From the NCBI GenBank assembly GCA_038244685.1, contig JBBRTD010000002.1, positions 2,924 through 66,923 of the forward strand: a DNA stretch of 64,000 nt. The letters are read 5' to 3'. Below, piece by piece: positions 1 through 64,000 of the stretch (position 1 is the first letter of the stretch; each line of letters starts with the position of its first letter). The notes under the pieces are model-generated. The model saw only the letters and a list, made by a program, of their open reading frames with translations. It had not been told where the DNA came from and made no database searches. The translations under genes and the position numbers were made by a program. This DNA comes from Minisyncoccia bacterium. Lineage in GTDB: Bacteria > Patescibacteriota > Minisyncoccia > Phycocordibacterales > UBA9973.

Positions 1-3000
1 ATTTCTAGTTCGTTTATAGTTCAGGATACATCAAATGTTTCTTCTGTTCCTCCATATTTCAGTATGTATCTTGGCTGGCAAGCAGCTAGTGCTACCGGTT
101 TCTCTTCTTATAAATTAGAATATGCAACTTCTGTAAATAATAGTATATATGGTAGTTATACAACTATCTCTGATGCAAGCTTTCAATTAGTAAATTCAAA
201 TTATTATGTTTACAATAATTTGAACTCGAATCTTTTTTATAGATTTAGATTGGGGGTTGTTGGAACAAATGGAAATACTTCCGTCAGATCAAATTCATTT
301 ATTACCGTTAAACCAGATGGAGTTCAAAACTACAGTGAAGGAGGAGGAGGAAGTATTTCAACTGCTTCAAAAGTTGAGAACGTTGTTGTTACTCAAAATG
401 AAGATAAAACAGTAATAGTTGGTTATAAGGTTACTGATGTTTCTTTCTCTAAAAAAATTAATCCATCTTATGAGGCATATCTTTTCTATAATATTGGTAT
501 GACTTTGCCTAGTAATGCATTAGTTGGAGATACAATAACATTATTAGATGCTTCTAAATTAAAATCATCAGGTTATATTTTAATAAACAATGAAGTTATA
601 AGTTATTCTGGAAAAACAGGGAATACTTTAACAGGTATAATTCGCGGAACTTGGCCAACATTGAATTCAACAGGAAGAACATCCCGTATGAATGCAAATC
701 TATTCTCTGGAACAATTGTTTGGGTTTATGCAAATAGTACAACTCCTGTATCAATTACAAATAATACTATTGCGACTGGTCAAAATAATTCCATTTCTTG
801 GAATACATATAGTGAGACAGGTTTGGCTGGTGGTTCTTATACTAATACAGGAATAAAAGTTATCGTTCATGATAATCAAGATGCATCTTTTGGTCCACTC
901 TCAAGTCAAAACGATTACTCTGAGAATGGAATGCTAAGTGTTTTGGATTTAACAGCTCCTGTTGTTTCATTTAATCAGGCCACTTCTTCTGCTACAGAAA
1001 GTACAACTCCAGTTAACATACCTCTTTATTTAGCTAGAGCTTATCCATTTACAACAACTGTTTCTTATACTGTAACTGGTACTGCAACAAGTGGATCAGA
1101 TTTTACATTAGCAAATGGAATTGCCACAATATTAGCAGGAGAAACAACTACGAATATTTCATTTCCTATCATTAACGATATTTTCAAGGAAAGAGATGAG
1201 ACTGTTATCTTAACGCTCTCTGATCCAATAAATGGAAAAATTGGTGGAAATAGTTCTCATACCTATACTATTATTGATGATGATAATACTTCAACTGTAG
1301 AGTTTGATAGTGTCAGTTCTTCAGGATTAGAGAGTGTTGTTTCTGTGAATATTCCAATAAGTCTTTCTGAAATTTCTCTTGTTGATACAACAGTTAATTA
1401 TTCTATATCTGGAACAGCAACAAATGGTTCTGACTTTATTTTATCTGATGGTATTGCAACTATACTTGCTGGAGCATCAACAACAAGTATCGTTATACCT
1501 ATTACAAATGACACGCTAAAAGAAGATGATGAAACAATAATTATTACTTTATCTGATGTTACAAATAATATTCTTGGTTTAAATTCTGTCCATACTTATA
1601 CCATTCTTAATGATGATTTATTCCCTGTATTAAGTTTCAACAGTGGAACGAGTGAGGGATTGGAAAGTGTAAATTCTATAAATATTCCAGTTTCTATTCC
1701 CGCTGCATATTTAGAAGATGTTACATTTTCTTATTCAGTTACTGGTGGTACTGCTACAGGAGGTGGCGTTGACTATACATTAGAAAATGGGACTTTAACA
1801 ATACCAGCTGGCGAAATTTCAGCAAATATTAATTTAGGTATAATTGATGATGGAGTTTCAGAGCCAACTGAAACTATTATTATAAATTTATCTAACCTTA
1901 TAAATTCAACTCTTGGAGTAAATAGTGTTTACACTTATTCAATACTAGACGATGAAATATCTGGTAATGGTATTAAATCAACCAGCGCTCTTATCTCTTG
2001 GATGACATCAGATCTTTCTGACAGTTTAGTTGAATATGGAACAGTCTCTCCTGGAAATGAAGGAGCTTATAATTTGTCCAAATTTAATGCAGATAAAGTC
2101 TTAAAGCATAATATCTATTTAGGTAATTTAATTCCATCTACCACTTATTACATAAAAACTACTTCAACTGATTTAAATGGTGAGACTGTAGTTTCTACTT
2201 CTGGTTTTACAACTACACCTGGACCAATTATTGGTGGAGTAAATTCTGGTGATATTACAGACAGAGCCGTTACTATTACTTGGGTAACAAATATTCCCGC
2301 TAGCTCATATGTTAATTATTCTACCAACGCAAGTCTATCTACTCCATTTAGATTTGGAAGTGATGATCTAACAACAGAGCACTCTGTTAGTATTGCTAAC
2401 TTAAGTGCTCAGAGTCTTTATTATTATTCAGTTGATGGAATTGATGTTGATTCTAATGCTGGAGAAGATGCAAATGATGGTAATTATTATACTTTCACAA
2501 CAAGTGAAGACCAGGCTGCCCCTATAATTTCTGATATTTCAGTTCCAATAATAACATCAACTCAGGTTGCTGTAGTTTGGAGAACAAATGAATTATCTGA
2601 TGGTAAAATTATGTACGGAACAAGTGCTGGTAATTATGATCATGAGACATCACTTGTTTCTATACCAGAGACAAATCACTTAATTACAATTGGAGGATTA
2701 ACAGGAACTACTATTTACTACTATGTAATTGTTTCTGCTGATAGAAATGGAAATACCGCAACAACAGAAGAACAGACTCTAGAAACAACCGCAATAGAAA
2801 GAGTTATTGTTTCTTCTGGCGGTGGAGGTGGAAGTTCTGGTGTTCCTCAGAGTCTTTATGACGCACTTCTTGCTGAGAATGAAAACTTTAAAGCAAAATT
2901 AAAAGATTTCGATTTTACCATGCCAATTATTTCAAATATTAAAATAGATGAGATTACTGCTTTTAGTGCTACTGTTAGTTTTGATACAGATGAAGATGCT

Positions 3001-4242
3001 ATCTCGTTTATTGACTATGGTAAAGATAATAAGTATGGACTTATGGCTGCAGATAAAAGCTGGTCAAAGAGTCACACTATTAAACTTTATGGTTTAAGTT
3101 TGGGTACAGACTATTACTTGAAAATTAATGCTATGAATAGAGCAAATGATGTCAGTACTTCAGATGAACAAACTTTTAAGACTAAATTTTTAGCTGATGA
3201 TTTAGAGCAATTAAAGAATATAGATAATGTTGAACAATTCCAAGCAGCAATTGAGGCTGCCATTGAGTCAATTTTACCTTCTCTTGTTCCTCCGTTTATA
3301 GATAAACCAGCCATCTCTAATATTACAGAAAGTGGCGCAACTGTTACTTTCCGTACAAATATTAAATCATATCCAATTGTAAATTATACGACTGATGCTG
3401 ATTATGACAAAACAAAAGAAAATCCATATGATGGAGAAATATCTGATACATCAGAAAAAAATATTTCCCATACTCTTTCGCTCGTTGGTCTTAAGCCAAA
3501 TACTAAATATCATGTAATGGTTAAAGCATTTTCTATTCCTCAGGTTATTGGTAAATCCGAAGATTTTACCTTCACGACATCAGCATCAAAAATTCAAGGT
3601 TCTATTGTTGGCATAAAGAAGAATTCATTTACTGTTGTTTGGTCAACAGATGAGATTACTTCATCTATTGTTGAATATAAGAATCTTAAAACAGGAAGAT
3701 CTTCTCGTATTGTCGATGAGGCTAAAAATAAATCTCACTCAATCAAAGTTGAAAATCTTTCTCCCGGTACTTCATACGAAGTAAGTATTTCAGGTATTAA
3801 TGAAAAAGGAAATAAAGTTGAAAGTGGCAGTGCTATAAATGTTAAAACTTCAACTGATAATATTGCTCCTATTATTACAAATATAAAAGTTGATAGTGCT
3901 CTTGTCGTAGCTAGAAATGATAGAGTTCAAACTATTGTTTCTTGGCAAACAGATGAGCCTTCTACTTCAACTGTTTATTTCGGAGAAGGTACTGGTTCAT
4001 TAAATGAAAAACTTTCAAATAAGCAGGAAGATTTAGAGCTTACAAAATCTCATGTTGTTATTCTAACGGCATTAAAACCTGGAACCATTTATCGGTTTAC
4101 GGTTAGTTCAGCTGATGATGCAAATAATATTACAAAGCCACCAGTTCGTACAATCATCACTCCAAGGAAAACAGAATCAATTGTAGATGTTATCTTTAAG
4201 AACTTCGATGAGACATTTAAATTTATGAATAATGTTAAGTAA
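1..4242 (+). CDS. Giant secreted/surface protein with three Calx-beta repeats followed by multiple fibronectin-III-like domains. It is 5'-partial: the reading frame is open back to base 1 (ISSSFIVQDTSNVSS...), and the first Met is at 64.
   Basis: The ~100-aa unit ...VTGTATSGSDFTL.NGIATILAGE.TT.I.FPI.ND...EDDETVILTLSD... occurs three times (aa ~330-640), which is the Calx-beta signature. Downstream are repeated ~90-aa modules with a W..D....V.YG...........H...L.GL.P.T.Y.Y motif (FN3/PKD-like). Two Gly-rich linkers are present. Confidence 0.7.
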   Translation: MSSSFIVQDTSNVSSVPPYFSMYLGWQAASATGFSSYKLEYATSVNNSIYGSYTTISDASFQLVNSNYYVYNNLNSNLFYRFRLGVVGTNGNTSVRSNSFITVKPDGVQNYSEGGGGSISTASKVENVVVTQNEDKTVIVGYKVTDVSFSKKINPSYEAYLFYNIGMTLPSNALVGDTITLLDASKLKSSGYILINNEVISYSGKTGNTLTGIIRGTWPTLNSTGRTSRMNANLFSGTIVWVYANSTTPVSITNNTIATGQNNSISWNTYSETGLAGGSYTNTGIKVIVHDNQDASFGPLSSQNDYSENGMLSVLDLTAPVVSFNQATSSATESTTPVNIPLYLARAYPFTTTVSYTVTGTATSGSDFTLANGIATILAGETTTNISFPIINDIFKERDETVILTLSDPINGKIGGNSSHTYTIIDDDNTSTVEFDSVSSSGLESVVSVNIPISLSEISLVDTTVNYSISGTATNGSDFILSDGIATILAGASTTSIVIPITNDTLKEDDETIIITLSDVTNNILGLNSVHTYTILNDDLFPVLSFNSGTSEGLESVNSINIPVSIPAAYLEDVTFSYSVTGGTATGGGVDYTLENGTLTIPAGEISANINLGIIDDGVSEPTETIIINLSNLINSTLGVNSVYTYSILDDEISGNGIKSTSALISWMTSDLSDSLVEYGTVSPGNEGAYNLSKFNADKVLKHNIYLGNLIPSTTYYIKTTSTDLNGETVVSTSGFTTTPGPIIGGVNSGDITDRAVTITWVTNIPASSYVNYSTNASLSTPFRFGSDDLTTEHSVSIANLSAQSLYYYSVDGIDVDSNAGEDANDGNYYTFTTSEDQAAPIISDISVPIITSTQVAVVWRTNELSDGKIMYGTSAGNYDHETSLVSIPETNHLITIGGLTGTTIYYYVIVSADRNGNTATTEEQTLETTAIERVIVSSGGGGGSSGVPQSLYDALLAENENFKAKLKDFDFTMPIISNIKIDEITAFSATVSFDTDEDAISFIDYGKDNKYGLMAADKSWSKSHTIKLYGLSLGTDYYLKINAMNRANDVSTSDEQTFKTKFLADDLEQLKNIDNVEQFQAAIEAAIESILPSLVPPFIDKPAISNITESGATVTFRTNIKSYPIVNYTTDADYDKTKENPYDGEISDTSEKNISHTLSLVGLKPNTKYHVMVKAFSIPQVIGKSEDFTFTTSASKIQGSIVGIKKNSFTVVWSTDEITSSIVEYKNLKTGRSSRIVDEAKNKSHSIKVENLSPGTSYEVSISGINEKGNKVESGSAINVKTSTDNIAPIITNIKVDSALVVARNDRVQTIVSWQTDEPSTSTVYFGEGTGSLNEKLSNKQEDLELTKSHVVILTALKPGTIYRFTVSSADDANNITKPPVRTIITPRKTESIVDVIFKNFDETFKFMNNVK

Positions 4243-4384
4243 GGTTGTACTAATTAAAAATCGATATTAAGCTTGTCTATCAAGGTATATATGTTATAGT
4301 TAAAATATTATATAGACGTAAAAATTACGAAATAAAATTATTTTATCTATAACATAACAATATCTATCATTCAAAAATAAATTC

Positions 4385-5737
4385 ATGAGTAAAATAATTA
4401 AAATTGAGAACGTTAATTTATGGTATGAAAAAGGTAAGAACATAGAGGTTCACGCCTTAAAAGATATAAATATAAGTATAGAGAAAGGGGACTACGTAGC
4501 CTTCTTTGGCCCTTCCGGTTGTGGTAAGACAACTATGCTTTATTCTATTTCTGGAATTGACCGTTTTCAAGAAGGAAAAGTTTTTATTAACGACCAAGAT
4601 ATTTCTAATCTTACAAACCAGGAACTTGCCATTTTTAGACAAACTGGAATCGGAATTGTTTTTCAGCAGTTCAATTTGGTTCCTTCCTTGAATGTTTTAA
4701 AGAATGTTGCTCTACCTATGCTCTTTGTTGGAATAACGTCAGAAATCGCTGAAATTGAGGCACGTAAGCTACTTGAGAGACTAGATCTAACTTTATACGC
4801 TGATCGTTATCCTTATGAACTTTCAGGGGGACAGCAACAGAGAGTTGGTATTGCTAGAGCTTTAGCAAATAACCCTCCTATCATTATTGCGGATGAACCA
4901 TTGGGAAACCTGGACTCAGTTAATGCTAAAATGGTTCTTGAGTTTTTAAAAGAATTAAATGAAAAAGATGGACGAACAATAATCATGGTTACTCATGAAG
5001 CTTGGAGTCTTCGTGATGTTAAAACTGTTTTCCATATGAAGGATGGTGTCATTACTGATGTTGAAAAAATTCAAAGTGATACAGTTGCTGAGTCGTTATC
5101 TAAACATTTATATGAACAACTTTCTTCCGTTCGATCAACTTCAGAAAAGAAGAGCAATAGTATCTCTATAGAAGAAAAACTTTCTGCTAGAGTTTTGGCA
5201 AACTTCTTACTTCGAGGTTATTCAATGGATGAGATTAGACGTTTTGAATCTTTTGTAAACGATAGATTTGATAATAAAATTGATAAAAAAGAATTTCATA
5301 ATTTTATTAGTAAGCCCTTTAAAGAAGGTGGTGTTGGTCTTAGAAAAAAGAGGGCTGAAAAAGTTACAGATTATTTAGAAGGTATAATAGATAAGAGAAA
5401 AAATGTTGAACATATCTATAGTATCATCGACAAAAATCCAGAATTATCTATTGTTGAGGATATTCGCAGTAGTATACGTAGTTGGTTAATGGAAGGGTAT
5501 ACCGGCGAATTATCTCCATCTCAGACAATAGCACTTGATCAAGTTATTTCAGATAGAATTAGAGGTTTTATGCCTGCTAATAAAGTTGTTGAAATACTTA
5601 GTATTTCAAATAATAAATTTGGTGTTGGTCTGTCTTTCCGTGCCGCTCAAATAATGGCAGAGAAACTTGAATTAATATTAAATGACGATAGTGACAGTGA
5701 GGAACTTAATAATAACGATTTTGAAAAAAGTTTATAA
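4385..5737 (+). CDS. ABC transporter ATP-binding protein (MacB/LolD/FtsE-like) with a ~225-aa C-terminal extension of unknown function
   Basis: Walker A GPSGCGKTT, ABC signature LSGGQQQRVGIARAL, Walker B IIIADEPLGNLD and H-loop VTHE are present. The C-terminal half (aa ~225-450) carries no ABC motifs. Confidence 0.85.
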   Translation: MSKIIKIENVNLWYEKGKNIEVHALKDINISIEKGDYVAFFGPSGCGKTTMLYSISGIDRFQEGKVFINDQDISNLTNQELAIFRQTGIGIVFQQFNLVPSLNVLKNVALPMLFVGITSEIAEIEARKLLERLDLTLYADRYPYELSGGQQQRVGIARALANNPPIIIADEPLGNLDSVNAKMVLEFLKELNEKDGRTIIMVTHEAWSLRDVKTVFHMKDGVITDVEKIQSDTVAESLSKHLYEQLSSVRSTSEKKSNSISIEEKLSARVLANFLLRGYSMDEIRRFESFVNDRFDNKIDKKEFHNFISKPFKEGGVGLRKKRAEKVTDYLEGIIDKRKNVEHIYSIIDKNPELSIVEDIRSSIRSWLMEGYTGELSPSQTIALDQVISDRIRGFMPANKVVEILSISNNKFGVGLSFRAAQIMAEKLELILNDDSDSEELNNNDFEKSL

Positions 5738-5740
5738 TAT

Positions 5741-6946
5741 ATGCCTAATAAAAAATTAAGATTAAGTGAATTATTATCTCTTTCCTTAAGAACTTTCAGA
5801 ACTAAACCTCAAAGAGCTTTTTTGACCATTATGGGTATGTCGGTTGGAATAGCTACGGTTCTTCTTTTGGTTTCTTTGGGTTATGGATTGCAATATATTT
5901 TAATAGGTAAGCTTATGACAACAGAAGATTCCTTAATAACAATGGAAGTTTCTTATCCAACAGAGAGTAATATTTTAATTAAAAAACCATTACTAGACAA
6001 TTTAAAAACTTATGAAAATATAGCAGAAGTAAGTCCAATCGCTGAATTTCCTGGTGAAATAAGTGAAAATGGTAATTCTGGTCTTTTGGTTGATACTCGC
6101 ATTGTTGAACCATCATATTTTAGACTTTCAGGGTTATTGCCAAATATCGGTACTTTTCCAACAGAGAGTGGCCTGGTAACATCTAGTCAAACTTTAGTTC
6201 CTCTTGGCTTTGGAATTGATGAAACGTCATTAAATAAATCTCTTACTTTTAAAGTTTTTTATCAAGACGATAAAAATAATACTTCTGAAGAAACTAATTC
6301 TCTTCAGCCTATAAAGATAAAAGGTATTATTAGCGATGAATCTATGCCCCCTACAACTATTATTTTTGCTAATTCTCTTTCCAAGGAGCCACCATTTTAT
6401 CGTAAGGTTCTTGTAAAGGCTAAAAATGTGGATGTCTTAGAAGCTCTTCGCGATAAGTTACTTAAGGAGGGATTTCTGGTGTCAGCTCGAATCGATCTTG
6501 TAACACAAGCTCGTAAAATAACAAATATAATTACTATTATTTTAGGTGTCTTTGGAATTACAGCCTTAGTTGTTTCAGCTATTGGAATGTTCAATACTAT
6601 GATTGTTGGATTCCTAGAACGTATTTACGAAGTTGGAATCTTGAAATCTATTGGAGCAACTGACAGTGATGTTCGTAATTTATTTTTAGTTGAAGCTTCT
6701 CTGATGGGCTTTCTAGGGGGGGTGGGAGGTATCTTAATTGGCATTGGAGGAGGAGAAATTCTAAATATATTATTGAGTGTTTTCGCCACAAGATTTGGAG
6801 GAAGTTCTATTAGATTATTCTTAACACCTTGGTGGTTTATAGTTCTTATTCTTGCCTTTTCAATCGTGATTGGTTTTGTTTCTGGTTGGTGGCCTGCGCA
6901 TAGAGCCGCTGGTTTGTCCCCAAAGGAGGCTTTTACAAAGAGATAA
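5741..6946 (+). CDS. FtsX/MacB-type ABC transporter permease (N-terminal TM, ~220-aa extracytoplasmic domain, three C-terminal TM helices)
   Basis: The start is 4 bp after the ATPase gene. The topology and the C-terminal GIxNxMxxxVxER..EIGILKSIGA motif are typical of the FtsX-like permease family. Confidence 0.8.
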   Translation: MPNKKLRLSELLSLSLRTFRTKPQRAFLTIMGMSVGIATVLLLVSLGYGLQYILIGKLMTTEDSLITMEVSYPTESNILIKKPLLDNLKTYENIAEVSPIAEFPGEISENGNSGLLVDTRIVEPSYFRLSGLLPNIGTFPTESGLVTSSQTLVPLGFGIDETSLNKSLTFKVFYQDDKNNTSEETNSLQPIKIKGIISDESMPPTTIIFANSLSKEPPFYRKVLVKAKNVDVLEALRDKLLKEGFLVSARIDLVTQARKITNIITIILGVFGITALVVSAIGMFNTMIVGFLERIYEVGILKSIGATDSDVRNLFLVEASLMGFLGGVGGILIGIGGGEILNILLSVFATRFGGSSIRLFLTPWWFIVLILAFSIVIGFVSGWWPAHRAAGLSPKEAFTKR

Positions 6947-6970
6947 TTATTATTTGATAATTTAAATTAT

Positions 6971-7417
6971 ATGTACATTATTTACGCATTACTAGGGGCT
7001 GTTATGGCAAGTATGGGAACTATATTCGCAAAATTAGGACTAAAGGGTGTTGATGCAAATCTTCTCACTGCTATTCGTGGAATTATAATGGCATTTATTG
7101 TGACCATTGCTGCCTTGTCTTTTGGAAAGTTATCAATGACGGCATTACACTCCCTTTCTCAAAAACAATGGATTTTTGTTTTTATATCAGGCCTTGGTGG
7201 CGCTTTGTCTTGGTTATTTTTCTATCATGCATTAGCTGCAGGTCCTACTGTTGCGGTGACGGTTATAGATAAGTTATCTATCGTCCTTACGGCAATACTC
7301 GCTACTATTATTTTATCCGAGAGTGTTACTCTTCAAATGGGGATAGGTCTTGGTTTTGTATTTTTGGGGACATTACTTGTGGCAGTTCCTTGGGATAAAA
7401 TTAAAATGTTTTTTTAA
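6971..7417 (+). CDS. Small multi-pass membrane protein, DMT/EamA-like (4 predicted TM helices)
   Basis: Hydrophobic 148-aa protein with four TM-length segments. Confidence 0.4.
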   Translation: MYIIYALLGAVMASMGTIFAKLGLKGVDANLLTAIRGIIMAFIVTIAALSFGKLSMTALHSLSQKQWIFVFISGLGGALSWLFFYHALAAGPTVAVTVIDKLSIVLTAILATIILSESVTLQMGIGLGFVFLGTLLVAVPWDKIKMFF

Positions 7418-7435
7418 GATTAATGATCTTTAAAT

Positions 7436-7478
7436 AAAAAACCGCAGATCTTTTTAGGGATTCAGCGGTTTTATTTGT
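7436..7478 (+). terminator. Rho-independent terminator (aaaaaccgcagatc...gattcagcggtttt + T-run)
   Basis: Inverted repeat accgc/gcggt flanked by an A-run and a T-run, directly after the stop of the 6971-7417 gene. Confidence 0.6.
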
Positions 7479-7721
7479 GGATTTTTTTTAAATTAAAATG
7501 AATTCCAGCAGACATCAAGGTCTATCAATTCTTTTTCTTCTTCTTTTTCTGTCGGCTCCACGACGACACTCCAGTCTAAAACTATCATAAGCAACAAATT
7601 TATTTATTTTACTGTAACACAATTTATCTTTTATATCAATGTTTATTAAAAAATATCCTTTAAAAATAAGGCTTAATTGATATTTAGACAAAGTGTATTA
7701 TTAAATACAGTTTATCTAATT

Positions 7722-8291
7722 TTATAGAAATATTTTATCTGTGAGCTCCTCTAGACCTTTTCTATCTTTAGTAGAGAAGGGAATTATGGCATGTTCACTG
7801 CCTACCATTTTTTTAAGTTCTGTCATTTTTTTGTGATATTCAGATTGTTTCAACTTATCTATTTTATTTGCAACAATAATAAAATCTTTATTATGATTTA
7901 TAAGTTCATTAAACATCAGTATATCTTTTTCTGTCATACCAACAACTGCATCTATAATTAAAACTACTTTTTTTTGAGTATGAATTGAATTAAAAAGATA
8001 TGAATCGATTAGTTCACCAATTTTTTCACGGCCGAGACCTGACGATCTAGCAAATCCATATCCAGGTAAGTCTACTAGATAAAATTCTTTATTAACAAGA
8101 AATATATTTATTTCTTGAGTTCTACCTGCAAATGAACTCGTACGAGAAATACTACTTCTTGTAAGTACATTTATCAGGCTTGATTTGCCGACATTTGAGC
8201 GGCCAATGAAGGCAATTTGAGGTATACCATCGGCTAGTATTTCGTCATCACCAACGAGACCCTTCATAAACTTTGTAGATGTTATTTTCAT
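7722..8291 (-). CDS. engB: Ribosome-biogenesis GTPase EngB/YihA/YsxC
   Basis: G1 GRSNVGKSSLIN, G3 DLPGYGFA and G4 NKID motifs, with length and order typical of EngB. Confidence 0.85.
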   Translation of the reverse strand: MKITSTKFMKGLVGDDEILADGIPQIAFIGRSNVGKSSLINVLTRSSISRTSSFAGRTQEINIFLVNKEFYLVDLPGYGFARSSGLGREKIGELIDSYLFNSIHTQKKVVLIIDAVVGMTEKDILMFNELINHNKDFIIVANKIDKLKQSEYHKKMTELKKMVGSEHAIIPFSTKDRKGLEELTDKIFL

Positions 8292-8364
8292 AGATATATT
8301 TGTATATTATAACGCAATAATAAGGCATTCTATAAAAATATAGTTGCCTTAATTTTTATTTTTG

Positions 8365-8437
8365 TGGACCTTAGCGGACTCGGACCGCTTACCTCCTCAT
8401 TGCAAATGAGGCGCTCTACCAGATGAGCTAAAGGCCC
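8365..8437 (-). tRNA. tRNA-Ala (anticodon UGC)
   Basis: The reverse complement reads GGGCCTTTAGCTCATCTGGTAGAGCGCCTCATTTGCAATGAGGAGGTAAGCGGTCCGAGTCCGCTAAGGTCCA. It forms a cloverleaf with a G3:U70 pair (Ala identity element) and anticodon loop TTTGCAA. No CCA is encoded. Confidence 0.85.
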
Positions 8438-8500
8438 TCAACTAATTAATAATTTAATTAGGATACTCCTATCTTACCGTATTTTTATTTTTTTGCAAGA

Positions 8501-8545
8501 TGTATACAGAGCCCAACCTCAATGGTAGAAGTTGGGCTCTGTATA
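8501..8545. other. Perfect 14-bp-stem hairpin (atacagagcccaac...gttgggctctgtat) between the NRAMP gene and tRNA-Ala. It may be a terminator, but its orientation is ambiguous.
   Basis: Inverted repeat seen directly. The T-run lies on the plus-strand 5' side, so it does not form a canonical terminator for the minus-strand gene. Confidence 0.4.
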
Positions 8546-8556
8546 ATTATTCAAGT

Positions 8557-9861
8557 TTAAAATAAAGAGTAAATAGCGGCGATAGCAGTAACTCCCATAA
8601 GAATTGTTGCGGTCCATCCTAGTATTCTTATAATTAAGGAATTTTTAAATTCACCCATAATTTTTTTACTACTACTTATTTTAACAATAAAAATAAGTAT
8701 TACTGGAGCTACGATACCATTTGCAATGGCTGAGTACAACAGAGCTTTTATAGGGTCAATACCGATAAAATTAAGAAGTATACCAATGACAATTGAGATA
8801 GCGATAACTCCATAAAAAGCATGGGCTGTTTTGTATTTACGATATAAACCTTCTCTCCATCCGAAGCTCTCAGATATAGCATAAGCGGTAGATCCAGCCA
8901 AGACGGGTATCGCAAGTAGTCCTGTGCCTATTATACCAATAGCAAATAGAAGGGTGGCAAAGTGACCAGCAAGAGGCTCTAATGCCCGTGCTGCATCAGC
9001 TGCTGTTTCGATGTTTGTAATTCCATTAACAAAAAGAGTATTTGAACAAACAGCAATAATAAAGAACATGACAATATTAGACAGGAACATTCCCACCCAA
9101 ACATCAACACGCATTTCTTTTATTTCAGTATTGTTTGTACCTTTTCTTGATCTTATTGTTTTTTTACCATCGAGTATCTCTTCTTCAATTTCTTCTGATG
9201 TTTGCCAAAAAAATAAATAGGGAGATATTGTTGTGCCTAATACTCCAGTAATAAGAAGAATTTGAGTTTTAGAAAATGTAATTTGTGGAATAAGTCCATC
9301 ATGCAACAATGTTGACCAATTCATATGAATAATAAAGCCTGTAATTATATAGGAGAAAATAGCCAACACTAACCATTTTAGATATTTAGTATATATACGG
9401 TAGGGAACAAATATTTCTAAAAGTAATCCAGATATGCCAGTAAATATAACTAGAAATACAAATGAGGCTCCAGGGGCAATAAGTTCAATTGCTTTTGCCA
9501 TGGCTCCTAAATCAGCTCCAATATTTAATGTATTTGCAAAAAATAAAAGTATAGTACAAACATAAAGTATTTTTTTTGAAAAATTATGTTTTATATTTGC
9601 GGCTAGTCCTCTACCTGTGACTAAAGCTATTCGAGCACACATTTCTTGAACAGTAGCGACGAGAGGGTAGACCCAAGCAGCTAGCCATATAAGACTTGTG
9701 CCGTATTGGGCTCCTGCTTGTGAATATGTAGTAATACCAGAAGGGTCATCATCTGCTGCGCCCGTAATTACTCCTGGGCCAATTTTTTTTAGATAATCCT
9801 TAGTTTCTTGTAATAGGGATTCTTTTTCTTTTATTTCGTTCATCTGTTTGAGATATTCCAA
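8557..9861 (-). CDS. mntH: NRAMP-family divalent metal (Mn2+/Fe2+) transporter
   Basis: GAADDDPSGITTYSQAGAQYG matches the Nramp DPGN...QAGAQ signature region. The protein has ~11 TM segments and is 434 aa. Confidence 0.8.
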   Translation of the reverse strand: MEYLKQMNEIKEKESLLQETKDYLKKIGPGVITGAADDDPSGITTYSQAGAQYGTSLIWLAAWVYPLVATVQEMCARIALVTGRGLAANIKHNFSKKILYVCTILLFFANTLNIGADLGAMAKAIELIAPGASFVFLVIFTGISGLLLEIFVPYRIYTKYLKWLVLAIFSYIITGFIIHMNWSTLLHDGLIPQITFSKTQILLITGVLGTTISPYLFFWQTSEEIEEEILDGKKTIRSRKGTNNTEIKEMRVDVWVGMFLSNIVMFFIIAVCSNTLFVNGITNIETAADAARALEPLAGHFATLLFAIGIIGTGLLAIPVLAGSTAYAISESFGWREGLYRKYKTAHAFYGVIAISIVIGILLNFIGIDPIKALLYSAIANGIVAPVILIFIVKISSSKKIMGEFKNSLIIRILGWTATILMGVTAIAAIYSLF

Positions 9862-10019
9862 TTTGTAATTGGGAGCTATCTGGTGAATTATTATTAATAA
9901 GACAAACTTTATAAATATTTTTAATATTCCGTAAATGCTATTTTACATTTATAGTGGAATAGTTATATAAGTTTATTATACTATTTTATTTGAATTTGAT
10001 ACAATATTAAGATAATCTT

Positions 10020-11459
10020 ATGGCCCTAAATAAACCTAACAAAATTCAGATAATTAAGTATGCTCCACCACCACCTGACCTTCCCACTCTTGGTAGAGTA
10101 GATCCTGGAGATGTGGCTTTTATCGGCCGAACAAACTATGTTGCTTCTTTAGAGGAAAAGAGGTTTGTTTTTGGTATTAAGCGTATCGATAGAAGACGAC
10201 ATATGTATATTATCGGCAAGTCAGGAGTAGGTAAATCTAAACTTCAAGAATTAATGATTCGTCAGGATATAGCTTATGGTCATGGTGTTTGTGTCATTGA
10301 TCCTCACGGAGAACTTATCGAAGATATATTAAATTTTATTCCAGAAGATCGCATTGAAGATGTTTGTATTATTGATCCTGGGGATGTAGAATATCCTTCT
10401 TCTTTTAATCCACTTTCAAACATTGATCCTACTTTTAAACATCAGCTTACTCAAGGATTGATAGAAGTTTTACGTAAACAATTTGGTTCGAATTGGTCTC
10501 CGCGTCTTGAGCACGTTTTTCGCTTTACCGTTCTTGCTTTGCTTGATTATCCTCATGCCACAATGCGTGGAATGATTTCAATGCTAACCGACCGAAATTA
10601 TCGTCAGAAGGTTGTTGAATATATACAAGATGATATGGTTAAACGTTTTTGGGCTATTGAATTTGCTGATTGGTCTGAGAAATTTGATACGGATGCGATT
10701 ATTCCTTTGGTGAATAAACTTGGGCAGTTTTTGTCTGATCCGATGCTTCGTAATATTTTTGGACAGAAAGAAAATAAAATTGATATTGAAAAATTAATGA
10801 ATGAACAAAAAATTCTTTTGATTAATCTTTCAAAGGGAAAAATAGGGGAGGAGAATTCCTCTTTCTTTGGGTCAATGTTTTTAACAAAAATTAAACAGGC
10901 TGGTATGGCCCGCGCCAAATTAGAGCCAAAAGACCGCGCTGACTTTTATCTTTATGTTGATGAATTTCAGAATATTGTGACAGATACATTTGAGAATATT
11001 CTTTCTGAAGCTCGTAAGTATGGATTGAACCTTGTTATTGCTCATCAATATATTGCTCAGCTTTTACCGAAAGTTCAACAGGCGGTACTTGGAAATGTCG
11101 GATCAATCGTTACTTTTCGTGTTGGCGGTGATGATGCCACTAAGTTGAAGCCAGAGTTTGCTCCAGTCTTTGATGTAAAAGATATGATTAACTTAGGTGT
11201 GGGAGAATTTTATATTAAAATGACAATAGATGGTGAAAGTTATGATCCATTTTCTGGAGAGACATTGCGTGTTCTTCCTGCGACACATCCATCTTATAGA
11301 CAAAAAGTTATCGATGCGTCACGCCGTAAATATTCTATTTCCTCTGGTGATGCTCAGAAGCTAATTATCGAAGAAGAAGCTACTATCATAAGATCAGCTC
11401 AAGAAAAAGCTGCTATTTCAGAAAATAAAGAAGAAAAAGAAAATCAGCCTCTTATTTAG
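10020..11459 (+). CDS. VirD4/TraG/TrwB-like P-loop ATPase (type IV secretion coupling-protein-like DNA-binding ATPase domain), with no N-terminal TM anchor
   Basis: Walker A IIGKSGVGKS, a DPHGE motif shortly after it, and Walker B YLYVDEFQN followed by AHQ. It is paralogous (~50% identity by eye) to the 13039-15243 protein. Confidence 0.55.
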   Translation: MALNKPNKIQIIKYAPPPPDLPTLGRVDPGDVAFIGRTNYVASLEEKRFVFGIKRIDRRRHMYIIGKSGVGKSKLQELMIRQDIAYGHGVCVIDPHGELIEDILNFIPEDRIEDVCIIDPGDVEYPSSFNPLSNIDPTFKHQLTQGLIEVLRKQFGSNWSPRLEHVFRFTVLALLDYPHATMRGMISMLTDRNYRQKVVEYIQDDMVKRFWAIEFADWSEKFDTDAIIPLVNKLGQFLSDPMLRNIFGQKENKIDIEKLMNEQKILLINLSKGKIGEENSSFFGSMFLTKIKQAGMARAKLEPKDRADFYLYVDEFQNIVTDTFENILSEARKYGLNLVIAHQYIAQLLPKVQQAVLGNVGSIVTFRVGGDDATKLKPEFAPVFDVKDMINLGVGEFYIKMTIDGESYDPFSGETLRVLPATHPSYRQKVIDASRRKYSISSGDAQKLIIEEEATIIRSAQEKAAISENKEEKENQPLI

Positions 11460-11551
11460 TTCATAAATCAACTTAATATTATTCATTTGATTTTTAACGT
11501 AAAGTGTTACAATTGTCAGATAGGGTCGCATTTTAATTATCTATATATTTT

Positions 11552-11857
11552 ATGGTATTTATATATACAACATGTAAAAACATGGATGAGGCACAGGAGC
11601 TCGGGGGTTTGATTATAAGTAAGAAAATAGCCGCATGCGTGGATTTTTGGCCAATATCATCCTGCTTTAGCTGGAAGGGTAACCTTCAATGTGTATCTCA
11701 GGCAATGCTTTTAATCACGACCTTTGAATCTAAACTAGAAAGTGTTAATGAAATTATTTCACAAAATCACACCTACAGCATTCCTCTTATAGCAGGAGTT
11801 GATGTGAGGCGTATAAATCATCCCTATAAAGAATGGATGATGGAAGAAATAATATAA
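11552..11857 (+). CDS. cutA: Divalent-cation tolerance protein CutA
   Basis: YTTCKN.DEAQELGGLIISKKIAACV...SWKG......E..LLITT......V...I...H.Y..P.I matches the CutA1 fold consensus at ~100 aa. Confidence 0.75.
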   Translation: MVFIYTTCKNMDEAQELGGLIISKKIAACVDFWPISSCFSWKGNLQCVSQAMLLITTFESKLESVNEIISQNHTYSIPLIAGVDVRRINHPYKEWMMEEII

Positions 11858-12294
11858 TGTCTAATCCTATGAATTCTAAAAAAATTTTAATTTTTGGTGT
11901 GTTTGATGGTGTTCATGATGGACACCTGGCTTTTATTAATGAGGCTAAAAAGAAAGGGGATCATCTTGTTGCTATTGTTGCCCGTGATAGTATTGTTAAA
12001 GAATTAAAGGGTAAAATTCCAAAATATAATGAAGTGGAGAGAATAAATGAGCTTTTGCTGATACCTGGGGTAGATTTAGTTTTTTTAGGTGATGCGAAGA
12101 CAGGAACATATAGTATTTTAAAAGAAATAAAACCCGATATTATATTTTTAGGTTATGATCAGGATGCTTTATTTGTTAATTTAAGTGAATCAATTAAAAA
12201 AGGTATTTTGCCAAAGATAGAAATCATTCGGGGTAATTCATATAAGCCAGAAATTTTTCACTCATCGATTTTAAATATAAATAAAAATATCTGA
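11857..12294 (+). CDS. Cytidylyl/adenylyl-transferase-like nucleotidyltransferase (HxGH family; FMN adenylyltransferase-like or glycerol-3-P cytidylyltransferase-like)
   Basis: (H/T)xGH motif FDGVHDGH near the N-terminus with a Rossmann-like pattern. The start is chosen at the ATG overlapping the cutA stop (TAATG); the ORF track extends to 11833. Confidence 0.6.
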   Translation: MSNPMNSKKILIFGVFDGVHDGHLAFINEAKKKGDHLVAIVARDSIVKELKGKIPKYNEVERINELLLIPGVDLVFLGDAKTGTYSILKEIKPDIIFLGYDQDALFVNLSESIKKGILPKIEIIRGNSYKPEIFHSSILNINKNI

Positions 12295-12324
12295 AATTTA
12301 ATTAAATTTCAGATATTTTTTTTA
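12288..12324. terminator. Bidirectional terminator hairpin (atctgaaattt aattaa atttcagat + T-run) between convergent genes
   Basis: Perfect inverted repeat followed by a run of 8 T residues. Confidence 0.65.
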
Positions 12325-12945
12325 TTAGATTCTTTTAATTGATTCACTTCTTTTTTCAATTTTCCACCATTTAATTATTAGCGGTAGGGTATCACCAATG
12401 CAGTAAATAAAAAATGCTACAGGAAATATGACATTTTTTAATTGCCAGTCAGGGGCATTATAAATTGAAAGAATGTAAACAACTAAAAAAAGAACGTAGC
12501 TCGTGAGTGTTATACGTGACCCTGGTTTTTTCCAAGATTTTTTCATTTGAGGCCATCCTGCAATAATTTCGGCAATTACAGCTAGAGTTAACCCTAATAA
12601 ATTCGATCCTGAGTAAAGCCATAAGAAAACAACAACAAACACAATAGATAGTGTTATAGACTCATCCTTGGTCCATCTCTTTTTTTTATCATACTTTATA
12701 AGTAGTATTGATACTGAGAATGAGCCTAGGATGCACCCAAAAACCAACATGAGGGAAGAGCTTTGTTCTTCAATTGCTGTTATATATACCAATACATCAA
12801 GTATTGACCATAACAGATTTGTGAAAAAACTTTGACTCTTCATTCCTCGCTTTTTGAATATTCCAACTATGAGAATTGCATAAGCTGAAATTGTAACAGT
12901 AAGGATTAACCAATCCATCGATGTTACTGGGAATATTTTTTCCAT
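12325..12945 (-). CDS. Hypothetical integral membrane protein (6 predicted TM helices)
   Basis: Hydrophobicity pattern only. Confidence 0.4.
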   Translation of the reverse strand: MEKIFPVTSMDWLILTVTISAYAILIVGIFKKRGMKSQSFFTNLLWSILDVLVYITAIEEQSSSLMLVFGCILGSFSVSILLIKYDKKKRWTKDESITLSIVFVVVFLWLYSGSNLLGLTLAVIAEIIAGWPQMKKSWKKPGSRITLTSYVLFLVVYILSIYNAPDWQLKNVIFPVAFFIYCIGDTLPLIIKWWKIEKRSESIKRI

Positions 12946-13038
12946 AATGAGTCTTTTCTAAACTCTAAGCCCAGGGGTGTATTTTGTCAACAGTAATTTG
13001 CTTATGCTTCTCTTTTATTGTTATAATAAGAGTAATAT

Positions 13039-15243
13039 ATGGAAAAAGAAATTCCTCATAATCGTGACATAACTTATTTTGCTAAGACGAACTTTCGTAA
13101 TAGTAATGACATCTTTGGTATAAAAAGAAAAGATCGTCGCCAGCATATGTATATCCTCGGTAAGTCAGGTACTGGTAAATCCGTGCTCCTCTCTAATCTT
13201 ATTGTACAGAATATTCAAAACGGAGAAGGTGTCTGTGTGGTTGATCCTCATGGAGAGCTTGTCGAGGAAATTTTACATCTTATTCCAGAACATAGAACTA
13301 AGGATGTTATTTATTTTAATCCAGCAGATGCAGATTTTCATATTGGATTTAATGTTATACAGCTAGATGATCCTAAATATAAACACTTAGTAGCATCAGG
13401 ACTCATGGGAATTTTCACTAAGATTTGGGCGAATGCTTGGAGTTCTCGTATGGAATATATTTTGAATAATGCAATTCTTGCTCTTCTTGATACTCCAGGG
13501 ACAACACTATTGGGAATTCCTCGTCTTCTTGTCGACAAAGATTATCGTCAAATGATAATTGGAAATTTGAAAGACCCTGTTGTTAAAGCTTTCTGGGTCC
13601 ATGAATATGAACAATGGCGTGAACAGTTCCGAAATGAAGCCATTGCTCCTATTCAGAATAAAGTTGGTCAATTCCTTTCAACTTCAATCATTCGTAATGT
13701 TGTGGGTCAGCCAAAATCAACTATCGATATATTTAAGATAATGAATGAGGGTAAGATTTTTCTTGTAAACGTTTCAAAGGGACGTATTGGGGAAGATAAC
13801 TCTGCTCTTTTGGGTGGAATGATTATTACAAAAATTCAACTTGCCGCTATGGAACGTGTTCGTATTCCAGAGGATGAACGAAAAGACTTTTATCTTTATG
13901 TTGATGAATTTCAAAACTTTGCGACTGATGCCTTTGCCAATATTCTTTCTGAAGCTCGTAAGTATCGTCTAAATCTTACTGTCGCCCACCAGTACACAGC
14001 TCAGCTTGAAAATAAAGATGGTTCGAAGGTTCGTGATGCTGTTTTTGGCAACGTTGGAACAATGATAATCTTTCGCGTAGGAGCTGATGATGCAGACTTT
14101 TTGGAAAAAGAATTTGAGCCAGAATTTACAGCTCAAGATTTGGTTAATTTACCGAACTACAATATTTATTTAAAGCTTATGATTGATGGTATTACCAGCC
14201 GACCTTTTTCGGCAACAACCTTACCTCCAATGAAGGTAGATGCAACTTCCGGGGTAAAGGATAAAATTATAGAATCTTCTCGTAAACTTTATACAAGATC
14301 ACGTGAAGAAGTTGAAGGTGAGATATCTAGATGGAGTGGAATGCTTCAAGTTGGAGAAGGTGAAGCTAAGTATAAGGCTGACTGTTCAAATTGTGGTAAA
14401 TCTACGATGGTTCCTTTTGAACCTCAAGAAGGAAGACCTGTCTACTGTAAAGAATGTATGTTCAAAATTAAAAGTGGTGAACTTAAGCCGGAAACTGGTT
14501 TCGTTGCTTCTCGTTCTTCTCGCCAAGAAGAGAAGGTTTCGACTGCACCCTTGGCTGCCCTTGGTATCGAATTTCCTGTAACTGACATGAATTTTAGAGT
14601 TTCCAAGAATAAAGAACAAGCAAAAATATTAGTACAAAATAATCACGAAAATAGTAATCATTCTAATTATAATAAAAATAGTCATACGAATAATGTATCC
14701 AATAACCATGGTGATCTAAATAAAACTCCATATGTTAAACAAGAGAAGCGACACACTGGCCCGTCTCCACTTTTAAAAGGTTTATTGCAAAAGATTGGAA
14801 TAAGTAACGATAAAAAAGAAGTTCCAATTAAGGCAGAATCTATCGAAGTAAAAAAGGAAGTACCGGCTTCTATTTCTCTTTCTTCTCTTAAAAAAGAAGA
14901 GCCTAAAGAAGCTAGGAAAGATTTTGTTGTTGCAGTAAAGGAAGCCTCTGAGGAGAAAAAGGCTTCTCTTAAGGATTTACTTGCAAAGACAGCCAATCAT
15001 ATAAATCCGAACATTATTTCCAAAAAAGAAGAAGTAAAAATAGAAAATAATAAAGTAGAAGAATCTAAAAAAGTTGAGTCAGCTCCTGTTTTGGTCCCAG
15101 AAATAAAAGAGGAAATTATTGTTCCTAAAATAAATGAAGAGAAAATAAAACAAACAGATACTATTTCAGATTCGCTCTCTTGGCAAAAACGTAAAACAAA
15201 AAAAGAAGTTCCTGAGGATGTACTTCGCAAAATTTTAGAATAA
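13039..15243 (+). CDS. VirD4/TrwB-like P-loop ATPase paralog with a C-terminal CxxC...CxxC zinc ribbon and a ~250-aa Lys/Glu/Ser-rich low-complexity tail
   Basis: Walker A ILGKSGTGKS, a DPHGE motif, and Walker B YLYVDEFQN followed by AHQ. The zinc ribbon is CSNCGKSTMVPFEPQEGRPVYCKECMF. The tail is rich in K, E, S and N. Confidence 0.55.
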   Translation: MEKEIPHNRDITYFAKTNFRNSNDIFGIKRKDRRQHMYILGKSGTGKSVLLSNLIVQNIQNGEGVCVVDPHGELVEEILHLIPEHRTKDVIYFNPADADFHIGFNVIQLDDPKYKHLVASGLMGIFTKIWANAWSSRMEYILNNAILALLDTPGTTLLGIPRLLVDKDYRQMIIGNLKDPVVKAFWVHEYEQWREQFRNEAIAPIQNKVGQFLSTSIIRNVVGQPKSTIDIFKIMNEGKIFLVNVSKGRIGEDNSALLGGMIITKIQLAAMERVRIPEDERKDFYLYVDEFQNFATDAFANILSEARKYRLNLTVAHQYTAQLENKDGSKVRDAVFGNVGTMIIFRVGADDADFLEKEFEPEFTAQDLVNLPNYNIYLKLMIDGITSRPFSATTLPPMKVDATSGVKDKIIESSRKLYTRSREEVEGEISRWSGMLQVGEGEAKYKADCSNCGKSTMVPFEPQEGRPVYCKECMFKIKSGELKPETGFVASRSSRQEEKVSTAPLAALGIEFPVTDMNFRVSKNKEQAKILVQNNHENSNHSNYNKNSHTNNVSNNHGDLNKTPYVKQEKRHTGPSPLLKGLLQKIGISNDKKEVPIKAESIEVKKEVPASISLSSLKKEEPKEARKDFVVAVKEASEEKKASLKDLLAKTANHINPNIISKKEEVKIENNKVEESKKVESAPVLVPEIKEEIIVPKINEEKIKQTDTISDSLSWQKRKTKKEVPEDVLRKILE

Positions 15244-15263
15244 TTTATTAATTAAATTTTTTT

Positions 15264-16712
15264 ATGATTAATTTAAATAAAAAATATACAACTTTTATTT
15301 TAATAATAGTGTTTTTTGTTTGTTCTCGATCTGTTTTTGCAAATTTTGAAATTACAGAAATAATGTATGACTTAGATGGAACTGATTCAGATCGAGAGTG
15401 GGTGGAAGTTAAGAATGTCGGTTCATATAGTGTTGATTTGTCTAAGTGGTATCTTTTTTCAGATAATTCTAAACATAGTCTTGTTCCGCAAGGTAATTCT
15501 ATTGTTCCATCTGGTAGTTATGTAATTATTGCTCAAAATCCATCTAAATTTAATGTAGATTGGCCAAACTTTTCAGGTTTATTATTTGATAGTAGCTGGA
15601 CTGGACTTAATAATGAAAGCGATTCTTTGTCTCTTAAAGATCCAGATTTGAATATACAAAGCCCTATTTCATTTAATTCCAGTTTAGGAGGAGACGGTGA
15701 TGGTAATTCCTTGCAGCTTATAGGTAGTTTGTGGAAGGCGGCCAGTCCTACTCCTGGTTTAATTAACGAGGTAACTAATGATGACAATTCAAATGCTATT
15801 ACTCAAAGTAGCTCTAGCGTGAATACAGATATTTCGAATTCAAATATTATAGATAAAAAAGAATTAGAAAATCCTAAAATCGTAACACAAATTATTACTA
15901 GTAAAATTGTGACAGCTGGAGTTCCGTTTATTATCGATCACGTAACTATTGGATTGAAAAAGGAAAAAATTGTTTTAGGTAAATTTACTTGGAATTTTGG
16001 AGATGGAATGCTGAGAGAATCTACTACTTCCGATCCTTTTGAATATATTTATAAATATCCTGGTGAATACGTGCTTAACCTTTCTTATTGTAGTTCTGTC
16101 TTTTGTATTAAGCCTGATGCTACAGATAGAATAATAGTAAAAGTTATTTCTTCTGGTGTAAATATAATATCTATTGGTAGCAAAAGCGACCCATATATAG
16201 AAATTGAGAATAATTCAAATTATGAAATAGCTTTGTATAATTGGATTATTAAGGGGAGTAACCATACTTTTACTATACCTCAAGGTATGATAATTCTCGC
16301 GAATAAAAAGTTAAAGTTATCACCTATTGTCACAGGTTTTGATTTCAATGATTTAAGCTCTGTAAGTATAATTGATAAAACTGGGCAAGTCTTTTCAACT
16401 TATCCAAATACAAATTATTCATTATTAAAAAATTATTCTAGTAAAAATTCCCCAAATAATTATATTAAATCAGATTCACCAAAAATTAAAGAAACTCAAA
16501 ACACACAGGAAGTTATCAATTTAAATGACCTTGGTTCTAGTGCTGAGAGCTCAAGTAATTTATTATTAAACAATAAATTGTTAATATATTTTGGATTAGC
16601 TAGTGTTATTTTAATTGGAATTGCGAGTGTTGTATTATTTCGCCGTAAAAATAATTACCCAGATTACATCGAGAAAGAGGTGAGTGCTAATGATATGGTA
16701 ATCATTGAATGA
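15264..16712 (+). CDS. Secreted lamin-tail-domain (LTD) protein with two LTD-like modules and a C-terminal TM anchor
   Basis: Signal peptide. EITEIMYDLDGTDSDREWVEVKNVGSYSVDLSKWYL matches the LTD consensus (EI.YNP.G.D...EWIEL.N....VDLSGW.L). A second module is YIEIENNSNYEIALYNWII. The C-terminal hydrophobic helix is followed by RRKNN. Confidence 0.65.
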   Translation: MINLNKKYTTFILIIVFFVCSRSVFANFEITEIMYDLDGTDSDREWVEVKNVGSYSVDLSKWYLFSDNSKHSLVPQGNSIVPSGSYVIIAQNPSKFNVDWPNFSGLLFDSSWTGLNNESDSLSLKDPDLNIQSPISFNSSLGGDGDGNSLQLIGSLWKAASPTPGLINEVTNDDNSNAITQSSSSVNTDISNSNIIDKKELENPKIVTQIITSKIVTAGVPFIIDHVTIGLKKEKIVLGKFTWNFGDGMLRESTTSDPFEYIYKYPGEYVLNLSYCSSVFCIKPDATDRIIVKVISSGVNIISIGSKSDPYIEIENNSNYEIALYNWIIKGSNHTFTIPQGMIILANKKLKLSPIVTGFDFNDLSSVSIIDKTGQVFSTYPNTNYSLLKNYSSKNSPNNYIKSDSPKIKETQNTQEVINLNDLGSSAESSSNLLLNNKLLIYFGLASVILIGIASVVLFRRKNNYPDYIEKEVSANDMVIIE

Positions 16713-16765
16713 AGTATTTTTTTTGAGAGGCTTTATTAAAAAGAAATTTCTGATACAATTGGCGA

Positions 16766-17542
16766 ATGAAGAATAATTTACCTAAAAATCCAAAGGATAC
16801 TTCTTGGAATAGTGTTGCAAGCTGGTATGATGAATTACTAAAAAGTGATGATAGCTATCAGGCTAAGGTTATATTGCCTAATTTACTTAGAATTTTGAAC
16901 TTAGGTGAAGGGGAAAGAGTATATGATCTTGCTTGTGGGCAAGGCTATTTTGCAAATGTTTTTGCTCATATTGGAGCATCTGTTGTGGCCTCCGACTTAT
17001 CAAAAAATTTAATTGAGACAGCAAAGAAGAATTCTAAAGAAAAAATAGCTTTTTATATTTCTCCTGCTCATAATGCACAATTTTTAAAAGATGGAACTAT
17101 TGATACTATTGTTATAGTTTTGGCAATTCAAAATATTGAGAATGTAAACAATGTTTTAGTTGAATGCAATCGAGTCCTTAAAAAAAACGGACGAATAGTT
17201 TTAGTGCTTAATCATCCCGCTTTTAGAGTTCCTCAGGGGTCTGATTGGACTTATGATAATGGAGTACAATCTCGTATTGTAAGTCAGTATTTATCTCCAT
17301 CAAAAATATTTATAGACATGACTCCCGGAGAGAAGAATCCAAAAAAGAAAATTAAAACCATTACTTTCCATCGTTCTCTTCAGGATTATGTTAAGTTATT
17401 TTCTAAGAATGGCTTTGCTATCACTCGTCTTGAGGAGTGGATATCGCACAAACAAAGTCAAACTGGTCCTAGACAAATAGCGGAAGATAAAGCACGTAAA
17501 GAAATTCCAATGTTTATGTGTTTAGAAATAAAGAAGATTTAA
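16766..17542 (+). CDS. Class I SAM-dependent methyltransferase
   Basis: Motif I VYDLACGQGYF, followed by an acidic residue at the end of beta2 (ASDLS). Confidence 0.75.
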   Translation: MKNNLPKNPKDTSWNSVASWYDELLKSDDSYQAKVILPNLLRILNLGEGERVYDLACGQGYFANVFAHIGASVVASDLSKNLIETAKKNSKEKIAFYISPAHNAQFLKDGTIDTIVIVLAIQNIENVNNVLVECNRVLKKNGRIVLVLNHPAFRVPQGSDWTYDNGVQSRIVSQYLSPSKIFIDMTPGEKNPKKKIKTITFHRSLQDYVKLFSKNGFAITRLEEWISHKQSQTGPRQIAEDKARKEIPMFMCLEIKKI

Positions 17543-17543
17543 A

Positions 17544-18125
17544 TTATATAAATTTATTTTTTATAATTTTTGGAATTTTCTTAAAATCTTTTATAAGAGT
17601 TGCCCTTAGGCTTCCATTATAAAGAGCCGCTGCTGGATGGTAAAGAGGAAGAAAAGCTTGGTCTCCCAGTTCGGGAATATATTTAATTATAAGTTTTCCG
17701 TGAATATCTCCGATTTTTTCTCTTGGAAAAAATCGGTGCATTGAATGCCTTCCTAAGAATACAATAAGTTTTGGTTTAATTACCTTAAGTTCTTCTATGA
17801 GCCAATCATTACAATCTTCTTTTTCTTTTGGTTCTGGATCGCGATTATTGGGCGGACGGTATTTGACGATATTAGTAATATAAATATCTTCTCTTTTCTT
17901 CCCTATGGTTTCCAGCATTTCATTTAAGAATTTTCCAGCCGCTCCAATAAAAGGTTTACCTTCTTCGTCCTCTTTTTTCCCTGGTGCTTCACCTATGAAA
18001 ACTATCTCACCATTAGCGTTTCCATTCCCAAAAACTGCTTGAATAGCAGTCTTTTTTAACTTGCACTTACAATTCTTTTTCCAGTATTTATTGAGTTTAT
18101 CTAATTGTTCTCGGTTAGATTCCAT
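17544..18125 (-). CDS. Uracil-DNA glycosylase, family 4 (phage SPO1-type)
   Basis: GEAPG...E motif (FIGEAPGKKEDEEGKPFIGAAGKFL), N-terminal Cys residues, and C-terminal LYHPAA motif. Confidence 0.8.
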   Translation of the reverse strand: MESNREQLDKLNKYWKKNCKCKLKKTAIQAVFGNGNANGEIVFIGEAPGKKEDEEGKPFIGAAGKFLNEMLETIGKKREDIYITNIVKYRPPNNRDPEPKEKEDCNDWLIEELKVIKPKLIVFLGRHSMHRFFPREKIGDIHGKLIIKYIPELGDQAFLPLYHPAAALYNGSLRATLIKDFKKIPKIIKNKFI

Positions 18126-18166
18126 GAGTTATAGTATAGCATTTTGTAATTTGGTATAATAATAAT

Positions 18167-18412
18167 ATGAATAAAAATCTTAAAGACGAAATGATTGGTT
18201 GGTATGGAACGTTAGCTATTGTTTCTGCTTATGCATTATTAAGTTTTGGATTGATATATTCGAACAGTTTAATATATCAAATATTAAATGGTACTGGAGC
18301 GCTCGGTATTGTTTATATTTCATTTAAAAAGAAGGCGTATCAGCCTGCTGTTTTGAATATTATTTGGGCGATTATAGCATCTATTGTTATAATTAAAATA
18401 TTATTATATTAA
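18167..18412 (+). CDS. Hypothetical small membrane protein (2-3 TM)
   Basis: ORF plus hydrophobicity only. Confidence 0.35.
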   Translation: MNKNLKDEMIGWYGTLAIVSAYALLSFGLIYSNSLIYQILNGTGALGIVYISFKKKAYQPAVLNIIWAIIASIVIIKILLY

Positions 18413-18425
18413 TTTATAATTTATC

Positions 18426-18986
18426 ATGAATACACAATATAAAAGTTCTAAATTTGCAACGTTCTCACAATACTTAGCTGCACCTTTAGTTATTGGAATA
18501 TTTTTGTATTATGTAAATATTCTTTTGATGGGGAACATTATAAATGAAGAACTATTCTTCTTGCCATTTTGGGCATGGGCTTCATTTATAGTAATTATAA
18601 ATTTTATTAAATTAAGATATATAAAGGTAAATGAAGATAATATTTTAATGAAATCCCTGAAAGGGGAAGAGGTTCTTTTGTATAAAGATATAGAATGGAT
18701 CAATCAAAATATTTTTGGATCAAATTGGTATATTATTACTATAAAATATAGAGATATTCAAACAAATAAATCAAAAATTATTTTTGTCTTTCCTGAAATG
18801 TATACAAATAAAGAGAACCTTTCTTTTTATAAGGAGCTTAATATGACAAAATATATAAGAGAACAAGCACTCAAAGCTAATCCGTCTTATAGAATAGAGT
18901 ATGAACCATCCCGCTGGTTTTTAACAAAGTGGATCTTCTTATCATTTCTTCCATTTATTTTTCTTTCGTTTCTTTTAATTATTTAA
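18426..18986 (+). CDS. Hypothetical membrane protein
   Basis: ORF plus hydrophobic N- and C-terminal segments. Confidence 0.35.
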   Translation: MNTQYKSSKFATFSQYLAAPLVIGIFLYYVNILLMGNIINEELFFLPFWAWASFIVIINFIKLRYIKVNEDNILMKSLKGEEVLLYKDIEWINQNIFGSNWYIITIKYRDIQTNKSKIIFVFPEMYTNKENLSFYKELNMTKYIREQALKANPSYRIEYEPSRWFLTKWIFLSFLPFIFLSFLLII

Positions 18987-18987
18987 A

Positions 18988-19022
18988 TAAAAACAGCGAG
19001 GCAATGCCTCGCTGTTTTTATT
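18988..19022. terminator. Bidirectional rho-independent terminator (aaaaacagcgagg caat gcctcgctgttttt)
   Basis: 10-bp perfect stem flanked by A- and T-runs, between convergent genes. Confidence 0.75.
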
Positions 19023-20537
19023 TTATTTTAATATTTTAATATCAGCCCCGATTGAGTTTAGTCTTTCGGCTATTTCTTCATAGCCTCGATTAATCATATA
19101 AACATTGCGAAGGATAGATGTGCCTGTTGCTCCAAGCATTCCAATAAGGATTATCATTGCGGGACGAAGAGCAGGGGGGCAGACAACTTGAGCTGATTTA
19201 AGGGGTGTTCCGCCTTGTATATAGACTCTATGAGGGTCAGCGAGAGTTATATTGGCCCCTAATCTATTAAGTTCAGTGAAATATATAGCTCGATTCTCAT
19301 ATAGCCAATCATGAATCATGGTCTGGCCTTTGGCTTTAATAGCGATAGGAACAAAGAACGGTAGATTATCCATATTTATTCCAGGATAAGGATTAGCATG
19401 AATTTTGTCTTCTAAAGCAGTTAATTTAGAAGGGAATATTTGTAAATCAACAAGATTTGTTTTTCCATTGTAAGATTTATAGCTTTTGAGTATTTTATAT
19501 TTTAAATTCATTCTCTTTAATTTTTCAAGTTCAAGAGAAAGGAAATCAATCGGACATCTATTAATGTTAAGCTCTGAATCAGTCGCAATTGCAGCTGAAA
19601 TAAACATCATTGATTCGATGGGGTCTTCACTGTTAGTATATTCAACATCCATATTAATATCTTTGACTCCGTGAACTACTAGAGTTGAAGTTCCAATCCC
19701 ATCGATTTGAACTCCAAGTGTTTCTAGAAAGAAGCAAATTTCTTGGACCATGTAATTAGCACTAGCAAATCTTATAGTTGTAGTGCCATCAATTTTTGAA
19801 ACGGCAGTTAGTATGTTCTCACAGGCTGTGTCTCCAGCTTCATACATTACAATATCAGCGGGCTTTAACTTTTTGCTTTCTATTTGGTATTCATCGTTGG
19901 TAGTTTTAATTTTTACCCCTAGATCTTCTAAGGCATAAGTATGTGCACTAATTGTTCTTTTCCCAAGCTTACATCCTGAAGCATGAGGAATAGAGAAAGA
20001 GGGAAGTAAATGAATAAGAGGGCCGATAAGCATTATGACTGAACGAGTTTTGATAGCAGACTCTACGTTCATTTTATCTAGAGAAAATTTGGTAGGTGGA
20101 GTAATTAAAACAGAATTATTATTTATCCACTTAACAGAGACCCCAATACTTTCAAGTATTTCAATAACTCGATAAACTTCTTCTATTCGAGCAATTCCAT
20201 GCAGGGTTGTTTTACCTTTATTTAAAAGAGAAGCACAGAGTAATCCGACTGCTCCATTCTTCGAGAAGTTTGTATCAATACTTCCGTGCAATTTATTTCC
20301 ACCCTTAATTTCAAAATCGATAGAGGAATTTATAGATACAATTTGATGTTCTAGTACTTTGCTTATTTTTGATAATAATTCTGTTGTAAAATTTTGTTCA
20401 CCTTTCTCCATGCGGGGAATAGAACTTTGGGATGTCTCTAATGCTTTAGCGAAGGCTTCTTGAGTCATACCTCGGCGCTCTCGAAGTTCCTTAATAAAGT
20501 AACCAATTTTTTGTTGCTCTGTTTGTTTTGATTTCAT
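19023..20537 (-). CDS. murA: UDP-N-acetylglucosamine 1-carboxyvinyltransferase (MurA) with an N-terminal XRE-type helix-turn-helix domain fused
   Basis: N-terminal ~60 aa (LRERRGMTQEAFAKALETSQSSIPRMEKGEQNFTTELLSKISKVL) is a Cro/C1-type HTH. The remainder has the EPSP-synthase fold, with the MurA active-site loop HASGCKLGKRTISAH (compare E. coli PGGCAIGARPVDLH, Cys115). Confidence 0.75.
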   Translation of the reverse strand: MKSKQTEQQKIGYFIKELRERRGMTQEAFAKALETSQSSIPRMEKGEQNFTTELLSKISKVLEHQIVSINSSIDFEIKGGNKLHGSIDTNFSKNGAVGLLCASLLNKGKTTLHGIARIEEVYRVIEILESIGVSVKWINNNSVLITPPTKFSLDKMNVESAIKTRSVIMLIGPLIHLLPSFSIPHASGCKLGKRTISAHTYALEDLGVKIKTTNDEYQIESKKLKPADIVMYEAGDTACENILTAVSKIDGTTTIRFASANYMVQEICFFLETLGVQIDGIGTSTLVVHGVKDINMDVEYTNSEDPIESMMFISAAIATDSELNINRCPIDFLSLELEKLKRMNLKYKILKSYKSYNGKTNLVDLQIFPSKLTALEDKIHANPYPGINMDNLPFFVPIAIKAKGQTMIHDWLYENRAIYFTELNRLGANITLADPHRVYIQGGTPLKSAQVVCPPALRPAMIILIGMLGATGTSILRNVYMINRGYEEIAERLNSIGADIKILK

Positions 20538-20574
20538 GCTTACTATTTTATCTCATATATGATATAATTGCAAT

Positions 20575-21606
20575 ATGTATAAACTTGAAGAATATGTGGA
20601 TATTAAAGAGTACTCAACCCTAAAAGTTGGAGGAAAATTCCGCTACTTTGCAAAAGTTTCCTCTATAGAAGATATTATGATTATTTGCTCCATAGCCAAG
20701 AAGGATAAAAATAAGATTCTTATTTTGGGTGGGGGCTCTAATGTTGTTTTTTCGGATAGAATTTTAGATTTAATTGCTATAAAAATTGAGATCAAAGGCT
20801 TTAATATTATAAGGGAGGTCTCAGATTACTTAGATATAAAAGTAGGAGCAGGTGAGATTTGGGATAAAATAGTTGAAAAAACTGTAGATATGAATCTTTC
20901 TGGTCTTGAATCTCTGTCGGCAATTCCAGGTACGGTAGGAGCAAGCCCCGTGCAAAATATTGGAGCTTATGGTTCTGAAGTAAAAGATACGATTTTAGAA
21001 GTTGAAGTATTTGATATAGACAAAGGAACAATAAAAAATTTTACAAACGAAGAGTGTAAATTTGGATATAGAGATAGTGTTTTTAAAAATGATGCAAAAG
21101 GAAAATATATTATAACTGCTGTGACCTTCAGATTAGAAAAAAGGCTAGAGAAAAATTCTAAAGCTCTTAATTATCCAGGTGTTTTAAAATTTTTTGAAAA
21201 GAAAGGAGTATCTAATCCTGATTTAAGGCAAATTAGGGAGGCGATAATTAGTATTCGTAGCGAAAAGTTACCAAATCCAAAAGTATTACCTAATGTTGGG
21301 TCATTTTTTAAAAACCCAATAGTTTTAAACGAAGTAGCATATAAAATATTAGAAGAATTTCCTAATGCTAAATTTTTCCCATTAAAAGATGATCTCACAA
21401 AAATTCCGGCTGGTTGGCTTATAGAGAATGCTGGATTAAAAGGCGAGTCCTTTGGAAATGTTTCAGTGTATGACAAGAATGCTCTTGTCCTGATTAATAC
21501 AGACAATGCAACTTTTGAAGACATAATTTCTGCCCGTGATGAGATAATAAAAAAAGTGTTTGATAAATTTGGAATTATACTAGAGCAAGAACCAGAAGTA
21601 GTCTAA
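20575..21606 (+). CDS. murB: UDP-N-acetylenolpyruvoylglucosamine reductase MurB
   Basis: FAD-binding PCMH-type N-terminus (STLKVGG...ILGGGSNVVF) and MurB C-terminal domain. Confidence 0.85.
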   Translation: MYKLEEYVDIKEYSTLKVGGKFRYFAKVSSIEDIMIICSIAKKDKNKILILGGGSNVVFSDRILDLIAIKIEIKGFNIIREVSDYLDIKVGAGEIWDKIVEKTVDMNLSGLESLSAIPGTVGASPVQNIGAYGSEVKDTILEVEVFDIDKGTIKNFTNEECKFGYRDSVFKNDAKGKYIITAVTFRLEKRLEKNSKALNYPGVLKFFEKKGVSNPDLRQIREAIISIRSEKLPNPKVLPNVGSFFKNPIVLNEVAYKILEEFPNAKFFPLKDDLTKIPAGWLIENAGLKGESFGNVSVYDKNALVLINTDNATFEDIISARDEIIKKVFDKFGIILEQEPEVV

Positions 21607-21696
21607 TTGATTTTATACGGATTTCTAGTATACTATTCCTATTACATTGTCGGAGTGGCAATGGAATATTTTTAAAACACTAAGTGTGTTTTTGTT

Positions 21697-21778
21697 GCCG
21701 GAGTGGCGGAATTGGTATACGCGCGCGACTCAAAATCGCGTCTCGCAAGGGATGGAGGTTCAAGTCCTCTCTCCGGCA
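21697..21778 (+). tRNA. tRNA-Leu (anticodon CAA), long variable arm
   Basis: GCCGGAGTGGCGGAATTGGTATACGCGCGCGACTCAAAATCGCGTCTCGCAAGGGATGGAGGTTCAAGTCCTCTCTCCGGCA forms a class II cloverleaf with anticodon loop CTCAAAA. Confidence 0.85.
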
Positions 21779-21779
21779 C

Positions 21780-22913
21780 ATGCAGAATAAATCACTTTCT
21801 TATATAGAAATTTCAGAAGGTAACTTAATAAATAATATCAAGCAATTTAGAAGTTTATTGAAGAATAAAACTAAAATTGCCGCAGTTATAAAAGCTAATG
21901 CTTATGGTCATGGGGATAAGACTGTAGCAAAAATTGCGAGTCCTTATGTGGATTATTTCCAGGTAGATAGTATCGAAGAAGCAGAAAGGGTAAGAAGTAT
22001 TAGCAAAAAGCCAATCCTTATTTTTGGTTATTTAAACGATGACGGAGTAAGGAGATCTGTGAAAATCAATGCAATAATTTGCGCTTTCGATTTAATTAAT
22101 CTTTTAAAAATTAATCATACCGCGAAAATTTTAAAGAAAAAAATAAAAGTTCACTTGGCAATCGATTCATATTTAGGGAGAGAGGGTATAATGCCTAATC
22201 AAGTAGAGATAATAATAAATGAAATTAAAAATCTAGAAAATATAATCTTAGATGGTGTGTATTCTCACTTTGCGAATATTGAAGATACCATGAATTCAAC
22301 TCATGCCAATAGGCAAATTGAAGTTTATCACAACTGCGTTGAACTATTTAGAAAAAATGGTTTTGCAAATATTAATACTCATATCTCAGCGACTTCTGGT
22401 ATTCTTGTCTATGAAAAAGGTGAAAATTTGCATAATATTGTACGTCTTGGTATTGGACTTTATGGCATGTGGCCAAGTGAACATTTAGAGTACTTGAATA
22501 AAAAGAAAATAAATTTAAAGCCAATATTAAAATGGGTGACTCACGTAGCGCAAGTAAAGATAATTCCAGCCAATCATCCAATAGGATATGGGCTTACCTA
22601 TATTACAAAAAAGGTCACAAAAATAGCAGTTATACCCCAAGGTTACTTCGATGGATTAACTCGCTCTCTTTCAAATAACGGAGAATTTTTAATAAGAGGC
22701 AAAAAATCAAAGATATTAGGTAGAGTTGCTATGAATATGACTGTAGTTGATGTATCTCACATTAAAGGTGTTTTGCCTGATGATGAAGTTGTAATTATTG
22801 GTATACAGGGTAAGTCTAAAATTACGGCAGAAGAAGTTGCAAAAAGGTCAGATACAATAAACTATGAAATCACTACGAAAATAAGCGCCTTATTGCCTAG
22901 GGTTATAGTGTAA
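21780..22913 (+). CDS. alr: Alanine racemase
   Basis: PLP-lysine motif AVIKANAYGHG. The start is chosen at the Met just after the tRNA; the ORF track's 21684 start runs through the tRNA gene. Confidence 0.85.
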   Translation: MQNKSLSYIEISEGNLINNIKQFRSLLKNKTKIAAVIKANAYGHGDKTVAKIASPYVDYFQVDSIEEAERVRSISKKPILIFGYLNDDGVRRSVKINAIICAFDLINLLKINHTAKILKKKIKVHLAIDSYLGREGIMPNQVEIIINEIKNLENIILDGVYSHFANIEDTMNSTHANRQIEVYHNCVELFRKNGFANINTHISATSGILVYEKGENLHNIVRLGIGLYGMWPSEHLEYLNKKKINLKPILKWVTHVAQVKIIPANHPIGYGLTYITKKVTKIAVIPQGYFDGLTRSLSNNGEFLIRGKKSKILGRVAMNMTVVDVSHIKGVLPDDEVVIIGIQGKSKITAEEVAKRSDTINYEITTKISALLPRVIV

Positions 22914-23001
22914 TTTCTCTAATTTTGGTCTGGTGTATTGTGGTATATAACTATATCTAATATATTTGCATTTTAAAGTGTTTTATAGTATTGTATACAT
23001 T

Positions 23002-23160
23002 ATGTCACAAGATAGACTTTTCAAATTGGGCTGTACTAAATGTAAACGCATTAACTACTGGTCAAGTAAGAACAAAAAACTCGTCACTAAAAAGATTGAG
23101 CTTAAAAAGTATTGTAAATGGTGTAAAGTTAATACTAAACACAAAGAAATGAAGAAATAA
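23002..23160 (+). CDS. rpmG: 50S ribosomal protein L33
   Basis: CTKCKRINYWSSKNKK...LELKKYCKWCKVNTKHKE matches the L33 zinc-ribbon consensus (CxxC...CxxC). The internal Met is chosen as the start. Confidence 0.85.
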   Translation: MSQDRLFKLGCTKCKRINYWSSKNKKLVTKKIELKKYCKWCKVNTKHKEMKK

Positions 23161-23190
23161 AAAATCCCCAACTGGGGATTTTTTATTTTA
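23161..23190 (+). terminator. Rho-independent terminator (aaaaatcccca actg gggatttttt)
   Basis: Perfect stem plus T-run immediately after the rpmG stop. Confidence 0.75.
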
Positions 23191-23216
23191 TATGCTATAG
23201 TGTATACGTTATTTAA

Positions 23217-23288
23217 GGGCGATTAGTTTAGTGGTAGAACGAAAGTTTCCAAAACTTTTGGTGGGGGTTCGATTCCTCCATCGCCCGC
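23217..23288 (+). tRNA. tRNA-Trp (anticodon CCA)
   Basis: GGGCGATTAGTTTAGTGGTAGAACGAAAGTTTCCAAAACTTTTGGTGGGGGTTCGATTCCTCCATCGCCCG forms a cloverleaf with anticodon loop TTCCAAA. Confidence 0.85.
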
Positions 23289-23317
23289 ATTAGAAAAACA
23301 GCGTAAGCTGTTTTTCT

Positions 23318-23488
23318 GGGCGATAGCACATGAACTGCTTCATGTGTGCGGAGAAAGCGAAAGACTTTTCTGTGATTTGTTTACAAATCAAGAAAAGTAC
23401 CTGACGATGTAATCGGAGATAAGTGTACTCACGGTCCTCCATTATATGTCTGACCGAAAGTGTAATCACGTTTCCTCCATCGCCCGCA
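23318..23488 (+). pseudogene. tRNA-Trp-derived chimeric fragment: the exact first 9 nt (gggcgatag) and exact last 17 nt (ttcctccatcgcccgca) of tRNA-Trp, separated by ~145 nt of unrelated sequence
   Basis: Direct-repeat comparison with the tRNA-Trp gene at 23217-23288. The D, anticodon and T arms are missing. Confidence 0.6.
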
Positions 23489-23526
23489 AATTTTAAAAAA
23501 TATATATAGTAGAGTATACTTAAATT

Positions 23527-24093
23527 ATGAATAAGCTATATCTTATAGGAGGGTCTCCTCGTTGTGGAAAAACTACAATTTTTAATTCTTTTATAAACAA
23601 AAAACCAATGATTGCGATTCCAACTGATGCGATTAGGGCTGGAGTACGATTTTTAAACAAACACAGCCGTATTAACTTTTCTGAAGATGAGATTGAAAAT
23701 AATTTGCCTTGGGAAATGGTGGTAGGGTTAATTCATCGGTATGACCATAAAAATATTCCACTTATAGTTGAAGGTGTTGTAATTACTCCAGAGCGAGTCA
23801 AAAACTTAAAGCTAAAGAATCTTGAATTAAGAGTAGTATTTGTGGGTTTTACTGGAGACTCTCATATAGAAAAAATAATAAAACATGGGCAAATTGAGAA
23901 AGATTGGGTTTACGACCATATAACAAAGGAGAATGGAAATGACACAGAAATAAGAAAAATGTTCAAAAATATTCAAGAAGAAAACAAACTCGTTAAAGAA
24001 AAAGCTGATGAGTATGGTTATAGTTTCTTCTCTCCTGAGAATCTATCTTTTGATGTATATTGCAATTCAGTTGTGGAATACCTTTTAAATTAA
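23527..24093 (+). CDS. P-loop NTPase, small kinase-like (adenylate-kinase/zeta-toxin-like fold); function unknown
   Basis: Walker A GGSPRCGKTT at the N-terminus. 188 aa. Confidence 0.45.
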   Translation: MNKLYLIGGSPRCGKTTIFNSFINKKPMIAIPTDAIRAGVRFLNKHSRINFSEDEIENNLPWEMVVGLIHRYDHKNIPLIVEGVVITPERVKNLKLKNLELRVVFVGFTGDSHIEKIIKHGQIEKDWVYDHITKENGNDTEIRKMFKNIQEENKLVKEKADEYGYSFFSPENLSFDVYCNSVVEYLLN

Positions 24094-24114
24094 AAATTGG
24101 TATTTTAAACATTA

Positions 24115-25044
24115 TTATTTCAAAAATTTATCTATCTCTTTTTGTGCCATAGCTTTTTCGCTTTTATTTGTTGGATCTATCCAAATAGTATTTAAATCAC
24201 GTTTAAACCATGTCTTTTGACGCTTAGCGAAGTGCCAAATTTCTGTGTATAATTTTTCTATCATTTCATCTTTACTAATTTTTTTTTGTAAATAAAGTGA
24301 TACATATCTATACTCAAGCCCGAAACTATTTAATCTTTTCCAAGATATGCCACTTGTATGTAAATTCTCTACTTCTTTAAACATTCCTTTTTTAATTCGA
24401 GAAAGGAGGCGAGTCTTAATTCTTTCTTTTAATATTTCTGGCTGGAGAGATAAACCAATCTTTAAGAAAGATGCAGACGTACAACCTTGAACGTCCTTGT
24501 TGGACGTCTGCTGATTTCGAATTAAAGGAACTTTGCCTAATGCTTTTACAATTTCTATTGCACGAATTAATCGTACTCTATTTTTCGAATCGATATTTAA
24601 AGCTCTATCGCTATCTAGTTTTTTAAGCATTTCAAATAGAGTTTCTGTGGTCTCTTTTTCAAGTTTTTCTCTTAATTCTTTATTTGGAAGAACTTCAGGT
24701 AGAATAGTTCCGTTTATTAATGTATCGATATAAAAGCCAGTTCCTCCACATATAATAGGGGTTTTATTTCTCTTAATTATTTCATCAATTTTTTTATTAG
24801 CTTTCTTTTGGAAATCACTAACAGTAAATACTCTAGATGGGGAAGTAATATCAAGTAGGTAGTGGGGGATACTATGCATTTCTTTTTTTGTAATCTTGCC
24901 TGTACCCAAATCCATTCCTTTGTAGACCTGTCTTGAGTCCGCAGATATAATTTCACCGTCTATAAGTTTAGCTATTTCAACAGCGAAGTCACTTTTGCCT
25001 GTTGATGTTTGCCCTAGGATGACTATTATTTTCATATTTCGCAT
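24115..25044 (-). CDS. miaA: tRNA dimethylallyltransferase MiaA
   Basis: P-loop GQTSTGKS plus ADSRQVYKGMDLGTGK, the MiaA signature. Confidence 0.85.
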   Translation of the reverse strand: MRNMKIIVILGQTSTGKSDFAVEIAKLIDGEIISADSRQVYKGMDLGTGKITKKEMHSIPHYLLDITSPSRVFTVSDFQKKANKKIDEIIKRNKTPIICGGTGFYIDTLINGTILPEVLPNKELREKLEKETTETLFEMLKKLDSDRALNIDSKNRVRLIRAIEIVKALGKVPLIRNQQTSNKDVQGCTSASFLKIGLSLQPEILKERIKTRLLSRIKKGMFKEVENLHTSGISWKRLNSFGLEYRYVSLYLQKKISKDEMIEKLYTEIWHFAKRQKTWFKRDLNTIWIDPTNKSEKAMAQKEIDKFLK

Positions 25045-25073
25045 TTTAGCATATTTTATGTTAAAATGCCGAC

Positions 25074-25376
25074 ATGGGATTCAAATCATATATAACAAAA
25101 AAAGCTCTTCAAATGAAGGGAATGTCTGCTGAACAAGCAGAGAAAATAACAAAACAGCTTGAAGAAAATCCAGATCTTGCTGAGAGTTTAAAGGCTCTCG
25201 AAGCAAATAAAGAAGTTAAAGAACTTTTTGAAAAAATTACGAAAGAGATAGAAGAAAAGAAAAAAGCAGGTACAGCAGAGCAGTATGCGGCTGTTCTTGT
25301 TATGGGTAAATATAAGGCTGAGATAATGAAGCACCGTGAAGCCTTAGCTCCACTCATGAGTTTAATGCAGAAATAG
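25074..25376 (+). CDS. Hypothetical small helical protein (K/E-rich)
   Basis: ORF only. Confidence 0.3.
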   Translation: MGFKSYITKKALQMKGMSAEQAEKITKQLEENPDLAESLKALEANKEVKELFEKITKEIEEKKKAGTAEQYAAVLVMGKYKAEIMKHREALAPLMSLMQK

Positions 25377-25387
25377 TTTTAAGTTTT

Positions 25388-25909
25388 ATGTACAGAAAGT
25401 TTAAGCATAAAATTATCACAGTTTCTGACAAAATGCAGAAGGGCTATAAGTATGAAATTACAGAGCCCTTTGGTAAAAACTTTCAAAAAGATTTCCGTCC
25501 AGACTTAACTCCTAAGCAAATGCTTGCTCTTGGAGTTTTTGGTGGTAAGTATATGACAGATTGTAAAGATGAATTTCCAAAAGATTGGTTTACAAAAGCT
25601 AAACTTTGCTCCGAAATTCATGATCCTAAATTAAATTATTTTGGTGTAAATGCGAGTTCTTCACTTGCAGTTTGGAGGAAGAATGGCTGGATTTACAAAG
25701 AAGACCCTCGAGGGTGGTTTCAGTGGTATTGTCGATATTATATGGGAAGAAGGTTAAAAGAAGAAGATATTAGACAAATAAAAAGATGGCGTGCTATTAC
25801 TCGCCATATTGTTCAGATAACTTTAAATTGTAAGCCTGGAGATTTAACTTGCCGGCGAAAACAAAGACAAGCTGTCCTTCATTGGGCCTATGATAGTCGA
25901 AAAATTTAA
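25388..25909 (+). CDS. Hypothetical conserved-looking protein (W/Y/C-rich)
   Basis: ORF only. No motif recognised. Confidence 0.35.
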   Translation: MYRKFKHKIITVSDKMQKGYKYEITEPFGKNFQKDFRPDLTPKQMLALGVFGGKYMTDCKDEFPKDWFTKAKLCSEIHDPKLNYFGVNASSSLAVWRKNGWIYKEDPRGWFQWYCRYYMGRRLKEEDIRQIKRWRAITRHIVQITLNCKPGDLTCRRKQRQAVLHWAYDSRKI

Positions 25910-25927
25910 ATTTGTTATAATCAATTT

Positions 25928-26326
25928 ATGAATAATACTACTTCTTGGTTTGAACAACTTAAAAAGCCATCATGGGCACCACCATCTTATCTTTTTGGTC
26001 CAGTTTGGACAGTTCTTTATATTGTTATTGCTATCTCTTTTGGTTCAGTTTTTTATAAAGTATTTAACAAACAATTACCAATTATAATAGCTTTGCCTTT
26101 TATTCTAAATTTGATTTTCAATTTTTCTTTTACTTATTTTCAATTTGGTATAAAAAATAATGTTTTAGCCGCAATAGATATAACTTTAGTTTTAGTTACT
26201 TTAGTATGGGCCATGATTGCTATCTATCCATATTTTAGATGGATTGCCCTTGTAAATATACCGTATCTGCTTTGGGTTTGCTTTGCAACAGTACTTCAGT
26301 TTACAATTACGTACTTAAATAGGTAA
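25928..26326 (+). CDS. TspO/MBR (tryptophan-rich sensory protein) family membrane protein
   Basis: WFEQLKKPSWAPPSYLFGPVWTVLY matches the TspO N-terminal signature. Trp-rich TM helices. Confidence 0.7.
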   Translation: MNNTTSWFEQLKKPSWAPPSYLFGPVWTVLYIVIAISFGSVFYKVFNKQLPIIIALPFILNLIFNFSFTYFQFGIKNNVLAAIDITLVLVTLVWAMIAIYPYFRWIALVNIPYLLWVCFATVLQFTITYLNR

Positions 26327-26333
26327 TTACATA

Positions 26334-26366
26334 AAAAACAGCCCCGCAATAGCAGGGCTTTTTTTA
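26334..26366. terminator. Bidirectional terminator hairpin (cagcccc gcaatag cagggc + T-run)
   Basis: Inverted repeat plus T-run between convergent genes. Confidence 0.55.
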
Positions 26367-27038
26367 TTTTGTTAGAACAATAACCTTAAGGCATTGTTCT
26401 CTTGTACCTTTTGGGTAAAAGTAGTTTTCTTCATCATTGCTTCCACCACCACCGCTAGCAGATTCTCCTTTTTTATTTCTGTATGTATATACAAAAGAAT
26501 CGGAGTCTGCTAACACTTTGGATACATTTTCTGGCACACTTAGTGTACTAATGCCTTCATTGTAGAAGACACAGATTTTAAGTGGAATTCCAAACTTAAG
26601 AGACCTCTTACTTTGGTAGGGATCTATATCTTTCGACATAAAAACGTAACCATCATATTTCGGTGCATTGTTTAAGTTTGGAAAGCTTTTTCTGAATTTG
26701 TAGACGAATACAAGAATTCTTCTTATTTCTACTTCGCTAAACATATTTGCTTCATATTGTTGTAAATCTGAAGTGATATATTTAGTTTTCAGTAGAATGT
26801 ATCTGAATTCATTTTTAAAATTAATAGGAACCAACCAAGAGGTTGAATCTTCTATTAATTCCTTTTCGCCGTACAGAATAGGAATCTCCTCAATCCCTGC
26901 TTCTTTACATGAGATAAACTTTTGCCCTAAAATTCTTTGGGCTTTTTCATTTGTCACACCTTGTCCGTGTGTTGCCTTCATTAGTAACAATAGAGCTGCT
27001 GCTAATATTAATGCAAATATAAAATTTTTTCTCCTCAT
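26364..27038 (-). CDS. Hypothetical secreted protein (signal peptide)
   Basis: N-terminal MRRKNFIFALILAAALLLLMKA signal peptide. Confidence 0.4.
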   Translation of the reverse strand: MRRKNFIFALILAAALLLLMKATHGQGVTNEKAQRILGQKFISCKEAGIEEIPILYGEKELIEDSTSWLVPINFKNEFRYILLKTKYITSDLQQYEANMFSEVEIRRILVFVYKFRKSFPNLNNAPKYDGYVFMSKDIDPYQSKRSLKFGIPLKICVFYNEGISTLSVPENVSKVLADSDSFVYTYRNKKGESASGGGGSNDEENYFYPKGTREQCLKVIVLTK

Positions 27039-27283
27039 AACCTTATGCCGCTCTTAACGGACCTTTTTAATGTACAATTTAATTTTTGTTGATTCTAGCA
27101 CAGATATACATATTTGTCAAAGTTAAATTTGCAAATTACTAAAGTCTTTTTGCATGTTAATTGGTATATATTAATTTATATATAATAGTAAATATTATTG
27201 ATTTATAATCATATTGTAGTCAATTATTAATTTATGTTAATAAACCACCTTGTGTTATATTTGTGGCTTGTTATCATTTAGAT

Positions 27284-27958
27284 ATGAGGGTCTTAATTAT
27301 CGAAGATGAAGAAATTTTGGCCAAGCTCGTTAAGAAAAGTCTTGAAAGTGAAGGATACGCAGTAGATTGCTTAACCGACGGAGAGTCTGGTCAAGATAGG
27401 ATTGAGTCGAGTCATAAGGACTACGACTTAATTATCATTGATTTAATGCTTCCTAAAAAATCAGGGAGTGAAGTGTGTTTTGAAGTAAGAAAATTAGGAA
27501 TCTCCACTCCTATATTAATACTTACTGCCAAGGTCGGAGTAGAGAGTAAGGTATCGCTACTTGATACTGGAGCTGATGATTATATGCAGAAGCCATTTGA
27601 GCTGTCTGAATTATTCGCTCGAATTAGAGCGTTAACTCGTAGACCTAGCATTGCTATTCCAAACGAACTCAAGGTGGGGAATCTTACTTTATCTTCAAGT
27701 ACAAAAAAAGTATTTAAAAATAAAAAAGAAATTACTCTAACTTTAAAAGAATTTAGACTTCTTGAATATTTAATGCGGCACCCTAATCGAGTCATCGAAA
27801 GGGTAGATTTGTCTGATAATATATGGGATTTTGATTACGATTCATTATCAAATATTATCGATGTATATATAAATAGATTAAGAGATAAGCTTGATAAAGA
27901 TAGAAAGAAAAAGCTGATTGAGACAGTTCGTGGCGTTGGTTATAAATTAAAAATTTAA
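27284..27958 (+). CDS. OmpR-family response regulator (receiver + winged-helix)
   Basis: Receiver domain with D-box (IIDLMLPKKSG) and K (LTAK), and a C-terminal winged-helix domain. The start is chosen at MRVLIIEDE. Confidence 0.85.
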   Translation: MRVLIIEDEEILAKLVKKSLESEGYAVDCLTDGESGQDRIESSHKDYDLIIIDLMLPKKSGSEVCFEVRKLGISTPILILTAKVGVESKVSLLDTGADDYMQKPFELSELFARIRALTRRPSIAIPNELKVGNLTLSSSTKKVFKNKKEITLTLKEFRLLEYLMRHPNRVIERVDLSDNIWDFDYDSLSNIIDVYINRLRDKLDKDRKKKLIETVRGVGYKLKI

Positions 27959-29091
27959 TTTTTCGGGATAGAAATAAAGAATGTAGTACCTTTATTTTCT
28001 TCAGATTTAAATGATATTTTATAGTTACTTTGTTCGATTAAATTTTTAACAAAATAAAGCCCGAGTCCTGAACCTTCAGTTTTAATGCTGAATACATTAT
28101 TAGCTCTGAATAGTTTTGTGAATATTTTAGGTTGATCTTTTTTAGGGATGCCGATACCATTATCTTTTATTTTTATAATTACATTCTTTTTGTTTTCTTC
28201 CACTCCAAATATTATTCCGCTACCTTTTGGTGAATATTTAATTGCATTTAGTAACAGGTTTTCTAGAATTATCTTCATAATCTTTCTATCTAAATTAATG
28301 ACAGGGAGATTTTTTTTGTAATCCTTTTTAAGGGAGATCTTTTTGTTTTTTAAATTGGCTTGCACCTCATGAATACTCTTCTCTATTATATCGAATAATT
28401 TAGTTGGTTCTTTGATTATGTGGAATCTGCCCATTTCTATTTGAGAAAAATCTAATATTTTCTCTATCATTTCTGCCATATCTTTTATTTCCATAAATAT
28501 GGTTTTTAAGTACTTCTTATTTTCTTTAGAAACGTCACCGACTATACCTCTTAGGAGCATCTCTGAGGCAAGTGAAATAGTAGAAAGTGGAGTTCTTAGT
28601 TCATGGGCTGCAAGAGAAATAAATTCATTCTTGGCCTTGTCTATTTCTTTTTCTTTTGTTATATCTTTTTCTATTGCTACAAAAAATTGAATCTCGCCGT
28701 TATTATCTAGCATTGGTGAAACTTTTATTTCAGCTTCATATAATTCTCCATTTTTTCTTTGGTTGGTTATTTTTCCGATAAAAATACTCTTTTTTTCTTT
28801 TATTGTATTCCAAAAATTTTCATAAAAAATCGATGGCATTTGTTTGCCCCATAGGGTTGGTGTCTTACCTATTATCTCTTCGTTTGTAAAGCCTGTAATC
28901 TTTTCTGAAGATTTATTAGCATATAATATATGTCCATTATTATCTGTGATTATAATGTGTGAAAAATCATTGTCTATAACAGAACGAAGCAATTTTAAAT
29001 CTCCATCTAAATTGTCTAATTTTCCGAAAGTGTCTGGGTTTCTAGATAAAGGTATATTTATAATGTCCTGTTTTATATTAATTTTTTTCAT
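27955..29091 (-). CDS. Cytoplasmic PAS-domain sensor histidine kinase
   Basis: PAS region (HIIITDNNGHILYANKSSEKITGFT), H-box AAHELRTPL, N-box LLNAIKYS, G-boxes DNGIGIP and GSGLGL. No TM segment. Confidence 0.85.
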   Translation of the reverse strand: MKKINIKQDIINIPLSRNPDTFGKLDNLDGDLKLLRSVIDNDFSHIIITDNNGHILYANKSSEKITGFTNEEIIGKTPTLWGKQMPSIFYENFWNTIKEKKSIFIGKITNQRKNGELYEAEIKVSPMLDNNGEIQFFVAIEKDITKEKEIDKAKNEFISLAAHELRTPLSTISLASEMLLRGIVGDVSKENKKYLKTIFMEIKDMAEMIEKILDFSQIEMGRFHIIKEPTKLFDIIEKSIHEVQANLKNKKISLKKDYKKNLPVINLDRKIMKIILENLLLNAIKYSPKGSGIIFGVEENKKNVIIKIKDNGIGIPKKDQPKIFTKLFRANNVFSIKTEGSGLGLYFVKNLIEQSNYKISFKSEENKGTTFFISIPKN

Positions 29092-29236
29092 ACAGATTTA
29101 TTATATTTAACTTATTAATATTAATACTTTAATTAAAAATAATCCATAGCGCTATTAATCTTAAATTTAACTTTGATTGTTATCCTTACTGTCCCAGATG
29201 ATTATATCTTATTAGTTGAATTAAATATTAAAAATT

Positions 29237-30238
29237 ATGGAACAACTAAACGACAGTAAAATTAGTGTCATGGGATTAGTAATAATTACGATTATCGGGG
29301 TAATTTTTATTATTGGTTATTATTTTAAATATTTGAATAATAATCACAAGGAAGTATCTGCATTGATCGTTGATAACTCTGTTGATAAATATTTGTCCTT
29401 AATTTCTACTGAGAATATGCTATCTTCTGTTGGCATTCCAAATGCAACGAATAGTCCATTACTTTGGGGTGCATATGTTGGAGATGGTCAAAATGATTTA
29501 GCTGATTTTGAAAATTTAGTTGGGAAAAAAGTTAACTTGTATGCAGATTTTGAAAGCTGGGAAAATAGTTTTCCTTCGGGGCTTTTTTCTGCCGTTGGTC
29601 AATCTGGTAAAACTCTCATTATTTTCTGGGAACCAAATTTTGGATACGATAAGATAATTAATGGCGATTACGATGATTATATTAAGCAATTTGCTGTTGA
29701 TGCCAAGAAATACTCATACCCAATTATCTTAGTCCCTTTTGATGAAATGAATTTAAATGAAGAAGCTTGGGGTTATGGTCAAAATAATAATACTGCTTCT
29801 AAATTTATTACTGCCTGGAAGCATGTTCATGATTTATTTAAAGATACACCTAATGTAGATTTTGGCTTGGCTTATAATAGTGTTTCTATTCCAAATATTA
29901 AAGGTAATTTGTTTTCTGATTATTATCCAGGGAGTGATTATGTTGATTATATTGGTTTAGATGGTTTCAGTTTTAAAAATTTATGGAAATCATTTAAAGA
30001 TATTTTTGATGATCCAATGAATAAAATATCCTCATATGATAAACCAATAATTATTTTTTCATTAGCTTCTGAAGATAGCTCTCAAAAAGCATCATGGATA
30101 AGTGATGGGCTAGGTCAACATATCAAAACTTATAAAAATATTGCTGGTTGGGTTTGGTTTAATGAGGGAGGAGTGCCCAACTGGCAGGTTAATTCAGATC
30201 AAGAATCACTAAAAGCTTTTAGGTCGATTTTGCCATAA
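29237..30238 (+). CDS. Membrane-anchored glycoside hydrolase, clan GH-A-like (GH26/GH113 mannanase-like fold)
   Basis: N-terminal TM helix. IIFWEPNF motif resembles the strand-4 acid/base segment of clan GH-A. Aromatic-rich (beta/alpha)8-like pattern. The family assignment is tentative. Confidence 0.4.
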   Translation: MEQLNDSKISVMGLVIITIIGVIFIIGYYFKYLNNNHKEVSALIVDNSVDKYLSLISTENMLSSVGIPNATNSPLLWGAYVGDGQNDLADFENLVGKKVNLYADFESWENSFPSGLFSAVGQSGKTLIIFWEPNFGYDKIINGDYDDYIKQFAVDAKKYSYPIILVPFDEMNLNEEAWGYGQNNNTASKFITAWKHVHDLFKDTPNVDFGLAYNSVSIPNIKGNLFSDYYPGSDYVDYIGLDGFSFKNLWKSFKDIFDDPMNKISSYDKPIIIFSLASEDSSQKASWISDGLGQHIKTYKNIAGWVWFNEGGVPNWQVNSDQESLKAFRSILP

Positions 30239-30253
30239 TAAATATATAAAATT

Positions 30254-31276
30254 ATGAAAATATCACTATTAGTTCCGTGTTATAACGAAGAAAAGTCATT
30301 AGAGGCGTCTATTAAGTCCTGCTTAGATCAAACACGCCCCTTCGATGAATTAATATTTGTGAATGATTGCTCAAAGGATAGTTCACCAGAAATATTGTCT
30401 CGTTATTCTGGTTTTATCTATTCGTATAGGACTCCCAAAAACACTGGTAATAAAAGCAGTGCCCAAGAGTATGGCCTACAGTTTATTAATGGAGATATTG
30501 TTGTTATGACAGATGCAGATACTTTGCTTAGTCGGACTTTTGTTGAAGAAATAGAAAAAAGTTTTAGTGATTCACAGGTTGTTGCGGTTGCGGGGCGGGT
30601 TCAAAGTATTTCTTATAATTGGCTAACTTTATGCCGAGCTTATGAATATGCTATCGGACAGAATATTCATAAAGTTGCACAAGGATATATAAACTATATT
30701 TTTGTTATGCCAGGTGCCGCTAGTGCTTTTAGAGTTGATGCTTTCCGTAAAAATATTTCTTTTGATCATGACACTCTAACTGAGGATTTAGATTTCACTT
30801 ATAAATTACATGATCGTAATTTGAAAATTATTTATAATCCAAAAGCTATTTCTTACACTCAAGATCCTGCAGATTTAAAAAACTATATTAATCAGCTCAG
30901 GCGCTGGTTTGGGGGAGGATGGCAAAATTTACTTAAACACTACACCTCTGCTCCTTTGAATTTAATTATGGCATTTGAACTTTCTTTGCTTTATTTTGAA
31001 GGTTTAATCTTTTCTATTTTATTGTTTTTGATAATTATTATTAACACCTGGATGGCCTTAATGTTACTAATCGGATATTTAGGAATTGCGACATTACTTG
31101 GTGTTTGGATGGCCATAAAAGAGAAGAGGTGGACTTTAGCTATTGCTCCTTTCCCTTATATGATTTTAATTTTTATTAATGCTTATATTTATTTAGAACA
31201 ATTTATTAAGGAAGTAATTTTTAGAAGAAGAAATTTAATTTGGTTCAAGCCAGAACGCTTGGACCTAAAACATTAA
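30254..31276 (+). CDS. Processive family-2 glycosyltransferase (IcaA/PgaC/cellulose-synthase-like) with C-terminal TM helices
   Basis: GT-A N-terminus (LVPCYNEE), DAD motif (MTDADT), TED motif (LTEDLDF) and the Q(Q/R)xRW motif QLRRW, followed by 3-4 TM helices. Confidence 0.8.
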   Translation: MKISLLVPCYNEEKSLEASIKSCLDQTRPFDELIFVNDCSKDSSPEILSRYSGFIYSYRTPKNTGNKSSAQEYGLQFINGDIVVMTDADTLLSRTFVEEIEKSFSDSQVVAVAGRVQSISYNWLTLCRAYEYAIGQNIHKVAQGYINYIFVMPGAASAFRVDAFRKNISFDHDTLTEDLDFTYKLHDRNLKIIYNPKAISYTQDPADLKNYINQLRRWFGGGWQNLLKHYTSAPLNLIMAFELSLLYFEGLIFSILLFLIIIINTWMALMLLIGYLGIATLLGVWMAIKEKRWTLAIAPFPYMILIFINAYIYLEQFIKEVIFRRRNLIWFKPERLDLKH

Positions 31277-31280
31277 TTTT

Positions 31281-31550
31281 ATGATGACACCATTTATTGG
31301 GCTTTCGACATTTATTCATATTCTTTTAATTCTTATTTATAGGCTTTTTCACTTGAAACAGGGAAGTCACTTATTTATATATAAACATCGGTCGATTAAG
31401 GCTTTATTAGGATTATTCATTATTTTTGGTATGTTTAGTTTTATTTTTGTTTCCGCAGTTTTTATGTTGCACGCTAGTGTTACAGAAGAACATTCCTCGA
31501 TTCATATTATTGGTAATTATATAAATTCATTTAATTATTATGAGTCGTAG
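31281..31550 (+). CDS. Small 2-TM membrane protein (IcaD/PgaD-like position)
   Basis: 89 aa, two hydrophobic helices, immediately downstream of the GT2 gene. Confidence 0.4.
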   Translation: MMTPFIGLSTFIHILLILIYRLFHLKQGSHLFIYKHRSIKALLGLFIIFGMFSFIFVSAVFMLHASVTEEHSSIHIIGNYINSFNYYES

Positions 31551-31583
31551 AAATATTATAAAAAGATATTAAATATATATTAT

Positions 31584-34130
31584 ATGAAAAACAAAAAATT
31601 TATTTCATTTTTAATTGTTATGTTTGTGTTTATATTTGCAAATGTTTACTCAGTTCGTACTTCTTATGCCTTGGCTCCAATCGATCCACCAAATTTAATT
31701 CAGAATTCATCAGTTGAAGTTGCGAGTGGTGGTAATCCTAGTTTATGGTTACAGTCTGGCTTCGGGGTAAATAACCGTACTTTTTCTTATCCAGTTACTG
31801 GGGTTAGTGGAGGTTCGGCTATTAATGTAAAAATTTCTTCTTATACAAGCGGTGATGCCAAATGGTCTTTCCCTGAAGTTCCAATTTTGTCTAATCGTAG
31901 TTATATTTATACCGATAATTATATGTCTGACATCTCAACAGTTTTGGTCGCTGAGTACTTTGATGCAAGCCATAATCATTTATCTTACGTAGGGTTTATT
32001 CCAGTTCCAGCCTCTCCACTAAATTCTTGGGGGACAAGCAGTACAACATTTATTACTCCTGTCGGAGCTGCTTATATGACGGTATATCATTTAATTAATA
32101 ATGTTGGCTCTTTGACGACGGATAATTTTAGTCTCACGGAAGTGCCATTACCAGAAGCTTTTGATAAGGGTTTTGTTTCTTTGACTTTTGATGATGGTTT
32201 TCTTTCTCAATATCAAAATGCTTTACCAGAATTAAGTGCTGCAAATATTAAAGGGACATTCTATGTGGTCTCTCATGCTATCTCTGGTCTTTCTATTAGT
32301 AATTCATCTTTAGAGGAGGCAGATAGTTCTGCTCTTCCTTTGGACGCTCCGCTAGATTGGACTTTCTCTGGTGGGGTAAATACGATATCTACTTATCCTG
32401 TTGCAGGACATAGCGGGCAAGGGGCTTTCGCTAGTTCATTAGCTATCGACACAAATGCCGCCTGGGCCTTTAAGCCTATCTCTGTTATTAACGACTCTGT
32501 TTATTCTTTTAGTGAGTGGTATAAAAGTACAACTAATTCAGACTTGGTTGCAATAATTAATAAAACAGATGGCTCGACAATACAAGCAGATATAACAGAT
32601 TTAGTAGGGAATACTATCGGTAGCAGTGTCAGCTTACCTTCGACCAATAATGTATGGACTCAGGTTAATGCATATTTCTATGTTCCACTTGATGCCAAAA
32701 GTGTTACGGTGGTGAACCAATTAAAAGGTATTGGTGATTTAGTTATAGATGATGTAACTCTAAGTGAGCCAAATTATATGAATTCCATTCAATTAAAATC
32801 CCTACAAACAGCTGGGCAAGAAATTGGTGGACATACGCAATCACATAAAGATTTACCTTCTATATCTTTAGCTGATGCAGAAAAAGAGGTAAGTGGCGGA
32901 CTTCATGATTTATTAACAAATGGAATAGATCCAGTCTTACCTTTTGATTATCCGTATGGAAATTATAATCAGAATATACAACAAATTGTCGAGAGCTCTG
33001 GTTTTACTTCTGGCCGAACTGTTGCTCCTGGTTTTAACGGTAAAGATACAAATAAATTTGCATTACTTTCTCAGTCAGTAAATGCAGATACACCTCTCTC
33101 TACAGTTGAAGCTTGGATAAATCAGGCAATCAGTGATCACACTTGGCTTATTTTAGTTTTCCATGAAATACAAAGTGATTTAACGAAGGCTCCATTTGGT
33201 ACGACGCCAAGTAATTTACAGTTAATAGTTGATTATATTAAAAATAATAATATTGAAACTCAAACTATTAGTGGAGGTATTAGCTTAATGAATCAAACTT
33301 TGCCGCCAGAAGTTACTTTGAATAGTATTGCTATTACGACACCCGCAACTAAGCTCTCTTACACTGTAGGTGATAGTCTAGACATAGGAGGACTTATTGT
33401 AACGGGAACATATAGTGATAATTCCACAAAAATAGAAACTTTAACATCTAGTAATGTAACCGGTTTTAATAGTGCAGTTCCTGCTGTTGATCAAGTTCTA
33501 ACTATTACAATTGGTGGCAAGACTACAACTTACAAAATAAATATTCTTGCTGTTGTTCCGCCTCCAGTTGTCTTGAATAATATATCTATTACAAATCCAG
33601 CAAGTAAGCTCGTTTATAAGGTAGGTGAATTGCTTGATATTACTGGTCTTGTTATTACAGGAACATATAGTGATAACTCAACTAAGGTTGAAACATTAGG
33701 AACTGAAAGTATAACTGGATTTAATAGTTCAAGTCCTGTAAACAGTCAGATATTAACTATTACAATAAATGGTAAAACTACAACTTACACTGTTAACATA
33801 ATTAAAGATGAAGTTGTGAATAATCATGGGTCATATTCAGGTTCGTTTTTACCAAAGGATTTGAAGCTAGTCATTAAAGACTTGCCAATTGGGAAAGTTC
33901 TTGGTGCTGAAAGTTATAGATTCAATAAAGATTTAAAATTTGGTATGAAGAATGCTAGTGTGAAGGAGTTGCAATCAAAATTTAAAAAAGAAGGTGTTTA
34001 TAAAGGTCCAATTACGGGATACTTCGGAGCCTTAACAAAAGAAGTCGTTAAAAAATACCAACAAAAGAACGAATTACCTCCAACTGGATTTGTCGGACCT
34101 CTAACAAGGGAGATATTGAATACTATATAA
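31584..34130 (+). CDS. Secreted polysaccharide deacetylase (CE4/NodB) with an inserted beta-rich domain, two Ig-like (Big_3-type) repeats and a C-terminal peptidoglycan-binding (PG_binding_1) domain
   Basis: Signal peptide. NodB motifs TFDDG, HTQSHKDL and LPFDYPYG. Two ~85-aa repeats (ITTPATKLSYTVGDSLDIGGLIVTGTYSDNSTKIETL / ITNPASKLVYKVGELLDITGLVITGTYSDNSTKVETL). C-terminus ...SVKELQSKFKKEGVYKGPITGYFGALTKEVVKKYQQKNELPPTGFVGPLT. Confidence 0.8.
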   Translation: MKNKKFISFLIVMFVFIFANVYSVRTSYALAPIDPPNLIQNSSVEVASGGNPSLWLQSGFGVNNRTFSYPVTGVSGGSAINVKISSYTSGDAKWSFPEVPILSNRSYIYTDNYMSDISTVLVAEYFDASHNHLSYVGFIPVPASPLNSWGTSSTTFITPVGAAYMTVYHLINNVGSLTTDNFSLTEVPLPEAFDKGFVSLTFDDGFLSQYQNALPELSAANIKGTFYVVSHAISGLSISNSSLEEADSSALPLDAPLDWTFSGGVNTISTYPVAGHSGQGAFASSLAIDTNAAWAFKPISVINDSVYSFSEWYKSTTNSDLVAIINKTDGSTIQADITDLVGNTIGSSVSLPSTNNVWTQVNAYFYVPLDAKSVTVVNQLKGIGDLVIDDVTLSEPNYMNSIQLKSLQTAGQEIGGHTQSHKDLPSISLADAEKEVSGGLHDLLTNGIDPVLPFDYPYGNYNQNIQQIVESSGFTSGRTVAPGFNGKDTNKFALLSQSVNADTPLSTVEAWINQAISDHTWLILVFHEIQSDLTKAPFGTTPSNLQLIVDYIKNNNIETQTISGGISLMNQTLPPEVTLNSIAITTPATKLSYTVGDSLDIGGLIVTGTYSDNSTKIETLTSSNVTGFNSAVPAVDQVLTITIGGKTTTYKINILAVVPPPVVLNNISITNPASKLVYKVGELLDITGLVITGTYSDNSTKVETLGTESITGFNSSSPVNSQILTITINGKTTTYTVNIIKDEVVNNHGSYSGSFLPKDLKLVIKDLPIGKVLGAESYRFNKDLKFGMKNASVKELQSKFKKEGVYKGPITGYFGALTKEVVKKYQQKNELPPTGFVGPLTREILNTI

Positions 34131-34233
34131 GTGAATCTAATAATTCATATAAACTTTTTATCTCTATTTTAAGAGATCTATATTATGATATTATATAATT
34201 TATAATATAGCTTAAATTATTTTATTCAGTAGA

Positions 34234-34488
34234 ATGAAAACCTTTAGTGAAAAAGTTTATGATGTCGTTCGAAATATTCCCAAAGGGAAGTTTTTGACAT
34301 ACAAAGAAGTTGCCAAGAAGGCAGGAAGTGAGAAGGCTAGTCGGGCAGTTGGAAATATTTTGCATAAAAATTTTGATCCGAAAATTCCATGCCACAGAGT
34401 CATCCGCTCTGATGGTAAATTTGGAGGGTACAATAGGGGGAGTCAAAATAAAAAAGAATTATTAAGGAAGGAAGGAGTAGTTTTTTAA
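34234..34488 (+). CDS. Methylated-DNA-protein-cysteine methyltransferase, C-terminal DNA-binding/active-site domain only (84 aa)
   Basis: PCHRVI active-site motif with a helix-turn-helix context (FLTYKEVAKKAG...RAVGNIL). Confidence 0.75.
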   Translation: MKTFSEKVYDVVRNIPKGKFLTYKEVAKKAGSEKASRAVGNILHKNFDPKIPCHRVIRSDGKFGGYNRGSQNKKELLRKEGVVF

Positions 34489-34495
34489 AATTATC

Positions 34496-34537
34496 TAAAA
34501 TCTGTTATATTCAAATAATGTCACTATCAATCGGAAT
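34496..34537 (+). repeat. Left copy of a 42-bp imperfect direct repeat (40/42 identical to 41948-41989); contains a truncated copy of the ychF start (ATG TCA CTA TCA ATC GGA ATG GCG TGA)
   Basis: taaaatctgttatattcaaATAAtgtcactatcaatcggaat versus taaaatctgttatattcaaCTCAtgtcactatcaatcggaat. Confidence 0.85.
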
Positions 34538-34826
34538 GGCGTGAGCACACCTCGACATGCTATTCCTTTCTTCTTTACCATAAAGCTTCCTCCCATTCAA
34601 AAAAGGGGAATAGATTATGGATTTAGGTCAATAAAAACTATTTTAAAATAAGTATATTTATAGATAGTAGGTTTTTCCTATTTTTTGTGGCAATTTTTCT
34701 GCCCATATTTCGGTCAAATTTTAGAGAGAGGGGGTCACCCCTTCGCTTAGGCCCCCGCCTGTGTTTTTAAAATAAGTAGTGGTACCTGTGTCTAGGGATG
34801 TGTATTTTAAAAGGTTAATTTAATGG

Positions 34827-36884
34827 TTGGAAAATAGCCCTTTTTATGTCATTATTAAGGAATATATGGAATCATCAAAAAATAAAAAGACATCTGTAAA
34901 GTCATTAAAAAGTAATGTTAATGAAAGAGGGTTACGTACTGTGGTAAAAAATCTTCTCAAGCAAGATAAAAGACTTTGGACTTCGGAAGGTAAGTTGATT
35001 GAAAATAAATTGATTGAATTTGTACAAAAAGATGATGAAAATATTATTAAACTTCTATTAAGTGATTCCTTAACAAAAGATGCTTTTTTCCAAAAAATTT
35101 CTTCAATTTTTGTATTTAAAAAAGATGACTTTATTAACTTTGAAACGATGAGTGAGTTTTTGAATGGTTCTTATACTAATTATAGTAAACATATAGGATT
35201 GGCAAATAATTACTCTTTATTAAAAAATGCCGGTGAAGTAGTTCTGAATTTTCCATACAAGGATTGTTTTTTAGAAGGAGGGCAAGAAAAAGTAAGTGAA
35301 GGGAGAGATGAAATATTTTACAATAAAATTCTTGCAAGAGAAGAAATAAATAGACTTGAAGAAGAAAAAGTTTTTACGAACTGGATTAAATATACTGAAA
35401 AAGGGGGGAAAAAGGTGGATTCATTTGACCATAAAAAAGACAATCTTATTTTAAGAGGAAATAATTTATTAGCTTTATATTCATTGCTTCCAAAATATAG
35501 AGGACAAATAAATTTAATTTATATTGACCCACCATACAATACTGGAACAGATGATTTTAATTACAATGATAATTTTAATCATTCTAGTTGGCTAGTATTT
35601 ATGAAGAATAGATTGGAGGTAGCAAAAAAGTTATTAAGAGATGACGGTGTTATTTTTGTTCAGTGTGACGACCACGAACAAGCTTATTTGAAGGTTGTAA
35701 TGGATGAAATTTTTAATGGTGGATTTATAAATAGTATTGCTGTAAAAATGAGTGAGTTGTCTGGGACAAAAATGGCTCATTATGATAAAAAATTACCTAA
35801 AATAAAAGAATATTTATTAGTATATAAAAAAGTAACGTTTAAATTAAGAGATGTTAGAATAATAAAAACTGAGTGGGATGACGAATATAATTTGTATCTC
35901 GAGAATTTTGATGATAATTTATTAGATTTAATTACCGAGTCGGATGAAAATAAAATTGATGAAGTAAATAAAAAACTATTAAATGTAAAAATTTTAGGGA
36001 TAAAAGAAGCATTTAATAAATATAAAAATAAAAATGAAGATTTTGATGATTTTAGATTTAGGAATATAAACTTTATTGTTAGAACATCGCCATCATCCAG
36101 TGTAAAAAAAATTGCTGATATTCTTAATATCAAAAATCAAATTGTTTATGCATTGCTTTCAAAAAGAGACAAAAATATTATTATAATTCGTACAGATTAT
36201 AATAAAGCAGTAAAAGACCCAAGAATACAGATTGTCTTTGCTCGAGATTCTTTTGAACAAAAAATAGGCGATATGTGGACAGATATAAATACTACAGGTT
36301 TACATACTGAGGGGGGAGTTACTTTAGAAGGAGGAAAAAAACCCGAGAAATTACTTAACAGAATTATTGAAATGAGCACAAAAATTGGTGATATTGTTTT
36401 AGATTATCATTTAGGAAGTGGAACGACCTGTGCTGTTGCTCATAAGCTGGGTCGTAAATATATAGGTATTGAGCAATTAGACTATGGAAAAGATGACTCA
36501 GTTATAAGGTTGAACAATGTTATTAAGGGAGACAAATCAGGCATATCAGGGTTAGCTGATTGGAAAGGAGGAGGGTCATTTGTTTATGCTGAACTTGCAC
36601 AATGGAATGAAGAATATATCCAAGAAATAAAGAAAGCCAAAACAGTTAAAGATTTGACTAAAATCTATGAAAAAATGATTAAAGAAGCATTCTTTGTTTA
36701 TACTTTTGACCAATCAAAATGGAATAATAAAAAATTTGAAGAGCTTACAATTGATAACCAAAAGAAAATTCTTTTCGAGCTTCTTAATATGAATCATTTA
36801 TATATAAATTATAAAGATATAGAGGACGCGACTTATAAAATTTCTAAAGAAGATATAAAACTCAATAAAAATTTCTATGAGTAG
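34827..36884 (+). CDS. mod: Type III restriction-modification system methyltransferase (Mod), N6-adenine, beta-class
   Basis: Motif IV IYIDPPYNTG occurs before motif I (DYHLGSGTTCAVAHKLGRKYIGIE), with a target-recognition region in between. The 8-bp overlap with the downstream res gene is typical of Type III mod-res operons. Confidence 0.85.
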   Translation: MENSPFYVIIKEYMESSKNKKTSVKSLKSNVNERGLRTVVKNLLKQDKRLWTSEGKLIENKLIEFVQKDDENIIKLLLSDSLTKDAFFQKISSIFVFKKDDFINFETMSEFLNGSYTNYSKHIGLANNYSLLKNAGEVVLNFPYKDCFLEGGQEKVSEGRDEIFYNKILAREEINRLEEEKVFTNWIKYTEKGGKKVDSFDHKKDNLILRGNNLLALYSLLPKYRGQINLIYIDPPYNTGTDDFNYNDNFNHSSWLVFMKNRLEVAKKLLRDDGVIFVQCDDHEQAYLKVVMDEIFNGGFINSIAVKMSELSGTKMAHYDKKLPKIKEYLLVYKKVTFKLRDVRIIKTEWDDEYNLYLENFDDNLLDLITESDENKIDEVNKKLLNVKILGIKEAFNKYKNKNEDFDDFRFRNINFIVRTSPSSSVKKIADILNIKNQIVYALLSKRDKNIIIIRTDYNKAVKDPRIQIVFARDSFEQKIGDMWTDINTTGLHTEGGVTLEGGKKPEKLLNRIIEMSTKIGDIVLDYHLGSGTTCAVAHKLGRKYIGIEQLDYGKDDSVIRLNNVIKGDKSGISGLADWKGGGSFVYAELAQWNEEYIQEIKKAKTVKDLTKIYEKMIKEAFFVYTFDQSKWNNKKFEELTIDNQKKILFELLNMNHLYINYKDIEDATYKISKEDIKLNKNFYE

Positions 36885-39495
36885 CACTTCTTTATATCAA
36901 AAATATGATATTCGTGTAGAAGATGGGGTTATAGATGTTAGTTCTATACCATCTTTTATTTCAGATAATCTCCACTCTCGTGTTGTTTTACGACCTTATC
37001 AAGAAGAGGCACTTTCTCGTTTTATTTATTATTTTGAAAAAGATAAAAATAAACTTACTCCGGTACATCTACTTTTCAATATGGCCACAGGGACTGGTAA
37101 AACAATTATAATGTCTAGTGTAATGCTTCATCTTTATACAAAAGGATATCGAAATTTTGTATTTTTTGTTGATAAGGACAATATTGTACAAAAAACAATT
37201 GAAAATTTTACAGACAACACAAGCCCTAAATATAGTTTTTCACCATCAATAGTAATAGATGGAAAACGTGTTTTGGTTCGTAAGGTAGAGAATTTTTCAG
37301 ATAGTGATAATAAAGCAATAAATATCAAATTTAGTACTCTTGCAGGGCTACACAGTGAAATTACCTTTCCAAAAGAAGAAGGGTTATCTATGGACGATTT
37401 TAAGCTCAGAAAAACTGTATTTTTATCAGATGAAGCCCATCACGTTAATGCTTCAACAAAAAAGAAAGAATTAGATGAAGAGGAAAAATCTTGGGAATAT
37501 ACTGTAATGAAATTACTTAATTCAAATCTTGAAAATGTTTTATTGGAGTTTACTGCAACAATCGATGAAAGACACGAAAAAATAGTTGAGAAATATTCTG
37601 ATAAAATAATTTTTAAATATGACCTAAAAAGATATATAGCTGATAAATATTCTAAAGATATTTTCTTATATAAAACTCCAGAGGGGATAGATGACCGTAT
37701 TTTACATGCTCTTATTCTCTCTCAGTATCGTCGTAAGTTAGCGGGGAAATATGGGATGTCCTTTAAACCAGTTGTACTTATAAAATCTAAAACAAAAAAA
37801 GAAAGTGAAAATACTGAAATACTTTTCTATAATCTATTACAAAAATTGAAAGTAAATGATATAGAACGCATAGAAAAACAAGTAAAAGTAAATATAGATA
37901 ATAAGGTAGCAGTTAAAGCTTTTGATTTTTTTAAAAAAGAAGGTATTTCTTTTGCTGAACTTATTAAAGAACTCCAGATTGAATTTTCAAAAGAAAGAAG
38001 AATACAAATGAATGATGATAGTCAAAAAGTTGCGCAGTCTAAGCTCTTGAATTCTCTTGAAGAAGAGTCTAACAAAATTCGTGTTATTTTTCAGGTAAAA
38101 AAACTTGATGAGGGTTGGGATGTATTAAATCTTTTTGATATTGTCAGAGCATATGAGACACGAGATACTGGTACTATAACTACGTCCGAAGCTCAGCTTG
38201 TGGGAAGAGGGGCGAGATATTATCCATTTATTATTGAACCAAGCCAAGAAAAAGATAAAAGAAAATATGACGAAGAGCCAGAAAATGAACTTAGGGTTTT
38301 AGAACAACTTTATTATCATTGTCAGAATGACCATAGATATATCTCTGAAATCAAAAATGCTCTTCAAAAAACCGGAATAGATTTAGATAATAAAAAGATG
38401 ATTGAACTTAAATTAAAAGATTCTTTCAAAAAATCTTTATTTTATACCCAAGCATTTGTATATACTAATAAGCAACAAAAAAAAGATAGGAAAAATATTA
38501 AATCATTAAAAGATATAGATTTGGACAAATTAACACATACAGATTCTCTTTCAACTGGAGTATCTGGAGTAGAAGGTATTTTTGCAAATAGTACCGAAAA
38601 GACCTCATCAAATAATGTTAAAATAGTTAGCGAAAAAATTTCTGTAAAAGAAATACCTATTCACATAACGAGAACTGCTATTGATACTTTTCCATTTTTT
38701 GATTTTGCTAATTTAAAAACATATTTACCCAACATAAAAAGTCGTGATGAATTTATCACATCTGACTCATATGCCGGAAACATTCGCATTGAAATTGATG
38801 GCCCAGAAGACAGGATAAAGAATATAAAAAATGATAATGAATATTTATACTCAATTTTAATAAGAAAAGTATTTGAAGATTTGAAAAATAAGATTGTATA
38901 TAACTCTTTTGAATATGAAGGGACTGATGAATTTATGCCTTACGAGATTAACAAACTTATTAAAGATAAGATTATTCAAATTGAAGTAAATAATGAAAGT
39001 GATAAAGAAAACGGCAAAGCTATGGGTGGAACTGAAACAGAGATTCATCTTGATTTATCAAATATTGATTGGTATTCACATACTGAGAATTATGGAACAT
39101 CTGAAGAAAAGTACCTCATAAAGGCAATATTGGGATTTGTAGATTCTATCAAGAGTAAATACGACAATGTTTATCTTATTCGTAACGAGAGACAAGTAAA
39201 GATATTTGATACCAAGGGGCGTGCTATTGAACCTGATTTCTTGTTATATACTATAAAAAAGAATCAGAAAGACACCTCTTACTATCAATTATTTATTGAA
39301 CCAAAGGGAGCACACTTATTGAAAGAAGATTCTTGGAAGGAGGATTTTTTGAAAGGATTAAACAAAAAATATAAAGGAAAATCTAACTTAATTGAAACAC
39401 CAGAATATTATATATTTGGTTTGCCTTTCTTTAATGAACAAAAAACAAAACGAGAATTTGAAACTGATTTAAAAAAGAAACTCCAGCTAAAATAA
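36877..39495 (+). CDS. res: Type III restriction enzyme Res subunit (SF2 helicase + C-terminal endonuclease)
   Basis: Walker A MATGTGKT, DEAH box LSDEAHH, helicase motif VI QLVGRGAR. 872 aa. Translationally coupled to mod. Confidence 0.85.
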   Translation: MSSTSLYQKYDIRVEDGVIDVSSIPSFISDNLHSRVVLRPYQEEALSRFIYYFEKDKNKLTPVHLLFNMATGTGKTIIMSSVMLHLYTKGYRNFVFFVDKDNIVQKTIENFTDNTSPKYSFSPSIVIDGKRVLVRKVENFSDSDNKAINIKFSTLAGLHSEITFPKEEGLSMDDFKLRKTVFLSDEAHHVNASTKKKELDEEEKSWEYTVMKLLNSNLENVLLEFTATIDERHEKIVEKYSDKIIFKYDLKRYIADKYSKDIFLYKTPEGIDDRILHALILSQYRRKLAGKYGMSFKPVVLIKSKTKKESENTEILFYNLLQKLKVNDIERIEKQVKVNIDNKVAVKAFDFFKKEGISFAELIKELQIEFSKERRIQMNDDSQKVAQSKLLNSLEEESNKIRVIFQVKKLDEGWDVLNLFDIVRAYETRDTGTITTSEAQLVGRGARYYPFIIEPSQEKDKRKYDEEPENELRVLEQLYYHCQNDHRYISEIKNALQKTGIDLDNKKMIELKLKDSFKKSLFYTQAFVYTNKQQKKDRKNIKSLKDIDLDKLTHTDSLSTGVSGVEGIFANSTEKTSSNNVKIVSEKISVKEIPIHITRTAIDTFPFFDFANLKTYLPNIKSRDEFITSDSYAGNIRIEIDGPEDRIKNIKNDNEYLYSILIRKVFEDLKNKIVYNSFEYEGTDEFMPYEINKLIKDKIIQIEVNNESDKENGKAMGGTETEIHLDLSNIDWYSHTENYGTSEEKYLIKAILGFVDSIKSKYDNVYLIRNERQVKIFDTKGRAIEPDFLLYTIKKNQKDTSYYQLFIEPKGAHLLKEDSWKEDFLKGLNKKYKGKSNLIETPEYYIFGLPFFNEQKTKREFETDLKKKLQLK

Positions 39496-39498
39496 TAT

Positions 39499-39630
39499 AT
39501 GGATGAAGAAACATTTGAAATAGCTAAAGATAATGACTTAAGTTTAGATGAAGCAGAAGAGCTTCAGAGTGTTATAGAAGAGACAGGGCTTGATGCTGAT
39601 GAAGCCTTAGAAGTTATGCAAGAATTTTAA
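39499..39630 (+). CDS. Small, highly acidic 43-aa ORF (MDEETFEIAKDNDLSLDEAEELQSVIEETGLDADEALEVMQEF), not in the supplied ORF track
   Basis: ATG 4 bp after the res stop, and the stop lies 5 bp before the next gene. Net charge is about -14. Confidence 0.3.
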   Translation: MDEETFEIAKDNDLSLDEAEELQSVIEETGLDADEALEVMQEF

Positions 39631-39635
39631 TATAT

Positions 39636-39908
39636 ATGAAAAACTTTCTAAAAAGAACTTTATTTAAAATGGCTGACATTACTAATTGTGGCACCCCAAA
39701 TATAAAAATAGAAAAAGCCACGATTAAAGAAATATATGATGAAGTCATTTCTGATGTCCCATATTTAATAAAAATATCTCCAGCCTATATCCAAAGAAGG
39801 TATAAGGTTAATTATGAAATTGCATCACAGGTTATGGATTTACTTGAAGCCAATGGTTTTATAGGTCCAGCAGACGGAGCTAAACCTAGAGATATTATTA
39901 AAAGATAG
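39636..39908 (+). CDS. Stand-alone FtsK-gamma (winged-helix, KOPS-binding-type) domain protein
   Basis: KEIYDEVISDVPYLIKISPAYIQRRYKVNYEIASQVMDLLEANGFIGPADGAKPRDII matches the FtsK gamma consensus (...A...V......S.S.LQRRLRIGYNRAARLID.ME..GIVGP..GSKPREVL). Confidence 0.65.
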   Translation: MKNFLKRTLFKMADITNCGTPNIKIEKATIKEIYDEVISDVPYLIKISPAYIQRRYKVNYEIASQVMDLLEANGFIGPADGAKPRDIIKR

Positions 39909-39910
39909 AT

Positions 39911-40198
39911 ATGATTACTGATATCAAAAAACCAAAAAATAATATAGATATTGCTACCTTAATCAATCCTAGTTTAATTTGGAATGTAATTCTTTTTAAT
40001 TGTAACTGCCACACATTTGATACTGTAATTGAAGAACTGATGGAATCACTTGGTTGTTCTTATGCGAAGGCTTCTCAGTTTGCAAATGTTGCGGACCAGC
40101 TTGGCAGTGTCAAAATTTATGAAGGAGATAAGAAAAATTCTGAACGTATTGCTGATACATTAGGAAGAGCTGGTTTGATTGTGAAATTAAATCAATAA
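39911..40198 (+). CDS. ClpS-like adaptor-fold protein
   Basis: WNVILFNCNCHTFDTVIEELMESLG.SYAKASQFANVADQLGSVKIYEGDKKNSERIADTL aligns to the ClpS core ([24 protein letters not shown].Y....A.QLML.VH..G.A.........E.AE). Confidence 0.5.
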   Translation: MITDIKKPKNNIDIATLINPSLIWNVILFNCNCHTFDTVIEELMESLGCSYAKASQFANVADQLGSVKIYEGDKKNSERIADTLGRAGLIVKLNQ

Positions 40199-40203
40199 AT
40201 AAT

Positions 40204-40770
40204 ATGACTAAAAAAAGTTTAAAAGAATATTTTGATTTGGCCAAAGAACTAGAAAATAGTGGTCATGTTATTGATTCAGATTTTTTAAAAGAAAAATTAG
40301 GAGTTTCAGTTTGTAGAGCCAGTTGTTTGTTTTTTATGCTCCACAAAGGTGGATATTATAAAGATTTAGAACCACTTTCAGAGTTAAAAGAAATTCCTAA
40401 TTTAAAAGGTAAAAAAGAAGGTAAAAATAAATTTATAATTTTTACAGAAGATATGCCCCCTTATAAAGCGAATATATACTATGATGAAGAAATTTCTGAA
40501 GTAGACAAAAAACAATATGTTTCAATAGGAGTAGCTAGGGATATTAGTTTTGAAGATGTAAGACAAATAATCATATCTATTTACTGGGGCCTTAGTGAAA
40601 TTATAAAACAAACAAAAAATCATTTTATTAAGGAGCTTGAGTGTGGAAATGCTCAGTATTTCAAAGATTTTTATAAAGAGAAAGATAAAAAATATATTTT
40701 AAAGGATTTGAAAAAGACGAAATTTAAAGATATTCAAATTAAGTCAATTCTAAAATTACTAGAAATATGA
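40204..40770 (+). CDS. Hypothetical protein (188 aa, K-rich C-terminus)
   Basis: ORF only. Confidence 0.35.
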   Translation: MTKKSLKEYFDLAKELENSGHVIDSDFLKEKLGVSVCRASCLFFMLHKGGYYKDLEPLSELKEIPNLKGKKEGKNKFIIFTEDMPPYKANIYYDEEISEVDKKQYVSIGVARDISFEDVRQIIISIYWGLSEIIKQTKNHFIKELECGNAQYFKDFYKEKDKKYILKDLKKTKFKDIQIKSILKLLEI

Positions 40771-40795
40771 TATAGTTTAATTACAACTAAATAGT

Positions 40796-40958
40796 TAGAT
40801 ATCAGGAGTATGGCGAGAGCACTGGCTCAACGACCCATCAGCAACCCTTAGAGATAAGAAGGTGCTAAATCCAGCCAGATGATACACAAGTATTATCATG
40901 GAAAGATAAGACTAGTCATCTGTATCTTTCCTCTTATTAGAGGAATTTTTTAATTTAA
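40796..40958 (+). promoter_or_regulatory. SAM-I (S-box) riboswitch with intrinsic terminator, in the leader of metK
   Basis: gATATCAGGAG...GGCGAGAGCACTGGCTCAACGACCCATCAGCAACC...AAGGTGCTAAATCCAGCC...AGATGATAc matches the S-box core blocks (ATCAAGAG / GG.GGAGGGACUGGCCCGAUGAA.CCC.GCAACC / GGUGC.AAUUCC.GCAG / AGAUGAG). The P1 helix is TATCA/TGATA. A terminator (ttcctct tatt agaggaa + tttttt) lies at 40928-40951, just before metK. Confidence 0.7.
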
Positions 40959-40966
40959 TAACGTAT

Positions 40967-41932
40967 ATGAAAAAGACAGCAGAGTGTGTGAGTCCTATGC
41001 ATCCAGATAAGATCTGTGACTATATTGCAGATTGCATTTTAGATGCATATTTAGAAGGTGATAAAGAAAGTCGTTGTGCCATAGAAGTAATGGGAGGGCA
41101 CGGATTAATAACTATAAACGGGGAAGTAACCTCAAAAGCTAATCCAGATATAGAAAAAGTTGTACAAGGTTTAGTTGGGACCAACTTTAAAATAATTTCT
41201 AATATTGTTTTACAGAGCCCACAAATTGCTCAAGGTGTTGATATTGGTGGTGCTGGTGATCAAGGAATAATGAAAGGTTATGCTACTAACGAAACACCAG
41301 ACTTGTTACCACTTGAATATGTATGGGCGAGAAGTTTATGTAATTATATTTACAAGAAGCATCCATATGATGGGAAGACTCAAGTTACTATTATTGATGG
41401 ACGTATAGATACTATCGTTGCAAGTTTTCAAAATGTTTCAAAAGAAGTACTCCATAGTCTAGTTCTTGATTGGTATGGTGAGTATGCTGCACAATCTAGA
41501 AAGATATTCCAATTTAATATTTTTGTTAATCCTGCTGGGGATTGGACTCAGGGAGGATTTGATGCGGATACTGGATTATCTGGAAGGAAACTTATTATAG
41601 ATAACTATGGACCAGAAATAACTATCGGTGGAGGTTCTTTCTCTGGTAAGGATTATACAAAGGTGGACCGCTCAGGTGCATATATGGCAAGAAAGATTGC
41701 TGTTGATTTATTAAAGAAACATAATGCAAAAGAAGTTTATACAAAACTTGCATATGCTATTGGTCAACCAGAACCAGTAATGGCTGTAGCAGTTATAGAT
41801 GGAGTTGAAAGTGAAATTACTGGTTATGACTTAACTCCAAGAGGAATATATAAACATTTAAAATTAGATCAAGTTGAATTTAAAAAAACTTGTAACTGGG
41901 GTCACTTTGGAAGAGATTTTGAATGGGAGTAG
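40967..41932 (+). CDS. metK: S-adenosylmethionine synthetase (compact, 321 aa)
   Basis: MHPDKICDYIADCILDAYL (compare GHPDKIADQISDAVLDAIL), GAGDQGIMKGYATNET, GGGSFSGKDYTKVDRSGAYMAR, and C-terminal GHFGRDFEWE. Confidence 0.85.
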   Translation: MKKTAECVSPMHPDKICDYIADCILDAYLEGDKESRCAIEVMGGHGLITINGEVTSKANPDIEKVVQGLVGTNFKIISNIVLQSPQIAQGVDIGGAGDQGIMKGYATNETPDLLPLEYVWARSLCNYIYKKHPYDGKTQVTIIDGRIDTIVASFQNVSKEVLHSLVLDWYGEYAAQSRKIFQFNIFVNPAGDWTQGGFDADTGLSGRKLIIDNYGPEITIGGGSFSGKDYTKVDRSGAYMARKIAVDLLKKHNAKEVYTKLAYAIGQPEPVMAVAVIDGVESEITGYDLTPRGIYKHLKLDQVEFKKTCNWGHFGRDFEWE

Positions 41933-41947
41933 ATTATCAAATTTCCT

Positions 41948-41989
41948 TAAAATCTGTTATATTCAACTCATGTCACTATCAATCGGAAT
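41948..41989 (+). repeat. Right copy of the 42-bp direct repeat; spans -22 to +20 relative to the ychF start codon
   Basis: See 34496-34537. Confidence 0.85.
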
Positions 41990-43082
41990 CGTAGGATTAC
42001 CAAATGTCGGGAAATCGACACTATTTAACGCTCTTACAAAGAAGGGTGTGCCTTGTGAGAACTATCCTTTTTGTACCATAGACCCATCTGTTGGGGTTGT
42101 GGCTGTTCCCGATGAAAGAATATGGAAACTAAGTGAATTCTCTAAATCAGCTAAAACTATACCTGCTGTTATTGAATTTGTTGATATTGCTGGTCTTGTT
42201 AAGGGTGCCTCAGAAGGTGAAGGTCTTGGAAATAAATTTTTAGCAAATATTCGTGAAGTTGATGCCATATTTGAAATGGTCCGTATTTTCCCACTAAAGA
42301 GTGATAAAGGGAACGAAATTCTTCATGTCATGGGAGATATTGATCCACTTCGAGATATAGAAATAATAAATTTAGAGTTGATACTTGCTGATTTAGAAAC
42401 TGTTGTAAAAAGGAAAAATAACATTGCTAAAGATGTCCGAAAAGGAGATAAGGAATTTATCATTGAAGATGAAGCACTTGCAAAACTTATACCAGTTCTT
42501 GAAAAAGGAATGCTTGCCAATACTGTCGACTTTACAGAAAAGGAAGTTGAGAAAATAAAAATGCTCGGTCTCTTAAGTATGAAGCCATTTATTTATGGAC
42601 TTAATAAAAGAGCAGGATCAGATAATTTAGATACAGAAAATCCTGAAATTTTTAAAGAACTTACAGATTATATAGAAAGTATGGGTTCACGCTATGTTGT
42701 AATAGACGCAAAAGTTGAAGATGAATTAAAAGATTTCGAAGGTGAAGAAAAAGAGATGTTCCGCAAGGAATTAGGTGGAGAAGATGATGGAATAAATAAT
42801 CTAATAACTGAAGGGTATAAACTTTTAGGTCTCGACACCTATTTTACAACAGGAGAGGATGAGACTAGAGCTTGGACAATTAAAAAAGGTAGCACAGCGC
42901 CTGTGGCAGGAATGGCCATTCATACAGATTTCAAAGATAAATTTATTCGGGCTGAAGTTGTATTCTGGAAAGATTTACTTGAATCTGGAAGTTATGGAGA
43001 GGCTCGCTCAAAAGGAAAAGTGAAAACCGAAGGGAAGGAATATATAGTAAAAAATGGAGATGTAATTGAATTTAAGATTTAA
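41970..43082 (+). CDS. ychF: Ribosome-binding ATPase YchF (Obg-like, Ola1)
   Basis: MSLSIGIVGLPNVGKSTLFNALTK...CENYPFCTIDPSVGVVAVPDER plus the C-terminal TGS domain. The start is chosen at MSLSIG; the ORF track's 41874 start overlaps metK. Confidence 0.85.
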   Translation: MSLSIGIVGLPNVGKSTLFNALTKKGVPCENYPFCTIDPSVGVVAVPDERIWKLSEFSKSAKTIPAVIEFVDIAGLVKGASEGEGLGNKFLANIREVDAIFEMVRIFPLKSDKGNEILHVMGDIDPLRDIEIINLELILADLETVVKRKNNIAKDVRKGDKEFIIEDEALAKLIPVLEKGMLANTVDFTEKEVEKIKMLGLLSMKPFIYGLNKRAGSDNLDTENPEIFKELTDYIESMGSRYVVIDAKVEDELKDFEGEEKEMFRKELGGEDDGINNLITEGYKLLGLDTYFTTGEDETRAWTIKKGSTAPVAGMAIHTDFKDKFIRAEVVFWKDLLESGSYGEARSKGKVKTEGKEYIVKNGDVIEFKI

Positions 43083-43087
43083 AATAT

Positions 43088-43693
43088 ATGAAATACAAAG
43101 TCATAGGTTTTGACTATAGCGGAGTTATAACAGAATCTTCTGGTTCTGATTTTACTCTAAATACCTGTAGGATTTTAAATATAGACGAGGAAACATTTTT
43201 TGGTATTTATCTTAAAAATAATTACTTATTAAATACAACAGATATTGATAGTAAGGATTTTTGGAGAAAATTACTCAAAGAATGGAGTAGAGAGAATAAA
43301 GAAAAAGAATTTTTTGAATTTATAGATTCCTCAAAGTCAGATACAAAATTTAACTATGAATTATTAGATTATATTAAAGAATTAAAAAATTTCGGCTATA
43401 AGGTGGCACTTTTAAGTAATAATTCTTCTAAATTAAATAATACTCTGAAGGAGGCAGGAATTGATGTATTGTTTGATTTGATATTAATATCAGGAGATGT
43501 TGGCTGTATGAAGCCTAATGTAGAAATATTTCAAATGTTGTGTGATAAGTTAGAAATTAACCCGAAAGAATTAGTTTTTGTGGATGATTTTGAAAAGAAT
43601 TTTATTAATTCGGATGAAGTTGGTTTTACTCCCGTTTTGTTTAAAGGTAACAAAGAATTAAAAGATAAATTTAAGGAACTAGATATAATTTAA
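43088..43693 (+). CDS. HAD-superfamily hydrolase-like protein (the motif I second Asp is replaced: FDYSGV)
   Basis: Motif I-like IGFDYSGVI, motif II LLSNNS, motif IV VFVDDFEKN. Confidence 0.5.
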   Translation: MKYKVIGFDYSGVITESSGSDFTLNTCRILNIDEETFFGIYLKNNYLLNTTDIDSKDFWRKLLKEWSRENKEKEFFEFIDSSKSDTKFNYELLDYIKELKNFGYKVALLSNNSSKLNNTLKEAGIDVLFDLILISGDVGCMKPNVEIFQMLCDKLEINPKELVFVDDFEKNFINSDEVGFTPVLFKGNKELKDKFKELDII

Positions 43694-43695
43694 TC

Positions 43696-44259
43696 ATGCA
43701 ATCCGATTGGCAAAAAGCAAAAAAGATTTTAGAAAATGAAGGAGTCGTAATACTTCCTACTGATACTTTGTATGGAATTGTCGCCAGTGTAGATTCTAAA
43801 AAAGCCATAGATAAAATATATAAGATAAAAGAGCGTGATAAAAGTAAGCCGTTTATCGTTTTAATTTCATCGGTTAAAGATCTGGAAAAATTTAATATTA
43901 AAGGCGAATTTTCAAAAATATTTATTCCTAAAGTTAGCGTCCTTTTACCCTGCAAACAAGCCTCATTTAAATATATTCATCGTGGAACAGGCGAGATAGC
44001 CTTTCGTCTTGTGGGGAATAAGAATAAGAATTTATTTAATTTAATTAAAAAAGTTGGTCCTATTGTAGCTCCAAGTGCAAATAAAGAGAGTCTTAAGCCA
44101 GCCGAAACCATTAAAGATGCCAAGGATTATTTTGGATTAGATGTTGATTTCTATATAAATGGCGGAAAAAAAGTAGGGGAACCTTCTACTTTAATAAGGG
44201 TGAAAGATGGGGCTATTGAAATATTAAGACAAGGGAGGGTAAAAATAAATAAGAAATAA
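43696..44259 (+). CDS. tsaC: L-threonylcarbamoyladenylate synthase TsaC/YrdC
   Basis: VVILPTDTLYGIVASV matches the PTDTxYGL signature of YrdC/Sua5. 187 aa. Confidence 0.8.
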   Translation: MQSDWQKAKKILENEGVVILPTDTLYGIVASVDSKKAIDKIYKIKERDKSKPFIVLISSVKDLEKFNIKGEFSKIFIPKVSVLLPCKQASFKYIHRGTGEIAFRLVGNKNKNLFNLIKKVGPIVAPSANKESLKPAETIKDAKDYFGLDVDFYINGGKKVGEPSTLIRVKDGAIEILRQGRVKINKK

Positions 44260-44263
44260 AAAA

Positions 44264-44337
44264 CAGAGGTTGCTTAGACGTCCAACGTCGACGTAAGACG
44301 TTGTACGTCTTGGATTTGCAACCTCTGATTTTTTATT
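44264..44337. terminator. Long nested hairpin (cagaggttgc ... gcaacctctg enclosing agacgt..acgtct and caacgt..acgttg sub-stems) followed by a T-run; bidirectional terminator
   Basis: Perfect 10-bp outer stem, inner palindromic segments, then gattttttatttc. Confidence 0.65.
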
Positions 44338-44866
44338 TCTTATTAAGCTCTCTGTTTCTGTGTTCTTCTTGTTGTTTTTTAAGTTCAATTACTTCTTCTA
44401 TCAGTTTGCCCATTGTATCTTCGATTCGAGTTAATATTTCTTCGTCTTTTTTATCTTCTTTTTCTTCTTCCTCATCATCTTCTTGAATATCTTCCACATC
44501 TTCCTGAATCTCATCAACATCTTTTTGAATATCTTCCACATCTTCCTGAATCTCATCAACATCTTTTTGAATTTCCTCGACATCTTCAGCAATCTCATCA
44601 ACATCACGAGCCACAGCATGGAGCCTTCTGGCTTGACGGTTTACAGACATTTGGATAAATATGGATAGATAAATTGCTTCGAGTGAGACTATTGTTGTAA
44701 CTACAAGTAATATCTCTTCAAATGGTATACCAAAAAAATACAATACAAATGATCCAATGAATAATAATGTATGGATAAGTAGAGATTCAGTCGAGCCGAT
44801 GGAGCGAGTTGCTCTTAGTGCTATTTTTTCAATTGAATCTAGAGATTTTTTCTTTAATTGCTTCAT
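44333..44866 (-). CDS. Small 2-TM membrane protein with a tandem 14-aa acidic repeat (DV[DE]EIQ[KE]DVEDIQ...) and a poly-E/K tail
   Basis: N-terminal hydrophobic helices, then ...DVDEIAEDVEEIQKDVDEIQEDVEDIQKDVDEIQEDVEDIQEDDEEEEKEDKKDEE. Confidence 0.55.
   Translation of the reverse strand: MKQLKKKSLDSIEKIALRATRSIGSTESLLIHTLLFIGSFVLYFFGIPFEEILLVVTTIVSLEAIYLSIFIQMSVNRQARRLHAVARDVDEIAEDVEEIQKDVDEIQEDVEDIQKDVDEIQEDVEDIQEDDEEEEKEDKKDEEILTRIEDTMGKLIEEVIELKKQQEEHRNRELNKK
44470..44610. repeat. Tandem 42-bp repeat (two full units at 44489-44530 and 44531-44572, plus degenerate flanking partial units) encoding the acidic 14-aa repeats
   Basis: atcttccacatcttcctgaatctcatcaacatctttttgaat occurs twice in a row. 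Confidence 0.8.
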
Positions 44867-44914
44867 AATTCCAGGTTTTATTATACACTACATTTCTGGT
44901 ATAATACAACCATT

Positions 44915-45934
44915 ATGGAAACATCAACACAAACGCAATCGTTAACACCTAGGTTCTTCTTTATTTCATTGGGGGTTATTATTTCTCTTATTACCAGTGC
45001 CTCATCTTTTTTAGTTTTATTTTTTGAGACATTAAATAAAAAGTTTCCAGACGCATTAAATTCTACTTATCAGTATGGATATAATTCATACGATTTTGAA
45101 AGTATTCGAGGTACACTCGCTACTCTTATAATCTTTTTTCCAGTATTTCTACTTTTGTCATATTTCTGGAGAAAATTATCGAAAAATCAACTTGGAGTAA
45201 AAGATACTATTATTTTTAAATGGATGATATATTTGGTTCTTTTCCTGACTAGTCTTCTTACTGTTATTGACTTAGTGACGCTTGTTAGATATTTTGTTTC
45301 AGGAGAAATAACTTCTCGTTTTATATTTAAAGTAATAGGGACAGCAATAATTGCTATTCTAATTGGTTTTAATTATTATTACGAATTAAAAAACCATAAT
45401 AATGAATTAAATAAAAATAAAATTTCTTTGCTCTGTACAATAAAGTCTATTATTATATTTTTTGCATTAATTATTTGGAGTTTTACGGTCATGGGGAGTC
45501 CTAAAGAGCAGCGTGCATGGCGCTTAGATGAAACAAGAACAAATGATTTACAGAATATTCAAAGTCAGGTAATAAATTATTGGCAACAGAAAGATAAATT
45601 GCCAGTCCTTCTAACTGATATATCAAATCCAATTTCTAATTATTCAATTCCAGCTGATCCGGAATTTGATAAAGGTAGAGTTTATGAATATATACCTAAA
45701 GATAAATTATCTTTCGAGCTGTGTGCTACCTTTACTTCAGATATGCCTAAGGGATTAAGAGAATCAAATTATTCTAATGTTAGTGGTCCAATGTATGCAG
45801 GGGGCGATATAAAGACAACCGTCGCAATTCCAGCTTATCCAAGCGGCATAAATGATTCTTGGAATCACAAAATAGGTAGAACTTGTTTCTCTCGTACTAT
45901 CGATAAAGATTTATATCCACCAATTAAGAAATAA
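44915..45934 (+). CDS. Hypothetical integral membrane protein (several TM helices, extracytoplasmic C-terminal domain)
   Basis: ORF plus hydrophobicity. The start is chosen at METSTQ; the ORF track gives 44858. Confidence 0.4.
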   Translation: METSTQTQSLTPRFFFISLGVIISLITSASSFLVLFFETLNKKFPDALNSTYQYGYNSYDFESIRGTLATLIIFFPVFLLLSYFWRKLSKNQLGVKDTIIFKWMIYLVLFLTSLLTVIDLVTLVRYFVSGEITSRFIFKVIGTAIIAILIGFNYYYELKNHNNELNKNKISLLCTIKSIIIFFALIIWSFTVMGSPKEQRAWRLDETRTNDLQNIQSQVINYWQQKDKLPVLLTDISNPISNYSIPADPEFDKGRVYEYIPKDKLSFELCATFTSDMPKGLRESNYSNVSGPMYAGGDIKTTVAIPAYPSGINDSWNHKIGRTCFSRTIDKDLYPPIKK

Positions 45935-45942
45935 AATAAACA

Positions 45943-48261
45943 ATGAAAAATTACGATCATAAAAAAATAGAAAAAAAATGGCAAGGGGAGTGGGATAAGA
46001 GTAAAATTTATGAAGCTAAAACAGGAGCAAAAGGAAAGAGATTTTATGGACTTATAGAATTTCCTTATCCATCAGGAGCAGGTCTTCATGTCGGTCATAT
46101 ACGTAGTAATACAGCCATGGATATCATTACACGTAAGCGTCGTATGGAAGGTTATAACGTTCTTTATCCTATTGGTTGGGATGCTTTCGGTTTGCCGACG
46201 GAGAACTATGCTATTAAAACTGGCATTCAACCGGCAAAAGTTACAAAAATAAATACTGATACATTCCGTAAACAATTAAAATCTGTTGGTTTTGGTTTTG
46301 ATTGGTCAAAAGAAATAGATACGACAAATCCCGCATATTATAAATGGACTCAATGGATATTTTTACAAATGTTCAAAAAAGGCCTAGCTTATAAAACAAA
46401 AACTGAAATCAATTGGTGTCCATCTTGTAAGATTGGTCTTGCTAACGAAGAAGTTGTAGGAGGTTTGTGTGATCGTTGTGGCGGTCCGACCGGTAAAAAA
46501 GAAAAGGAGCAGTGGATGCTTGCTATTACAAAATACGCAGATAGACTAGATAAAGATTTAGATGAAGTAAATTATTTAGAAAAAATAAAAATACAACAAA
46601 GGAATTGGATAGGCAAAAGTGAAGGCAGTGAAATTGAATTTAATATTCAAGATTCAAGTGAAAAAATTAAAGTCTTTACTACAAGAGCTGATACTATTTT
46701 GGGTGCTACATATACAGTGCTTGCCCCTGATCATGAATTAGTAAATAAATTAAAATCACAAATTACGAATTGGATAGAAGTTGAAAATTATATTAAAGAA
46801 GTTAAGGATAAGCCGGAGATTGAAAGAACAGCAGAAGATAAAATAAAAACTGGAGTTGAATTAAAGGGAGTAGTGGCAATTAATCCTGCCAATAAAAAAG
46901 AAATTTCTATTTGGATTGCGGATTATGTACTTTCTACTTATGGAACAGGAGCAATAATGGCCGTACCTATGCATGATGAAAGGGATAGAGAGTTTGCTCT
47001 TAAATTTAATTTGCCAATTTTAGATGAGCCATTTATTGATGCAAAAGAAATAACAGAAAAAGTAGGAGGAAAGATTGTTACAAAATATAAACTTCGTGAT
47101 TGGGTCTTTTCAAGACAAAGATATTGGGGTGAGCCAATTCCAATAATCCATTGTGAAAATTGTGGCTATGTTCCAGTTCCAGAGAAAGACCTTCCTGTAA
47201 TTTTACCGAAAGTTAAATCTTATACACCAACCGATAATGGTGAATCACCACTAGCTTCTATTTCAAAGTGGGTAAATACTACATGCCCTAAGTGTAAAGG
47301 TAAGGCAAAAAGAGAAACCGATACAATGCCAAACTGGGCTGGAAGCTCATGGTATTTTTTACGCTATACAGACCCAAAAAATAATAAAGAACTTGCTTCT
47401 AAAAAAGCATTGTCATATTGGATGAAGGAAGGAGTTGATTGGTATAATGGTGGTATGGAGCATACGACTCTTCACCTTCTGTATTCTCGTTTCTGGCATA
47501 AATTCTTATATGATATCAAGGTTGTTCCTACGAGTGAACCTTATATGAAGAGAACTTCTCACGGAATGATATTAGCTGAAGGTGGTGTAAAAATGTCTAA
47601 ATCAATAGGGAATACCATAGACCCAAAAGACATAGTCTCTTCTTACGGAGCAGATACTTTGCGTATATATGAAATGTTTATGGGTCCATTCGATCAGGCT
47701 GTAACTTGGTCTACAGAAAGCATTATTGGATCACGTCGTTTTTTGGATAAAATTTGGAGAATCGGGGAATCAAAAATTTCTGACGATGTTAAATTGAATA
47801 AAGATTTCCAGACCTTGCTCCATAAAACTATAAAGAAAATTTCAAGTGATATTGAAACAATGAGTTTTAATACGGCTATTTCTTCGATGATGGTTTTCGT
47901 GAATGAAATGGAAAGAATAGAGTCTATAAGCAAGAGCGATTTTAAAATGTTTCTTCAGATTCTTGCTCCTTTTGCTCCGCACCTTACAGAAGAGCTTTGG
48001 AATCATACTGGAGAAAAATCATCGATTCATAAAAGTTCTTGGCCTAAATACAATCCAAAGAAAATAATCGAAGATACAATTAAAATTGCTGTCCAGATAA
48101 ATGGTAAAGTGCGTACAGAAATTTTAATCGGGGTGGATTTAAACGAAGAAGAAATTAAATCTCAAGTATTAAAAGATGAAGTATTAATTCCTTGGTTAGA
48201 AAATAAAGAAATTAAGCGCTTTATTTATGTTAAGGGTCGCATTGTGAATATCGTGGTCTAG
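45943..48261 (+). CDS. leuS: Leucyl-tRNA synthetase
   Basis: HIGH motif HVGHIRS, KMSKS motif VKMSKSIGN, LeuRS-specific editing/zinc regions (CPSCK...CDRCG). 772 aa. Confidence 0.85.
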   Translation: MKNYDHKKIEKKWQGEWDKSKIYEAKTGAKGKRFYGLIEFPYPSGAGLHVGHIRSNTAMDIITRKRRMEGYNVLYPIGWDAFGLPTENYAIKTGIQPAKVTKINTDTFRKQLKSVGFGFDWSKEIDTTNPAYYKWTQWIFLQMFKKGLAYKTKTEINWCPSCKIGLANEEVVGGLCDRCGGPTGKKEKEQWMLAITKYADRLDKDLDEVNYLEKIKIQQRNWIGKSEGSEIEFNIQDSSEKIKVFTTRADTILGATYTVLAPDHELVNKLKSQITNWIEVENYIKEVKDKPEIERTAEDKIKTGVELKGVVAINPANKKEISIWIADYVLSTYGTGAIMAVPMHDERDREFALKFNLPILDEPFIDAKEITEKVGGKIVTKYKLRDWVFSRQRYWGEPIPIIHCENCGYVPVPEKDLPVILPKVKSYTPTDNGESPLASISKWVNTTCPKCKGKAKRETDTMPNWAGSSWYFLRYTDPKNNKELASKKALSYWMKEGVDWYNGGMEHTTLHLLYSRFWHKFLYDIKVVPTSEPYMKRTSHGMILAEGGVKMSKSIGNTIDPKDIVSSYGADTLRIYEMFMGPFDQAVTWSTESIIGSRRFLDKIWRIGESKISDDVKLNKDFQTLLHKTIKKISSDIETMSFNTAISSMMVFVNEMERIESISKSDFKMFLQILAPFAPHLTEELWNHTGEKSSIHKSSWPKYNPKKIIEDTIKIAVQINGKVRTEILIGVDLNEEEIKSQVLKDEVLIPWLENKEIKRFIYVKGRIVNIVV

Positions 48262-48315
48262 TCTTATTTATTTTTATTAAGTATAATATATTTATTAGTA
48301 ATCATTATCAAAAAT

Positions 48316-50667
48316 ATGGAATCAAAAAGAATAGAATTTTTTAACAAGTTATCTTTCATTACATTATTATCAACGTTGTTTTTATCTTTGTTTTTCTTCA
48401 TACCTTATGTTCCCGTAACATTAGATGCAAGTAAGGGATTTTTGTTGTCTATAGGGACTACTCTCTCTGTATTCTTTTGGTTAATAGCAAGACTAGGGGA
48501 AGGAAAATTTACTGTTCCGAAGGATAGATTAATTATTCTTGCTGCTGTTATTCCTCTCGTCTTTTTGATTTCATCTTTATTCTCATCATCTCTATATATT
48601 TCAATGTTCGGAAACGGCTTTGAAATGGGAACTTTTGGTTCCATGCTTATACTATTTGTTATCTTCTTTTTGTCTTCAATGTATTTTCAAACAGAGAAGC
48701 GCTTATGGTATTTCTTCGGATCTCTTTTCCTTGGAGCATTGATTTTGTCTGTGTTTGAATTGTTCAATATGTTTATTGGCTTTGAACGTTTCTTCCCAGG
48801 TATTTTAAAGGGTATTTCATCCGGCAATCTTGTCGGTAGTTGGAATAATTTTGCTTTGCTTTTTGGTTTGATAATTCTTTTGTCTGTATTTACTATTGAA
48901 TTCTTAAAATCAAAAGGATTCTTTCTTTTTGTTCAGTATTTTCTATTAGTTACAGGATTATTCTTTCTAGTTGTAGTGAATATACCGCTTGTTTGGCTTC
49001 TAGTTGGATTATTTTCAGTTGTTATATTTGTTTACAGTGTTTCTATCCAGCATGCTGGAATTAAAATTGTTCACGGCGGCGGAGAAAAGAAAAGATTTCC
49101 ATTTGCGGCTCTTATTGTAGTATTTATTTGTCTTTCTTTTTTAATAGGCAGTAATTCTCTTGGTGGATTAATATCGAAATATATAAATCTTTCAAATCCA
49201 GAAGTTCGTCCATCTATCGTTACTACATCTCAGATTGCTTGGAAATCAATTAAGCACAATCCTTTATTAGGTACTGGTCCAAATACTTTCGCAATAGATT
49301 GGGCTCTATGGCAGCCAAAAGAAATTGCTTCAACAATTTTTTGGAATTCAGATTTTAACAATGGTTTTAGTACTCTATCTACTTTTGTTGTTACTACAGG
49401 TATCTTGGGTCTTCTTGCTTGGATTGCATTCTTTATTATTTTTGTAATTAGAGGAATTCAATCTCTTCGAGTTGCACTTAAAGATCCACTCTCGAATTAT
49501 TTTATACTGACAACCTTTATGGTTTCTTTATATTCTTGGATTACATTCATTATCTATACACCAAATATTATAATGTTAATGTTAGCCTTTTCTTCAAGTG
49601 GTATTTTGATTGGAATACTTGTTTACAGACAAGTTATTGGTACAAAAGAAATTTCATTCTTGAATGATCCTAGAAATAGTTTCTTCGCCATTCTTTCTTT
49701 GATGGTCCTTATGATTGGAACATTATCTGTTTCTTATTTGTATGTCGAAAAATTTACTTCAGTTATTTATTTCTCTAAAGGTTTAAATGCAAATAGCACA
49801 ATGGATTCTCTTGTTCGCTCAGAGAAAATGCTTACAAATGCTATTTCTTTAGATAAGAATGATGTTTATTACAGAACGCTTTCTCAGGTTTATATAGCAG
49901 AGATAGGAGTTTTAGTTAATGATGAAAAAATTTCACAAGATACATTGAAATCAACTCTTCAGCAGCTTATAAATTATGCTCAGAATTCAGCTTCACTTGC
50001 TGTTAGCCAGAATCCTAAACAGTATTTGAATTATGTTAATTTAGGTAATGTCTATGCAGCATTGGTTCCTTTGTCTGTAGATGGTAGTTATGAAAGTTCA
50101 ATTAGTTCTTACACTAAGGCTCAAGCTTTAGCTCCAAATAATCCTTCTATAATATTAGCCAAAGCTCAATTGGAATTCTCCAAAAAGAATACTGAAGAAG
50201 CAAGAAAGTTAATAGATCAAGCTCTTAGTCTTAAATTAAATTATACAGACGCACTATTCCTTCTTGCTCAAATTGAATCAAGTGAAGGGAATAATGCTTT
50301 AGCAATTAAGCAAGTTGAAAAGGCCGCTCAGATATCACCAAACGATTCAACTATATTCTTTAGATTAGGATTACTACGTTACAATAACTCCGAATTTGAG
50401 ACTGCTAAAAATGCATTTGAACAAGCTGTTATTTTAGATAATACTTACTTGAATGCTCGTTTCTTCCTTGGTAAGTCATACCAATCTTTGGGACGTAATG
50501 GAGATGCCTTAATTCAATTTAAGATATTAGCTAAGGTCTTACCAGATAATCAAGATATTAAAAAAGCTATTGAGTCTCTATCTGTTGTTTCAGCTCCAAT
50601 AACTCCTGCTACAACAACTGTTGATACTAAAACAATAAAAGGTAAAACAACTACAAAGACACAATAA
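48316..50667 (+). CDS. O-antigen ligase/polymerase-like (Wzy_C-type) polytopic membrane protein with a C-terminal TPR-repeat domain
   Basis: ~12 TM helices with an HNPLLGTGPNTF loop motif typical of the O-antigen-ligase family. The C-terminal ~250 aa contains several TPR-like 34-aa repeats. Confidence 0.5.
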   Translation: MESKRIEFFNKLSFITLLSTLFLSLFFFIPYVPVTLDASKGFLLSIGTTLSVFFWLIARLGEGKFTVPKDRLIILAAVIPLVFLISSLFSSSLYISMFGNGFEMGTFGSMLILFVIFFLSSMYFQTEKRLWYFFGSLFLGALILSVFELFNMFIGFERFFPGILKGISSGNLVGSWNNFALLFGLIILLSVFTIEFLKSKGFFLFVQYFLLVTGLFFLVVVNIPLVWLLVGLFSVVIFVYSVSIQHAGIKIVHGGGEKKRFPFAALIVVFICLSFLIGSNSLGGLISKYINLSNPEVRPSIVTTSQIAWKSIKHNPLLGTGPNTFAIDWALWQPKEIASTIFWNSDFNNGFSTLSTFVVTTGILGLLAWIAFFIIFVIRGIQSLRVALKDPLSNYFILTTFMVSLYSWITFIIYTPNIIMLMLAFSSSGILIGILVYRQVIGTKEISFLNDPRNSFFAILSLMVLMIGTLSVSYLYVEKFTSVIYFSKGLNANSTMDSLVRSEKMLTNAISLDKNDVYYRTLSQVYIAEIGVLVNDEKISQDTLKSTLQQLINYAQNSASLAVSQNPKQYLNYVNLGNVYAALVPLSVDGSYESSISSYTKAQALAPNNPSIILAKAQLEFSKKNTEEARKLIDQALSLKLNYTDALFLLAQIESSEGNNALAIKQVEKAAQISPNDSTIFFRLGLLRYNNSEFETAKNAFEQAVILDNTYLNARFFLGKSYQSLGRNGDALIQFKILAKVLPDNQDIKKAIESLSVVSAPITPATTTVDTKTIKGKTTTKTQ

Positions 50668-50682
50668 AAATAGTTTAGTTTA

Positions 50683-52368
50683 ATGCCAAAAAAGATACTA
50701 ACATTTTTTAATAGAGAATTTAATGGGATAAACGAAGCCGCCTTATTGCTTGGCGGTTTCGCTTTTCTTTCACAACTGCTTGGACTAATCCGAGACAGAA
50801 CTCTTGCAAGTATTATAGGGGCTGGTCCTGTACTTGATACATACTATGCTGCATTTCGCGTTCCAGATTTCTTGTATATTTCTATTGCTTCCTTAGCTTC
50901 TATTACTGTTCTTTTGCCTTTCTTGATGAATAAAATTAATAGTGATGATGAAGGCAAGAAAGCCCGGCTTTTCCTAAATAATATATTTAGTGCTTATATG
51001 CTTTTCATGATTGTTATAAGCTTAATTGTGGCTTTATTAATGCCTTACATTGCGTATTATATTGCTCCTGGATTTTCTTCTGCGCAATTATCATCTCTTG
51101 TTATTACCAGTCGTATTATGTTGCTTTCGCCTATCTTTATAGGTCTATCAAACTTAATTGGCACAGTAACACAATTATTTAAAAACTTTTTCATTTTTTC
51201 CTTGTCGCCTATATTTTATAATTTAGGTATTTTATTTGGAATTGTATATTTTTATCCTATTTTTGGAGTGTATGGTTTAGCCTTTGGGGTTATATTGGGA
51301 GCGATTATGCATTTGCTTATTCAAATTCCAATTGTAATTCACCATGGTCTATTTCCTAAAATTACTTTTAAAATAAATTGGAAAGAAATATTTGAAGTAA
51401 TGAAGCTTTCATTTCCGAGAACCTTAGCTTTATCTTGTAATAGTCTCGCTTTCATAGTTCTAATTGCTATGGCGTCAACGTTGAAAGAAGGTTCTATTTC
51501 TCTATTTACTTTTTCTTTTAATTTACAATCTGTTCCTGTTGGAATAATTGGTATTTCTTATTCCGTTGCGGCTTTTCCTGTTTTAGTAAAATCATTCTCC
51601 CTAAAAGAAATGGATAAATTTATTGATCACATAATAGGAGCGGCTAAGCAAATAATATTTTGGACATTGCCCGTTATAGCTTTAATTATAATTCTTCGTG
51701 CTCAGATAATACGTGTCATACTTGGGTCTGGCACTTTCTCATGGTCCGACACAAGACTTACAGCCGCCGCTGTCGCTCTTTTTGTGATTTCACTTGCTTC
51801 ACAGAGTTTAGTTCTTTTGTTTGTCCGAGGGTATTATGCTGCTTCTAAAACTAAAAAACCATTGATTGTAAACATGTTCTCATCTCTTATGGTAATTATT
51901 TTTGCATATATAATTTTAGGTATTTTTAAATATTATCCTGGCACTTTAAATATTATTGAAACAATTCTTCGTGTAAAAAATGTTCCAGGGACAATCATGC
52001 TGGCCCTTCCACTGGCTTATGCATTGGGCTCACTTCTTAATTTCTTTTTGATATGGATTTTATTTAATCGAGATTTTCTAAGTTCAAGAAGAAATATGTT
52101 AAGTAGGACATTTTTTGAGAGTCTTTTGGGTGCTATTACAATGGGACTTTTTTCTTACATTTCTCTTAATTTTTTCAGTAAAATATTTGATCTTGATACA
52201 TTTTGGGAAATTTTATTCCAAGGTTTATTTTCCGGTTTAATCGGTATATCTTTTGGTCTATTGGTTTTATTTTTATTTAAAAATAAAGAATTATTATCTA
52301 TAGTAAAAACTCTTAGTCATAAACTCTCTAGTAATCGTATCGTTGTTCCAGAACAGGGAGAATTATAG
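50683..52368 (+). CDS. murJ: Lipid II flippase MurJ (MviN)
   Basis: N-terminal LLGLIRDRTLASIIGAG..DTYYAAFRVPDFLY matches the MurJ signature. 14 TM helices, 561 aa. Confidence 0.8.
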   Translation: MPKKILTFFNREFNGINEAALLLGGFAFLSQLLGLIRDRTLASIIGAGPVLDTYYAAFRVPDFLYISIASLASITVLLPFLMNKINSDDEGKKARLFLNNIFSAYMLFMIVISLIVALLMPYIAYYIAPGFSSAQLSSLVITSRIMLLSPIFIGLSNLIGTVTQLFKNFFIFSLSPIFYNLGILFGIVYFYPIFGVYGLAFGVILGAIMHLLIQIPIVIHHGLFPKITFKINWKEIFEVMKLSFPRTLALSCNSLAFIVLIAMASTLKEGSISLFTFSFNLQSVPVGIIGISYSVAAFPVLVKSFSLKEMDKFIDHIIGAAKQIIFWTLPVIALIIILRAQIIRVILGSGTFSWSDTRLTAAAVALFVISLASQSLVLLFVRGYYAASKTKKPLIVNMFSSLMVIIFAYIILGIFKYYPGTLNIIETILRVKNVPGTIMLALPLAYALGSLLNFFLIWILFNRDFLSSRRNMLSRTFFESLLGAITMGLFSYISLNFFSKIFDLDTFWEILFQGLFSGLIGISFGLLVLFLFKNKELLSIVKTLSHKLSSNRIVVPEQGEL

Positions 52369-52419
52369 GCCATCTTTATTTTACTTTTGTTTTAAGGCTT
52401 TTTTTGCTAGTATAAGGGA

Positions 52420-54237
52420 ATGGATATTAAATCTATTAGAAATTTTTCAATTATTGCCCACATTGATCACGGCAAGAGTACTTTGGCTGACAGAATGCTT
52501 GAAGTAACAGGTACAATAGAAAAACGCAAAATGAAAGACCAAGTTCTTGATTCTATGGAATTAGAAAGAGAGCGTGGTATTACTATTAAAATGCAGCCAG
52601 TCCGCATGGAGTATACTTTAGATGACGAGAAGTATATTTTAAACTTAATTGACACTCCTGGCCACATAGATTTTTCGTATGAAGTATCTCGCGCTCTTAA
52701 GGCCGTAGAAGGCTCAATTTTGCTTGTAGACGCAACTCAGGGTGTTCAAGCTCAAACACTTACGACCTTACAAATGGCCCGCGACCTAGGTCTTGTTATC
52801 ATTCCTGTTGTTTCAAAGATAGATTCACCTTTGGCTAGAGTTGATGAAGTTAAAATGGAAGTTGCTTTACTTTTGGATATTGATCCAGATACGATAATGA
52901 TGGTTTCTGGTAAAACGGGTGAAGGGGTTAAAGATTTACTTTCCCATATAATTAAAAAAATTCCATCTCCAAAAGAATATGAAGTTGTGAATGGTACAGG
53001 TAGAGCCTTAGTCTTTGATTTTAAATATGATAATCACAGAGGGGTTATTGTTTATGTTCGTGTTATAGATGGAGAGTTTAGAAAAGGAGAATCACTTCTT
53101 TTTGCTGTTTCCTCAGAGAAATTTATTAGTCTTGAGGTTGGAACTTTTTCTCCAGAAGAAGAAATGAAAGATACAATTGGAACAGGGGAAATCGGCTATA
53201 TTGTTACGGGGATTAAGAAGCCTGGAATTGCTTCCGTTGGAGATACTATAACTTATACGAAGAAACCTTCAGTGGCCTTACCTGGATATATGAATCCTAA
53301 GCCAGTTGTTTGGGCCTCAATGTACCCAGAAAGTCAAGATGATTTTCCAAATTTAAAACAAGCCCTAGGCCGATTACGTTTATCGGACTCATCATTTTCT
53401 TACGAAGAGGAATCTTCTGGTTCTCTTGGACGAGGCTTTCGTTGTGGTTTTCTTGGGATGCTTCACTTGGAAATTATTGCAGAAAGGTTGAACAGAGAAT
53501 TCGATTTGGAGCTTATTGTTACAATGCCATCAATTACTTATAAGGTAGAACTTCGTAATGGTAAGGAAGAAACGATTTATTCTCCACATCTTTTCCCTGA
53601 CGATGGAAATGTATTAAAAATATTTGAGCCATGGGTAAATGTTAAAATCATTACTCCGTCTATCTACACTAGTTTTCTAATGCCATTTTTGTATGAGCAT
53701 GAAGCTCTTATTAAAAGTACTGAAAATTTTGGAGATAATAGATCTTCAATTGATTTGGAGATGCCACTTCGTGAACTAATGAGAAATTTCTTTGATGACA
53801 TGAAAAGTCTTACTTCTGGTTATGCATCTATTTCATATGAAATTGCTGACTACAAAGAAGCTGATGTAGTGCGTATGGATATTATTGTGGCGAATGAAGT
53901 AATGCCGGCCTTTTGTAGAGTTGTATCTAGGAGACGAGTTGAAGATGAGGCAAAATTCCAAGTTGAAAAGTTACAGAAAATTATCCCCAGGCAGCAGTTT
54001 GCTTTTAAAATACAAGCTAAGGCTCTTGGTCGGATTATCTCATCTGAGGCCGTGTCTGCATACCGTAAAGATGTGCTTATGCATGGTAGTAAGGTTGTAG
54101 GAGGTGGAGATGTAAGTCGTAAAAAGAAACTTCTTGAAAAGCAGAAGAAAGGTAAAAAGAGAATGCAATCAAGTGCAAAAATAAACATCTCTCACGAGGT
54201 GTTCCTAAAAATGATGCGAAGTAGTAATGACAAGTAA
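52420..54237 (+). CDS. lepA: Elongation factor 4 (LepA)
   Basis: NFSIIAHIDHGKSTLADRML, DTPGHIDF and the LepA-specific C-terminal domain. Confidence 0.9.
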   Translation: MDIKSIRNFSIIAHIDHGKSTLADRMLEVTGTIEKRKMKDQVLDSMELERERGITIKMQPVRMEYTLDDEKYILNLIDTPGHIDFSYEVSRALKAVEGSILLVDATQGVQAQTLTTLQMARDLGLVIIPVVSKIDSPLARVDEVKMEVALLLDIDPDTIMMVSGKTGEGVKDLLSHIIKKIPSPKEYEVVNGTGRALVFDFKYDNHRGVIVYVRVIDGEFRKGESLLFAVSSEKFISLEVGTFSPEEEMKDTIGTGEIGYIVTGIKKPGIASVGDTITYTKKPSVALPGYMNPKPVVWASMYPESQDDFPNLKQALGRLRLSDSSFSYEEESSGSLGRGFRCGFLGMLHLEIIAERLNREFDLELIVTMPSITYKVELRNGKEETIYSPHLFPDDGNVLKIFEPWVNVKIITPSIYTSFLMPFLYEHEALIKSTENFGDNRSSIDLEMPLRELMRNFFDDMKSLTSGYASISYEIADYKEADVVRMDIIVANEVMPAFCRVVSRRRVEDEAKFQVEKLQKIIPRQQFAFKIQAKALGRIISSEAVSAYRKDVLMHGSKVVGGGDVSRKKKLLEKQKKGKKRMQSSAKINISHEVFLKMMRSSNDK

Positions 54238-54333
54238 TTATTAAAACAAACTTGGCATATAAAGTAGTATCATACTTACAATTACCAATATTGAAATTAC
54301 TGCAAAAACCTTCTCTACCTTTTTTTTATTTTT

Positions 54334-54753
54334 TTGACCGAAAAACATGATATAATAATAGCATTAAAAATGTCGGAATTCAATAGAAAAAATAAAAACA
54401 ATTTTTGGCATTCACCATTAGTCCTAATAGTGCTATTTTGTATTTTAATTTTATTTGTTTTCAATATAATAGGTTTAGCTGAAAAAGAAAGAGAAACCGC
54501 CAAGAAAAAAGATATAGAGTTATCGAAGATTGAAAATCTTCGTATTCGAGAGAAAACTCTTACCGACGATATCAGTAGGCTAAAGACAGAAGAAGGAATA
54601 GAAGAAACAATAAGAGATAAATATCAAGTTGTAAAAGAAGGCGAAAAAATGGTTGTAATTGTGGATGAAGAGACGAAAGAAGTAACACCCCCGGTAGAAA
54701 AAAATACCGGGCACGGTTTTATTTTTTGGTTAGAAGGTATTTTTAAAAAATAG
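54334..54753 (+). CDS. Septum-formation initiator family protein (FtsB/DivIC-like: TM + coiled coil)
   Basis: Single TM helix, coiled coil, C-terminal EEGIEETIRDKYQVVKEGEKMVVI resembling the FtsB tail. The start is possibly the internal Met at 54370. Confidence 0.55.
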   Translation: MTEKHDIIIALKMSEFNRKNKNNFWHSPLVLIVLFCILILFVFNIIGLAEKERETAKKKDIELSKIENLRIREKTLTDDISRLKTEEGIEETIRDKYQVVKEGEKMVVIVDEETKEVTPPVEKNTGHGFIFWLEGIFKK

Positions 54754-54778
54754 TATTGTATTTTTTTTGATAGAAAGA

Positions 54779-54849
54779 GCAGGATTGGTTTAGTGGTAGA
54801 ATGCGACCTTCCCAAGGTTGAGGCACGAGTTCGATTCTCGTATCCCGCA
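54779..54849 (+). tRNA. tRNA-Gly (anticodon CCC)
   Basis: GCAGGATTGGTTTAGTGGTAGAATGCGACCTTCCCAAGGTTGAGGCACGAGTTCGATTCTCGTATCCCGCA forms a cloverleaf with anticodon loop TTCCCAA and an A3-C70 mismatch in the acceptor stem. Confidence 0.7.
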
Positions 54850-54927
54850 CATATATAAAAACTTTTGAAAAGTTATACTGAAGCCTATGCTCTTCAATCA
54901 GAGTAATCGCGGTCTCGTATTGCGCAC

Positions 54928-54968
54928 AATTCTGTCAAGATTTGTATATTTTTCGTCTATGGTATAAT
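54928..54968 (+). promoter_or_regulatory. Sigma70-type promoter with extended -10 (TTGTAT - 15 bp - TGgTATAAT) upstream of the glutaredoxin gene
   Basis: tttgtatatttttcgtctatggtataat ends ~40 bp before the ATG at 55010. Confidence 0.5.
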
Positions 54969-55009
54969 CATAGTAGTTTTCAAATTATAAGTTAATTATT
55001 ATAAATATA

Positions 55010-55252
55010 ATGAATAAAGTAAAAATATACAGTACGCCTACATGCCATTTTTGTCATATGGCAAAAGATTTTTTCAAGGAAAAAGGTGTAGAATTTGAAG
55101 ATTTTGATGTATCTACAGATCTTGAAAAGAGAAAAGAAATGCTTGAGCGTAGCGGTCAGATGGGTGTTCCTGTGATCATTTTAAATGATAAAGATTTAAT
55201 TGTAGGCTTTAATAAGACAAAAATAGTAGAAATTTTAGGAATAACAGAGTAG
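55010..55252 (+). CDS. Glutaredoxin-family small redox protein (CxxC)
   Basis: YSTPTCHFCHMAKDFF...GVPVIIL thioredoxin-fold pattern. 80 aa. Confidence 0.75.
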   Translation: MNKVKIYSTPTCHFCHMAKDFFKEKGVEFEDFDVSTDLEKRKEMLERSGQMGVPVIILNDKDLIVGFNKTKIVEILGITE

Positions 55253-55278
55253 CATTATTTCATTTTTTGACGTATTAT

Positions 55279-55306
55279 AAAAGCACCAGAAATGGTGCTT
55301 TTATAG
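55279..55306 (+). terminator. Rho-independent terminator (aagcacca gaaa tggtgctt + ttat)
   Basis: 8-bp perfect stem after the glutaredoxin stop. Confidence 0.6.
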
Positions 55307-55309
55307 TTT

Positions 55310-55381
55310 GCCCTCGTAGTTCAATGGATAGAACAGTTCCGTCCTAAGGAATAGATGTAGGTTCGATTCCCGCCGGGGGCA
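55310..55381 (+). tRNA. tRNA-Arg (anticodon CCU)
   Basis: GCCCTCGTAGTTCAATGGATAGAACAGTTCCGTCCTAAGGAATAGATGTAGGTTCGATTCCCGCCGGGGGCA. The acceptor is GCCCTCG/CGGGGGC, the anticodon loop GTCCTAA, and there is one T-stem mismatch. Confidence 0.6.
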
Positions 55382-55415
55382 CAATATATTTTATTATTTA
55401 GTAATTATAAAAATT

Positions 55416-57008
55416 ATGTCATTTGGAAAAAGATTTTTTAAAAAAATAGAAGGGCCATTTAATCATGGAATAAAGAGTGCAGCCATAGCGACAGTAATGC
55501 TTTCTAGTTTAAATGAGGTTCAAGCTGGAGAAAATACAACCAAAGATAAGGAAATTATCAAAACAGAAACAGGAACTGAAATAAAAACAAATAAAAGTGA
55601 AAATACATATTTTATGTCTCCTGCTGATTTTTTAAATGAAAATGAAAATTTCAAGTCAGAGATTAGTCGTTCTGGAAACAAAATTGAGTTTCAGGCTATT
55701 AGTCGTTTTAGTGTTGACTCACACATAATTTTAAATGAAGCGAAAGATTCAATAGTCCGCGACTTTCAAGAGTTGTTAAATAATATTACTCCTGAGAATT
55801 TTGACGAAATTTTAAAAAATGGGATTAATATTCTTGCATATTCTGATCCTAGAATAACTAAGAAATATAAAGATAATGAAGAATTGTCTTTAAAAAGGGC
55901 TGGTGCAATGAAAGAAATATTAATTGGATATTTAAAGAGCGATGCATATTTCTCAGGCTTGAACTCTGAACAAAATGAAAAAATTCGGAATATAAAATTT
56001 AATTTTGAAATACCAGAATCTAAAATAGTAAAAAATGCACAGAAAGGGGTTATGAATCCTGAAGATAAGGGTATCGACACAAAGGGGATGACGGACGATC
56101 AGTTGAAAAAAGTTTATGATGATTACTGTCGTGGAGTTATTGTATCTATTGAACTAGAAAAGACCAATATAGAGCCATTAAAATCAATCGACCCAAAAAT
56201 TCCTTCAATACCTTTAGAAAAATTACCACCGAAAATTAATTGGAATGCTCAGTATAAAGTTATCAATATTGATAATAGCCCTTCTGTCGGAAGAAAAAAT
56301 CACGATAAGGGTACTTCTTTTGAGTATATGATTAATCAGATATCTAAAGATGTAAATTTGGAACAATCAGAGATTCATCTTAGATTTTTTTCAGATAAAT
56401 TAGGAGAAATTATTACTTGTAAGGGGAAAGAAGATCTATTTAAAAAGATAAAGAAAGATGAATATAAGGGGAGTGTTACTGAAAAAACTTTAGATACAGC
56501 CACTTCTTCTATTGAAGATATGCCTCAAAATAATGATGAGAAGATATTAACATCATTAACCGATGAAGCCTTGCAATATGTGACCATAAATAAGATAAGT
56601 AAAATTGAAAAATTATCTAAGGATAAGAATACTAACTTTAACGTGGTTTATATTACAAAAGATAAAAAAATAAGAATTATTGATATTAATGAAATAAAAT
56701 CTATTTCTGAAAAACAGTTGATTAATGATTTACGAGGAACTTTTAGTGAATATATAAAAAGTAAGAATTTAGATGTTGGACAGATGAAAGATTTAGTTTC
56801 CAAAAAGGAAAACCAGAATAAAATTTTATCCCTAAAAGAATCAATTGAAAAAAATTCTTTAGATGAAATTTTGAGCAATCCACTAATTAAAGAAATATAT
56901 ATACCTAGCCTTTATCCAGACCTTAAGGGATACCTTTATAATCGTACAATAAACCCAATTTCACTGGAGAATGCAGGCGTAGAAGTTAATAATTCTAATA
57001 AGATTTAG
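55416..57008 (+). CDS. Hypothetical secreted protein (530 aa, signal peptide, K/E/N-rich)
   Basis: N-terminal hydrophobic signal-like segment. No recognisable motifs. Confidence 0.4.
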   Translation: MSFGKRFFKKIEGPFNHGIKSAAIATVMLSSLNEVQAGENTTKDKEIIKTETGTEIKTNKSENTYFMSPADFLNENENFKSEISRSGNKIEFQAISRFSVDSHIILNEAKDSIVRDFQELLNNITPENFDEILKNGINILAYSDPRITKKYKDNEELSLKRAGAMKEILIGYLKSDAYFSGLNSEQNEKIRNIKFNFEIPESKIVKNAQKGVMNPEDKGIDTKGMTDDQLKKVYDDYCRGVIVSIELEKTNIEPLKSIDPKIPSIPLEKLPPKINWNAQYKVINIDNSPSVGRKNHDKGTSFEYMINQISKDVNLEQSEIHLRFFSDKLGEIITCKGKEDLFKKIKKDEYKGSVTEKTLDTATSSIEDMPQNNDEKILTSLTDEALQYVTINKISKIEKLSKDKNTNFNVVYITKDKKIRIIDINEIKSISEKQLINDLRGTFSEYIKSKNLDVGQMKDLVSKKENQNKILSLKESIEKNSLDEILSNPLIKEIYIPSLYPDLKGYLYNRTINPISLENAGVEVNNSNKI

Positions 57009-57038
57009 GACTTTTGTTTTTAGATTAAATATGATAAA

Positions 57039-57350
57039 GTGAGACTTATGGATGAAGAAACAAAAAAGCTTTTAGAGGATAATTATGTTTTAAATAAAGA
57101 TAATAATCAGATGCTTACTAAGCTTGTTCTTTACCAGAAGTGGAATCAGATTTATCGAATTGCATATTGGGCTATTATCATTCTTTCAACTCTTGGAGCC
57201 TTTTACTTCCTACAGCCATATTTAAGCAGTTTAATGGGTGTTTATACGGGGGGAGTAGGTATATCTAATACTGGAAATATTGGTGATATTAGTAAAAATA
57301 TAGGGAGCAATAAAGAGATACAAGATTTGATTAAATCTTTGAATAATTAA
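57039..57350 (+). CDS. Hypothetical small membrane protein
   Basis: ORF with one central hydrophobic helix. Confidence 0.35.
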   Translation: MRLMDEETKKLLEDNYVLNKDNNQMLTKLVLYQKWNQIYRIAYWAIIILSTLGAFYFLQPYLSSLMGVYTGGVGISNTGNIGDISKNIGSNKEIQDLIKSLNN

Positions 57351-57396
57351 GTAATTTGGTTCTGAATTGTTAGATGAAAAGTTTTAAAAATATATT

Positions 57397-57469
57397 GCCT
57401 AGATAGCTCAGTTGGTAGAGCGCTCCCCTGAAGAGGGATAGGTCCCCAGTTCAAATCTGGGTCTAGGCA
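57397..57469 (+). tRNA. tRNA-Phe (anticodon GAA)
   Basis: GCCTAGATAGCTCAGTTGGTAGAGCGCTCCCCTGAAGAGGGATAGGTCCCCAGTTCAAATCTGGGTCTAGGCA with anticodon loop CTGAAGA. Confidence 0.85.
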
Positions 57470-57645
57470 CAAAAAAATAATGGAATCACCTTCAGGTAGA
57501 TAGCCAGTTCAAATCTCTAGTCTAGGCACAAAAAAATAATGGAATCACCTTCAGGTAGATAGCCAGTTCAAATCTCTAGTCTAGGCACAAAAAAATAATG
57601 GAATCACCTTCAGTTAGATAGCCAGTTCAAATCTCTAGTCTAGGC
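57470..57645 (+). repeat. Three tandem 58-59-bp units (caaaaaaataatggaatcaccttcaggtagatagccagttcaaatctctagtctaggca). Each ends in a degenerate copy of the tRNA-Phe T-arm/acceptor 3' end; a partial fourth unit follows.
   Basis: The units at 57470-57528, 57529-57587 and 57588-57645 are near-identical (unit 3 has one fewer A and g->t). ccagttcaaatctctagtctaggca versus the tRNA 3' end cccagttcaaatctgggtctaggca. Confidence 0.85.
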
Positions 57646-57676
57646 ACAAAAAGTAAAAATATCACCAAAAAATAAA

Positions 57677-57705
57677 ACACCTCGCTTAGGGCGAGGTGTT
57701 TTATT
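57677..57705. terminator. Bidirectional terminator hairpin (aaaacacctcgc ttag ggcgaggtgtttt)
   Basis: 11-bp stem with A/T-run flanks, abutting the Hsp20 gene stop (minus strand). Confidence 0.7.
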
Positions 57706-58208
57706 TAGATTGATTTAACTTTTAGTTTCGTTTCTCGATTCTTGTCTATCTTAGGAAGCTTGATTATTAATAATCCATGCTTTTCTATTGCTTCAGCTTC
57801 TTCAGGGTCAATTTCTTCTGGTAGGGTAATACTTCTCGAAAATGTTCCCCAGTAAAGCTCCTGCACGAAGTAATTTTCTTTATTAATTGATTGATTTTCC
57901 TCTCTTTTTCCACGAATGGAAATGGTATCTCTTGTGATATCGATAGATAAATTATCAGGATGAACACCTGCGATCATTGCTTGAACAATTATTTCGCTTT
58001 GTGTTTGGTATAAATCTATAGTAAGTTCTGCTTCTTGTTCCTCTTCCCACTTAGATTCTCTTTCACCATCCTCTGACTCTTCTATATCTCTACCTTGTAA
58101 ACTAACTTTTTTAACAGCAACAACAGAAGGATTCATTAATTCTTCTTCTTGATCTTCTAAACGAATGCTACCTGTTAGACGCTCTAAAAATGATCTCTTT
58201 TTTATCAT
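57705..58208 (-). CDS. Hsp20/alpha-crystallin-family small heat-shock protein
   Basis: Alpha-crystallin-domain pattern ...AGVHPDNLSIDITRDTISIRGKREE... and C-terminal I-x-I-like LKVKSI. Confidence 0.75.
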   Translation of the reverse strand: MIKKRSFLERLTGSIRLEDQEEELMNPSVVAVKKVSLQGRDIEESEDGERESKWEEEQEAELTIDLYQTQSEIIVQAMIAGVHPDNLSIDITRDTISIRGKREENQSINKENYFVQELYWGTFSRSITLPEEIDPEEAEAIEKHGLLIIKLPKIDKNRETKLKVKSI

Positions 58209-58215
58209 ATATAAT

Positions 58216-58926
58216 TTATGAGACAGCTTCCACTGTTCCCATACGTTTTAACTTTTCAAATATAAGTATGTTAATAATCGCGACGACCCACAAGAAACCA
58301 AAAACAGAAAGAAAATTTTCACCGCTTCCTTTCATTATAAAAAAATTAAAGATACTATGCAAGGAAATTGCACACATTATTCCAATTATAAAATATATTG
58401 TTCTATTTTGTTTTAAATAAAAGGATAATCCAAGAGCACTTCCAATCATAGAACTTGCAATTGCGTGAAGTAGGGTAGAACCAAGGAAGCGTAAATTACC
58501 AGTAAGCATTCCTACAATACTATCACTTGTACTTAATGGTTTTATAAGATATAGAACATTTTCAAAGGCTGCAAATCCTAGAGCTGTTGCGATAAAATAC
58601 ATTGGGTAGTCTATCGGTCTTCGAACTATATTATTTCCAAAAACAATAAAAGAAACTCCGATTAATTTTAATACTTCCTCGATACCAGCCCAGACTACTA
58701 TTTGGGTGGTGTTATCCTTTATAAAATTAAGAGAAAATTTTTCCATCCACATTGCGATTAGGACTATAATACCCCCTAAAATAAATGACATTACGACAAG
58801 GCCGATTGGTTCAGGATCATCGCTATCTTCTTCGTACATCCAAAACCACAACCATAAAATAGCAGGTGCTACACCTCCTAATATTGCATATGGGATTGTA
58901 CTTGGGTTTTTGACTAATTCGTTCAT
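58216..58926 (-). CDS. PrsW-family intramembrane metalloprotease
   Basis: EExxK (AGIEEVLK), FxxxENxxY (FAAFENVLYL) and HxxxN (SLHSIFNF) motifs on TM helices. Confidence 0.65.
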   Translation of the reverse strand: MNELVKNPSTIPYAILGGVAPAILWLWFWMYEEDSDDPEPIGLVVMSFILGGIIVLIAMWMEKFSLNFIKDNTTQIVVWAGIEEVLKLIGVSFIVFGNNIVRRPIDYPMYFIATALGFAAFENVLYLIKPLSTSDSIVGMLTGNLRFLGSTLLHAIASSMIGSALGLSFYLKQNRTIYFIIGIMCAISLHSIFNFFIMKGSGENFLSVFGFLWVVAIINILIFEKLKRMGTVEAVS

Positions 58927-61109
58927 AGATTAGGCCACCTTTCAACCATTAATAATTTTTTATTTTGAACAGGCATCATACTCCATATTTCTTCAGTTAC
59001 GAATGGCATAAATGGATGAAGAACTTTTAATGTTTTTACTAACGTATTTAGTAAAAATTGAGCTCTTGAATTTTTAACTAGTTCATTTCCATTTAAGAAT
59101 ATGTCCTTACTTTCTTCTATTATGACATCTGCAAATCGAGACCAAGTGTACTGATAGATTTTTTCTCCAACTAAATAGAATTTATATTCTTCCATTTCTT
59201 TTGTTATTTCTTTTATCAGATTATCTCTTTCTTCTATTAATATTTTTTCTTTTTCTTCGTATAAGGAAAAATTTTCATCATATATAATCCCTTCGGTATT
59301 ACTTAATACAAAGCGAGTTATATTCCATAGTTTATTTGCATAATTCTTATAAGCCCTAATTTTATCTTCAGACATCTTACTGTCGTTTCCTGGGCCTGTT
59401 CCAATAATAAGCGACATACGGACAGCATCAGCTCCATACTTTTGGGATACTTCAAGTGGATCCATGGCATTACCTAACGATTTGCTCATTTTTCTTCCTT
59501 GGACATCTCTAACTATTCCTTGTAAATATACAGTCTTAAAAGGTATTTGGCCTATTAGGTATGTACTCATAAGTATCATACGAGCTACCCAAAAGAAGAT
59601 AATATCATAGCCAGTTTCAAGTACATTAGTAGGGTGGTATGTTTTAAAATCTGGGGCATCTAAATCTGGCCATCCTAGTGTCGAGAAAGTCCATAGTCCA
59701 GAAGAGAACCATGTATCGAGAGTGTCTTCATCTTGAGACCAGCCTTCTTCTTTTGGAGCCTCAATTCCGCAATAAATCTTTTCTCCTTTATACCAAACTG
59801 GTATTCTATGTCCGTACCATATTTGACGAGAGATACACCAATCACGAAGATTTTCTACCCAATTGTAATATACTTTTTCAAAACGATCAGGAATAATATT
59901 TATTCCACCACCACGAACTGCTTCAAGCATTAATTCTTTTAGTGTTTTGTTGTCTCGGTCTACAATTTGCTTATTTACATTTATGAACCATTGAAGTTTT
60001 GGTAATGGTTCAATAATACCCCCTGTTCTTTCTGCTGTGGAAATATTTTGAGTGACCTCTTCTTCTTTTTCAAGCAGACCCTCTGTTCTTAGCCATTCTA
60101 CGATTACAGTTCGAGCTTCGGTTGTTTTTTTATTTAAAATTCTTTCATCTCCCACTGTCATCTTTGCATATTCATTTATAACTTGTTTAGTAGGCAGACT
60201 GTGTCTTGTGGCAATTTCAGCATCTATTTGACTGTGGGCAGGAGTTACACCTAGAGCTCCAGTCCCAAAATCTTTTTCTACTGCATCATCTCCTATAATT
60301 TTAACTTCAAGCTTTACTCCACAAAAATTTTCAACTATATAAGTTTTTCCAATATATTCTAAATATCTTTCATCTGTAGGATTAACAGCAACGGCAACAT
60401 CTCCAACTTTTGTTTCTGGTCGAGTTGTTGATATTGAGATAGGGAAGTCGGAACTATATTTAAAAGTATAGAACTTTGCTTTTCTTTCTTCGTAAACTAT
60501 TTCGTCATCTGAAATAACTGTTTGTCCTTTTGGGTCCCAGTTTACTATTCGGTGTCCACGATAAATGAGTCCATCGTCATACATTTTTTTAAATGCAGTT
60601 CTGACGGCTAGATTTCTTTTGTCATCCAGGGTAAAAGCTTCACGAGACCAATCCACAGAAGTTCCCATTTTTTTCATTTGGCTTACTATTGTGTCATGAC
60701 TTTCCTGAGCGAATTTATTTACTCTTTTTAAGAATTCTTCTCTTCCTAAATCTGTTTTTCTTTTACCTTCTTCTTTCTCTAATATTTTTTCTACTTTTGA
60801 TTGTGTCGCAATTGCTGCATGGTCAGTTCCGGGCAGCCATAATGTTCTCATCCCTTTCATTCTTGCAAACCGAACCATGATATCTTCTATTGTAAGCATT
60901 GAAGCATGTCCGATGTGAAGTACTCCAGTAACGTTAGGAGGAGGAAGCATAATAGAAAAAGGATCTGCATCTTTTTTTGTTACTCCTTTTTCAATACAAA
61001 CATCTGGATTAAAAAATCCACTATCTTCCCATAATTTATATATATGATCTTCTGTCTCTTTAGAGTCATATGGCTTTAGGAGTTTAGGGTCTATGTTTGG
61101 TTCATTCAT
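58923..61109 (-). CDS. valS: Valyl-tRNA synthetase (compact, lacks C-terminal coiled coil)
   Basis: PPPNVTGVLHIGHA (ValRS-type HIGH region), GTDHAAIATQ, and KMSKS motif KMSKSLGN. Confidence 0.85.
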   Translation of the reverse strand: MNEPNIDPKLLKPYDSKETEDHIYKLWEDSGFFNPDVCIEKGVTKKDADPFSIMLPPPNVTGVLHIGHASMLTIEDIMVRFARMKGMRTLWLPGTDHAAIATQSKVEKILEKEEGKRKTDLGREEFLKRVNKFAQESHDTIVSQMKKMGTSVDWSREAFTLDDKRNLAVRTAFKKMYDDGLIYRGHRIVNWDPKGQTVISDDEIVYEERKAKFYTFKYSSDFPISISTTRPETKVGDVAVAVNPTDERYLEYIGKTYIVENFCGVKLEVKIIGDDAVEKDFGTGALGVTPAHSQIDAEIATRHSLPTKQVINEYAKMTVGDERILNKKTTEARTVIVEWLRTEGLLEKEEEVTQNISTAERTGGIIEPLPKLQWFINVNKQIVDRDNKTLKELMLEAVRGGGINIIPDRFEKVYYNWVENLRDWCISRQIWYGHRIPVWYKGEKIYCGIEAPKEEGWSQDEDTLDTWFSSGLWTFSTLGWPDLDAPDFKTYHPTNVLETGYDIIFFWVARMILMSTYLIGQIPFKTVYLQGIVRDVQGRKMSKSLGNAMDPLEVSQKYGADAVRMSLIIGTGPGNDSKMSEDKIRAYKNYANKLWNITRFVLSNTEGIIYDENFSLYEEKEKILIEERDNLIKEITKEMEEYKFYLVGEKIYQYTWSRFADVIIEESKDIFLNGNELVKNSRAQFLLNTLVKTLKVLHPFMPFVTEEIWSMMPVQNKKLLMVERWPNL

Positions 61110-61152
61110 ATATAAAATATAGCACTTTTTATAATTTTATTCAAAAAATAAT

Positions 61153-62460
61153 TTACAGTGACAAATTTCCTTGAGCTTTGATTTTATTTATATTTTTAGC
61201 GAACTTTTTATTTTTAGCTTGGAAGTAGCCAGCAATTGCTATCATTAAAGCATTATCTCCCGTAAGACTTCTAGAAGGGAAGTGAATTTTCATTTTTAGT
61301 TTATTTTCTTTAATTTTTTCAGTCATAACTTTCTGTAAATATGTATTTGCAGAAACACCCCCTCCTACTATTAGAGTTTGTATTTTGTATTCTTTTATTG
61401 CTTTTAGTGTTTTGTGAACTAATGTTTCTACAACTGCATTCTCAAATTCACAAGCTATTTGTTGTTTGATGCTTAAATCTTCTAATATATTAGGATTCTT
61501 TATTTTTAAATCTCGTATCAAATACAAAACGGCAGTTTTTAGTCCTGAAAAAGAAAAATCATAATCTTTTGAATAAATCATTGGGCGAGGAAGTACTATC
61601 TCTGATATTTCACTTGAAATGTTATTCCCGTCAGCACACAATAAAATTCTGCTGAATTTTTTGCTCGTGCTCGGCCCGTCGGCCTGCGCAAGGCTTCCTG
61701 GAACAACATTATCTCGCTTCATATCAGAACGTGCAGTACCTGCCATTTTTGAAATTTCTGGCCCACCTGGGTATTTAAGTCCAAGCATCCGAGCTACTTT
61801 GTCGAATGCTTCACCTGCCGCGTCATCTCTTGTCTGGCCTATTTTTTTATATTTCATAAAATCCTTAACAAGGACTAATTCTGTATGCCCGCCAGATACT
61901 AAAAGAGAAAGCATTGGAAACATTTTTTTATTTATATCAATAGTAAAGGTTTTGCCCTTTTTGGGAAAAATAGAAAAGACATGTCCCTCCATATGGTTTA
62001 CGGGCACGATTGGAATATTCCAATAAGTACTTAATGCTTTTGCAAAACTAATTCCCACCCATAAGGCTGGTTCAAGTCCAGGTCCTGTAGTAACAGCGAT
62101 TGCATCTATCTTAGGCTTTTTGATTAATGGCATTATTGTTATCCATAATTCTTTTAGTTCATTTTCTCTGTCTAAAATTTTATCAATTTTTTTTTGTTCT
62201 TTTTCTGTATAAGGGGAGACCTTAATCAAAGAATACATTTTAGCTTCCTTAAGGACTTTTTCAAGTATATGCAAAATATTTTTACCATGTTCACGTTTGG
62301 CCATCATTGGGAAAACTCCTCCATATTCGGCATGGATAGCAATTTGGGAAGATATTTCATTCCCTAATACTTTGAATTTAACTTTTTTACCTTCTTTTTG
62401 TGCTTCGATAATAGATATTGCTGTCTCGTCACAAGAAGTTTCAATTGCTAATAATTTCAT
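61153..62460 (-). CDS. tsaD: tRNA N6-adenosine threonylcarbamoyltransferase TsaD (Kae1/Gcp family)
   Basis: LAIETSCDETAISI N-terminus and HMEGH metal-binding motif. The start is chosen at MKLLAIE; the ORF track extends to 62478. Confidence 0.8.
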   Translation of the reverse strand: MKLLAIETSCDETAISIIEAQKEGKKVKFKVLGNEISSQIAIHAEYGGVFPMMAKREHGKNILHILEKVLKEAKMYSLIKVSPYTEKEQKKIDKILDRENELKELWITIMPLIKKPKIDAIAVTTGPGLEPALWVGISFAKALSTYWNIPIVPVNHMEGHVFSIFPKKGKTFTIDINKKMFPMLSLLVSGGHTELVLVKDFMKYKKIGQTRDDAAGEAFDKVARMLGLKYPGGPEISKMAGTARSDMKRDNVVPGSLAQADGPSTSKKFSRILLCADGNNISSEISEIVLPRPMIYSKDYDFSFSGLKTAVLYLIRDLKIKNPNILEDLSIKQQIACEFENAVVETLVHKTLKAIKEYKIQTLIVGGGVSANTYLQKVMTEKIKENKLKMKIHFPSRSLTGDNALMIAIAGYFQAKNKKFAKNINKIKAQGNLSL

Positions 62461-62517
62461 AAAAATACTATAACACAAGGGTTTTTATTTGACTATTATT
62501 TGTGATAGAATAAGTTC

Positions 62518-63111
62518 ATGAATAAAAAGCATATTATTACTATAGCTGGTAAGCTTGGAAGTGGTAAATCTTCTACAGCGAAAATGGTAGCAGACATCCT
62601 TGATTACACTCATTACTCAACTGGTGATTTTATGCGATCTATAGCAGACGATAAGGGTGTTTCTCTTGGCGAATTAAGTAAAATGGCGGAGACCGATCTT
62701 TCTATTGATAAAATGTTAGACGATAGAAATTTAGGAATAGGAGAAATGGAAAACGTTGTCCTTGATTCAAGGCTCGGTTTTTATTTTATTCCAAATTCTT
62801 TTAAGGTATTTCTTGAACTTGATCCAGAAACGGCGTCAGAGAGAATTTTGAAAGACAAAGAGAGTAATCCAAATAGAAGTAAGGAAGATAGCGATTCTTT
62901 TAATACAAAGGAAAGTATATTAGAAAAAATTAATCATCGTCTTTTAAGTGAAAGAAAAAGATATAAAGATTTATATGAGATAGAAGACCATACTTCTCCT
63001 GATAATTTCGACCTTGTTATAAATACAAAAGAAATTTCGCTTAAGGAAGTTTCCAAAAAAGTCATAGAAGGATATAGTAATTGGCTAAATAATTTTATAC
63101 CAAAAGAGTAA
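62518..63111 (+). CDS. cmk: Cytidylate kinase-like (d)CMP kinase
   Basis: P-loop IAGKLGSGKSST and NMP-binding-like YSTGDFMR. Confidence 0.65.
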   Translation: MNKKHIITIAGKLGSGKSSTAKMVADILDYTHYSTGDFMRSIADDKGVSLGELSKMAETDLSIDKMLDDRNLGIGEMENVVLDSRLGFYFIPNSFKVFLELDPETASERILKDKESNPNRSKEDSDSFNTKESILEKINHRLLSERKRYKDLYEIEDHTSPDNFDLVINTKEISLKEVSKKVIEGYSNWLNNFIPKE

Positions 63112-63133
63112 TACAATATTAAATTTACAATAT

Positions 63134-64000
63134 ATGAAAATACTTAATAATTTATTAAACGAAATATTTGTTGTAGACATGCATGGAAACATTGATAATC
63201 CTGTTTCTTCAATTTCTCTGAATTCTAAGAATATAAAATCAAATTCATTATTCGTTGCCTTAGAAGGTAATGTGGTGGATGGTCATGTTTTTATCGAAGA
63301 AGTTATAGAGAAGGGCGCTACTACTATTGTTTACGAAAAGGATCCTAGTGAATTTCATGCAGGTGTTACTTATGTAAAAGTTGCTGATAGCCATACAGCT
63401 ATGGGCGTTATAGCAAATAATTTTTACGGTGAGCCATCTCGTAAAATGAAGTTAGTTGGAGTGACTGGCACAAACGGAAAGACAACAACTGCAACACTTC
63501 TTCATCAATTATTTCGAGATTTAGGACATAAAGCTGGAATGATAGGAACTGTCGTAAATAAGATTAACGATAAATCATTTGAATCTAGTCGCACAACACC
63601 AGATTCTGTAACTTTAAATGAGTTACTTGCAGAAATGGTGGACGATGGATGTGAGTATTGTTTTATGGAAATAAGTTCACATTCTGTTTGCGAGAAAAGA
63701 ATATCAGGTCTTTACTTTATCGGTGGAATTTTCACAAATCTTACCTTGGATCATTTGGATTATCATAAAACTTTTGAAAATTATTGTGAAGCCAAAAAAA
63801 GATTTTTTGATGTTCTTCCTTCTCATGGTTTTGCTATTGCTAATATAGATGATGGAAAAGGGGAATATATGTTAAGTACTACTAAAGCCAATAAATACAC
63901 CTTGAGTCTAAAAAAGGAAGCAGATTTTACTGATAGATTAGAAACGAAACTTATCGGAGAATTTAATGCCTATAATATTTTAGGAGTTTATGCGGCGGCT
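63134..64000 (+). CDS. murE: UDP-N-acetylmuramoyl-tripeptide synthetase MurE (3'-partial; runs off the window end)
   Basis: VGVTGTNGKTTTATLL P-loop of Mur ligases and DHLDYH motif. The frame is open to base 64000. Confidence 0.8.
   Translation, partial: MKILNNLLNEIFVVDMHGNIDNPVSSISLNSKNIKSNSLFVALEGNVVDGHVFIEEVIEKGATTIVYEKDPSEFHAGVTYVKVADSHTAMGVIANNFYGEPSRKMKLVGVTGTNGKTTTATLLHQLFRDLGHKAGMIGTVVNKINDKSFESSRTTPDSVTLNELLAEMVDDGCEYCFMEISSHSVCEKRISGLYFIGGIFTNLTLDHLDYHKTFENYCEAKKRFFDVLPSHGFAIANIDDGKGEYMLSTTKANKYTLSLKKEADFTDRLETKLIGEFNAYNILGVYAAA

Follow-up and report, generated by a model that had tools for sequence, protein, structure and literature searches.

What two ATPases of the type IV coupling protein (T4CP) kind, motors that normally deliver DNA or proteins to type IV secretion systems (T4SS), might do without a membrane anchor and apart from secretion genes is the question raised by a 64-kb stretch of DNA (the window, analysed here at full length) whose make-up is that of a housekeeping chromosome of Candidatus Nomurabacteria (Candidate Phyla Radiation). 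Both genes, termed A and B and taken as the longest possible reading frames in the ORF list, lie on the + strand where the original prediction had placed them, with the predicted cutA, nucleotidyltransferase and membrane protein genes in between, the first two being identified by Pfam:

10020 to 11459, + strand: paralogue A (479 aa), a T4CP-type ATPase lacking a TM helix and composed of nucleotide-binding and all-alpha domains
11552 to 11857, + strand: CutA1 divalent-cation tolerance protein (Pfam CutA1, E 1.1e-23)
11833 to 12294, + strand: cytidylyltransferase-like nucleotidyltransferase overlapping the end of cutA (Pfam CTP_transf_like, E 2.9e-12; TIGR00125 above cut-off)
12325 to 12945, - strand: polytopic membrane protein, 206 aa, of an unnamed family recurring near A and B
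13039 to 15243, + strand: paralogue B, 734 aa, T4CP-type ATPase with zinc ribbon and disordered tail
15264 to 16712, + strand: lamin-tail-domain/PKD surface protein with a C-terminal TM segment, 20 bp after B (Pfam LTD, E 7e-18)

A and B share 48% identity over 416 aa (BLASTP, E 2e-139), in agreement with the paralogy at about 50% identity first proposed, and the motifs FGIKR.DRR.HMYI.GKSG.GKS, DPHGE, YLYVDEFQN and AHQY are present in both and do not vary across 42 aligned sequences of the A/B family. The GC content of the region (0.33-0.35) is that of the remaining window, and neither an integrase, a relaxase nor a composition shift is found at A/B. In Pfam scans covering about 45 ORFs, among them all those of at least 400 aa, no VirB4, VirB6, relaxase or pilin was detected in the window, as had been stated. 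A type III R-M system is encoded 20 kb from A/B.

Family and fold of the ATPase core

Pfam places A in TrwB_AAD_bind (E 3.4e-9), T4SS-DNA_transf (2.3e-8), DUF87 (5.4e-8) and TraG-D_C (6.5e-6), and B in TrwB_AAD_bind at E 2e-15; for both proteins the three T4CP domains exceed their gathering thresholds, as does DUF87, the HerA central domain, and neither FtsK_SpoIIIE nor the FtsK gamma domain is matched. TrwB is the best PDB sequence match of A and of B (the latter at E 1.8e-8), its Walker A, Walker B and HQ motifs aligning with those of the two paralogues. Foldseek ranks TrwB, DotL and Cagbeta as the nearest PDB folds to the AF2 model of A (pLDDT 68, pTM 0.71), with HerA behind (HerA 4d2i is among the significant matches). 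The VirD4/TrwB-like call is thus upheld, and membership of an unrelated P-loop family, raised with it as the outcome that would refute it, found no support in profile and fold searches, the latter ranking T4CPs ahead of HerA. The relationship is distant, with an identity to TrwB-type T4CPs of just 11-16% in structural alignments and scores far under the cut-off of every curated NCBIfam T4CP equivalog, for instance 55 bits against 250-650. The following elements of the core can be assigned:

10215 to 10238, + strand: Walker A of A (GKSGVGKS, aa 66-73), invariant columns G66, K67, S68, G69, G71, K72 and S73, aligned to the TrwB P-loop
10428 to 10760, + strand: all-alpha insertion of A (about aa 137-247, seven helices), counterpart of the TrwB all-alpha domain
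10947 to 10973, + strand: Walker B region of A (YLYVDEFQN, aa 310-318), D314 and E315 invariant, aligned to TrwB LFIDEL
13159 to 13182, + strand: Walker A of B (GKSGTGKS, aa 41-48), 97% column identity in 120 orthologues, aligned to the TrwB P-loop
13891 to 13917, + strand: Walker B region of B (YLYVDEFQN, aa 285-293), from alignments to A, TrwB and B orthologues

The insertion of A consists of helices 137-158, 161-175, 183-190, 192-199, 205-221, 224-238 and 241-247, flanked by strands 115-118 and 265-269 (DSSP on the AF2 model), and the TrwB_AAD_bind match extends through it. Catalytic residues are invariant across the 42 A/B-family sequences. By family, fold, intact catalytic motifs and conservation, A and B are T4CP-type ATPases, which have in common with TrwB of R388, VirD4, Cagbeta and DotL the RecA-like domain with Walker A, Walker B and HQ motif and the inserted all-alpha domain of about 110 aa. 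Unlike those proteins they possess no N-terminal TM domain, have neither a relaxase gene nor T4SS genes next to them and occur as two co-conserved chromosomal paralogues, of which B adds a zinc ribbon and a K/E tail. HerA, FtsK and VirB4 share the P-loop core, but A and B have neither a HAS-barrel nor an FtsK gamma domain.

The missing anchor

Hydrophobicity windows bear out that A and B start without TM helices, the top 19-aa window scoring 1.0 in A and 1.23 in B compared with 2.51 in the neighbouring membrane protein. This absence is no independent invention, as relatives possess a membrane domain, either within the same polypeptide or as the product of an adjacent gene. N-terminal extensions of 250-450 aa, many with an N-terminal TM helix, occur in about 59 of the 150 best 50%-cluster representatives and are homologous to a stand-alone gene that immediately precedes A in about 23 Paceibacteria loci; extension and stand-alone protein alike correspond to Pfam DUF8128. 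Fused and unfused forms are found in both A-type and B-type clades. In the window itself, neither a DUF8128 gene, the small TM protein adjacent to DUF8128 elsewhere, nor a gene of the Cys-rich arrays described below occurs within the 64 kb.

The point of separation is marked by a short element at the start of A:

10032 to 10085, + strand: N-terminal peptide of A (KPNKIQIIKYAPPPPDLP), matching the conserved DUF8128-ATPase linker of fused relatives

When A is aligned with its fused relatives and with the C-terminal ends of the separate DUF8128 proteins, this linker motif is in register with TPNIVW..KKGEPPANLP and PHIKR.ESRK.GPPAGL and so is present both on the A N-terminus and on the C-terminus of the stand-alone protein. 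Since A starts exactly at the conserved linker, A and B are anchor-less motor modules derived by gene fission or loss, and the alignments indicate that DUF8128 was split off as a gene, or lost, in Paceibacteria. DUF8128 itself has no PDB match by sequence profile. The best alignment of a full-length DUF8128-ATPase model is with full-length VirB4/TrwK (E 4e-13), at TM-scores of only 0.25-0.3, which leaves a likeness of DUF8128 to the VirB4 N-terminal domain unproven.

Outside Patescibacteria, the proteins nearest to A and B are T4CPs carried on plasmids. WP_331738717.1 (812 aa) on Embleya sp. plasmid NZ_CP108778.1 combines a TM segment at about aa 34-56 with DUF8128 (E 1.4e-9), and its ATPase shares 33% identity with B (E 5e-64). 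Its gene comes after those of a PrgI-family protein and an ATP-binding protein of 643 aa, and genes for a replication-relaxation protein and NlpC/P60 follow downstream. It shares the N-terminal DUF8128 with the Patescibacteria relatives of A/B, where the domain is fused or encoded by an adjacent gene, whereas A and B have neither this domain nor a conjugation cluster. As the Embleya protein resides inside a real conjugation cluster, the homology points to a descent of A and B from real T4CPs.

Adaptor-like C-termini

Beyond the ATPase, A and B are built alike, with a variable linker followed by an invariant terminal peptide:

11445 to 11456, + strand: C-terminal peptide QPLI of A, family consensus EPLI-COOH
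14371 to 14466, + strand: CxxC-x17-CxxC zinc ribbon of B (aa 445-476), Pfam zf_Tbcl_2 and TIGR04272
14479 to 15198, + strand: K/E/S/N-rich variable tail of B, column identity 14-57%, with indels between orthologues
15199 to 15240, + strand: C-terminal peptide of B (KKEVPEDVLRKILE), 88% column identity

The zinc ribbon and K/E-rich tail predicted on B are both confirmed, the tail measuring 254 aa (K 40, E 32, S 24, N 21). The ribbon scores above the curated cut-offs of zf_Tbcl_2 (E 3.9e-14, 52.5 bits, cut-off 27) and TIGR04272 (E 3.5e-15, 55.4 bits, cut-off 36), is 93-94% conserved and occurs in 120 of 120 B orthologues, in none of 120 A orthologues and in none of 119 fused relatives; by this distribution, a zinc ribbon on a T4CP ATPase appears limited to the Paceibacteria B lineage. 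The CxxC-x17-CxxC domain (TIGR04272/PF23477) binds zinc in Methanosarcina mazei small proteins (PMC12704099), where it stands alone, whereas B has a single copy after the T4CP ATPase. Of 120 B orthologues, 107 terminate in LRKVLE or LRKILE. The 120 closest A orthologues nearly all finish with -PLI, mostly EPLI, and in A-type representatives with a fused DUF8128 the terminus reads F-x-E-P-[IL]-[IL].

Conservation and genomic context

The pair is not a local oddity. A is 81-97% and B 70-86% identical to the 120 closest orthologues, with 68-97% identity across Paceibacteria; A is found in 80 GTDB species representatives (68-94% identity), NCBI holds a protein identical to B, and the architecture of B is common to its 120 orthologues, with 95-100% conservation in the AAD and ATPase core. 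Of 81 loci, 44 have B on the same strand as A, as do 24 of the 37 that extend at least 7.5 kb to both sides. Across classes, both keep company with housekeeping genes (secDF, a Sigma70_r4/HARE-HTH protein, dnaK, dnaJ). Of the other neighbours, CutA family members recur in 22 of 81 related loci, mostly directly after A, with the nucleotidyltransferase adjoining CutA in 13; the 206-aa membrane protein has no match in Pfam or NCBIfam but is recognized by the profile of a neighbour family from 24 related loci (E 1.4e-11), and the LTD/PKD gene follows B also in the closest relatives (L001, L004, L005, L008, L009, L012, L017, L018 and L082).

That such homologues are nearly universal in Patescibacteria is already known: 5,713 were found in 2,918 of 3,035 genomes, about two per genome, compared with VirB4 in 2,417, and only 148 lie near virB4 (Quinonero-Coronel et al., 2025; PMC12102498). 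KKP60588.1, a B orthologue, and an A orthologue six genes away are among these hits ('t4cp2' profile, about 63% coverage), away from the virB4 that the same genome has (PMC12102498). Close relatives with A/B orthologues also have clusters of VirB4, TrsD, VirB3 and VirB2 at other places in their genomes (PMC12102498, Table S3), and among the Table S1 entries covered, 24 of 25 Nomurabacteria assemblies are VirB4-positive. The non-canonical role originally argued from missing T4SS genes, with DNA uptake or an epibiont-host interaction as conjectural examples, therefore rests on an observation that is correct for the 64 kb, but does not extend to the genomes of relatives, which encode a T4SS elsewhere. 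Their genomes have further T4CP-profile matches, which might serve the T4SS instead; Wang et al. describe a T4SS cluster without a recognisable coupling protein.

Proposed role and alternatives

We favour, at a little below even odds (about 0.45), that A and B represent the cytoplasmic motor part of an ancient VirD4/TrwB-type homologue pair across Patescibacteria and would dock as a ring in trans and recruit a macromolecular substrate. The ancestral form would have joined an N-terminal TM helix, about 350 aa of DUF8128 and the ATPase, an arrangement that persists in other Patescibacteria and on actinobacterial conjugative plasmids; in Paceibacteria DUF8128 was split off or lost, such that A starts exactly at the linker and B just after it. 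A, B or a mixture of both may form an ATP-driven hexameric ring, held at the membrane by the DUF8128 protein and/or the VirB4-type T4SS of relatives. Substrate could be recruited via the all-alpha domain and the C-terminal extensions, in A a short tail ending in EPLI, in B the zinc ribbon, a flexible K/E tail and the terminal VLRK(V/I)LE, with the Cys-rich zinc-ribbon proteins arrayed beside A/B in related genomes as candidate substrates.

Counting against this reading are the lack of T4SS and DUF8128 genes in the window, the low scores on T4CP equivalogs, the rarity of T4CP homologues near virB4, their dispensability in Southlakia and the further T4CP-profile matches in relatives. High conservation and housekeeping synteny fit a T4SS-independent core function as well, and A and B, with DUF8128 partners where present, could have been exapted as a translocase of DNA or another polymer cut off from VirB4-type secretion, in chromosome segregation or clearance, a cytoplasmic step of DNA uptake or other polymer transport. 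The excess of T4CP homologues over VirB4 and their distance from it speak for this, as do the lack of a relaxase with them and the finding that in Southlakia the T4SS is essential and the T4CP homologue dispensable, and the authors themselves regard exaptation as not to be ruled out (PMC12102498). We nevertheless consider it rather unlikely: VirB4-negative assemblies with T4CP matches retain stray TrsD or VirB3 matches and look incomplete rather than T4SS-free, FtsK-type domains are missing from A/B and ftsK is separately annotated in TM7x, comEC is dispensable for Southlakia growth, none of the loci examined links A/B to a competence or segregation gene, and the substrate-binding all-alpha insertion typical of T4CPs is retained in the model.

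Quite improbable, in our judgement, is that A and B are remodelling ATPases dedicated to the Cys-rich proteins (X568; about 570 aa, median 34 Cys), binding them via shared zinc-ribbon modules or terminal peptides before unfolding, assembling or handing them over, for instance to chaperones or an export route. X568 genes, without family match, are frequent (145 copies in 60 of 81 loci), always co-directional, in arrays of up to six, and in 27 loci are located between the two ATPase genes, one sub-lineage having the order dnaK - B - X568 copies - A - dnaJ; yet there are none in this window nor beside the fused paralogues in Berkelbacteria-like loci, where the ATPases are conserved, and the adjacency may be lineage-specific synteny only. 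The B zinc-ribbon profile matches 28 of 130 X568 proteins (i-E <0.01), a weak and generic likeness, as LIM fingers match equally well. An anti-phage defence component, that is a HerA- or mad8-like ATPase with neighbouring effectors, is suggested by PADLOC mad8 of the MADS system (A, E 1.3e-11; B, E 3.4e-16), weak matches to several defence-associated HerA models and relatedness to phrog_5156 and phage proteins such as Bacillus phage G gp156, but is very hard to reconcile with near-universal, vertical conservation in housekeeping synteny, defence islands being typically patchy and variable; no neighbour tested matches another defence protein, and the R-M system is remote. That the pair is a decaying, no longer functional remnant of an integrated conjugative element would agree with plasmid-borne relatives and the missing membrane domain, but hardly merits belief, being contradicted by intact ORFs, invariant catalytic motifs, the conserved core of B, synteny stable over dozens of species and the uniform, integrase- and relaxase-free surroundings.

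A motor pair probably descended from conjugative T4CPs

A and B belong to the T4CP set of Quinonero-Coronel et al. (2025; PMC12102498), in which their paralogy, the split or missing DUF8128, the zinc ribbon and tail, the terminal peptides and the Cys-rich arrays are not described. New are the adaptor-like ends of A and B, the start of A right at the DUF8128-ATPase linker, their position amid tandem arrays of Cys-rich zinc-ribbon proteins in related loci, and the distribution of DUF8128, fused in other Patescibacteria and an actinobacterial plasmid T4CP and a separate gene upstream of A in some Paceibacteria. Oligomeric state, membrane docking, substrate and T4SS link are inferences, and the motor pair favoured here would function with a T4SS encoded elsewhere or may have been exapted to another role.

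Family assignment and fold of A and B

The two paralogous ATPases A and B were found as open reading frames where the original prediction had put them:

10020-11459, + strand: A, 479 aa
13039-15243, + strand: B, 734 aa

Their identity of 48% over 416 aa (BLASTP, E 2e-139) agrees with the roughly 50% estimated before, and their assignment to the VirD4/TrwB-like type IV coupling proteins (T4CPs) was right, as T4CP domains score above the Pfam gathering thresholds in both: TrwB_AAD_bind (36.5 for A and 57.1 for B, threshold 20.5), T4SS-DNA_transf (33.8 and 27.1, threshold 20.1), TraG-D_C and DUF87, the HerA central domain, whose 33.6 and 36 bits derive from the common P-loop core only. Profile searches placed A and B in the T4CP branch and not in an unrelated P-loop family. 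On the other hand, all NCBIfam T4CP equivalogs stayed far under their cut-offs (55 bits at the top versus 250-650). As Pfam thresholds are exceeded and PDB and fold matches obtained while the equivalogs are missed, A and B are, judged by these profiles, members of the T4CP branch of the FtsK-HerA superfamily outside all its named families.

TrwB is the top PDB sequence match of both proteins (E 1.8e-8 for B), and the P-loop, the DE of Walker B and the HQ motif align with it. Walker A (GKSGVGKS in A, GKSGTGKS in B) and Walker B (YLYVDEFQN), both aligned with the TrwB motifs, are invariant, and so are the catalytic residues across the 42 family members in the alignment. The AF2 model of A, of moderate confidence (pLDDT 68, pTM 0.71), comprises a RecA-like core interrupted at aa 137-247 by an insertion of seven helices, which corresponds in place and size to the all-alpha domain of TrwB and is covered by the TrwB_AAD_bind match. 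For this model, Foldseek gives significant PDB matches to TrwB, DotL, Cagbeta and HerA only, HerA ranking below the T4CPs.

A and B thus share with VirD4/TrwB the RecA-like domain with Walker A/B and the all-alpha insertion, but lack the N-terminal transmembrane (TM) anchor and, within 64 kb, the relaxase and mating-pair-formation genes alongside which those proteins are encoded. With the HerA and FtsK translocases they share the P-loop core, the only part to match; neither the HAS-barrel of HerA nor the FtsK alpha-beta-gamma motor architecture was found, and FtsK_SpoIIIE had no Pfam match at E <=0.01. The idea that A and B replace FtsK was rejected, as the FtsK signature is absent and TM7x has its own annotated ftsK.

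Fission or loss of the membrane anchor

The absence of a TM anchor noticed originally is real: the best 19-aa Kyte-Doolittle windows reach 1.0 in A and 1.23 in B versus 2.51 in the neighbouring membrane protein, and as the ORF list already holds the longest frames, with no upstream extension, an overlooked N-terminal anchor is excluded. When 1.84 billion cluster representatives were searched exhaustively, 21,768 relatives came out at E <=1e-3 and 5,689 at <=1e-30. Relatives carry one TM helix and a domain labelled in precomputed annotation as DUF8128 (Pfam PF26449) N-terminal to the ATPase; these DUF8128-type T4CPs have an ATPase core orthologous to A and B, which however lack the TM helix and DUF8128 on the same chain. 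Of the best 150 representatives, many have a length of 700-1,200 aa and an ATPase that begins at residue 250-450, the longer extensions opening with a TM helix. In approximately 59 of the 150, the extension shares homology (E down to 1e-50) with a stand-alone 459-aa gene; this gene is found immediately upstream of A, with only a 179-aa TM protein intervening, in some 23 Paceibacteria loci.

The ATPase cores of A and B are 45-57% identical to those of fused Patescibacteria proteins, and phrog_5156, which spans DUF8128 and ATPase, matches A (E 1.5e-56) and B (6.3e-62) with its ATPase half. Moreover, the N-terminus of A is the conserved DUF8128-ATPase linker: KPNKIQIIKYAPPPPDLP aligns with TPNIVW..KKGEPPANLP of the fused proteins, and the stand-alone DUF8128 proteins carry the same motif at their C-terminal end. 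A has kept the linker without DUF8128, while B starts just downstream of it. Among the representatives, an A-type clade with a short C-terminus (F-x-E-P-[IL]-[IL]) and a B-type clade with a long tail each contain fused and unfused members, so that the A/B duplication is older than the loss of the anchor. The missing anchor goes back to fission or loss of DUF8128, which Paceibacteria have split off or lost.

Berkelbacteria-like genomes encode two DUF8128-ATPase fusions (approximately 845 aa and 1,028-1,180 aa) one or two genes apart, which flank a Sigma70_r4/HARE-HTH protein, with secDF close by. In Paceibacteria, the genes of the stand-alone DUF8128 membrane protein and the 179-aa TM protein (for example L061:1721-3100 and L061:3097-3636) are preceded by secDF and Sigma70_r4/HARE-HTH; loci L084-L086 too are among those compared here. 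A fused protein, for which AF2 gives a good model (pLDDT 79.6), has full-length VirB4/TrwK as its best fold match (E 4e-13, approximately 950-1,025 columns, though with a TM-score of only 0.25-0.3), followed by TrwB (TM 0.6 over the ATPase). The DUF8128 profile matched nothing in the PDB, and the domain is not mentioned in the literature searched.

Outside Patescibacteria, the B core matches 657 plasmid records. One of these is an 812-aa Embleya plasmid protein, 33% identical to B (E 5e-64), which contains a TM segment and matches DUF8128 (E 1.4e-9). A PrgI-family and a 643-aa ATP-binding protein are encoded upstream of it, and downstream follow a replication-relaxation protein and then an NlpC/P60 hydrolase, a setting which is that of a monoderm conjugation cluster. 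Distant copies also occur in Bacillus jumbo phages. A and B are shown to be two separate paralogue types of ancient origin, whose ancestors were conjugative T4CPs anchored through DUF8128. A 395-aa anchor-less B relative (39.8% identity, E 6e-94) is encoded on a Sulfitobacter mediterraneus plasmid (NZ_CP081110.1, 99994-101181; locus L087) between a DUF3768 gene and transposases, and no T4SS (type IV secretion system) gene is near it in the stretch shown.

Zinc ribbon, tail and terminal peptides

The zinc ribbon reported for B, CSNC-x17-CKEC at aa 445-476, exceeds the Pfam and NCBIfam cut-offs (zf_Tbcl_2, PF23477, 52.5 bits versus 27; TIGR04272, 55.4 versus 36) and the K/E-rich tail is likewise genuine (254 aa with 40 K and 32 E). 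The ribbon occurs in all 120 B orthologues, in none of 120 A orthologues and in none of 119 fused relatives; domains of the type CxxC-x17-CxxC bind zinc in small proteins of Methanosarcina (PMC12704099).

Conservation along B among 120 B orthologues
Core: 95-100%
Zinc ribbon: 93-94%
Tail: 14-57%, with indels
Last 14 residues: 88%, ending in …VLRKV/ILE-COOH

A terminates in -PLI, mostly EPLI, in almost all of its 120 closest orthologues. Such a variable linker followed by an invariant peptide at the terminus would fit a docking motif, and the C-termini of A and B look like adaptor ends.

Genomic setting and the Cys-rich neighbours

Among the 120 closest orthologues, A is 81-97% and B 70-86% identical with the same architecture, and a scan of GTDB species representatives recovered 80 loci from Paceibacteria in which A is 68-94% identical. 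Gene-order maps place B on the same strand as A in 44 of 81 loci; where at least 7.5 kb is available on each side, B is present in 24 of 37 loci and directly adjoins A in eight. A and B diverged as paralogues long ago and are under strong purifying conservation. In the window, the interval between A and B holds, as described before, CutA1, a cytidylyltransferase-like enzyme and an opposite-strand 206-aa membrane protein without family match; the latter belongs to a recurrent neighbour family (profile E 1.4e-11), CutA recurs in 22 related loci, and the LTD/PKD surface protein follows B in the closest relatives. In one Paceibacteria sub-lineage (L022, L024, L027, L030, L053, L058, L069) the pair has been inserted between dnaK and dnaJ, in the order PaaX-like, dnaK, B, (X568 copies, rsmE), A, dnaJ.

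The most frequent Paceibacteria neighbour is a Cys-rich family of approximately 570 aa (median 34 Cys), here named X568, which has neither a signal peptide nor a family match and is predicted to be cytoplasmic (for example L029:2161-3930, L041:11258-13003 and the whole of locus L070). Its 145 copies, always co-directional, are distributed over 60 of 81 loci in arrays of up to six, in 27 loci between A and B. An N-terminal CxxC...CPxCR zinc ribbon is repeated near the C-terminus, the last element being CxxC-x17-CxxC. The B-ribbon profile matches 28 of 130 X568 copies (i-E <0.01), to which LIM fingers match equally well, and against the PDB the X568 profile yields generic LIM-type zinc fingers only. 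Stand-alone DUF8128, the 179-aa TM protein and X568 have no Pfam or NCBIfam match (in a Pfam copy without PF26449), and profile searches found DUF8128, the TM protein and X568 absent from the 64-kb window.

Names borne by near-identical proteins assign the window to Candidatus Nomurabacteria (Paceibacteria, Patescibacteria/CPR). It is housekeeping chromosome with six tRNAs, a SAM riboswitch, aminoacyl-tRNA synthetases, Mur enzymes, LepA, TsaD and YchF. The A/B locus displays no shift in composition, and a promoter/terminator scan gave no excess over shuffles. Other features are:

64-4242, +: predicted surface protein of 1,392 aa with six purple-acid-phosphatase N-terminal domains, Calx-beta and fibronectin type III repeats
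19023-20537, -: MurA-type enolpyruvyl transferase (EPSP_synthase fold) with N-terminal XRE-type helix-turn-helix, a fusion also present in relatives (L001)
21697-21779, +: tRNA-Leu(CAA) within the mechanically called alanine racemase ORF 21684-22913 (+), so that the true Alr start lies downstream of the listed GTG
34827-39495, +: type III restriction-modification (Mod 34827-36884, Res 36877-39495), the lowest GC of the window (0.28-0.29), which may be a horizontally acquired island
40796-40909, +: SAM riboswitch (Rfam RF00162, 50.4 bits), with the S-adenosylmethionine synthetase gene (40967-41932) immediately downstream
55416-57008, +: 530-aa ORF flanked by tRNA genes, without Pfam match and with weak OmpA/TssL-like NCBIfam matches only (E 0.0025-0.01)

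[quoted passage not shown]

VirB4, VirB6, relaxase and pilin genes were not found in the 64 kb, as noticed originally; to conclude a non-canonical role from this goes too far, since the genome of the B orthologue KKP60588.1 has VirB4 and 24 of 25 Nomurabacteria assemblies in a portion of Table S1 of the published survey are VirB4-positive (Quinonero-Coronel et al., PMC12102498). This survey reports VirB4 in 2,417 of 3,035 Patescibacteria genomes and 5,713 T4CP homologues spread over 2,918 genomes; just 148 of these homologues have virB4 nearby. Its Table S3 lists KKP60588.1, 80% identical to B of the window, and a second entry six genes away as T4CPs, both by the 't4cp2' profile at approximately 63% coverage and flagged as not near virB4, in a genome with one further match, to 't4cp1'. 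To regard 't4cp1' matches as the real T4CP was rejected: their coverages are multiples of 1/110, so the profile is short and the matches are uninformative without sequences. VirB4-negative genomes were likewise rejected as proof of T4SS independence, as such assemblies with T4CP matches keep stray T4SS matches and are probably incomplete.

Proposed mechanism and alternatives

A and B are of T4CP lineage with intact catalytic motifs and an all-alpha domain. We infer, at a probability of about 0.45 and thus tentatively, that they would form ATP-driven hexameric rings docked in trans by a DUF8128 protein and/or a T4SS inner-membrane complex encoded elsewhere, where the all-alpha domain and the tails would recruit the substrates. 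Redundancy of A and B would account for non-essentiality in Tn-seq.

An exapted translocase working independently of the T4SS is possible but rather doubtful. According to the survey, the T4CP homologue of Southlakia is dispensable and the T4SS essential, and the authors consider that exaptation stays possible (PMC12102498). Unlikely as well is a Patescibacteria-wide machine, undescribed so far and independent of the VirB4 T4SS, of A, B, the DUF8128 protein and the X568 arrays, in which a hetero-oligomeric T4CP-derived motor would be put together in trans on the DUF8128 anchor. Diversified zinc-ribbon clients, or nucleic acid that these clients bind, would be recognised through the B ribbon together with the invariant peptides at the C-termini, and the motor would carry clients to or across the membrane. 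The arrays beside A and B would also suit a dedicated remodeller of X568 proteins, a distinctly improbable reading for a pair which stands in the window without X568. A component of a defence system is highly implausible: PADLOC mad8 of MADS matches A (E 1e-11) and B (3e-16), yet its partner genes are absent and the neighbours tested have no PADLOC match. Scarcely conceivable is a dead or decaying ICE remnant, which the conservation of A and B contradicts.

Implications for Patescibacteria

The existence of T4CP homologues in Patescibacteria is already published; new with respect to the literature searched are the division into two types of paralogue, the fission of DUF8128, the peptides at the termini, the lineage with the zinc ribbon and the arrays of Cys-rich proteins. 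A large part of bacterial diversity falls within Patescibacteria, which are host-dependent. No T4SS other than theirs is known to be essential for growth, and its coupling protein is not yet assigned; in the essential T4SS cluster, a coupling protein or relaxase is not recognisable (Wang et al. 2023). With about two copies in almost every genome of the phylum, the A/B family is among its most conserved uncharacterised proteins, and what had been a vague 'T4CP homologue, possibly exapted' becomes testable through the partners of EPLI and VLRKVLE, docking to DUF8128, paralogue redundancy and Cys-rich substrates.

Follow-up and report, generated by a model that had tools for sequence, protein, structure and literature searches.

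A conserved tRNA-adjacent element with tRNA-mimicking ends that may specify a structured RNA in Patescibacteria

Directly after the spacer hairpin 3′ of a tRNA-Trp gene, the window (the whole 64-kb stretch of DNA that was analyzed) contains a 171-nt element, positions 23318 to 23488, which, judged from the sequences compared here, is a real conserved module absent from Rfam 15 and no random scar. We see about an even chance that this stretch is an ORF-less, cassette-like element specifying a structured RNA with tRNA-mimicking ends. Homologous elements of 117 to 123 nt follow tRNA-Trp, tRNA-Gly(UCC), or tRNA-Gly(GCC) in other Patescibacteria contigs; they are always positioned directly 3′ of the tRNA gene and share its orientation, and the element core represents a separate conserved fold that is also found behind tRNA-Gly. 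A second copy was not found in the window, where an unfiltered covariance model detects 23318-23443 only and the next matches have E values of at least 0.15. The features of the locus are listed in Table 1.

Table 1. Features of the tRNA-Trp locus and the downstream element, in window positions
Feature	Position	Strand	Remarks
Promoter-like box TATAGTGTATAC, 5′ of tRNA-Trp	23196-23207	+	putative promoter role
tRNA-Trp, anticodon CCA	23217-23288	+	ARAGORN; Rfam RF00005, 68.8 bits
Direct repeat copy 1, tRNA C56 to CA, CGATTCCTCCATCGCCCGCA	23270-23289	+	
Spacer hairpin AGAAAAACAGC-GTAA-GCTGTTTTTCT, terminator-like	23292-23317	+	perfect 11-nt inverted repeat
P1 5′ strand GGGCGAU	23318-23324	+	pairs with acceptor 3′ strand copy 23479-23485 (MFE folds)
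P2 hairpin, 9 bp, invariant AA-CUGC-UU top	23326-23347	+	4/9 pairs compensatory; 100% of cells paired
P5 5′ strand GGAGAAAGCG, within motif GGAG(G)AAUCGAA	23350-23359	+	pairs with 23469-23478
P3 hairpin ACUUUUCU/AGAAAAGU, inner hairpin 23373-23390	23364-23398	+	
P4 hairpin CGAU-GUA-AUCG, conserved GUA triloop	23405-23415	+	3 pairs compensatory
Clade-specific expansion, common to window and L073	23416-23468	+	
Direct repeat copy 2 (displaced tRNA tail), CGTTTCCTCCATCGCCCGCA	23469-23488	+	

The tRNA-Trp gene that a preliminary description had placed at this locus was recovered by both ARAGORN and Rfam, which agree on its extent and anticodon. It lacks an encoded CCA; its discriminator N73 is a G and is followed by CA, and N73 followed by CA is the 3′ context of all six tRNA genes of the window and likewise of the element tail. 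The 17-mer TTCCTCCATCGCCCGCA, reported as repeated, occurs exactly twice in the 64 kb (23273-23289 and 23472-23488), and the statement that such a repeat is unlikely by chance was borne out by 100 shuffles, over which no match was expected even with two mismatches allowed. The true repeat is 20 nt long with one mismatch, the two copies being spaced 199 nt from start to start; copy 2 is composed of the P5 3′ strand CGUUUCCUCC, the P1 3′ strand AUCGCCC, and then G and CA. The beginning of the tRNA also reappears as described, with GGGCGATAG at 23318-23326 compared to GGGCGATTAG at the start of the tRNA, a match of 7 nt plus AG, and the 8-bp hairpin reported for the interior is formed by CACATGAA and TTCATGTG at 23327-23334 and 23339-23346. 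The terminator-like hairpin behind the tRNA is present as well, although its extent is slightly larger than the 23294-23316 originally claimed.

The arms of this spacer hairpin comprise 11 nt each (23292-23302/23307-23317), with an A-tract and a T-tract within the stem. It is kept in locus L003, where the loop is UUCG, and in L073, and it was not called by a terminator scanner. A terminator-like hairpin with a U-run separates the tRNA from the insert in the window, L003, L073, and L071, the last of which carries an unrelated insert (type B, see below); the position of this hairpin ahead of the insert in all four loci is a difficulty for an RNA model. A box of the TATAGTATAC type was found 12 to 20 nt 5′ of tRNA-Trp also in L003, L006, and L066. 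Between tRNA-Trp and the insert no promoter-like site was found in the window, L003, L073, or L071, so that transcription of the element would depend on read-through, and the box upstream of the tRNA is the sole candidate promoter for a putative tRNA-plus-element unit. The next gene of the window possesses a separate promoter-like site at 23492-23520. ORFs adjoining the element encode the ribosomal protein L33, a P-loop protein, and MiaA. The nearest relatives of the L33 protein are those of Candidatus Nomurabacteria/Paceibacteria, and the neighborhood HTH-MurA, MurB, Alr, L33, tRNA-Trp, MiaA recurs in contigs encoding an identical L33. For the 188-aa P-loop ORF, no relative beyond the P-loop was found in Pfam, NCBIfam, or PDB; it is absent beside the other element copies and unrelated to the 188-aa ORF of L036.

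When four full copies of the element were folded independently, one common minimum free energy (MFE) architecture, P1-P2-P5(P3,P4), was obtained, in which P1 is followed by one A, P2, two nucleotides, and P5, the latter enclosing AAAGR, P3, YACCU, and P4 in this order. The fold contains two three-way junctions, and for the window copy (23318-23488) its MFE is −61.1 kcal/mol, corresponding to a z-score of −5.7 versus shuffled sequences. In P5, GGAG(G)AAUCG pairs with CGAUUCCUCC, which reproduces the 3′ half of the T-loop and the 3′ strand of the T-stem. Because both the 5′ end of the element and the internal GGAG(G)AAUCG are complementary to the tail, the latter is locked in a continuous P1+P5 helix, which in the predicted structure corresponds to an acceptor stem stacked on an extended T stem. 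The position at which P2 (9 bp, loop CUGC) departs from this helix is that of the D and anticodon arms in a tRNA, and the P3/P4 junction replaces the T loop. The invariance of the P2 loop and of the GUA triloop suggests a protein or tertiary contact at these positions.

Compensatory changes were evaluated in a structural alignment of five sequences, which was hand-made and fitted to the structure; on this small set, 97.1% of 175 cells across 39 pairs were standard-paired and 10 of the 39 pairs showed changes on both sides. None of 500 shuffles attained any of the observed measures, and sliding the partners by 1 to 3 columns lowered the fraction of paired cells to 36 to 52%. P2, P3, and P4 contain no broken cell, and both the outer and the inner pairs of P3 covary, with three to four pair types. 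RNAalifold run on a plain MAFFT alignment mispaired P3 through one-column shifts and was set aside in favor of the hand alignment, which was gap-padded with N so that MAFFT kept it unchanged. A covariance model built from four copies recovered two copies on which it had not been trained, L073 with 64 bits and L034 with 58 bits. The covariance score amounts to 113.7 bits on the tRNA-sense strand versus 19.9 bits on the opposite strand, and every wobble pair reads G-U on the sense strand, both of which indicate that the folding strand is the one transcribed with the tRNA.

The copy of the window differs from the short forms by the expansion listed in Table 1, which adds about 52 nt. The second tail motif of the preliminary description, TCCTCCAT, was found within it at 23436-23443, where it represents a decayed extra tail copy, UCCUCCAU; a 13-nt internal duplication, AAGTGTAcTCACG/AAGTGTAaTCACG at 23421-23433/23458-23470, is also present. 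The covariance model match stops at 23443, the 3′ end of the model aligning to this first, decayed tail copy, and closure of P1 in the window copy is possible only with the terminal tail copy 23469-23488. By its sequence, the expansion looks like a partial duplication of the unit, comparable to the full tandem units in L073.

Homologues were collected by look-ups of L33 variants and by pattern scans and comprise five to six sequence variants only. The patterns used for the GTDB genomes and JGI metagenomes demanded an exact core motif, and divergent members were therefore missed. In GTDB, whose representative set is without the source genome, 16 chance matches and one true match (L053) were obtained; the JGI metagenomes contributed two sequence variants, and two patterns run on IMG/VR returned nothing or one chance match inside a coding region. 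The L003-type element of 123 nt lies behind tRNA-Trp in eight contigs with identical L33, including L048; it starts with GGGCGATAG, ends with TCCTCCATCGCCCGCA, and has an interior homologous to, and shorter than, that of the window. In these contigs, the promoter-tRNA-hairpin-element unit is inverted as a whole relative to L33, which indicates that it moves as a block. Further copies were found behind tRNA-Gly(UCC) in L046 and L047 and, as a partial copy whose 5′ pairing is not clear-cut, behind tRNA-Trp in L034. L053 derives from a metagenome-assembled genome labeled Saccharibacteria by its record title; its upstream tRNA, which runs past the end of the available sequence, has the anticodon loop UUGCCAA (GCC). 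L073 contains tandem units, the distal one with a degenerate end. The 21-nt P2 is identical in L003, L046, and L053, and such identity behind three different tRNAs suggests recent transfer. A described equivalent was not found in the literature on CPR bacteria or in surveys of noncoding RNAs.

The ends of the element track the upstream tRNA. In each copy, the final 16 to 21 nt are identical to the tail of the tRNA that it follows, beginning near C56 in the T-loop and including N73 and CA: the tail copy reads CG(A/T)TTCCTCCATCGCCCGCA behind tRNA-Trp, CGATTCTCCCATCCCGCAC behind tRNA-Gly(UCC), and CGATTCTCCTATCCCGCACA behind tRNA-Gly(GCC). The exact repeat block begins at tRNA position 56 in four of the seven junctions and at positions 58 to 60 in the others, with near-matches back to 56, and it stops 1 to 3 nt past the discriminator, at positions 74 to 76. 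P1 compensates with the host tRNA, being GGGCGAU:AUCGCCC for Trp versus GGGAU or GGGGU:AUCCC for Gly. In L046, where the 5′ pairing is weak (5 bp), a relic of the Trp-type 5′ end, GGCGAUA, is located just 5′ of the new GGGAU, which suggests that this copy descends from one linked to tRNA-Trp and that its pairing was repaired afterwards. Over the tRNA segment U54-C65, the antisense match of the motif GGAG(G)AAUCGAA extends to all 12 positions in L073, to 11 in L003, and to 10 in the window.

Several known classes of RNA were considered and rejected. With Rfam 15, at gathering as well as permissive thresholds, the window and five related loci gave only tRNA matches and none to the element. A tRNA (RF00005) is not contained in 23318-23488, which yields neither an ARAGORN call nor a match to the Rfam tRNA model even at E ≤ 10; only the acceptor strands and the T-arm 3′ half are present, in agreement with the earlier remark that D, anticodon, and T arms are missing from the interior of about 145 nt. 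Intron-containing and permuted tRNAs were likewise rejected, and a transfer-messenger RNA (tmRNA) was discarded on the basis of a negative ARAGORN result, a G-C pair at 3-70, the missing T arm, and the lack of a reading frame conserved across copies. A group I intron in a tRNA gene has a 5′ exon ending in U, an intron ending in G, and a P3-P9 catalytic core. At the element, the second C56 is preceded by A or C and never by G, the interior of 100 to 150 nt has no catalytic core, and no Rfam intron match was found. Hammerhead or other ribozyme cores are not matched by Rfam, and visual inspection of the junction strands (AAAGR, YACCU, none) shows no fit to them. The element is not coding, as no frame stays open in all copies and the differing lengths of the P3 loop (18, 19, and 20 nt) break any frame. 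Nor is it a leader for one particular gene, since the downstream genes differ at every locus, for example the P-loop ORF in the window, a convergent L33 gene in L003, and a dehydrogenase-like ORF in L046.

In the structured-RNA interpretation, the element would occupy the classical T-loop/3′-end insertion site of a tRNA gene and would be transcribed by read-through from the tRNA-Trp promoter. RNase P would cut between 23317 and 23318, freeing the 5′ end at G23318, and the 3′ end would be trimmed after G23486 and receive CCA as a tRNA does, resulting in a stable small RNA. Cutting and CCA-tailing in tRNA style are predicted because the acceptor/T-like helix is followed by G-CA, like every tRNA gene of the window. 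The direct repeats of 17 to 20 nt may allow the unit to be lost precisely, duplicated in tandem, and exchanged, which would explain its patchy distribution. The suggestion of a tRNA-derived noncoding RNA gene in the preliminary description fits these data better than that of a scar, with the qualification that only the two ends are tRNA derived.

By analogy, the closest counterpart is the RttR (rtT) RNA of E. coli (RF00391), the distal product of the tyrT-tyrV operon, the function of which is likewise poorly understood (10.1101/2024.07.17.603846). On NC_000913, RttR begins 7 nt after tyrV and comprises 171 nt, the last 19 of which are the tRNA-Tyr tail AATCCTTCCCCCACCACCA; it is part of a 178-bp repeat present in three copies, and an internal GGGGAAGGAU pairs with AUCCUUCCCC of the tail. 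The element shares with RttR the same-strand position directly 3′ of a tRNA, the copy of that tRNA's own tail at its end, the internal segment pairing with the tail copy (P5 and P1 in all copies of the element), and the possibility of tandem units. It differs from RttR, which has no sequence or covariance-model similarity to it; membership in RF00391 was rejected for want of homology in the window and five related loci at E ≤ 1 to 10. RttR also lacks the closure of P1 by a tRNA-like 5′ strand and the two three-way junctions, and it overlaps the small ORF tpr, whereas the element has no conserved ORF. Moreover, RttR is tied to a single tRNA (Tyr, in enterobacteria) and is not known to occur behind others, whereas the element occurs behind tRNA-Trp and two tRNA-Gly species with its ends adapted to each. 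The element is thus classed as a tRNA-trailer RNA or as a mini-insert bounded by a tRNA tail, outside RF00391.

The tRNA-Trp site itself behaves as an insertion hotspot. Among close relatives, whose L33 proteins are 84 to 100% identical, it occurs in five states, and the comparison of orthologous loci proposed earlier thus returned the element in relatives, an empty site, and other inserts. L006 lacks the element behind an identical tRNA-Trp sequence, and the resemblance of its post-tRNA flank to the post-element flank of L003 identifies it as an empty site; L074 and others are empty as well. L071 and L072 contain the unrelated type-B insert, a structured 140-nt sequence (z = −5.2) that opens with a T-arm antisense copy, GGAGGAUUCGAACC, and closes with 21 nt copied exactly from the tail. 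L073 holds a chimeric or tandem array, and L066 a 306-nt cassette encoding only a 77-aa GIY-YIG nuclease-domain protein and ending in a 17-nt tail copy. Among the 76 tRNA instances of all loci examined, tail repeats are present only at these insert-bearing sites; no tail repeat was found within 6 kb of the other tRNAs of the window and loci. Since a protein-coding cassette has identical repeat boundaries, the repeat reflects insertion or exchange at the DNA level and not only an RNA need. The occurrence of the same tail repeat, from about position 56, on unrelated inserts (GIY-YIG in L066, type B in L071) is a further difficulty for an RNA model, the repeat itself being better explained by DNA-level insertion than by RNA function.

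An intact tRNA followed by an insert and a displaced 3′ fragment from the T-loop onward is the mark of site-specific integration into tRNA genes (PMC4383910), and this att-type geometry, a regenerated tRNA with a displaced 3′ fragment from the T-loop, had rightly been recognized in the preliminary description. It gives some weight to the possible, if somewhat unlikely, interpretation of the element as a non-autonomous DNA cassette whose recombinase resides elsewhere, whose fold acts in single-stranded DNA, and for which any RNA is incidental. The direct repeats are of the integrase-island form, as are tandem arrays and empty sites, and the T-loop is a recognized crossover sublocation next to the anticodon loop and the T/acceptor junction (PMC4383910). 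Three unrelated inserts (type A, type B, and the GIY-YIG ORF) and an empty site share one tRNA-Trp position, the core occurs behind three different tRNAs with the same 21-nt P2, and the Trp-type relic in L046, the tandem units in L073, and the terminator-like hairpin ahead of several copies all suit a mobile cassette. Against it, no integrase or recombinase was found in or beside any copy, nor among the 30 window ORFs scanned with Pfam. The attL/attR repeats by which genomic islands and prophages in tRNA genes are recognized (Islander definition) are present; islands, however, span kilobases and carry their own integrase, whereas the insert of the element is 120 to 200 nt long (199 nt in the window) and holds neither an ORF nor an integrase, and island ends normally lack a conserved fold pairing with the att copy such as is found here. 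GNRA and UUCG loops and G-U wobbles confined to the tRNA-sense strand are typical of RNA, the constant orientation and immediate adjacency to the tRNA fit cotranscription, and a circular or excised form, which would have the junction P4-tail-spacer (…GTGTAATCA-CGATTCCTCCATCGCCCGCA-TTAGAAAAAC…), was not observed.

In such a cassette, P1+P5 might rebuild a duplex copy of the tRNA gene 3′ end, in the manner of an integron attC site or the attP(+) site of CTX phage, a comparison that is just as tentative as the cassette itself. Those units are small and sometimes ORF-less, occur in arrays, and have sites with imperfect inverted repeats and variable terminal structures that are formed by intramolecular pairing. 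Integron cassette clusters without an adjacent integrase exist. The R″/R′ consensus, RYYYAAC/GTTRRRY, is nevertheless absent from the element, whose junction is GGTT|CGATT (core GTT|CGAT) with P1 GGGCGAT/ATCGCCC, so that it was rejected as an attC site; no link to IntI or Xer is apparent, and the target of the element is a tRNA gene, not attI or dif. The resemblance is purely architectural. We regard it as unlikely that Patescibacteria possess an integron-like cassette system docking at the T-loop/3′ end of tRNA genes, with the recombinase encoded elsewhere and a folded tail mimicking the target. As part of that scenario, the ORF-less (types A and B) and GIY-YIG cassettes would each bring or regenerate the tRNA tail, and the ORF-less ones would fold as single strands with the tail copy paired, this fold being the substrate on which the recombinase acts.

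A still lower probability is assigned to a cis-acting module, either a 3′ trailer steering termination or 3′ processing of the tRNA or a leader or sensor for the downstream gene; as an example of this sort, the element might be a tRNA-like decoy read by the CCA-adding enzyme. In a cofold of tRNA, spacer, and element, base pairing is possible between GGGCGAU of the element and the 3′ strand of the tRNA itself, bridging the spacer hairpin; the element lies within the tRNA 3′ trailer in every copy, and in L053 it stops 13 nt before an ORF of the PolyA_pol/CCA-adding type. These points are countered by the diversity of downstream genes, by the many close relatives that process the same tRNA-Trp without the element (L006, L074), and by the promoter-like site that the next window gene has of its own.

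That the element is a chargeable tRNA-like RNA (a mini-tmRNA or acceptor mimic), which would carry Trp or Gly for a purpose other than ordinary decoding, is considered very improbable. In the window, L003, and L073, its acceptor stem and discriminator are those of tRNA-Trp; in L046 and L053 they are Gly-like. Yet it has no anticodon arm, T loop, ARAGORN tmRNA call, or conserved tag-like ORF, and the imperfect P1 of L046, L053, and L034 does not point to selection on identity elements for aminoacylation. An acceptor stem stacked on a T stem is the minimal shape for RNase P, RNase Z, and the CCA-adding enzyme. The tRNA-like domain (TLD) of tmRNA, mascRNA, and bacterial YrlA resemble the element in that an acceptor-like stem formed by their 5′ and 3′ ends is stacked on a T-stem-like helix; the element differs in that a T loop, an analogue of the D loop, and a G3:U70 pair are missing, and it is devoid of the tag frame and pseudoknots of tmRNA and of the Ro-binding stem of YrlA. 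Furthermore, its tail is a literal copy of the neighboring tRNA tail and not a mimic that evolved independently.

Least credible of all is a nonfunctional remnant, either a decayed tandem duplicate of tRNA-Trp or the att scar of an excised or deleted island: the tRNA-derived ends around a middle without tRNA arms, the decayed extra tail and internal duplication of the window copy, and the degenerate end of the distal L073 unit would suit it, but the interior is conserved across species and behind three host tRNAs, with compensatory changes in every helix (10 pairs, none broken in P2 to P4), independent MFE folds concur (z = −5.7), and a 5′ strand complementary to the tail of a new tRNA would not evolve again in a scar, so that conservation and covariation refute this reading as far as sequence data allow, and with it the scar or random remnant proposed in the preliminary description, which had itself named a conserved structure in related genomes as the observation that would speak against it.

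Whichever of the two leading interpretations applies, RNA or cassette, an annotation issue arises, as island finders will call an att scar at such loci and tRNA finders will ignore the element. If the cassette reading is true, tRNA genes would serve as docking sites for recombinase-less miniature mobile units whose fold mimics the target, a form of site-specific mobility that would be new. Should the RNA reading be true, the element would represent a new class of structured RNA in the very reduced genomes of CPR/Patescibacteria, one that borrows its identity for maturation from whichever tRNA precedes it. The long-unexplained arrangement of RttR would thereby be generalized to a distant phylum, and a second study system for tRNA-trailer RNAs would become available.

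The tRNA-Trp site occupied by the window's element carries a single-gene cassette in the related locus L066. This cassette is bounded by tRNA-Trp on one side and on the other by 17 nt that repeat the tail of the tRNA, and may represent a homing-type or cassette-type insertion. The type-B insert of loci L071 and L072 likewise lies behind tRNA-Trp but is a different insert from the window's element, and it was not detected by covariance model R1, which was built from four copies of the element. Specifically, the type-B insert is separated from tRNA-Trp by a clear terminator hairpin, and starts with GGAGGATTCGAACC, which is antisense to tRNA G52-C65; its last 21 nt reproduce the tRNA tail exactly, and its folding z is -5.2. 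In the tandem array of locus L073, the end of one unit is followed by a hairpin and then by a type-A unit, the kind found in the window, joined to a type-B-like distal portion bearing the degenerate tail TTCCTCATTAAACCGCAG. An ORF approximately 275 nt from this array, located beyond the L33 gene on the far side, gave a weak match to the rve (integrase core) domain.

Coordinates of features in the window and in the loci compared with it
Feature	Location	Strand	Remarks
Six tRNA genes	window 8364-8437, 21697-21779, 23217-23288, 54779-54850, 55310-55382, 57397-57470		
TATAGT..GTATAC / TATAGTATACT box	window 22975-22998, 23196-23207, 23505-23520		recurring
VirD4/TraG-like coupling-ATPase ORFs (two) and type III restriction-modification pair	window 10020-11459, 13039-15243, 34827-39495		pair: Mod methylase and Res helicase
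MurA-like (EPSP_synthase fold) ORF	window 19023-20537	-	N-terminal HTH fusion
188-aa ORF	window 23527-24093	+	P-loop (GGSPRCGKTT); between element and miaA
SAM riboswitch	window 40796-40909	+	RF00162, 50.4 bits
S-adenosylmethionine synthetase gene	window 40967-41932	+	directly 3' of riboswitch
Element copy and downstream ORF	L053:1-429	-	
GIY-YIG-domain ORF	L066:1714-1947	- (of locus)	77 aa; Pfam E = 1.4e-16
Single-gene cassette	roughly L066 1690-2010		306 nt; GIY-YIG ORF as its gene
Type-B structured insert	L071:547-770, L072:712-784		~140 nt; behind tRNA-Trp
Tandem array; far-side ORF	L073:1660-2038; L073:108-1385	- (array)	
RttR (tRNA-trailer RNA)	L070, E. coli NC_000913.3 1287066-1287236		

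The recurring box closely precedes L33, tRNA-Trp, and the 188-aa ORF in the window and is also present 5' of tRNA-Trp in L003, L006, and L066; it is probably a local -10-type promoter element. Pfam, NCBIfam, and PDB gave no relative of the 188-aa ORF beyond its P-loop, and its position is found only in the window genome. The HTH-MurA fusion is kept in all related loci. The riboswitch ahead of the S-adenosylmethionine synthetase gene is an ordinary arrangement.

In the minimum-energy fold of E. coli RttR, the tRNA-Tyr tail copy is paired with an internal GGGGAAGGAU, a predicted continuous helix resembling an acceptor/T stem, of which no description was found in the literature examined. The window's six tRNA genes all lack an encoded CCA and have CA plus an A or T immediately after the discriminator base, suggesting a shared 3'-processing context. 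In L053, a related locus with a copy of the element, 13 nt separate the element's end from a PolyA_pol head-domain ORF (E = 1.9e-29), i.e., a member of the CCA-adding enzyme/poly(A) polymerase family. The placement of a CCA-less tRNA-like RNA just 5' of a PolyA_pol gene could be regulatory or a coincidence.

Follow-up and report, generated by a model that had tools for sequence, protein, structure and literature searches.

A putative synthase-dependent exopolysaccharide module of Patescibacteria with an ica-like gene order

A run of four tightly packed genes in a genome assigned to the Minisyncoccia raises the question of whether a gene order that recalls the ica and pga operons reflects membership in the family of poly-N-acetylglucosamine (PNAG) systems, or a separate synthase-type module. 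The genes lie on the forward strand of contig JBBRTD010000002.1, within the 64,000-nucleotide stretch of DNA analysed here (the window). A preliminary description had read them as ica/pga-like, and ORF calls and Pfam searches bear out the placement of all four reading frames, motifs and domains included:

29237-30238, + strand, GH26-like protein (GH) gene, 333 aa
30254-31276, + strand, GT2 gene, 340 aa
31281-31550, + strand, small two-TM partner gene, 89 aa
31584-34130, + strand, CE4 deacetylase gene, 848 aa; product secreted or anchored, multidomain

Successive genes are separated by 15, 4 and 33 nt, an operon-like packing. MurA, MurB and MurJ are also encoded within the window, which implies that peptidoglycan is made and that UDP-GlcNAc must be available. 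With somewhat more confidence than doubt, we read the locus as a synthase-dependent exopolysaccharide module, characteristic of Patescibacteria (CPR), that makes a surface glycan. The ica/pga-like label holds for the synthase-type module and for the order GT2, small TM protein, CE4, as in icaA-icaD-icaB; it does not extend to membership in the PNAG family.

The GT2 protein lacks N-terminal TM helices by hydropathy, and its cytoplasmic catalytic domain begins at residue 1. Its motifs, with invariance taken from an alignment of 23 diverse homologues, are as follows:

30512-30520, + strand, DxD motif, D87-A-D89, invariant
30779-30787, + strand, TED motif, T176-E177-D178; E177 and D178 invariant, aligned with the TED of PgaC
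30893-30907, + strand, QxxRW motif, Q214-L-R-R-W218 (aa 214-218); Q214, R216, R217 and W218 invariant
30956-31195, + strand, three (possibly four) C-terminal TM helices, aa 235-314, by hydropathy

In processive GT2s the catalytic base lies within the TED motif. Homologues were checked for loss of QxxRW and were found to keep it, and judged by these motifs the protein is a processive-type synthase, as had been proposed. It matches Pfam Glycos_transf_2 (E 2e-26), and the best 120 of more than 1,000 homologues are 60-89% identical to it. The best curated family is PgaC_IcaA (NCBIfam), the top NCBIfam match in 23/23 family members (best E 2e-42, against about 1e-25 for the next model, 1e-16 for NodC and 7e-8 for CelA); BLASTP aligns the protein with Escherichia coli PgaC at 31% identity over 267 aa (E 4e-29), and hhalign gives a probability of 99.7%. 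No other characterised family comes nearly as close as PgaC/IcaA, and UDP-GlcNAc would on that account be the most likely donor. Assignment to PgaC/IcaA itself is not sustained: the score is 125 bits against an equivalog cutoff of 422, and the N-terminal TM hairpin of PgaC is absent.

Other features of the synthase would suit a chitin- or chitosan-like polymer, that is, beta-1,4-linked GlcNAc made and then deacetylated in the pattern of NodC/NodB or of chitin synthase and chitin deacetylase, rather than beta-1,6-linked PNAG. Pfam Chitin_synth_2 scores above its cutoff, homologues carry precomputed Chitin_synth_1 matches, and the NodC model is matched by 23/23 members. For the window protein the PgaC_IcaA score nevertheless exceeds that of NodC by about 75 bits, and the best E-values of the two models differ in the same direction by more than 25 orders of magnitude; moreover, the protein shares its TED motif with PgaC and BcsA, where NodC, chitin synthases and HAS have the GEDR/GDDR type. 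A chitin-like product is accordingly unlikely, and the other two enzymes of the module, taken up below, bear on it as well.

The 89-aa protein has two hydrophobic segments by hydropathy, a conserved TPFxGLSxxxHL motif near its N-terminus and, between the segments, a loop that is rich in K/R throughout the family. The family is unannotated, with no Pfam or NCBIfam match. By an iterative HMM search of 82 loci, about 75 have a homologue directly 3' of the GT2 gene, and eight (L042, L045, L046, L049, L055, L058, L077, L081) have the domain fused to the N-terminus of the CE4 protein; in L081 the fusion is a clean TM hairpin running straight into the CBM/CE4 portion. These fusions to an extracellular CE4 support a predicted topology of N-out, loop-in, C-out. 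The C-terminus of PgaD is cytoplasmic, and the 89-aa protein shows no similarity to PgaD, of which it had been taken to be the counterpart. The 89-aa ORF is missing from the public gene calls for the contig.

The CE4 protein is a mosaic in which Pfam finds Polysacc_deac_1 in two stretches, two Big_3 domains and one PG_binding_1 domain; an AF2 model of aa 1-580 has a pLDDT of 94.1. The parts are as follows:

31584-31664, + strand, N-terminal signal peptide or membrane anchor, aa 1-27 (hydropathy 3-27; AF2 helix 2-25)
31689-32141, + strand, CBM-like beta-sandwich 1, aa ~36-186 (AF2 strands, Foldseek)
32151-32288, + strand, catalytic domain, part 1, aa 190-235, with TFDDG at aa 201-205 (32184-32198)
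32295-32768, + strand, CBM-like beta-sandwich 2, between CE4 motifs 1 and 2, aa ~238-395 (AF2)
32772-33293, + strand, catalytic domain, part 2, aa 397-570, with HTQSH at aa 417-421 (32832-32846), R478, W521 and H527
33312-33803, + strand, two Big_3 Ig-like repeats, aa ~577-740 (Pfam; PDB 4fdw, E 6e-13)
33951-34118, + strand, PG_binding_1 domain, aa 790-845 (Pfam, E 2.5e-15)

Foldseek matches for sandwich 1 are CBM22/CBM4/CBM16-type modules, and homologues carry PF02018. FDD and HxxxH are about 205-216 aa apart here, as they are in roughly 30% of homologues; in about half of the homologues the distance is 55-59 aa. The metal-binding His and Asp residues, examined for possible loss, are all present, as are the other catalytic residues (D203, D204, H417, H421, R478 and H527 conserved; H417, H421, W521 and H527 invariant in 65 sequences). 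The signal or anchor helix together with PG_binding_1 indicates an extracytoplasmic enzyme. The Big_3 and PG_binding_1 tail is present on the CE4 protein as had been noted; it is a lineage-specific addition and not a core feature, with Big_3 confined to close relatives and peptidoglycan-binding or SH3 domains found on the CE4 or GH protein in a minority of related loci.

Curated models place the catalytic domain apart from the PNAG deacetylases, at 29.5 bits for PgaB (cutoff 322) and 18.3 bits for IcaB (cutoff 248), so by these profiles the enzyme is not PgaB/IcaB-like, contrary to the preliminary description. HfsH is the best curated match, covering nearly the full model at 81 bits (cutoff 400). 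Once the insert is taken out, a PDB search puts chitin deacetylases from fungi and bacteria at the top, together with PgdA; acetylxylan esterases are among its matches too. The nearness to chitin deacetylases again favours a chitin-like product; set against it, Streptomyces MatB, in which a PgaC-like GT2 is joined by a TM helix to a canonical (PgdA/NodB-like) CE4, makes PNAG, so that this kind of CE4 is found paired with a beta-1,6 synthase (PMC5972031).

That the locus is a true icaADBC or pgaABCD orthologue, diverged only through the long evolutionary distance of the CPR, is hardly credible. The order of GT2, small TM protein and CE4 and the ranking of PgaC_IcaA as best family speak for it, whereas the cutoffs for GT2, PgaB and IcaB are all widely missed, the GT2 hairpin is absent, the partner resembles PgaD in neither sequence nor predicted topology, the hydrolase comes from another family, and the module has no PgaA- or IcaC-like gene beside it.

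Conservation of the gene order was checked in related loci, all of them labelled as, or behaving as, Patescibacteria/CPR, which makes the putative episymbiont context suggested for this organism reasonable. In the 41 Patescibacteria loci whose flanks each extend to 6 kb or more, the 89-aa protein accompanies the GT2 in 40, the CE4 in 37 and the GH in 33 (a nearby GH being absent in 8), and all four parts occur together in 31. The constant core is the order GT2, small protein, CE4, and on this survey the module is widely conserved in, and characteristic of, the Patescibacteria. The same survey bears on the idea that CE4 and GH attack the wall or matrix of a host (peptidoglycan, PNAG or chitin) in an episymbiotic or predatory manner, with the neighbouring GT2 incidental or regulatory. 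PG_binding_1 and SH3 domains on either enzyme and several CBM-like modules, as in degradative enzymes, are in keeping with such a role, and it has been suggested in published work that Patescibacteria use PNAG from other bacteria. We regard it as very unlikely, given that most loci keep GT2, small protein and CE4 side by side in one order, that the membrane protein following the GT2 is joined to CE4 in eight, and that a hydrolase used for degradation should have retained its nucleophile, which the GH has lost.

The GH had been assigned to clan GH-A; the glycosidase fold is upheld and is that of GH26, and the protein belongs to neither GH153 nor GH20. Pfam Glyco_hydro_26 scores 26 bits (cutoff 20.2), phmmer against the PDB finds the lichenase CtLic26A (E 3e-34), and an AF2 model (pLDDT 90.5) superimposes on CtLic26A by Foldseek with a TM score of 0.89, an rmsd of 2.0 A and 31% identity; mannanases and beta-1,3-xylanases are further PDB matches. 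Its features are as follows:

29252-29341, + strand, TM anchor, aa 6-35, N-terminal helix
aa 36-70, + strand, linker, of low confidence in the AF2 model
29447-30235, + strand, (beta/alpha)8 catalytic-type domain, aa 71-333 (Pfam, AF2)
29744-29746, + strand, Glu170 codon, aligned with the acid/base Glu109 of CtLic26A
30059-30061, + strand, Ser275 codon, at the position of the nucleophile Glu222 of CtLic26A

Glu170 is kept in 48/49 relatives, is invariant in alignment A2 and is present in 157/169 representative domains. Position 275 is Ser in 48/49 relatives, and among the best 150 representatives the nucleophile position is Ser in 114 against Glu in 43, which would define a nucleophile-less 'Ser clade' of GH26 spanning at least 114 representative domains. 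In this clade the equivalents of R105 and Y185 (CtLic26A numbering) are lost together with the nucleophile, becoming a small or hydrophobic residue and Phe, respectively, and most cleft residues are conserved. With the acid/base Glu kept and Ser in place of the nucleophile, substrate-assisted catalysis, probably with the 2-acetamido group as nucleophile, could be envisaged if the protein is catalytic at all; such a mechanism, speculative as it is, would fit a HexNAc polymer. Substrate-assisted enzymes usually polarise the acetamido group via a carboxylate, and the residue preceding E170 varies (H/D/S/E), so there is no obvious conserved carboxylate for this purpose. GH26 activities include mannanase, lichenase and beta-1,3-xylanase, and we know of no characterised GH26 acting on HexNAc polymers. 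The protein could also be a non-catalytic binding protein.

These affinities bear on the linkage and on the sugar. CtLic26A cleaves beta-1,4 bonds, a further point for a chitin-like product. A polymer free of amino sugars (a beta-glucan, mixed-linkage glucan, mannan or xylan), with the CE4 acting as an O-acetyl esterase or on peptidoglycan, would suit a GH whose nearest solved relative is a beta-1,3-1,4-glucanase and whose other PDB matches are mannanases and beta-1,3-xylanases; canonical Glu-bearing GH26 relatives also form part of other polysaccharide clusters that include GT2 enzymes (L085). The CE4 family includes O-acetyl esterases, and acetylxylan esterases are among the PDB matches of this member. 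Such a polymer is decidedly unlikely, however, because the GT2 ranking favours GlcNAc polymerases (CelA reaches only 27.6 bits, and Pfam Cellulose_synt gives no match), because a canonical glucanase or mannanase needs the nucleophile Glu that is lost here with its supporting residues, and because the top CE4 matches are de-N-acetylases. Taken on these sequence comparisons, the product is probably a beta-linked poly-HexNAc.

A two-component pair lies immediately upstream of the module, its genes convergent as had been described (Pfam):

27263-27958, + strand, OmpR-type response regulator (Pfam)
27955-29091, - strand, soluble PAS-HisKA-HATPase kinase (Pfam)

The kinase gene diverges from the GH gene across a 145-bp AT-rich spacer, and a promoter scan gave no signal above background. 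Only 3 other loci (L051, L062, L071) of 80 carry a close homologue of the regulator just 5' of the GT2 gene, and the figure rises to about 7 of 80 when weaker matches to a regulator or kinase at other places in the flanks are counted; with this distribution the pair does not belong to the conserved module.

In the synthase-dependent module that we favour, the cytoplasmic GT2 domain would polymerise a UDP-sugar, most likely UDP-GlcNAc, processively, and the chain might leave through a channel formed by the C-terminal TM helices of the GT2 and the two helices of the partner. Both ends of the partner would face outward, its C-terminus recruiting the CE4, to which it is covalently joined in some lineages. 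The CBM-like sandwiches of the CE4 may grip the emerging chain while some N-acetyl groups come off, giving a cationic, partly deacetylated glycan, and the membrane-anchored GH26-like protein may trim, release or remodel the polymer, as BcsZ, the PgaB C-terminal domain, PelA and PslG do elsewhere. In a minority of relatives, peptidoglycan-binding or SH3 domains on the CE4 or the GH would keep these enzymes close to the cell wall. The product is probably a partly deacetylated, wall-associated surface glycan.

Compared with known systems, the module shares with pgaABCD of E. coli and icaADBC of Staphylococcus a processive GT2 with D, D, TED and QxxRW, a small two-TM protein gene directly after the synthase and a CE4 de-N-acetylase outside the membrane, and with pga also a glycosidase, which there is the C-terminal domain of PgaB. 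It differs from both in a GT2 without the N-terminal hairpin and far under the equivalog cutoff, in CBM-like modules on the CE4, one of them inside the catalytic domain, and in having no porin (PgaA), IcaC or c-di-GMP element identified in the module; it differs from pga in a partner unrelated to PgaD, apparently N-out/C-out, and in a hydrolase that is a separate, nucleophile-less GH26-like protein and not GH153. In the Bcs, Pel, alginate and Listeria Pss loci, too, a membrane synthase is encoded together with a glycosidase and a modifying enzyme that works outside the cytoplasm; the Patescibacteria module is a minimal four genes, has no BcsB-type co-polymerase, TPR/porin or recognisable c-di-GMP receptor, and draws its accessory proteins from other families. 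CtLic26A of Clostridium thermocellum (PDB 2bvd, 2cip, 2v3g) has the same fold and acid/base Glu as the GH, which carries an invariant Ser for Glu222 and changes at the R105 and Y185 positions, and which is membrane-anchored in a biosynthetic operon, unlike a cellulosomal degradative enzyme. Caulobacter HfsH, the best curated match of the CE4 albeit far under its cutoff, acts on the GlcNAc-containing adhesive polysaccharide of the holdfast and is a small, single-domain enzyme of a Wzy-type pathway, whereas the CE4 of the module is extracellular, multidomain and synthase-linked. Streptomyces MatAB, compared by description only, also couples a PgaC-like GT2 via a membrane segment to an extracellular canonical CE4 in a Gram-positive-type envelope, and needs an accessory protein without known domains, MatA (PMC5972031). 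MatB is a single GT2-TM-CE4 polypeptide, whereas the module couples the two enzymes via a separate two-TM protein, CE4-fused in some lineages, and includes a GH26-like gene.

The putative exopolysaccharide module consists of four open reading frames (ORFs) that lie on one strand between window positions 29237 and 34130 and are separated by gaps of 15, 4 and 33 nt:

29237-30238, + strand: ORF1, glycoside hydrolase (GH) of 333 aa
30254-31276, + strand: ORF2, family 2 glycosyltransferase (GT2) of 340 aa
31281-31550, + strand: ORF3, small protein of 89 aa
31584-34130, + strand: ORF4, CE4 deacetylase of 848 aa

All of the features given in the preliminary description were recovered at its coordinates. 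Its observation is confirmed, and its interpretation as an ica/pga-like system is partly supported. The module is real and conserved, and it is probably functional.

Homologues of the GT2 number more than 1,000 at E <= 1e-10. The best 120 match the window protein over its full length at 60-89% identity, and their named sources include Paceibacterota, Falkowbacteria, Magasanikbacteria and similar lineages. A scan of one genome per species gave 140 confirmed relatives, from which the best 80 loci were kept. Nearly all of these are from Patescibacteria (CPR), with a few MAGs labelled otherwise, and they span Parcubacteria/Paceibacteria, Woese- and Shapirobacteria, Peregrini- and Peribacteria, and the Falkow-/Magasanik- groups. 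Co-occurrence was counted by calling ORFs in the related loci and searching them with the window proteins, using the 41 loci that have at least 6 kb on both flanks. The small protein is found in 40 of these loci, the CE4 catalytic domain in 37, the GH26-like protein in 33, and all parts of the module together in 31. The four genes form a conserved unit across Patescibacteria, with variation in the placement of one of them. The constant core is the GT2, the small protein and the CE4 in that order on one strand; the GH is found close by upstream on the same strand, as in the window, or downstream on the opposite strand. A membrane processive glycosyltransferase, an extracytoplasmic modifying enzyme and a glycosidase are combined in one conserved locus (31/41). 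Among synthase-dependent exopolysaccharide systems, the module is best classed as a variant that we have not seen described before. No description of it was found in the literature on Patescibacteria, Parcubacteria or CPR in conjunction with PNAG, PgaC, deacetylase or GT2; because coverage of that literature was incomplete, this absence is weak evidence of novelty. The literature on CPR and PNAG yielded only statements that CPR may consume the PNAG of other bacteria.

The GT2 matches Glycos_transf_2 (E 2e-26), with QLRRW at residues 214-218. The residues of DxD (D87, D89), TED (E177, D178) and QxRRW (Q214, R216, R217, W218) are all invariant when 23 diverse homologues are aligned, and the DxD, TED and QxxRW motifs of the window protein align with those of PgaC by BLASTP and hhalign. 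The invariance of QxRRW argues for the processive enzyme of the preliminary description and against a non-processive Und-P/Dol-P glycosyltransferase. PgaC_IcaA (TIGR03937) is the top curated NCBIfam family for the window GT2 (125.1 bits, E 3e-36) and for 23/23 homologues (best E 2e-42), trailed at some distance for the window protein by the XrtG-associated GT, MftF, NodC (48 bits) and CelA (28 bits) families. The equivalog cutoff of TIGR03937 is 422.3 bits, and it is approached by none of the 23 homologues, the window GT2 included. Comparison with E. coli PgaC gave 31% identity over 267 aa (BLASTP, E 4e-29) and an hhalign probability of 99.7%. No N-terminal TM hairpin precedes the GT domain in the window protein; its catalytic domain starts at once, leaving PgaC residues 1-75 (the N-terminal TM hairpin) and TIGR03937 model positions 1-45 unmatched. 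The only hydrophobic stretches identified by hydropathy are at residues 235-289 (two helices) and 294-314.

The 89-aa protein that follows has two hydrophobic segments, also by hydropathy, and no match in Pfam or NCBIfam. In 75 of 82 loci, a family HMM iterated from the first phmmer matches placed a member directly behind the stop codon of the GT2, with starts mostly no more than about 50 nt past the stop and a minority of called fragments 106-144 nt downstream. Members share a conserved TPFxGLSxxxHL motif at the N-terminus, a central loop rich in K/R, and a second TM helix. Gene fusions tie the small protein to the CE4: in eight loci its domain is the N-terminus of the CE4 protein, and in locus L081 the hairpin leads straight into the first beta-sandwich. 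Together, the positively charged loop and the fusions to an extracellular CE4 suggest that the protein has its loop in the cytoplasm and both of its ends outside. The C-terminus of PgaD, by comparison, is presumably cytoplasmic. The small protein was also considered as a diverged PgaD, a candidate that was dropped when BLASTP against E. coli PgaD gave no similarity.

Giant proteins (1,200 to > 2,400 aa) that start with the small-protein TM domain are found in some related loci, beginning at ~9045-9052 in L042, L045, L046, L055, L058 and L077, and at 7047 in L049. Those of L042, L049 and L077 have up to five CBM-like repeats and then a CE4 that contains an inserted CBM. In those of L045, L046, L055 and L058, CBM-like repeats were all that was detected; the L045 and L058 proteins cross the locus end, and the L046 protein is followed downstream by a separate CE4 ORF. 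Additional hydrophobic segments past the hairpin make the topology of these giant proteins uncertain.

The 89-aa ORF (window 31281-31550; 1130-1438 in locus L001) is missing from the public gene calls of the identical contig, and its exact sequence was not found in a collection of 15 billion proteins, though the family is conserved in ~75 related loci. The small protein is thus an annotation gap, missed by the public calls for this contig and lacking a family model.

The CE4 protein carries a split Polysacc_deac_1 domain (PF01522, 57.6 bits against a cutoff of 23.1, in two stretches). The two Big_3 repeats and C-terminal PG_binding_1 domain of the preliminary description are present in the window protein and are not a fixed trait of the family, whose C-terminal tails vary widely among homologues (Big_3, PG_binding_1, FN3, cadherin-like, HYR and others). 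The first ~570 residues form the conserved core, and an AlphaFold2 (AF2) model of residues 1-580 (pLDDT 94.1) predicts the following order:

N-terminus: helix
aa ~40-186: first beta-sandwich
aa 197-228: first strands and helix of the CE4 domain, with TFDDG
aa ~240-394: second beta-sandwich
aa 401-569: remainder of the CE4 barrel

The beta-sandwiches match CBM22/CBM4/CBM16-type modules by Foldseek, and PF02018 is present in homologues. Because of the inserted beta-sandwich, the spacing from FDD to HxxxH is 216 aa in the window protein as opposed to the ~55-60 aa of a contiguous domain. Across the family this spacing is ~205-216 aa in ~30% of proteins, 55-59 aa in about half and intermediate in the rest, indicating that the insertion is a recurrent variant. 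The Asp-His-His metal triad and the catalytic Asp and His are kept, and the loss of metal-binding residues that the preliminary description named as grounds for refutation is not seen: D203/D204 are present in 28/28 aligned sequences, with xFDDG in most others, and none of 65 sequences departs from H417, H421 or H527. W521 is invariant where aligned, and R478 is found in 60/65. With the insert removed, the spliced domain matched chitin deacetylases, PgdA and acetylxylan esterase in the PDB (E 4e-7 to 1e-3). Its best NCBIfam family is HfsH, at 81 bits against a cutoff of 400, and it is neither PgaB-type (TIGR03938, 29.5 bits, cutoff 322) nor IcaB-type (TIGR03933, 18.3 bits, cutoff 248). A likeness of the CE4 to PgaB was likewise discarded, the BLASTP match covering the TFDDG motif region only.

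The GH has an N-terminal helix (aa 6-35) and a C-terminal domain that matches GH26 weakly (PF02156, 26 bits against a cutoff of 20.2). The closest PDB match by phmmer is the Clostridium thermocellum lichenase CtLic26A (E 3e-34), onto which an AlphaFold2 model built from 69 homologues (pLDDT 90.5) superimposes by Foldseek with a TM-score of 0.89, an rmsd of 2.0 A and 31% identity. On its sequence and predicted fold the protein is assigned to glycoside hydrolase family 26. The acid/base Glu109 of CtLic26A aligns with E170, which is invariant in the alignment of GH26-like proteins and present in 48/49 locus homologues and 157/169 representative domains. The nucleophile Glu222, identified as such because Gln stands at this position in the 2cip Michaelis-complex sequence, aligns with Ser275, and the GH26 nucleophile is accordingly missing from the window protein. 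Ser occupies position 275 in 48/49 locus homologues. A profile search of 1.84 billion cluster representatives returned 2,059 proteins at E <= 1e-30; among the best 150 of these, 114 domains have Ser (the Ser clade) and 43 lower-scoring ones have the Glu of a canonical KPxxIAETAS motif (the Glu clade). The position of CtLic26A R105 is Arg in 93% of the Glu clade and A/V/I/S in the Ser clade, and that of Y185 is Tyr in 81% of the Glu clade and Phe in 97% of the Ser clade; the remaining cleft residues are conserved. As read from these alignments, the Ser is no error: across a large clade, the nucleophile side of the active site has been remodelled in a coordinated way. E279 was evaluated as a shifted nucleophile and rejected, as it is Ala in most homologues.

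Substrate-assisted catalysis is known from GH18, GH20 and GH84 enzymes, and speculatively the loss of the nucleophile is most simply explained by the acetamido group of the substrate taking over. Against substrate assistance, no conserved second carboxylate is evident next to E170 in the locus homologues, and the GH26-like protein may instead be lectin-like or transglycosylating. Substrate assistance also enters a broader proposal that we consider unlikely on balance, namely that the Ser clade is a functional enzyme without an enzymic nucleophile. Two activities come into question under this proposal: the clade would be the first in GH26 and in clan GH-A to hydrolyse HexNAc polymers by substrate assistance, through an oxazoline intermediate, or it would be a natural transglycosylase of glycosynthase-like character that remodels the glycan or links it to the wall. 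The GH, the GT2, the N-out/C-out adaptor and the CBM-inserted CE4 would then constitute a CPR-wide machine for a host-attachment surface glycan.

Some relatives of the GH carry PG_binding_1 or SH3 domains. Locus L085 (ENA ERZ27237050 contig, 1-9887) holds Glu-bearing GH26 relatives, one with CW_binding_2, in an unrelated polysaccharide cluster that also encodes a 504-aa processive-type GT2, PMT_2, a flippase and a CE4, which ties this GH26 branch to biosynthetic loci more widely, beyond CPR.

Just upstream of the module, genes for a soluble PAS histidine kinase and an OmpR-type response regulator face each other convergently, in agreement with the preliminary description. Of the 80 loci, only three others have a close relative of the regulator shortly before the GT2 (L051, 1249-1920, E 1e-79; L071, 6178-6852, 2e-74; L062, 5577-7322, weaker, 1.5e-13), and the pair was for this reason rejected as a core part of the module. 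Weaker regulator or kinase matches elsewhere in the flanks raise the count to ~7 loci. In this lineage the module may be under the control of the pair, and the homologues in L051, L062 and L071 hint at lineage-specific two-component regulation. Counts from a promoter and terminator scan were not above shuffled background. The flanking ORFs are the response regulator, the histidine kinase, an MGMT-like protein and a type III restriction-modification system. These last two, and other features of the window, are as follows:

64-4242, + strand: likely a large surface protein, of 1392 aa, with Calx-beta and FN3 domains and multiple domains of the purple-acid-phosphatase N-terminal type
4385-6946: MacB/FtsX-type ABC pair, after the 1392-aa protein
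10020-11459 and 13039-15243, + strand: two neighbouring VirD4/TraG/TrwB-like coupling-protein ATPases, the second with a treble-clef zinc finger
15264-16712: lamin-tail-domain protein, after the ATPases
19023-20537, - strand: MurA (EPSP_synthase-fold) homologue with an N-terminal HTH_3 DNA-binding domain, an unusual fusion
20575-21606: MurB, next to the MurA homologue and divergent from it
21684-22913, + strand: GTG-start ORF whose 5' end overlaps tRNA-Leu (21697-21779), its true start probably lying further downstream
26364-27038, - strand: 224-aa protein with a signal-like N-terminus and no Pfam family
34234-34488, + strand: 84-aa protein directly past the module, the MGMT DNA-binding domain alone (alkyltransferase-like)
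34827-36884 and 36877-39495, + strand: Mod and Res of the type III restriction-modification pair
55416-57008, + strand: 530-aa protein with no Pfam family

MurA, MurB and MurJ are encoded in the window, implying that the organism makes peptidoglycan and must have UDP-GlcNAc. In the mechanism we propose, the GT2 would polymerise UDP-HexNAc, most likely UDP-GlcNAc, and the chain would exit by way of the C-terminal helices of the GT2 and the hairpin of its small partner. The extracellular CE4 and GH are membrane- or wall-tethered; the partner would keep the CE4 at the exit, where CBM-like modules could grip the chain during partial de-N-acetylation, and the GH26-like protein would trim or release the polymer. 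On present evidence we lean towards a module that makes and deacetylates a HexNAc-containing surface polymer; that this polymer is specifically beta-1,6 PNAG is conceivable, and we rather doubt it.

Patescibacteria account for a large part of the diversity of bacteria, and many are believed to live attached to other cells; to our knowledge, very few of their surface structures are understood. As it is compact and strongly conserved and its chemistry is predictable, the module is a concrete, expressible candidate for a CPR surface or adhesion glycan. It also raises the questions of what role a GH26 protein has without its nucleophile, how a processive GT2 without N-terminal TM helices forms a channel, and whether the unannotated two-TM protein couples the synthase to the deacetylase.

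With regard to known systems, the module appears to work like those for PNAG, yet the GT2, CE4 and partner fail the family-defining tests of pga/ica. The ica/pga-like reading of the preliminary description therefore stands as to a synthase module and falls as to family membership. The hydrolase also differs from that of pga/ica, being of another family (GH26) and without a defining residue of GH26. A Pfam scan of the flanking ORFs revealed no PgaA porin/TPR protein or IcaC acyltransferase adjoining the module, and the sole TPR protein in a wider scan of the window (48316-50667) is unrelated. As to a c-di-GMP receptor, a general Pfam scan of the four proteins and neighbours gave no PilZ or GGDEF/EAL match. 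A Romboutsia mixed-linkage-glucan synthase was set aside as a lead, the paper on it mentioning no GH26. A closer likeness than PNAG systems at large is offered by MatAB of Streptomyces, a PNAG-producing system whose PgaC-like GT2 is connected by a TM segment to a CE4 of the PgdA/NodB-like kind (PMC5972031).
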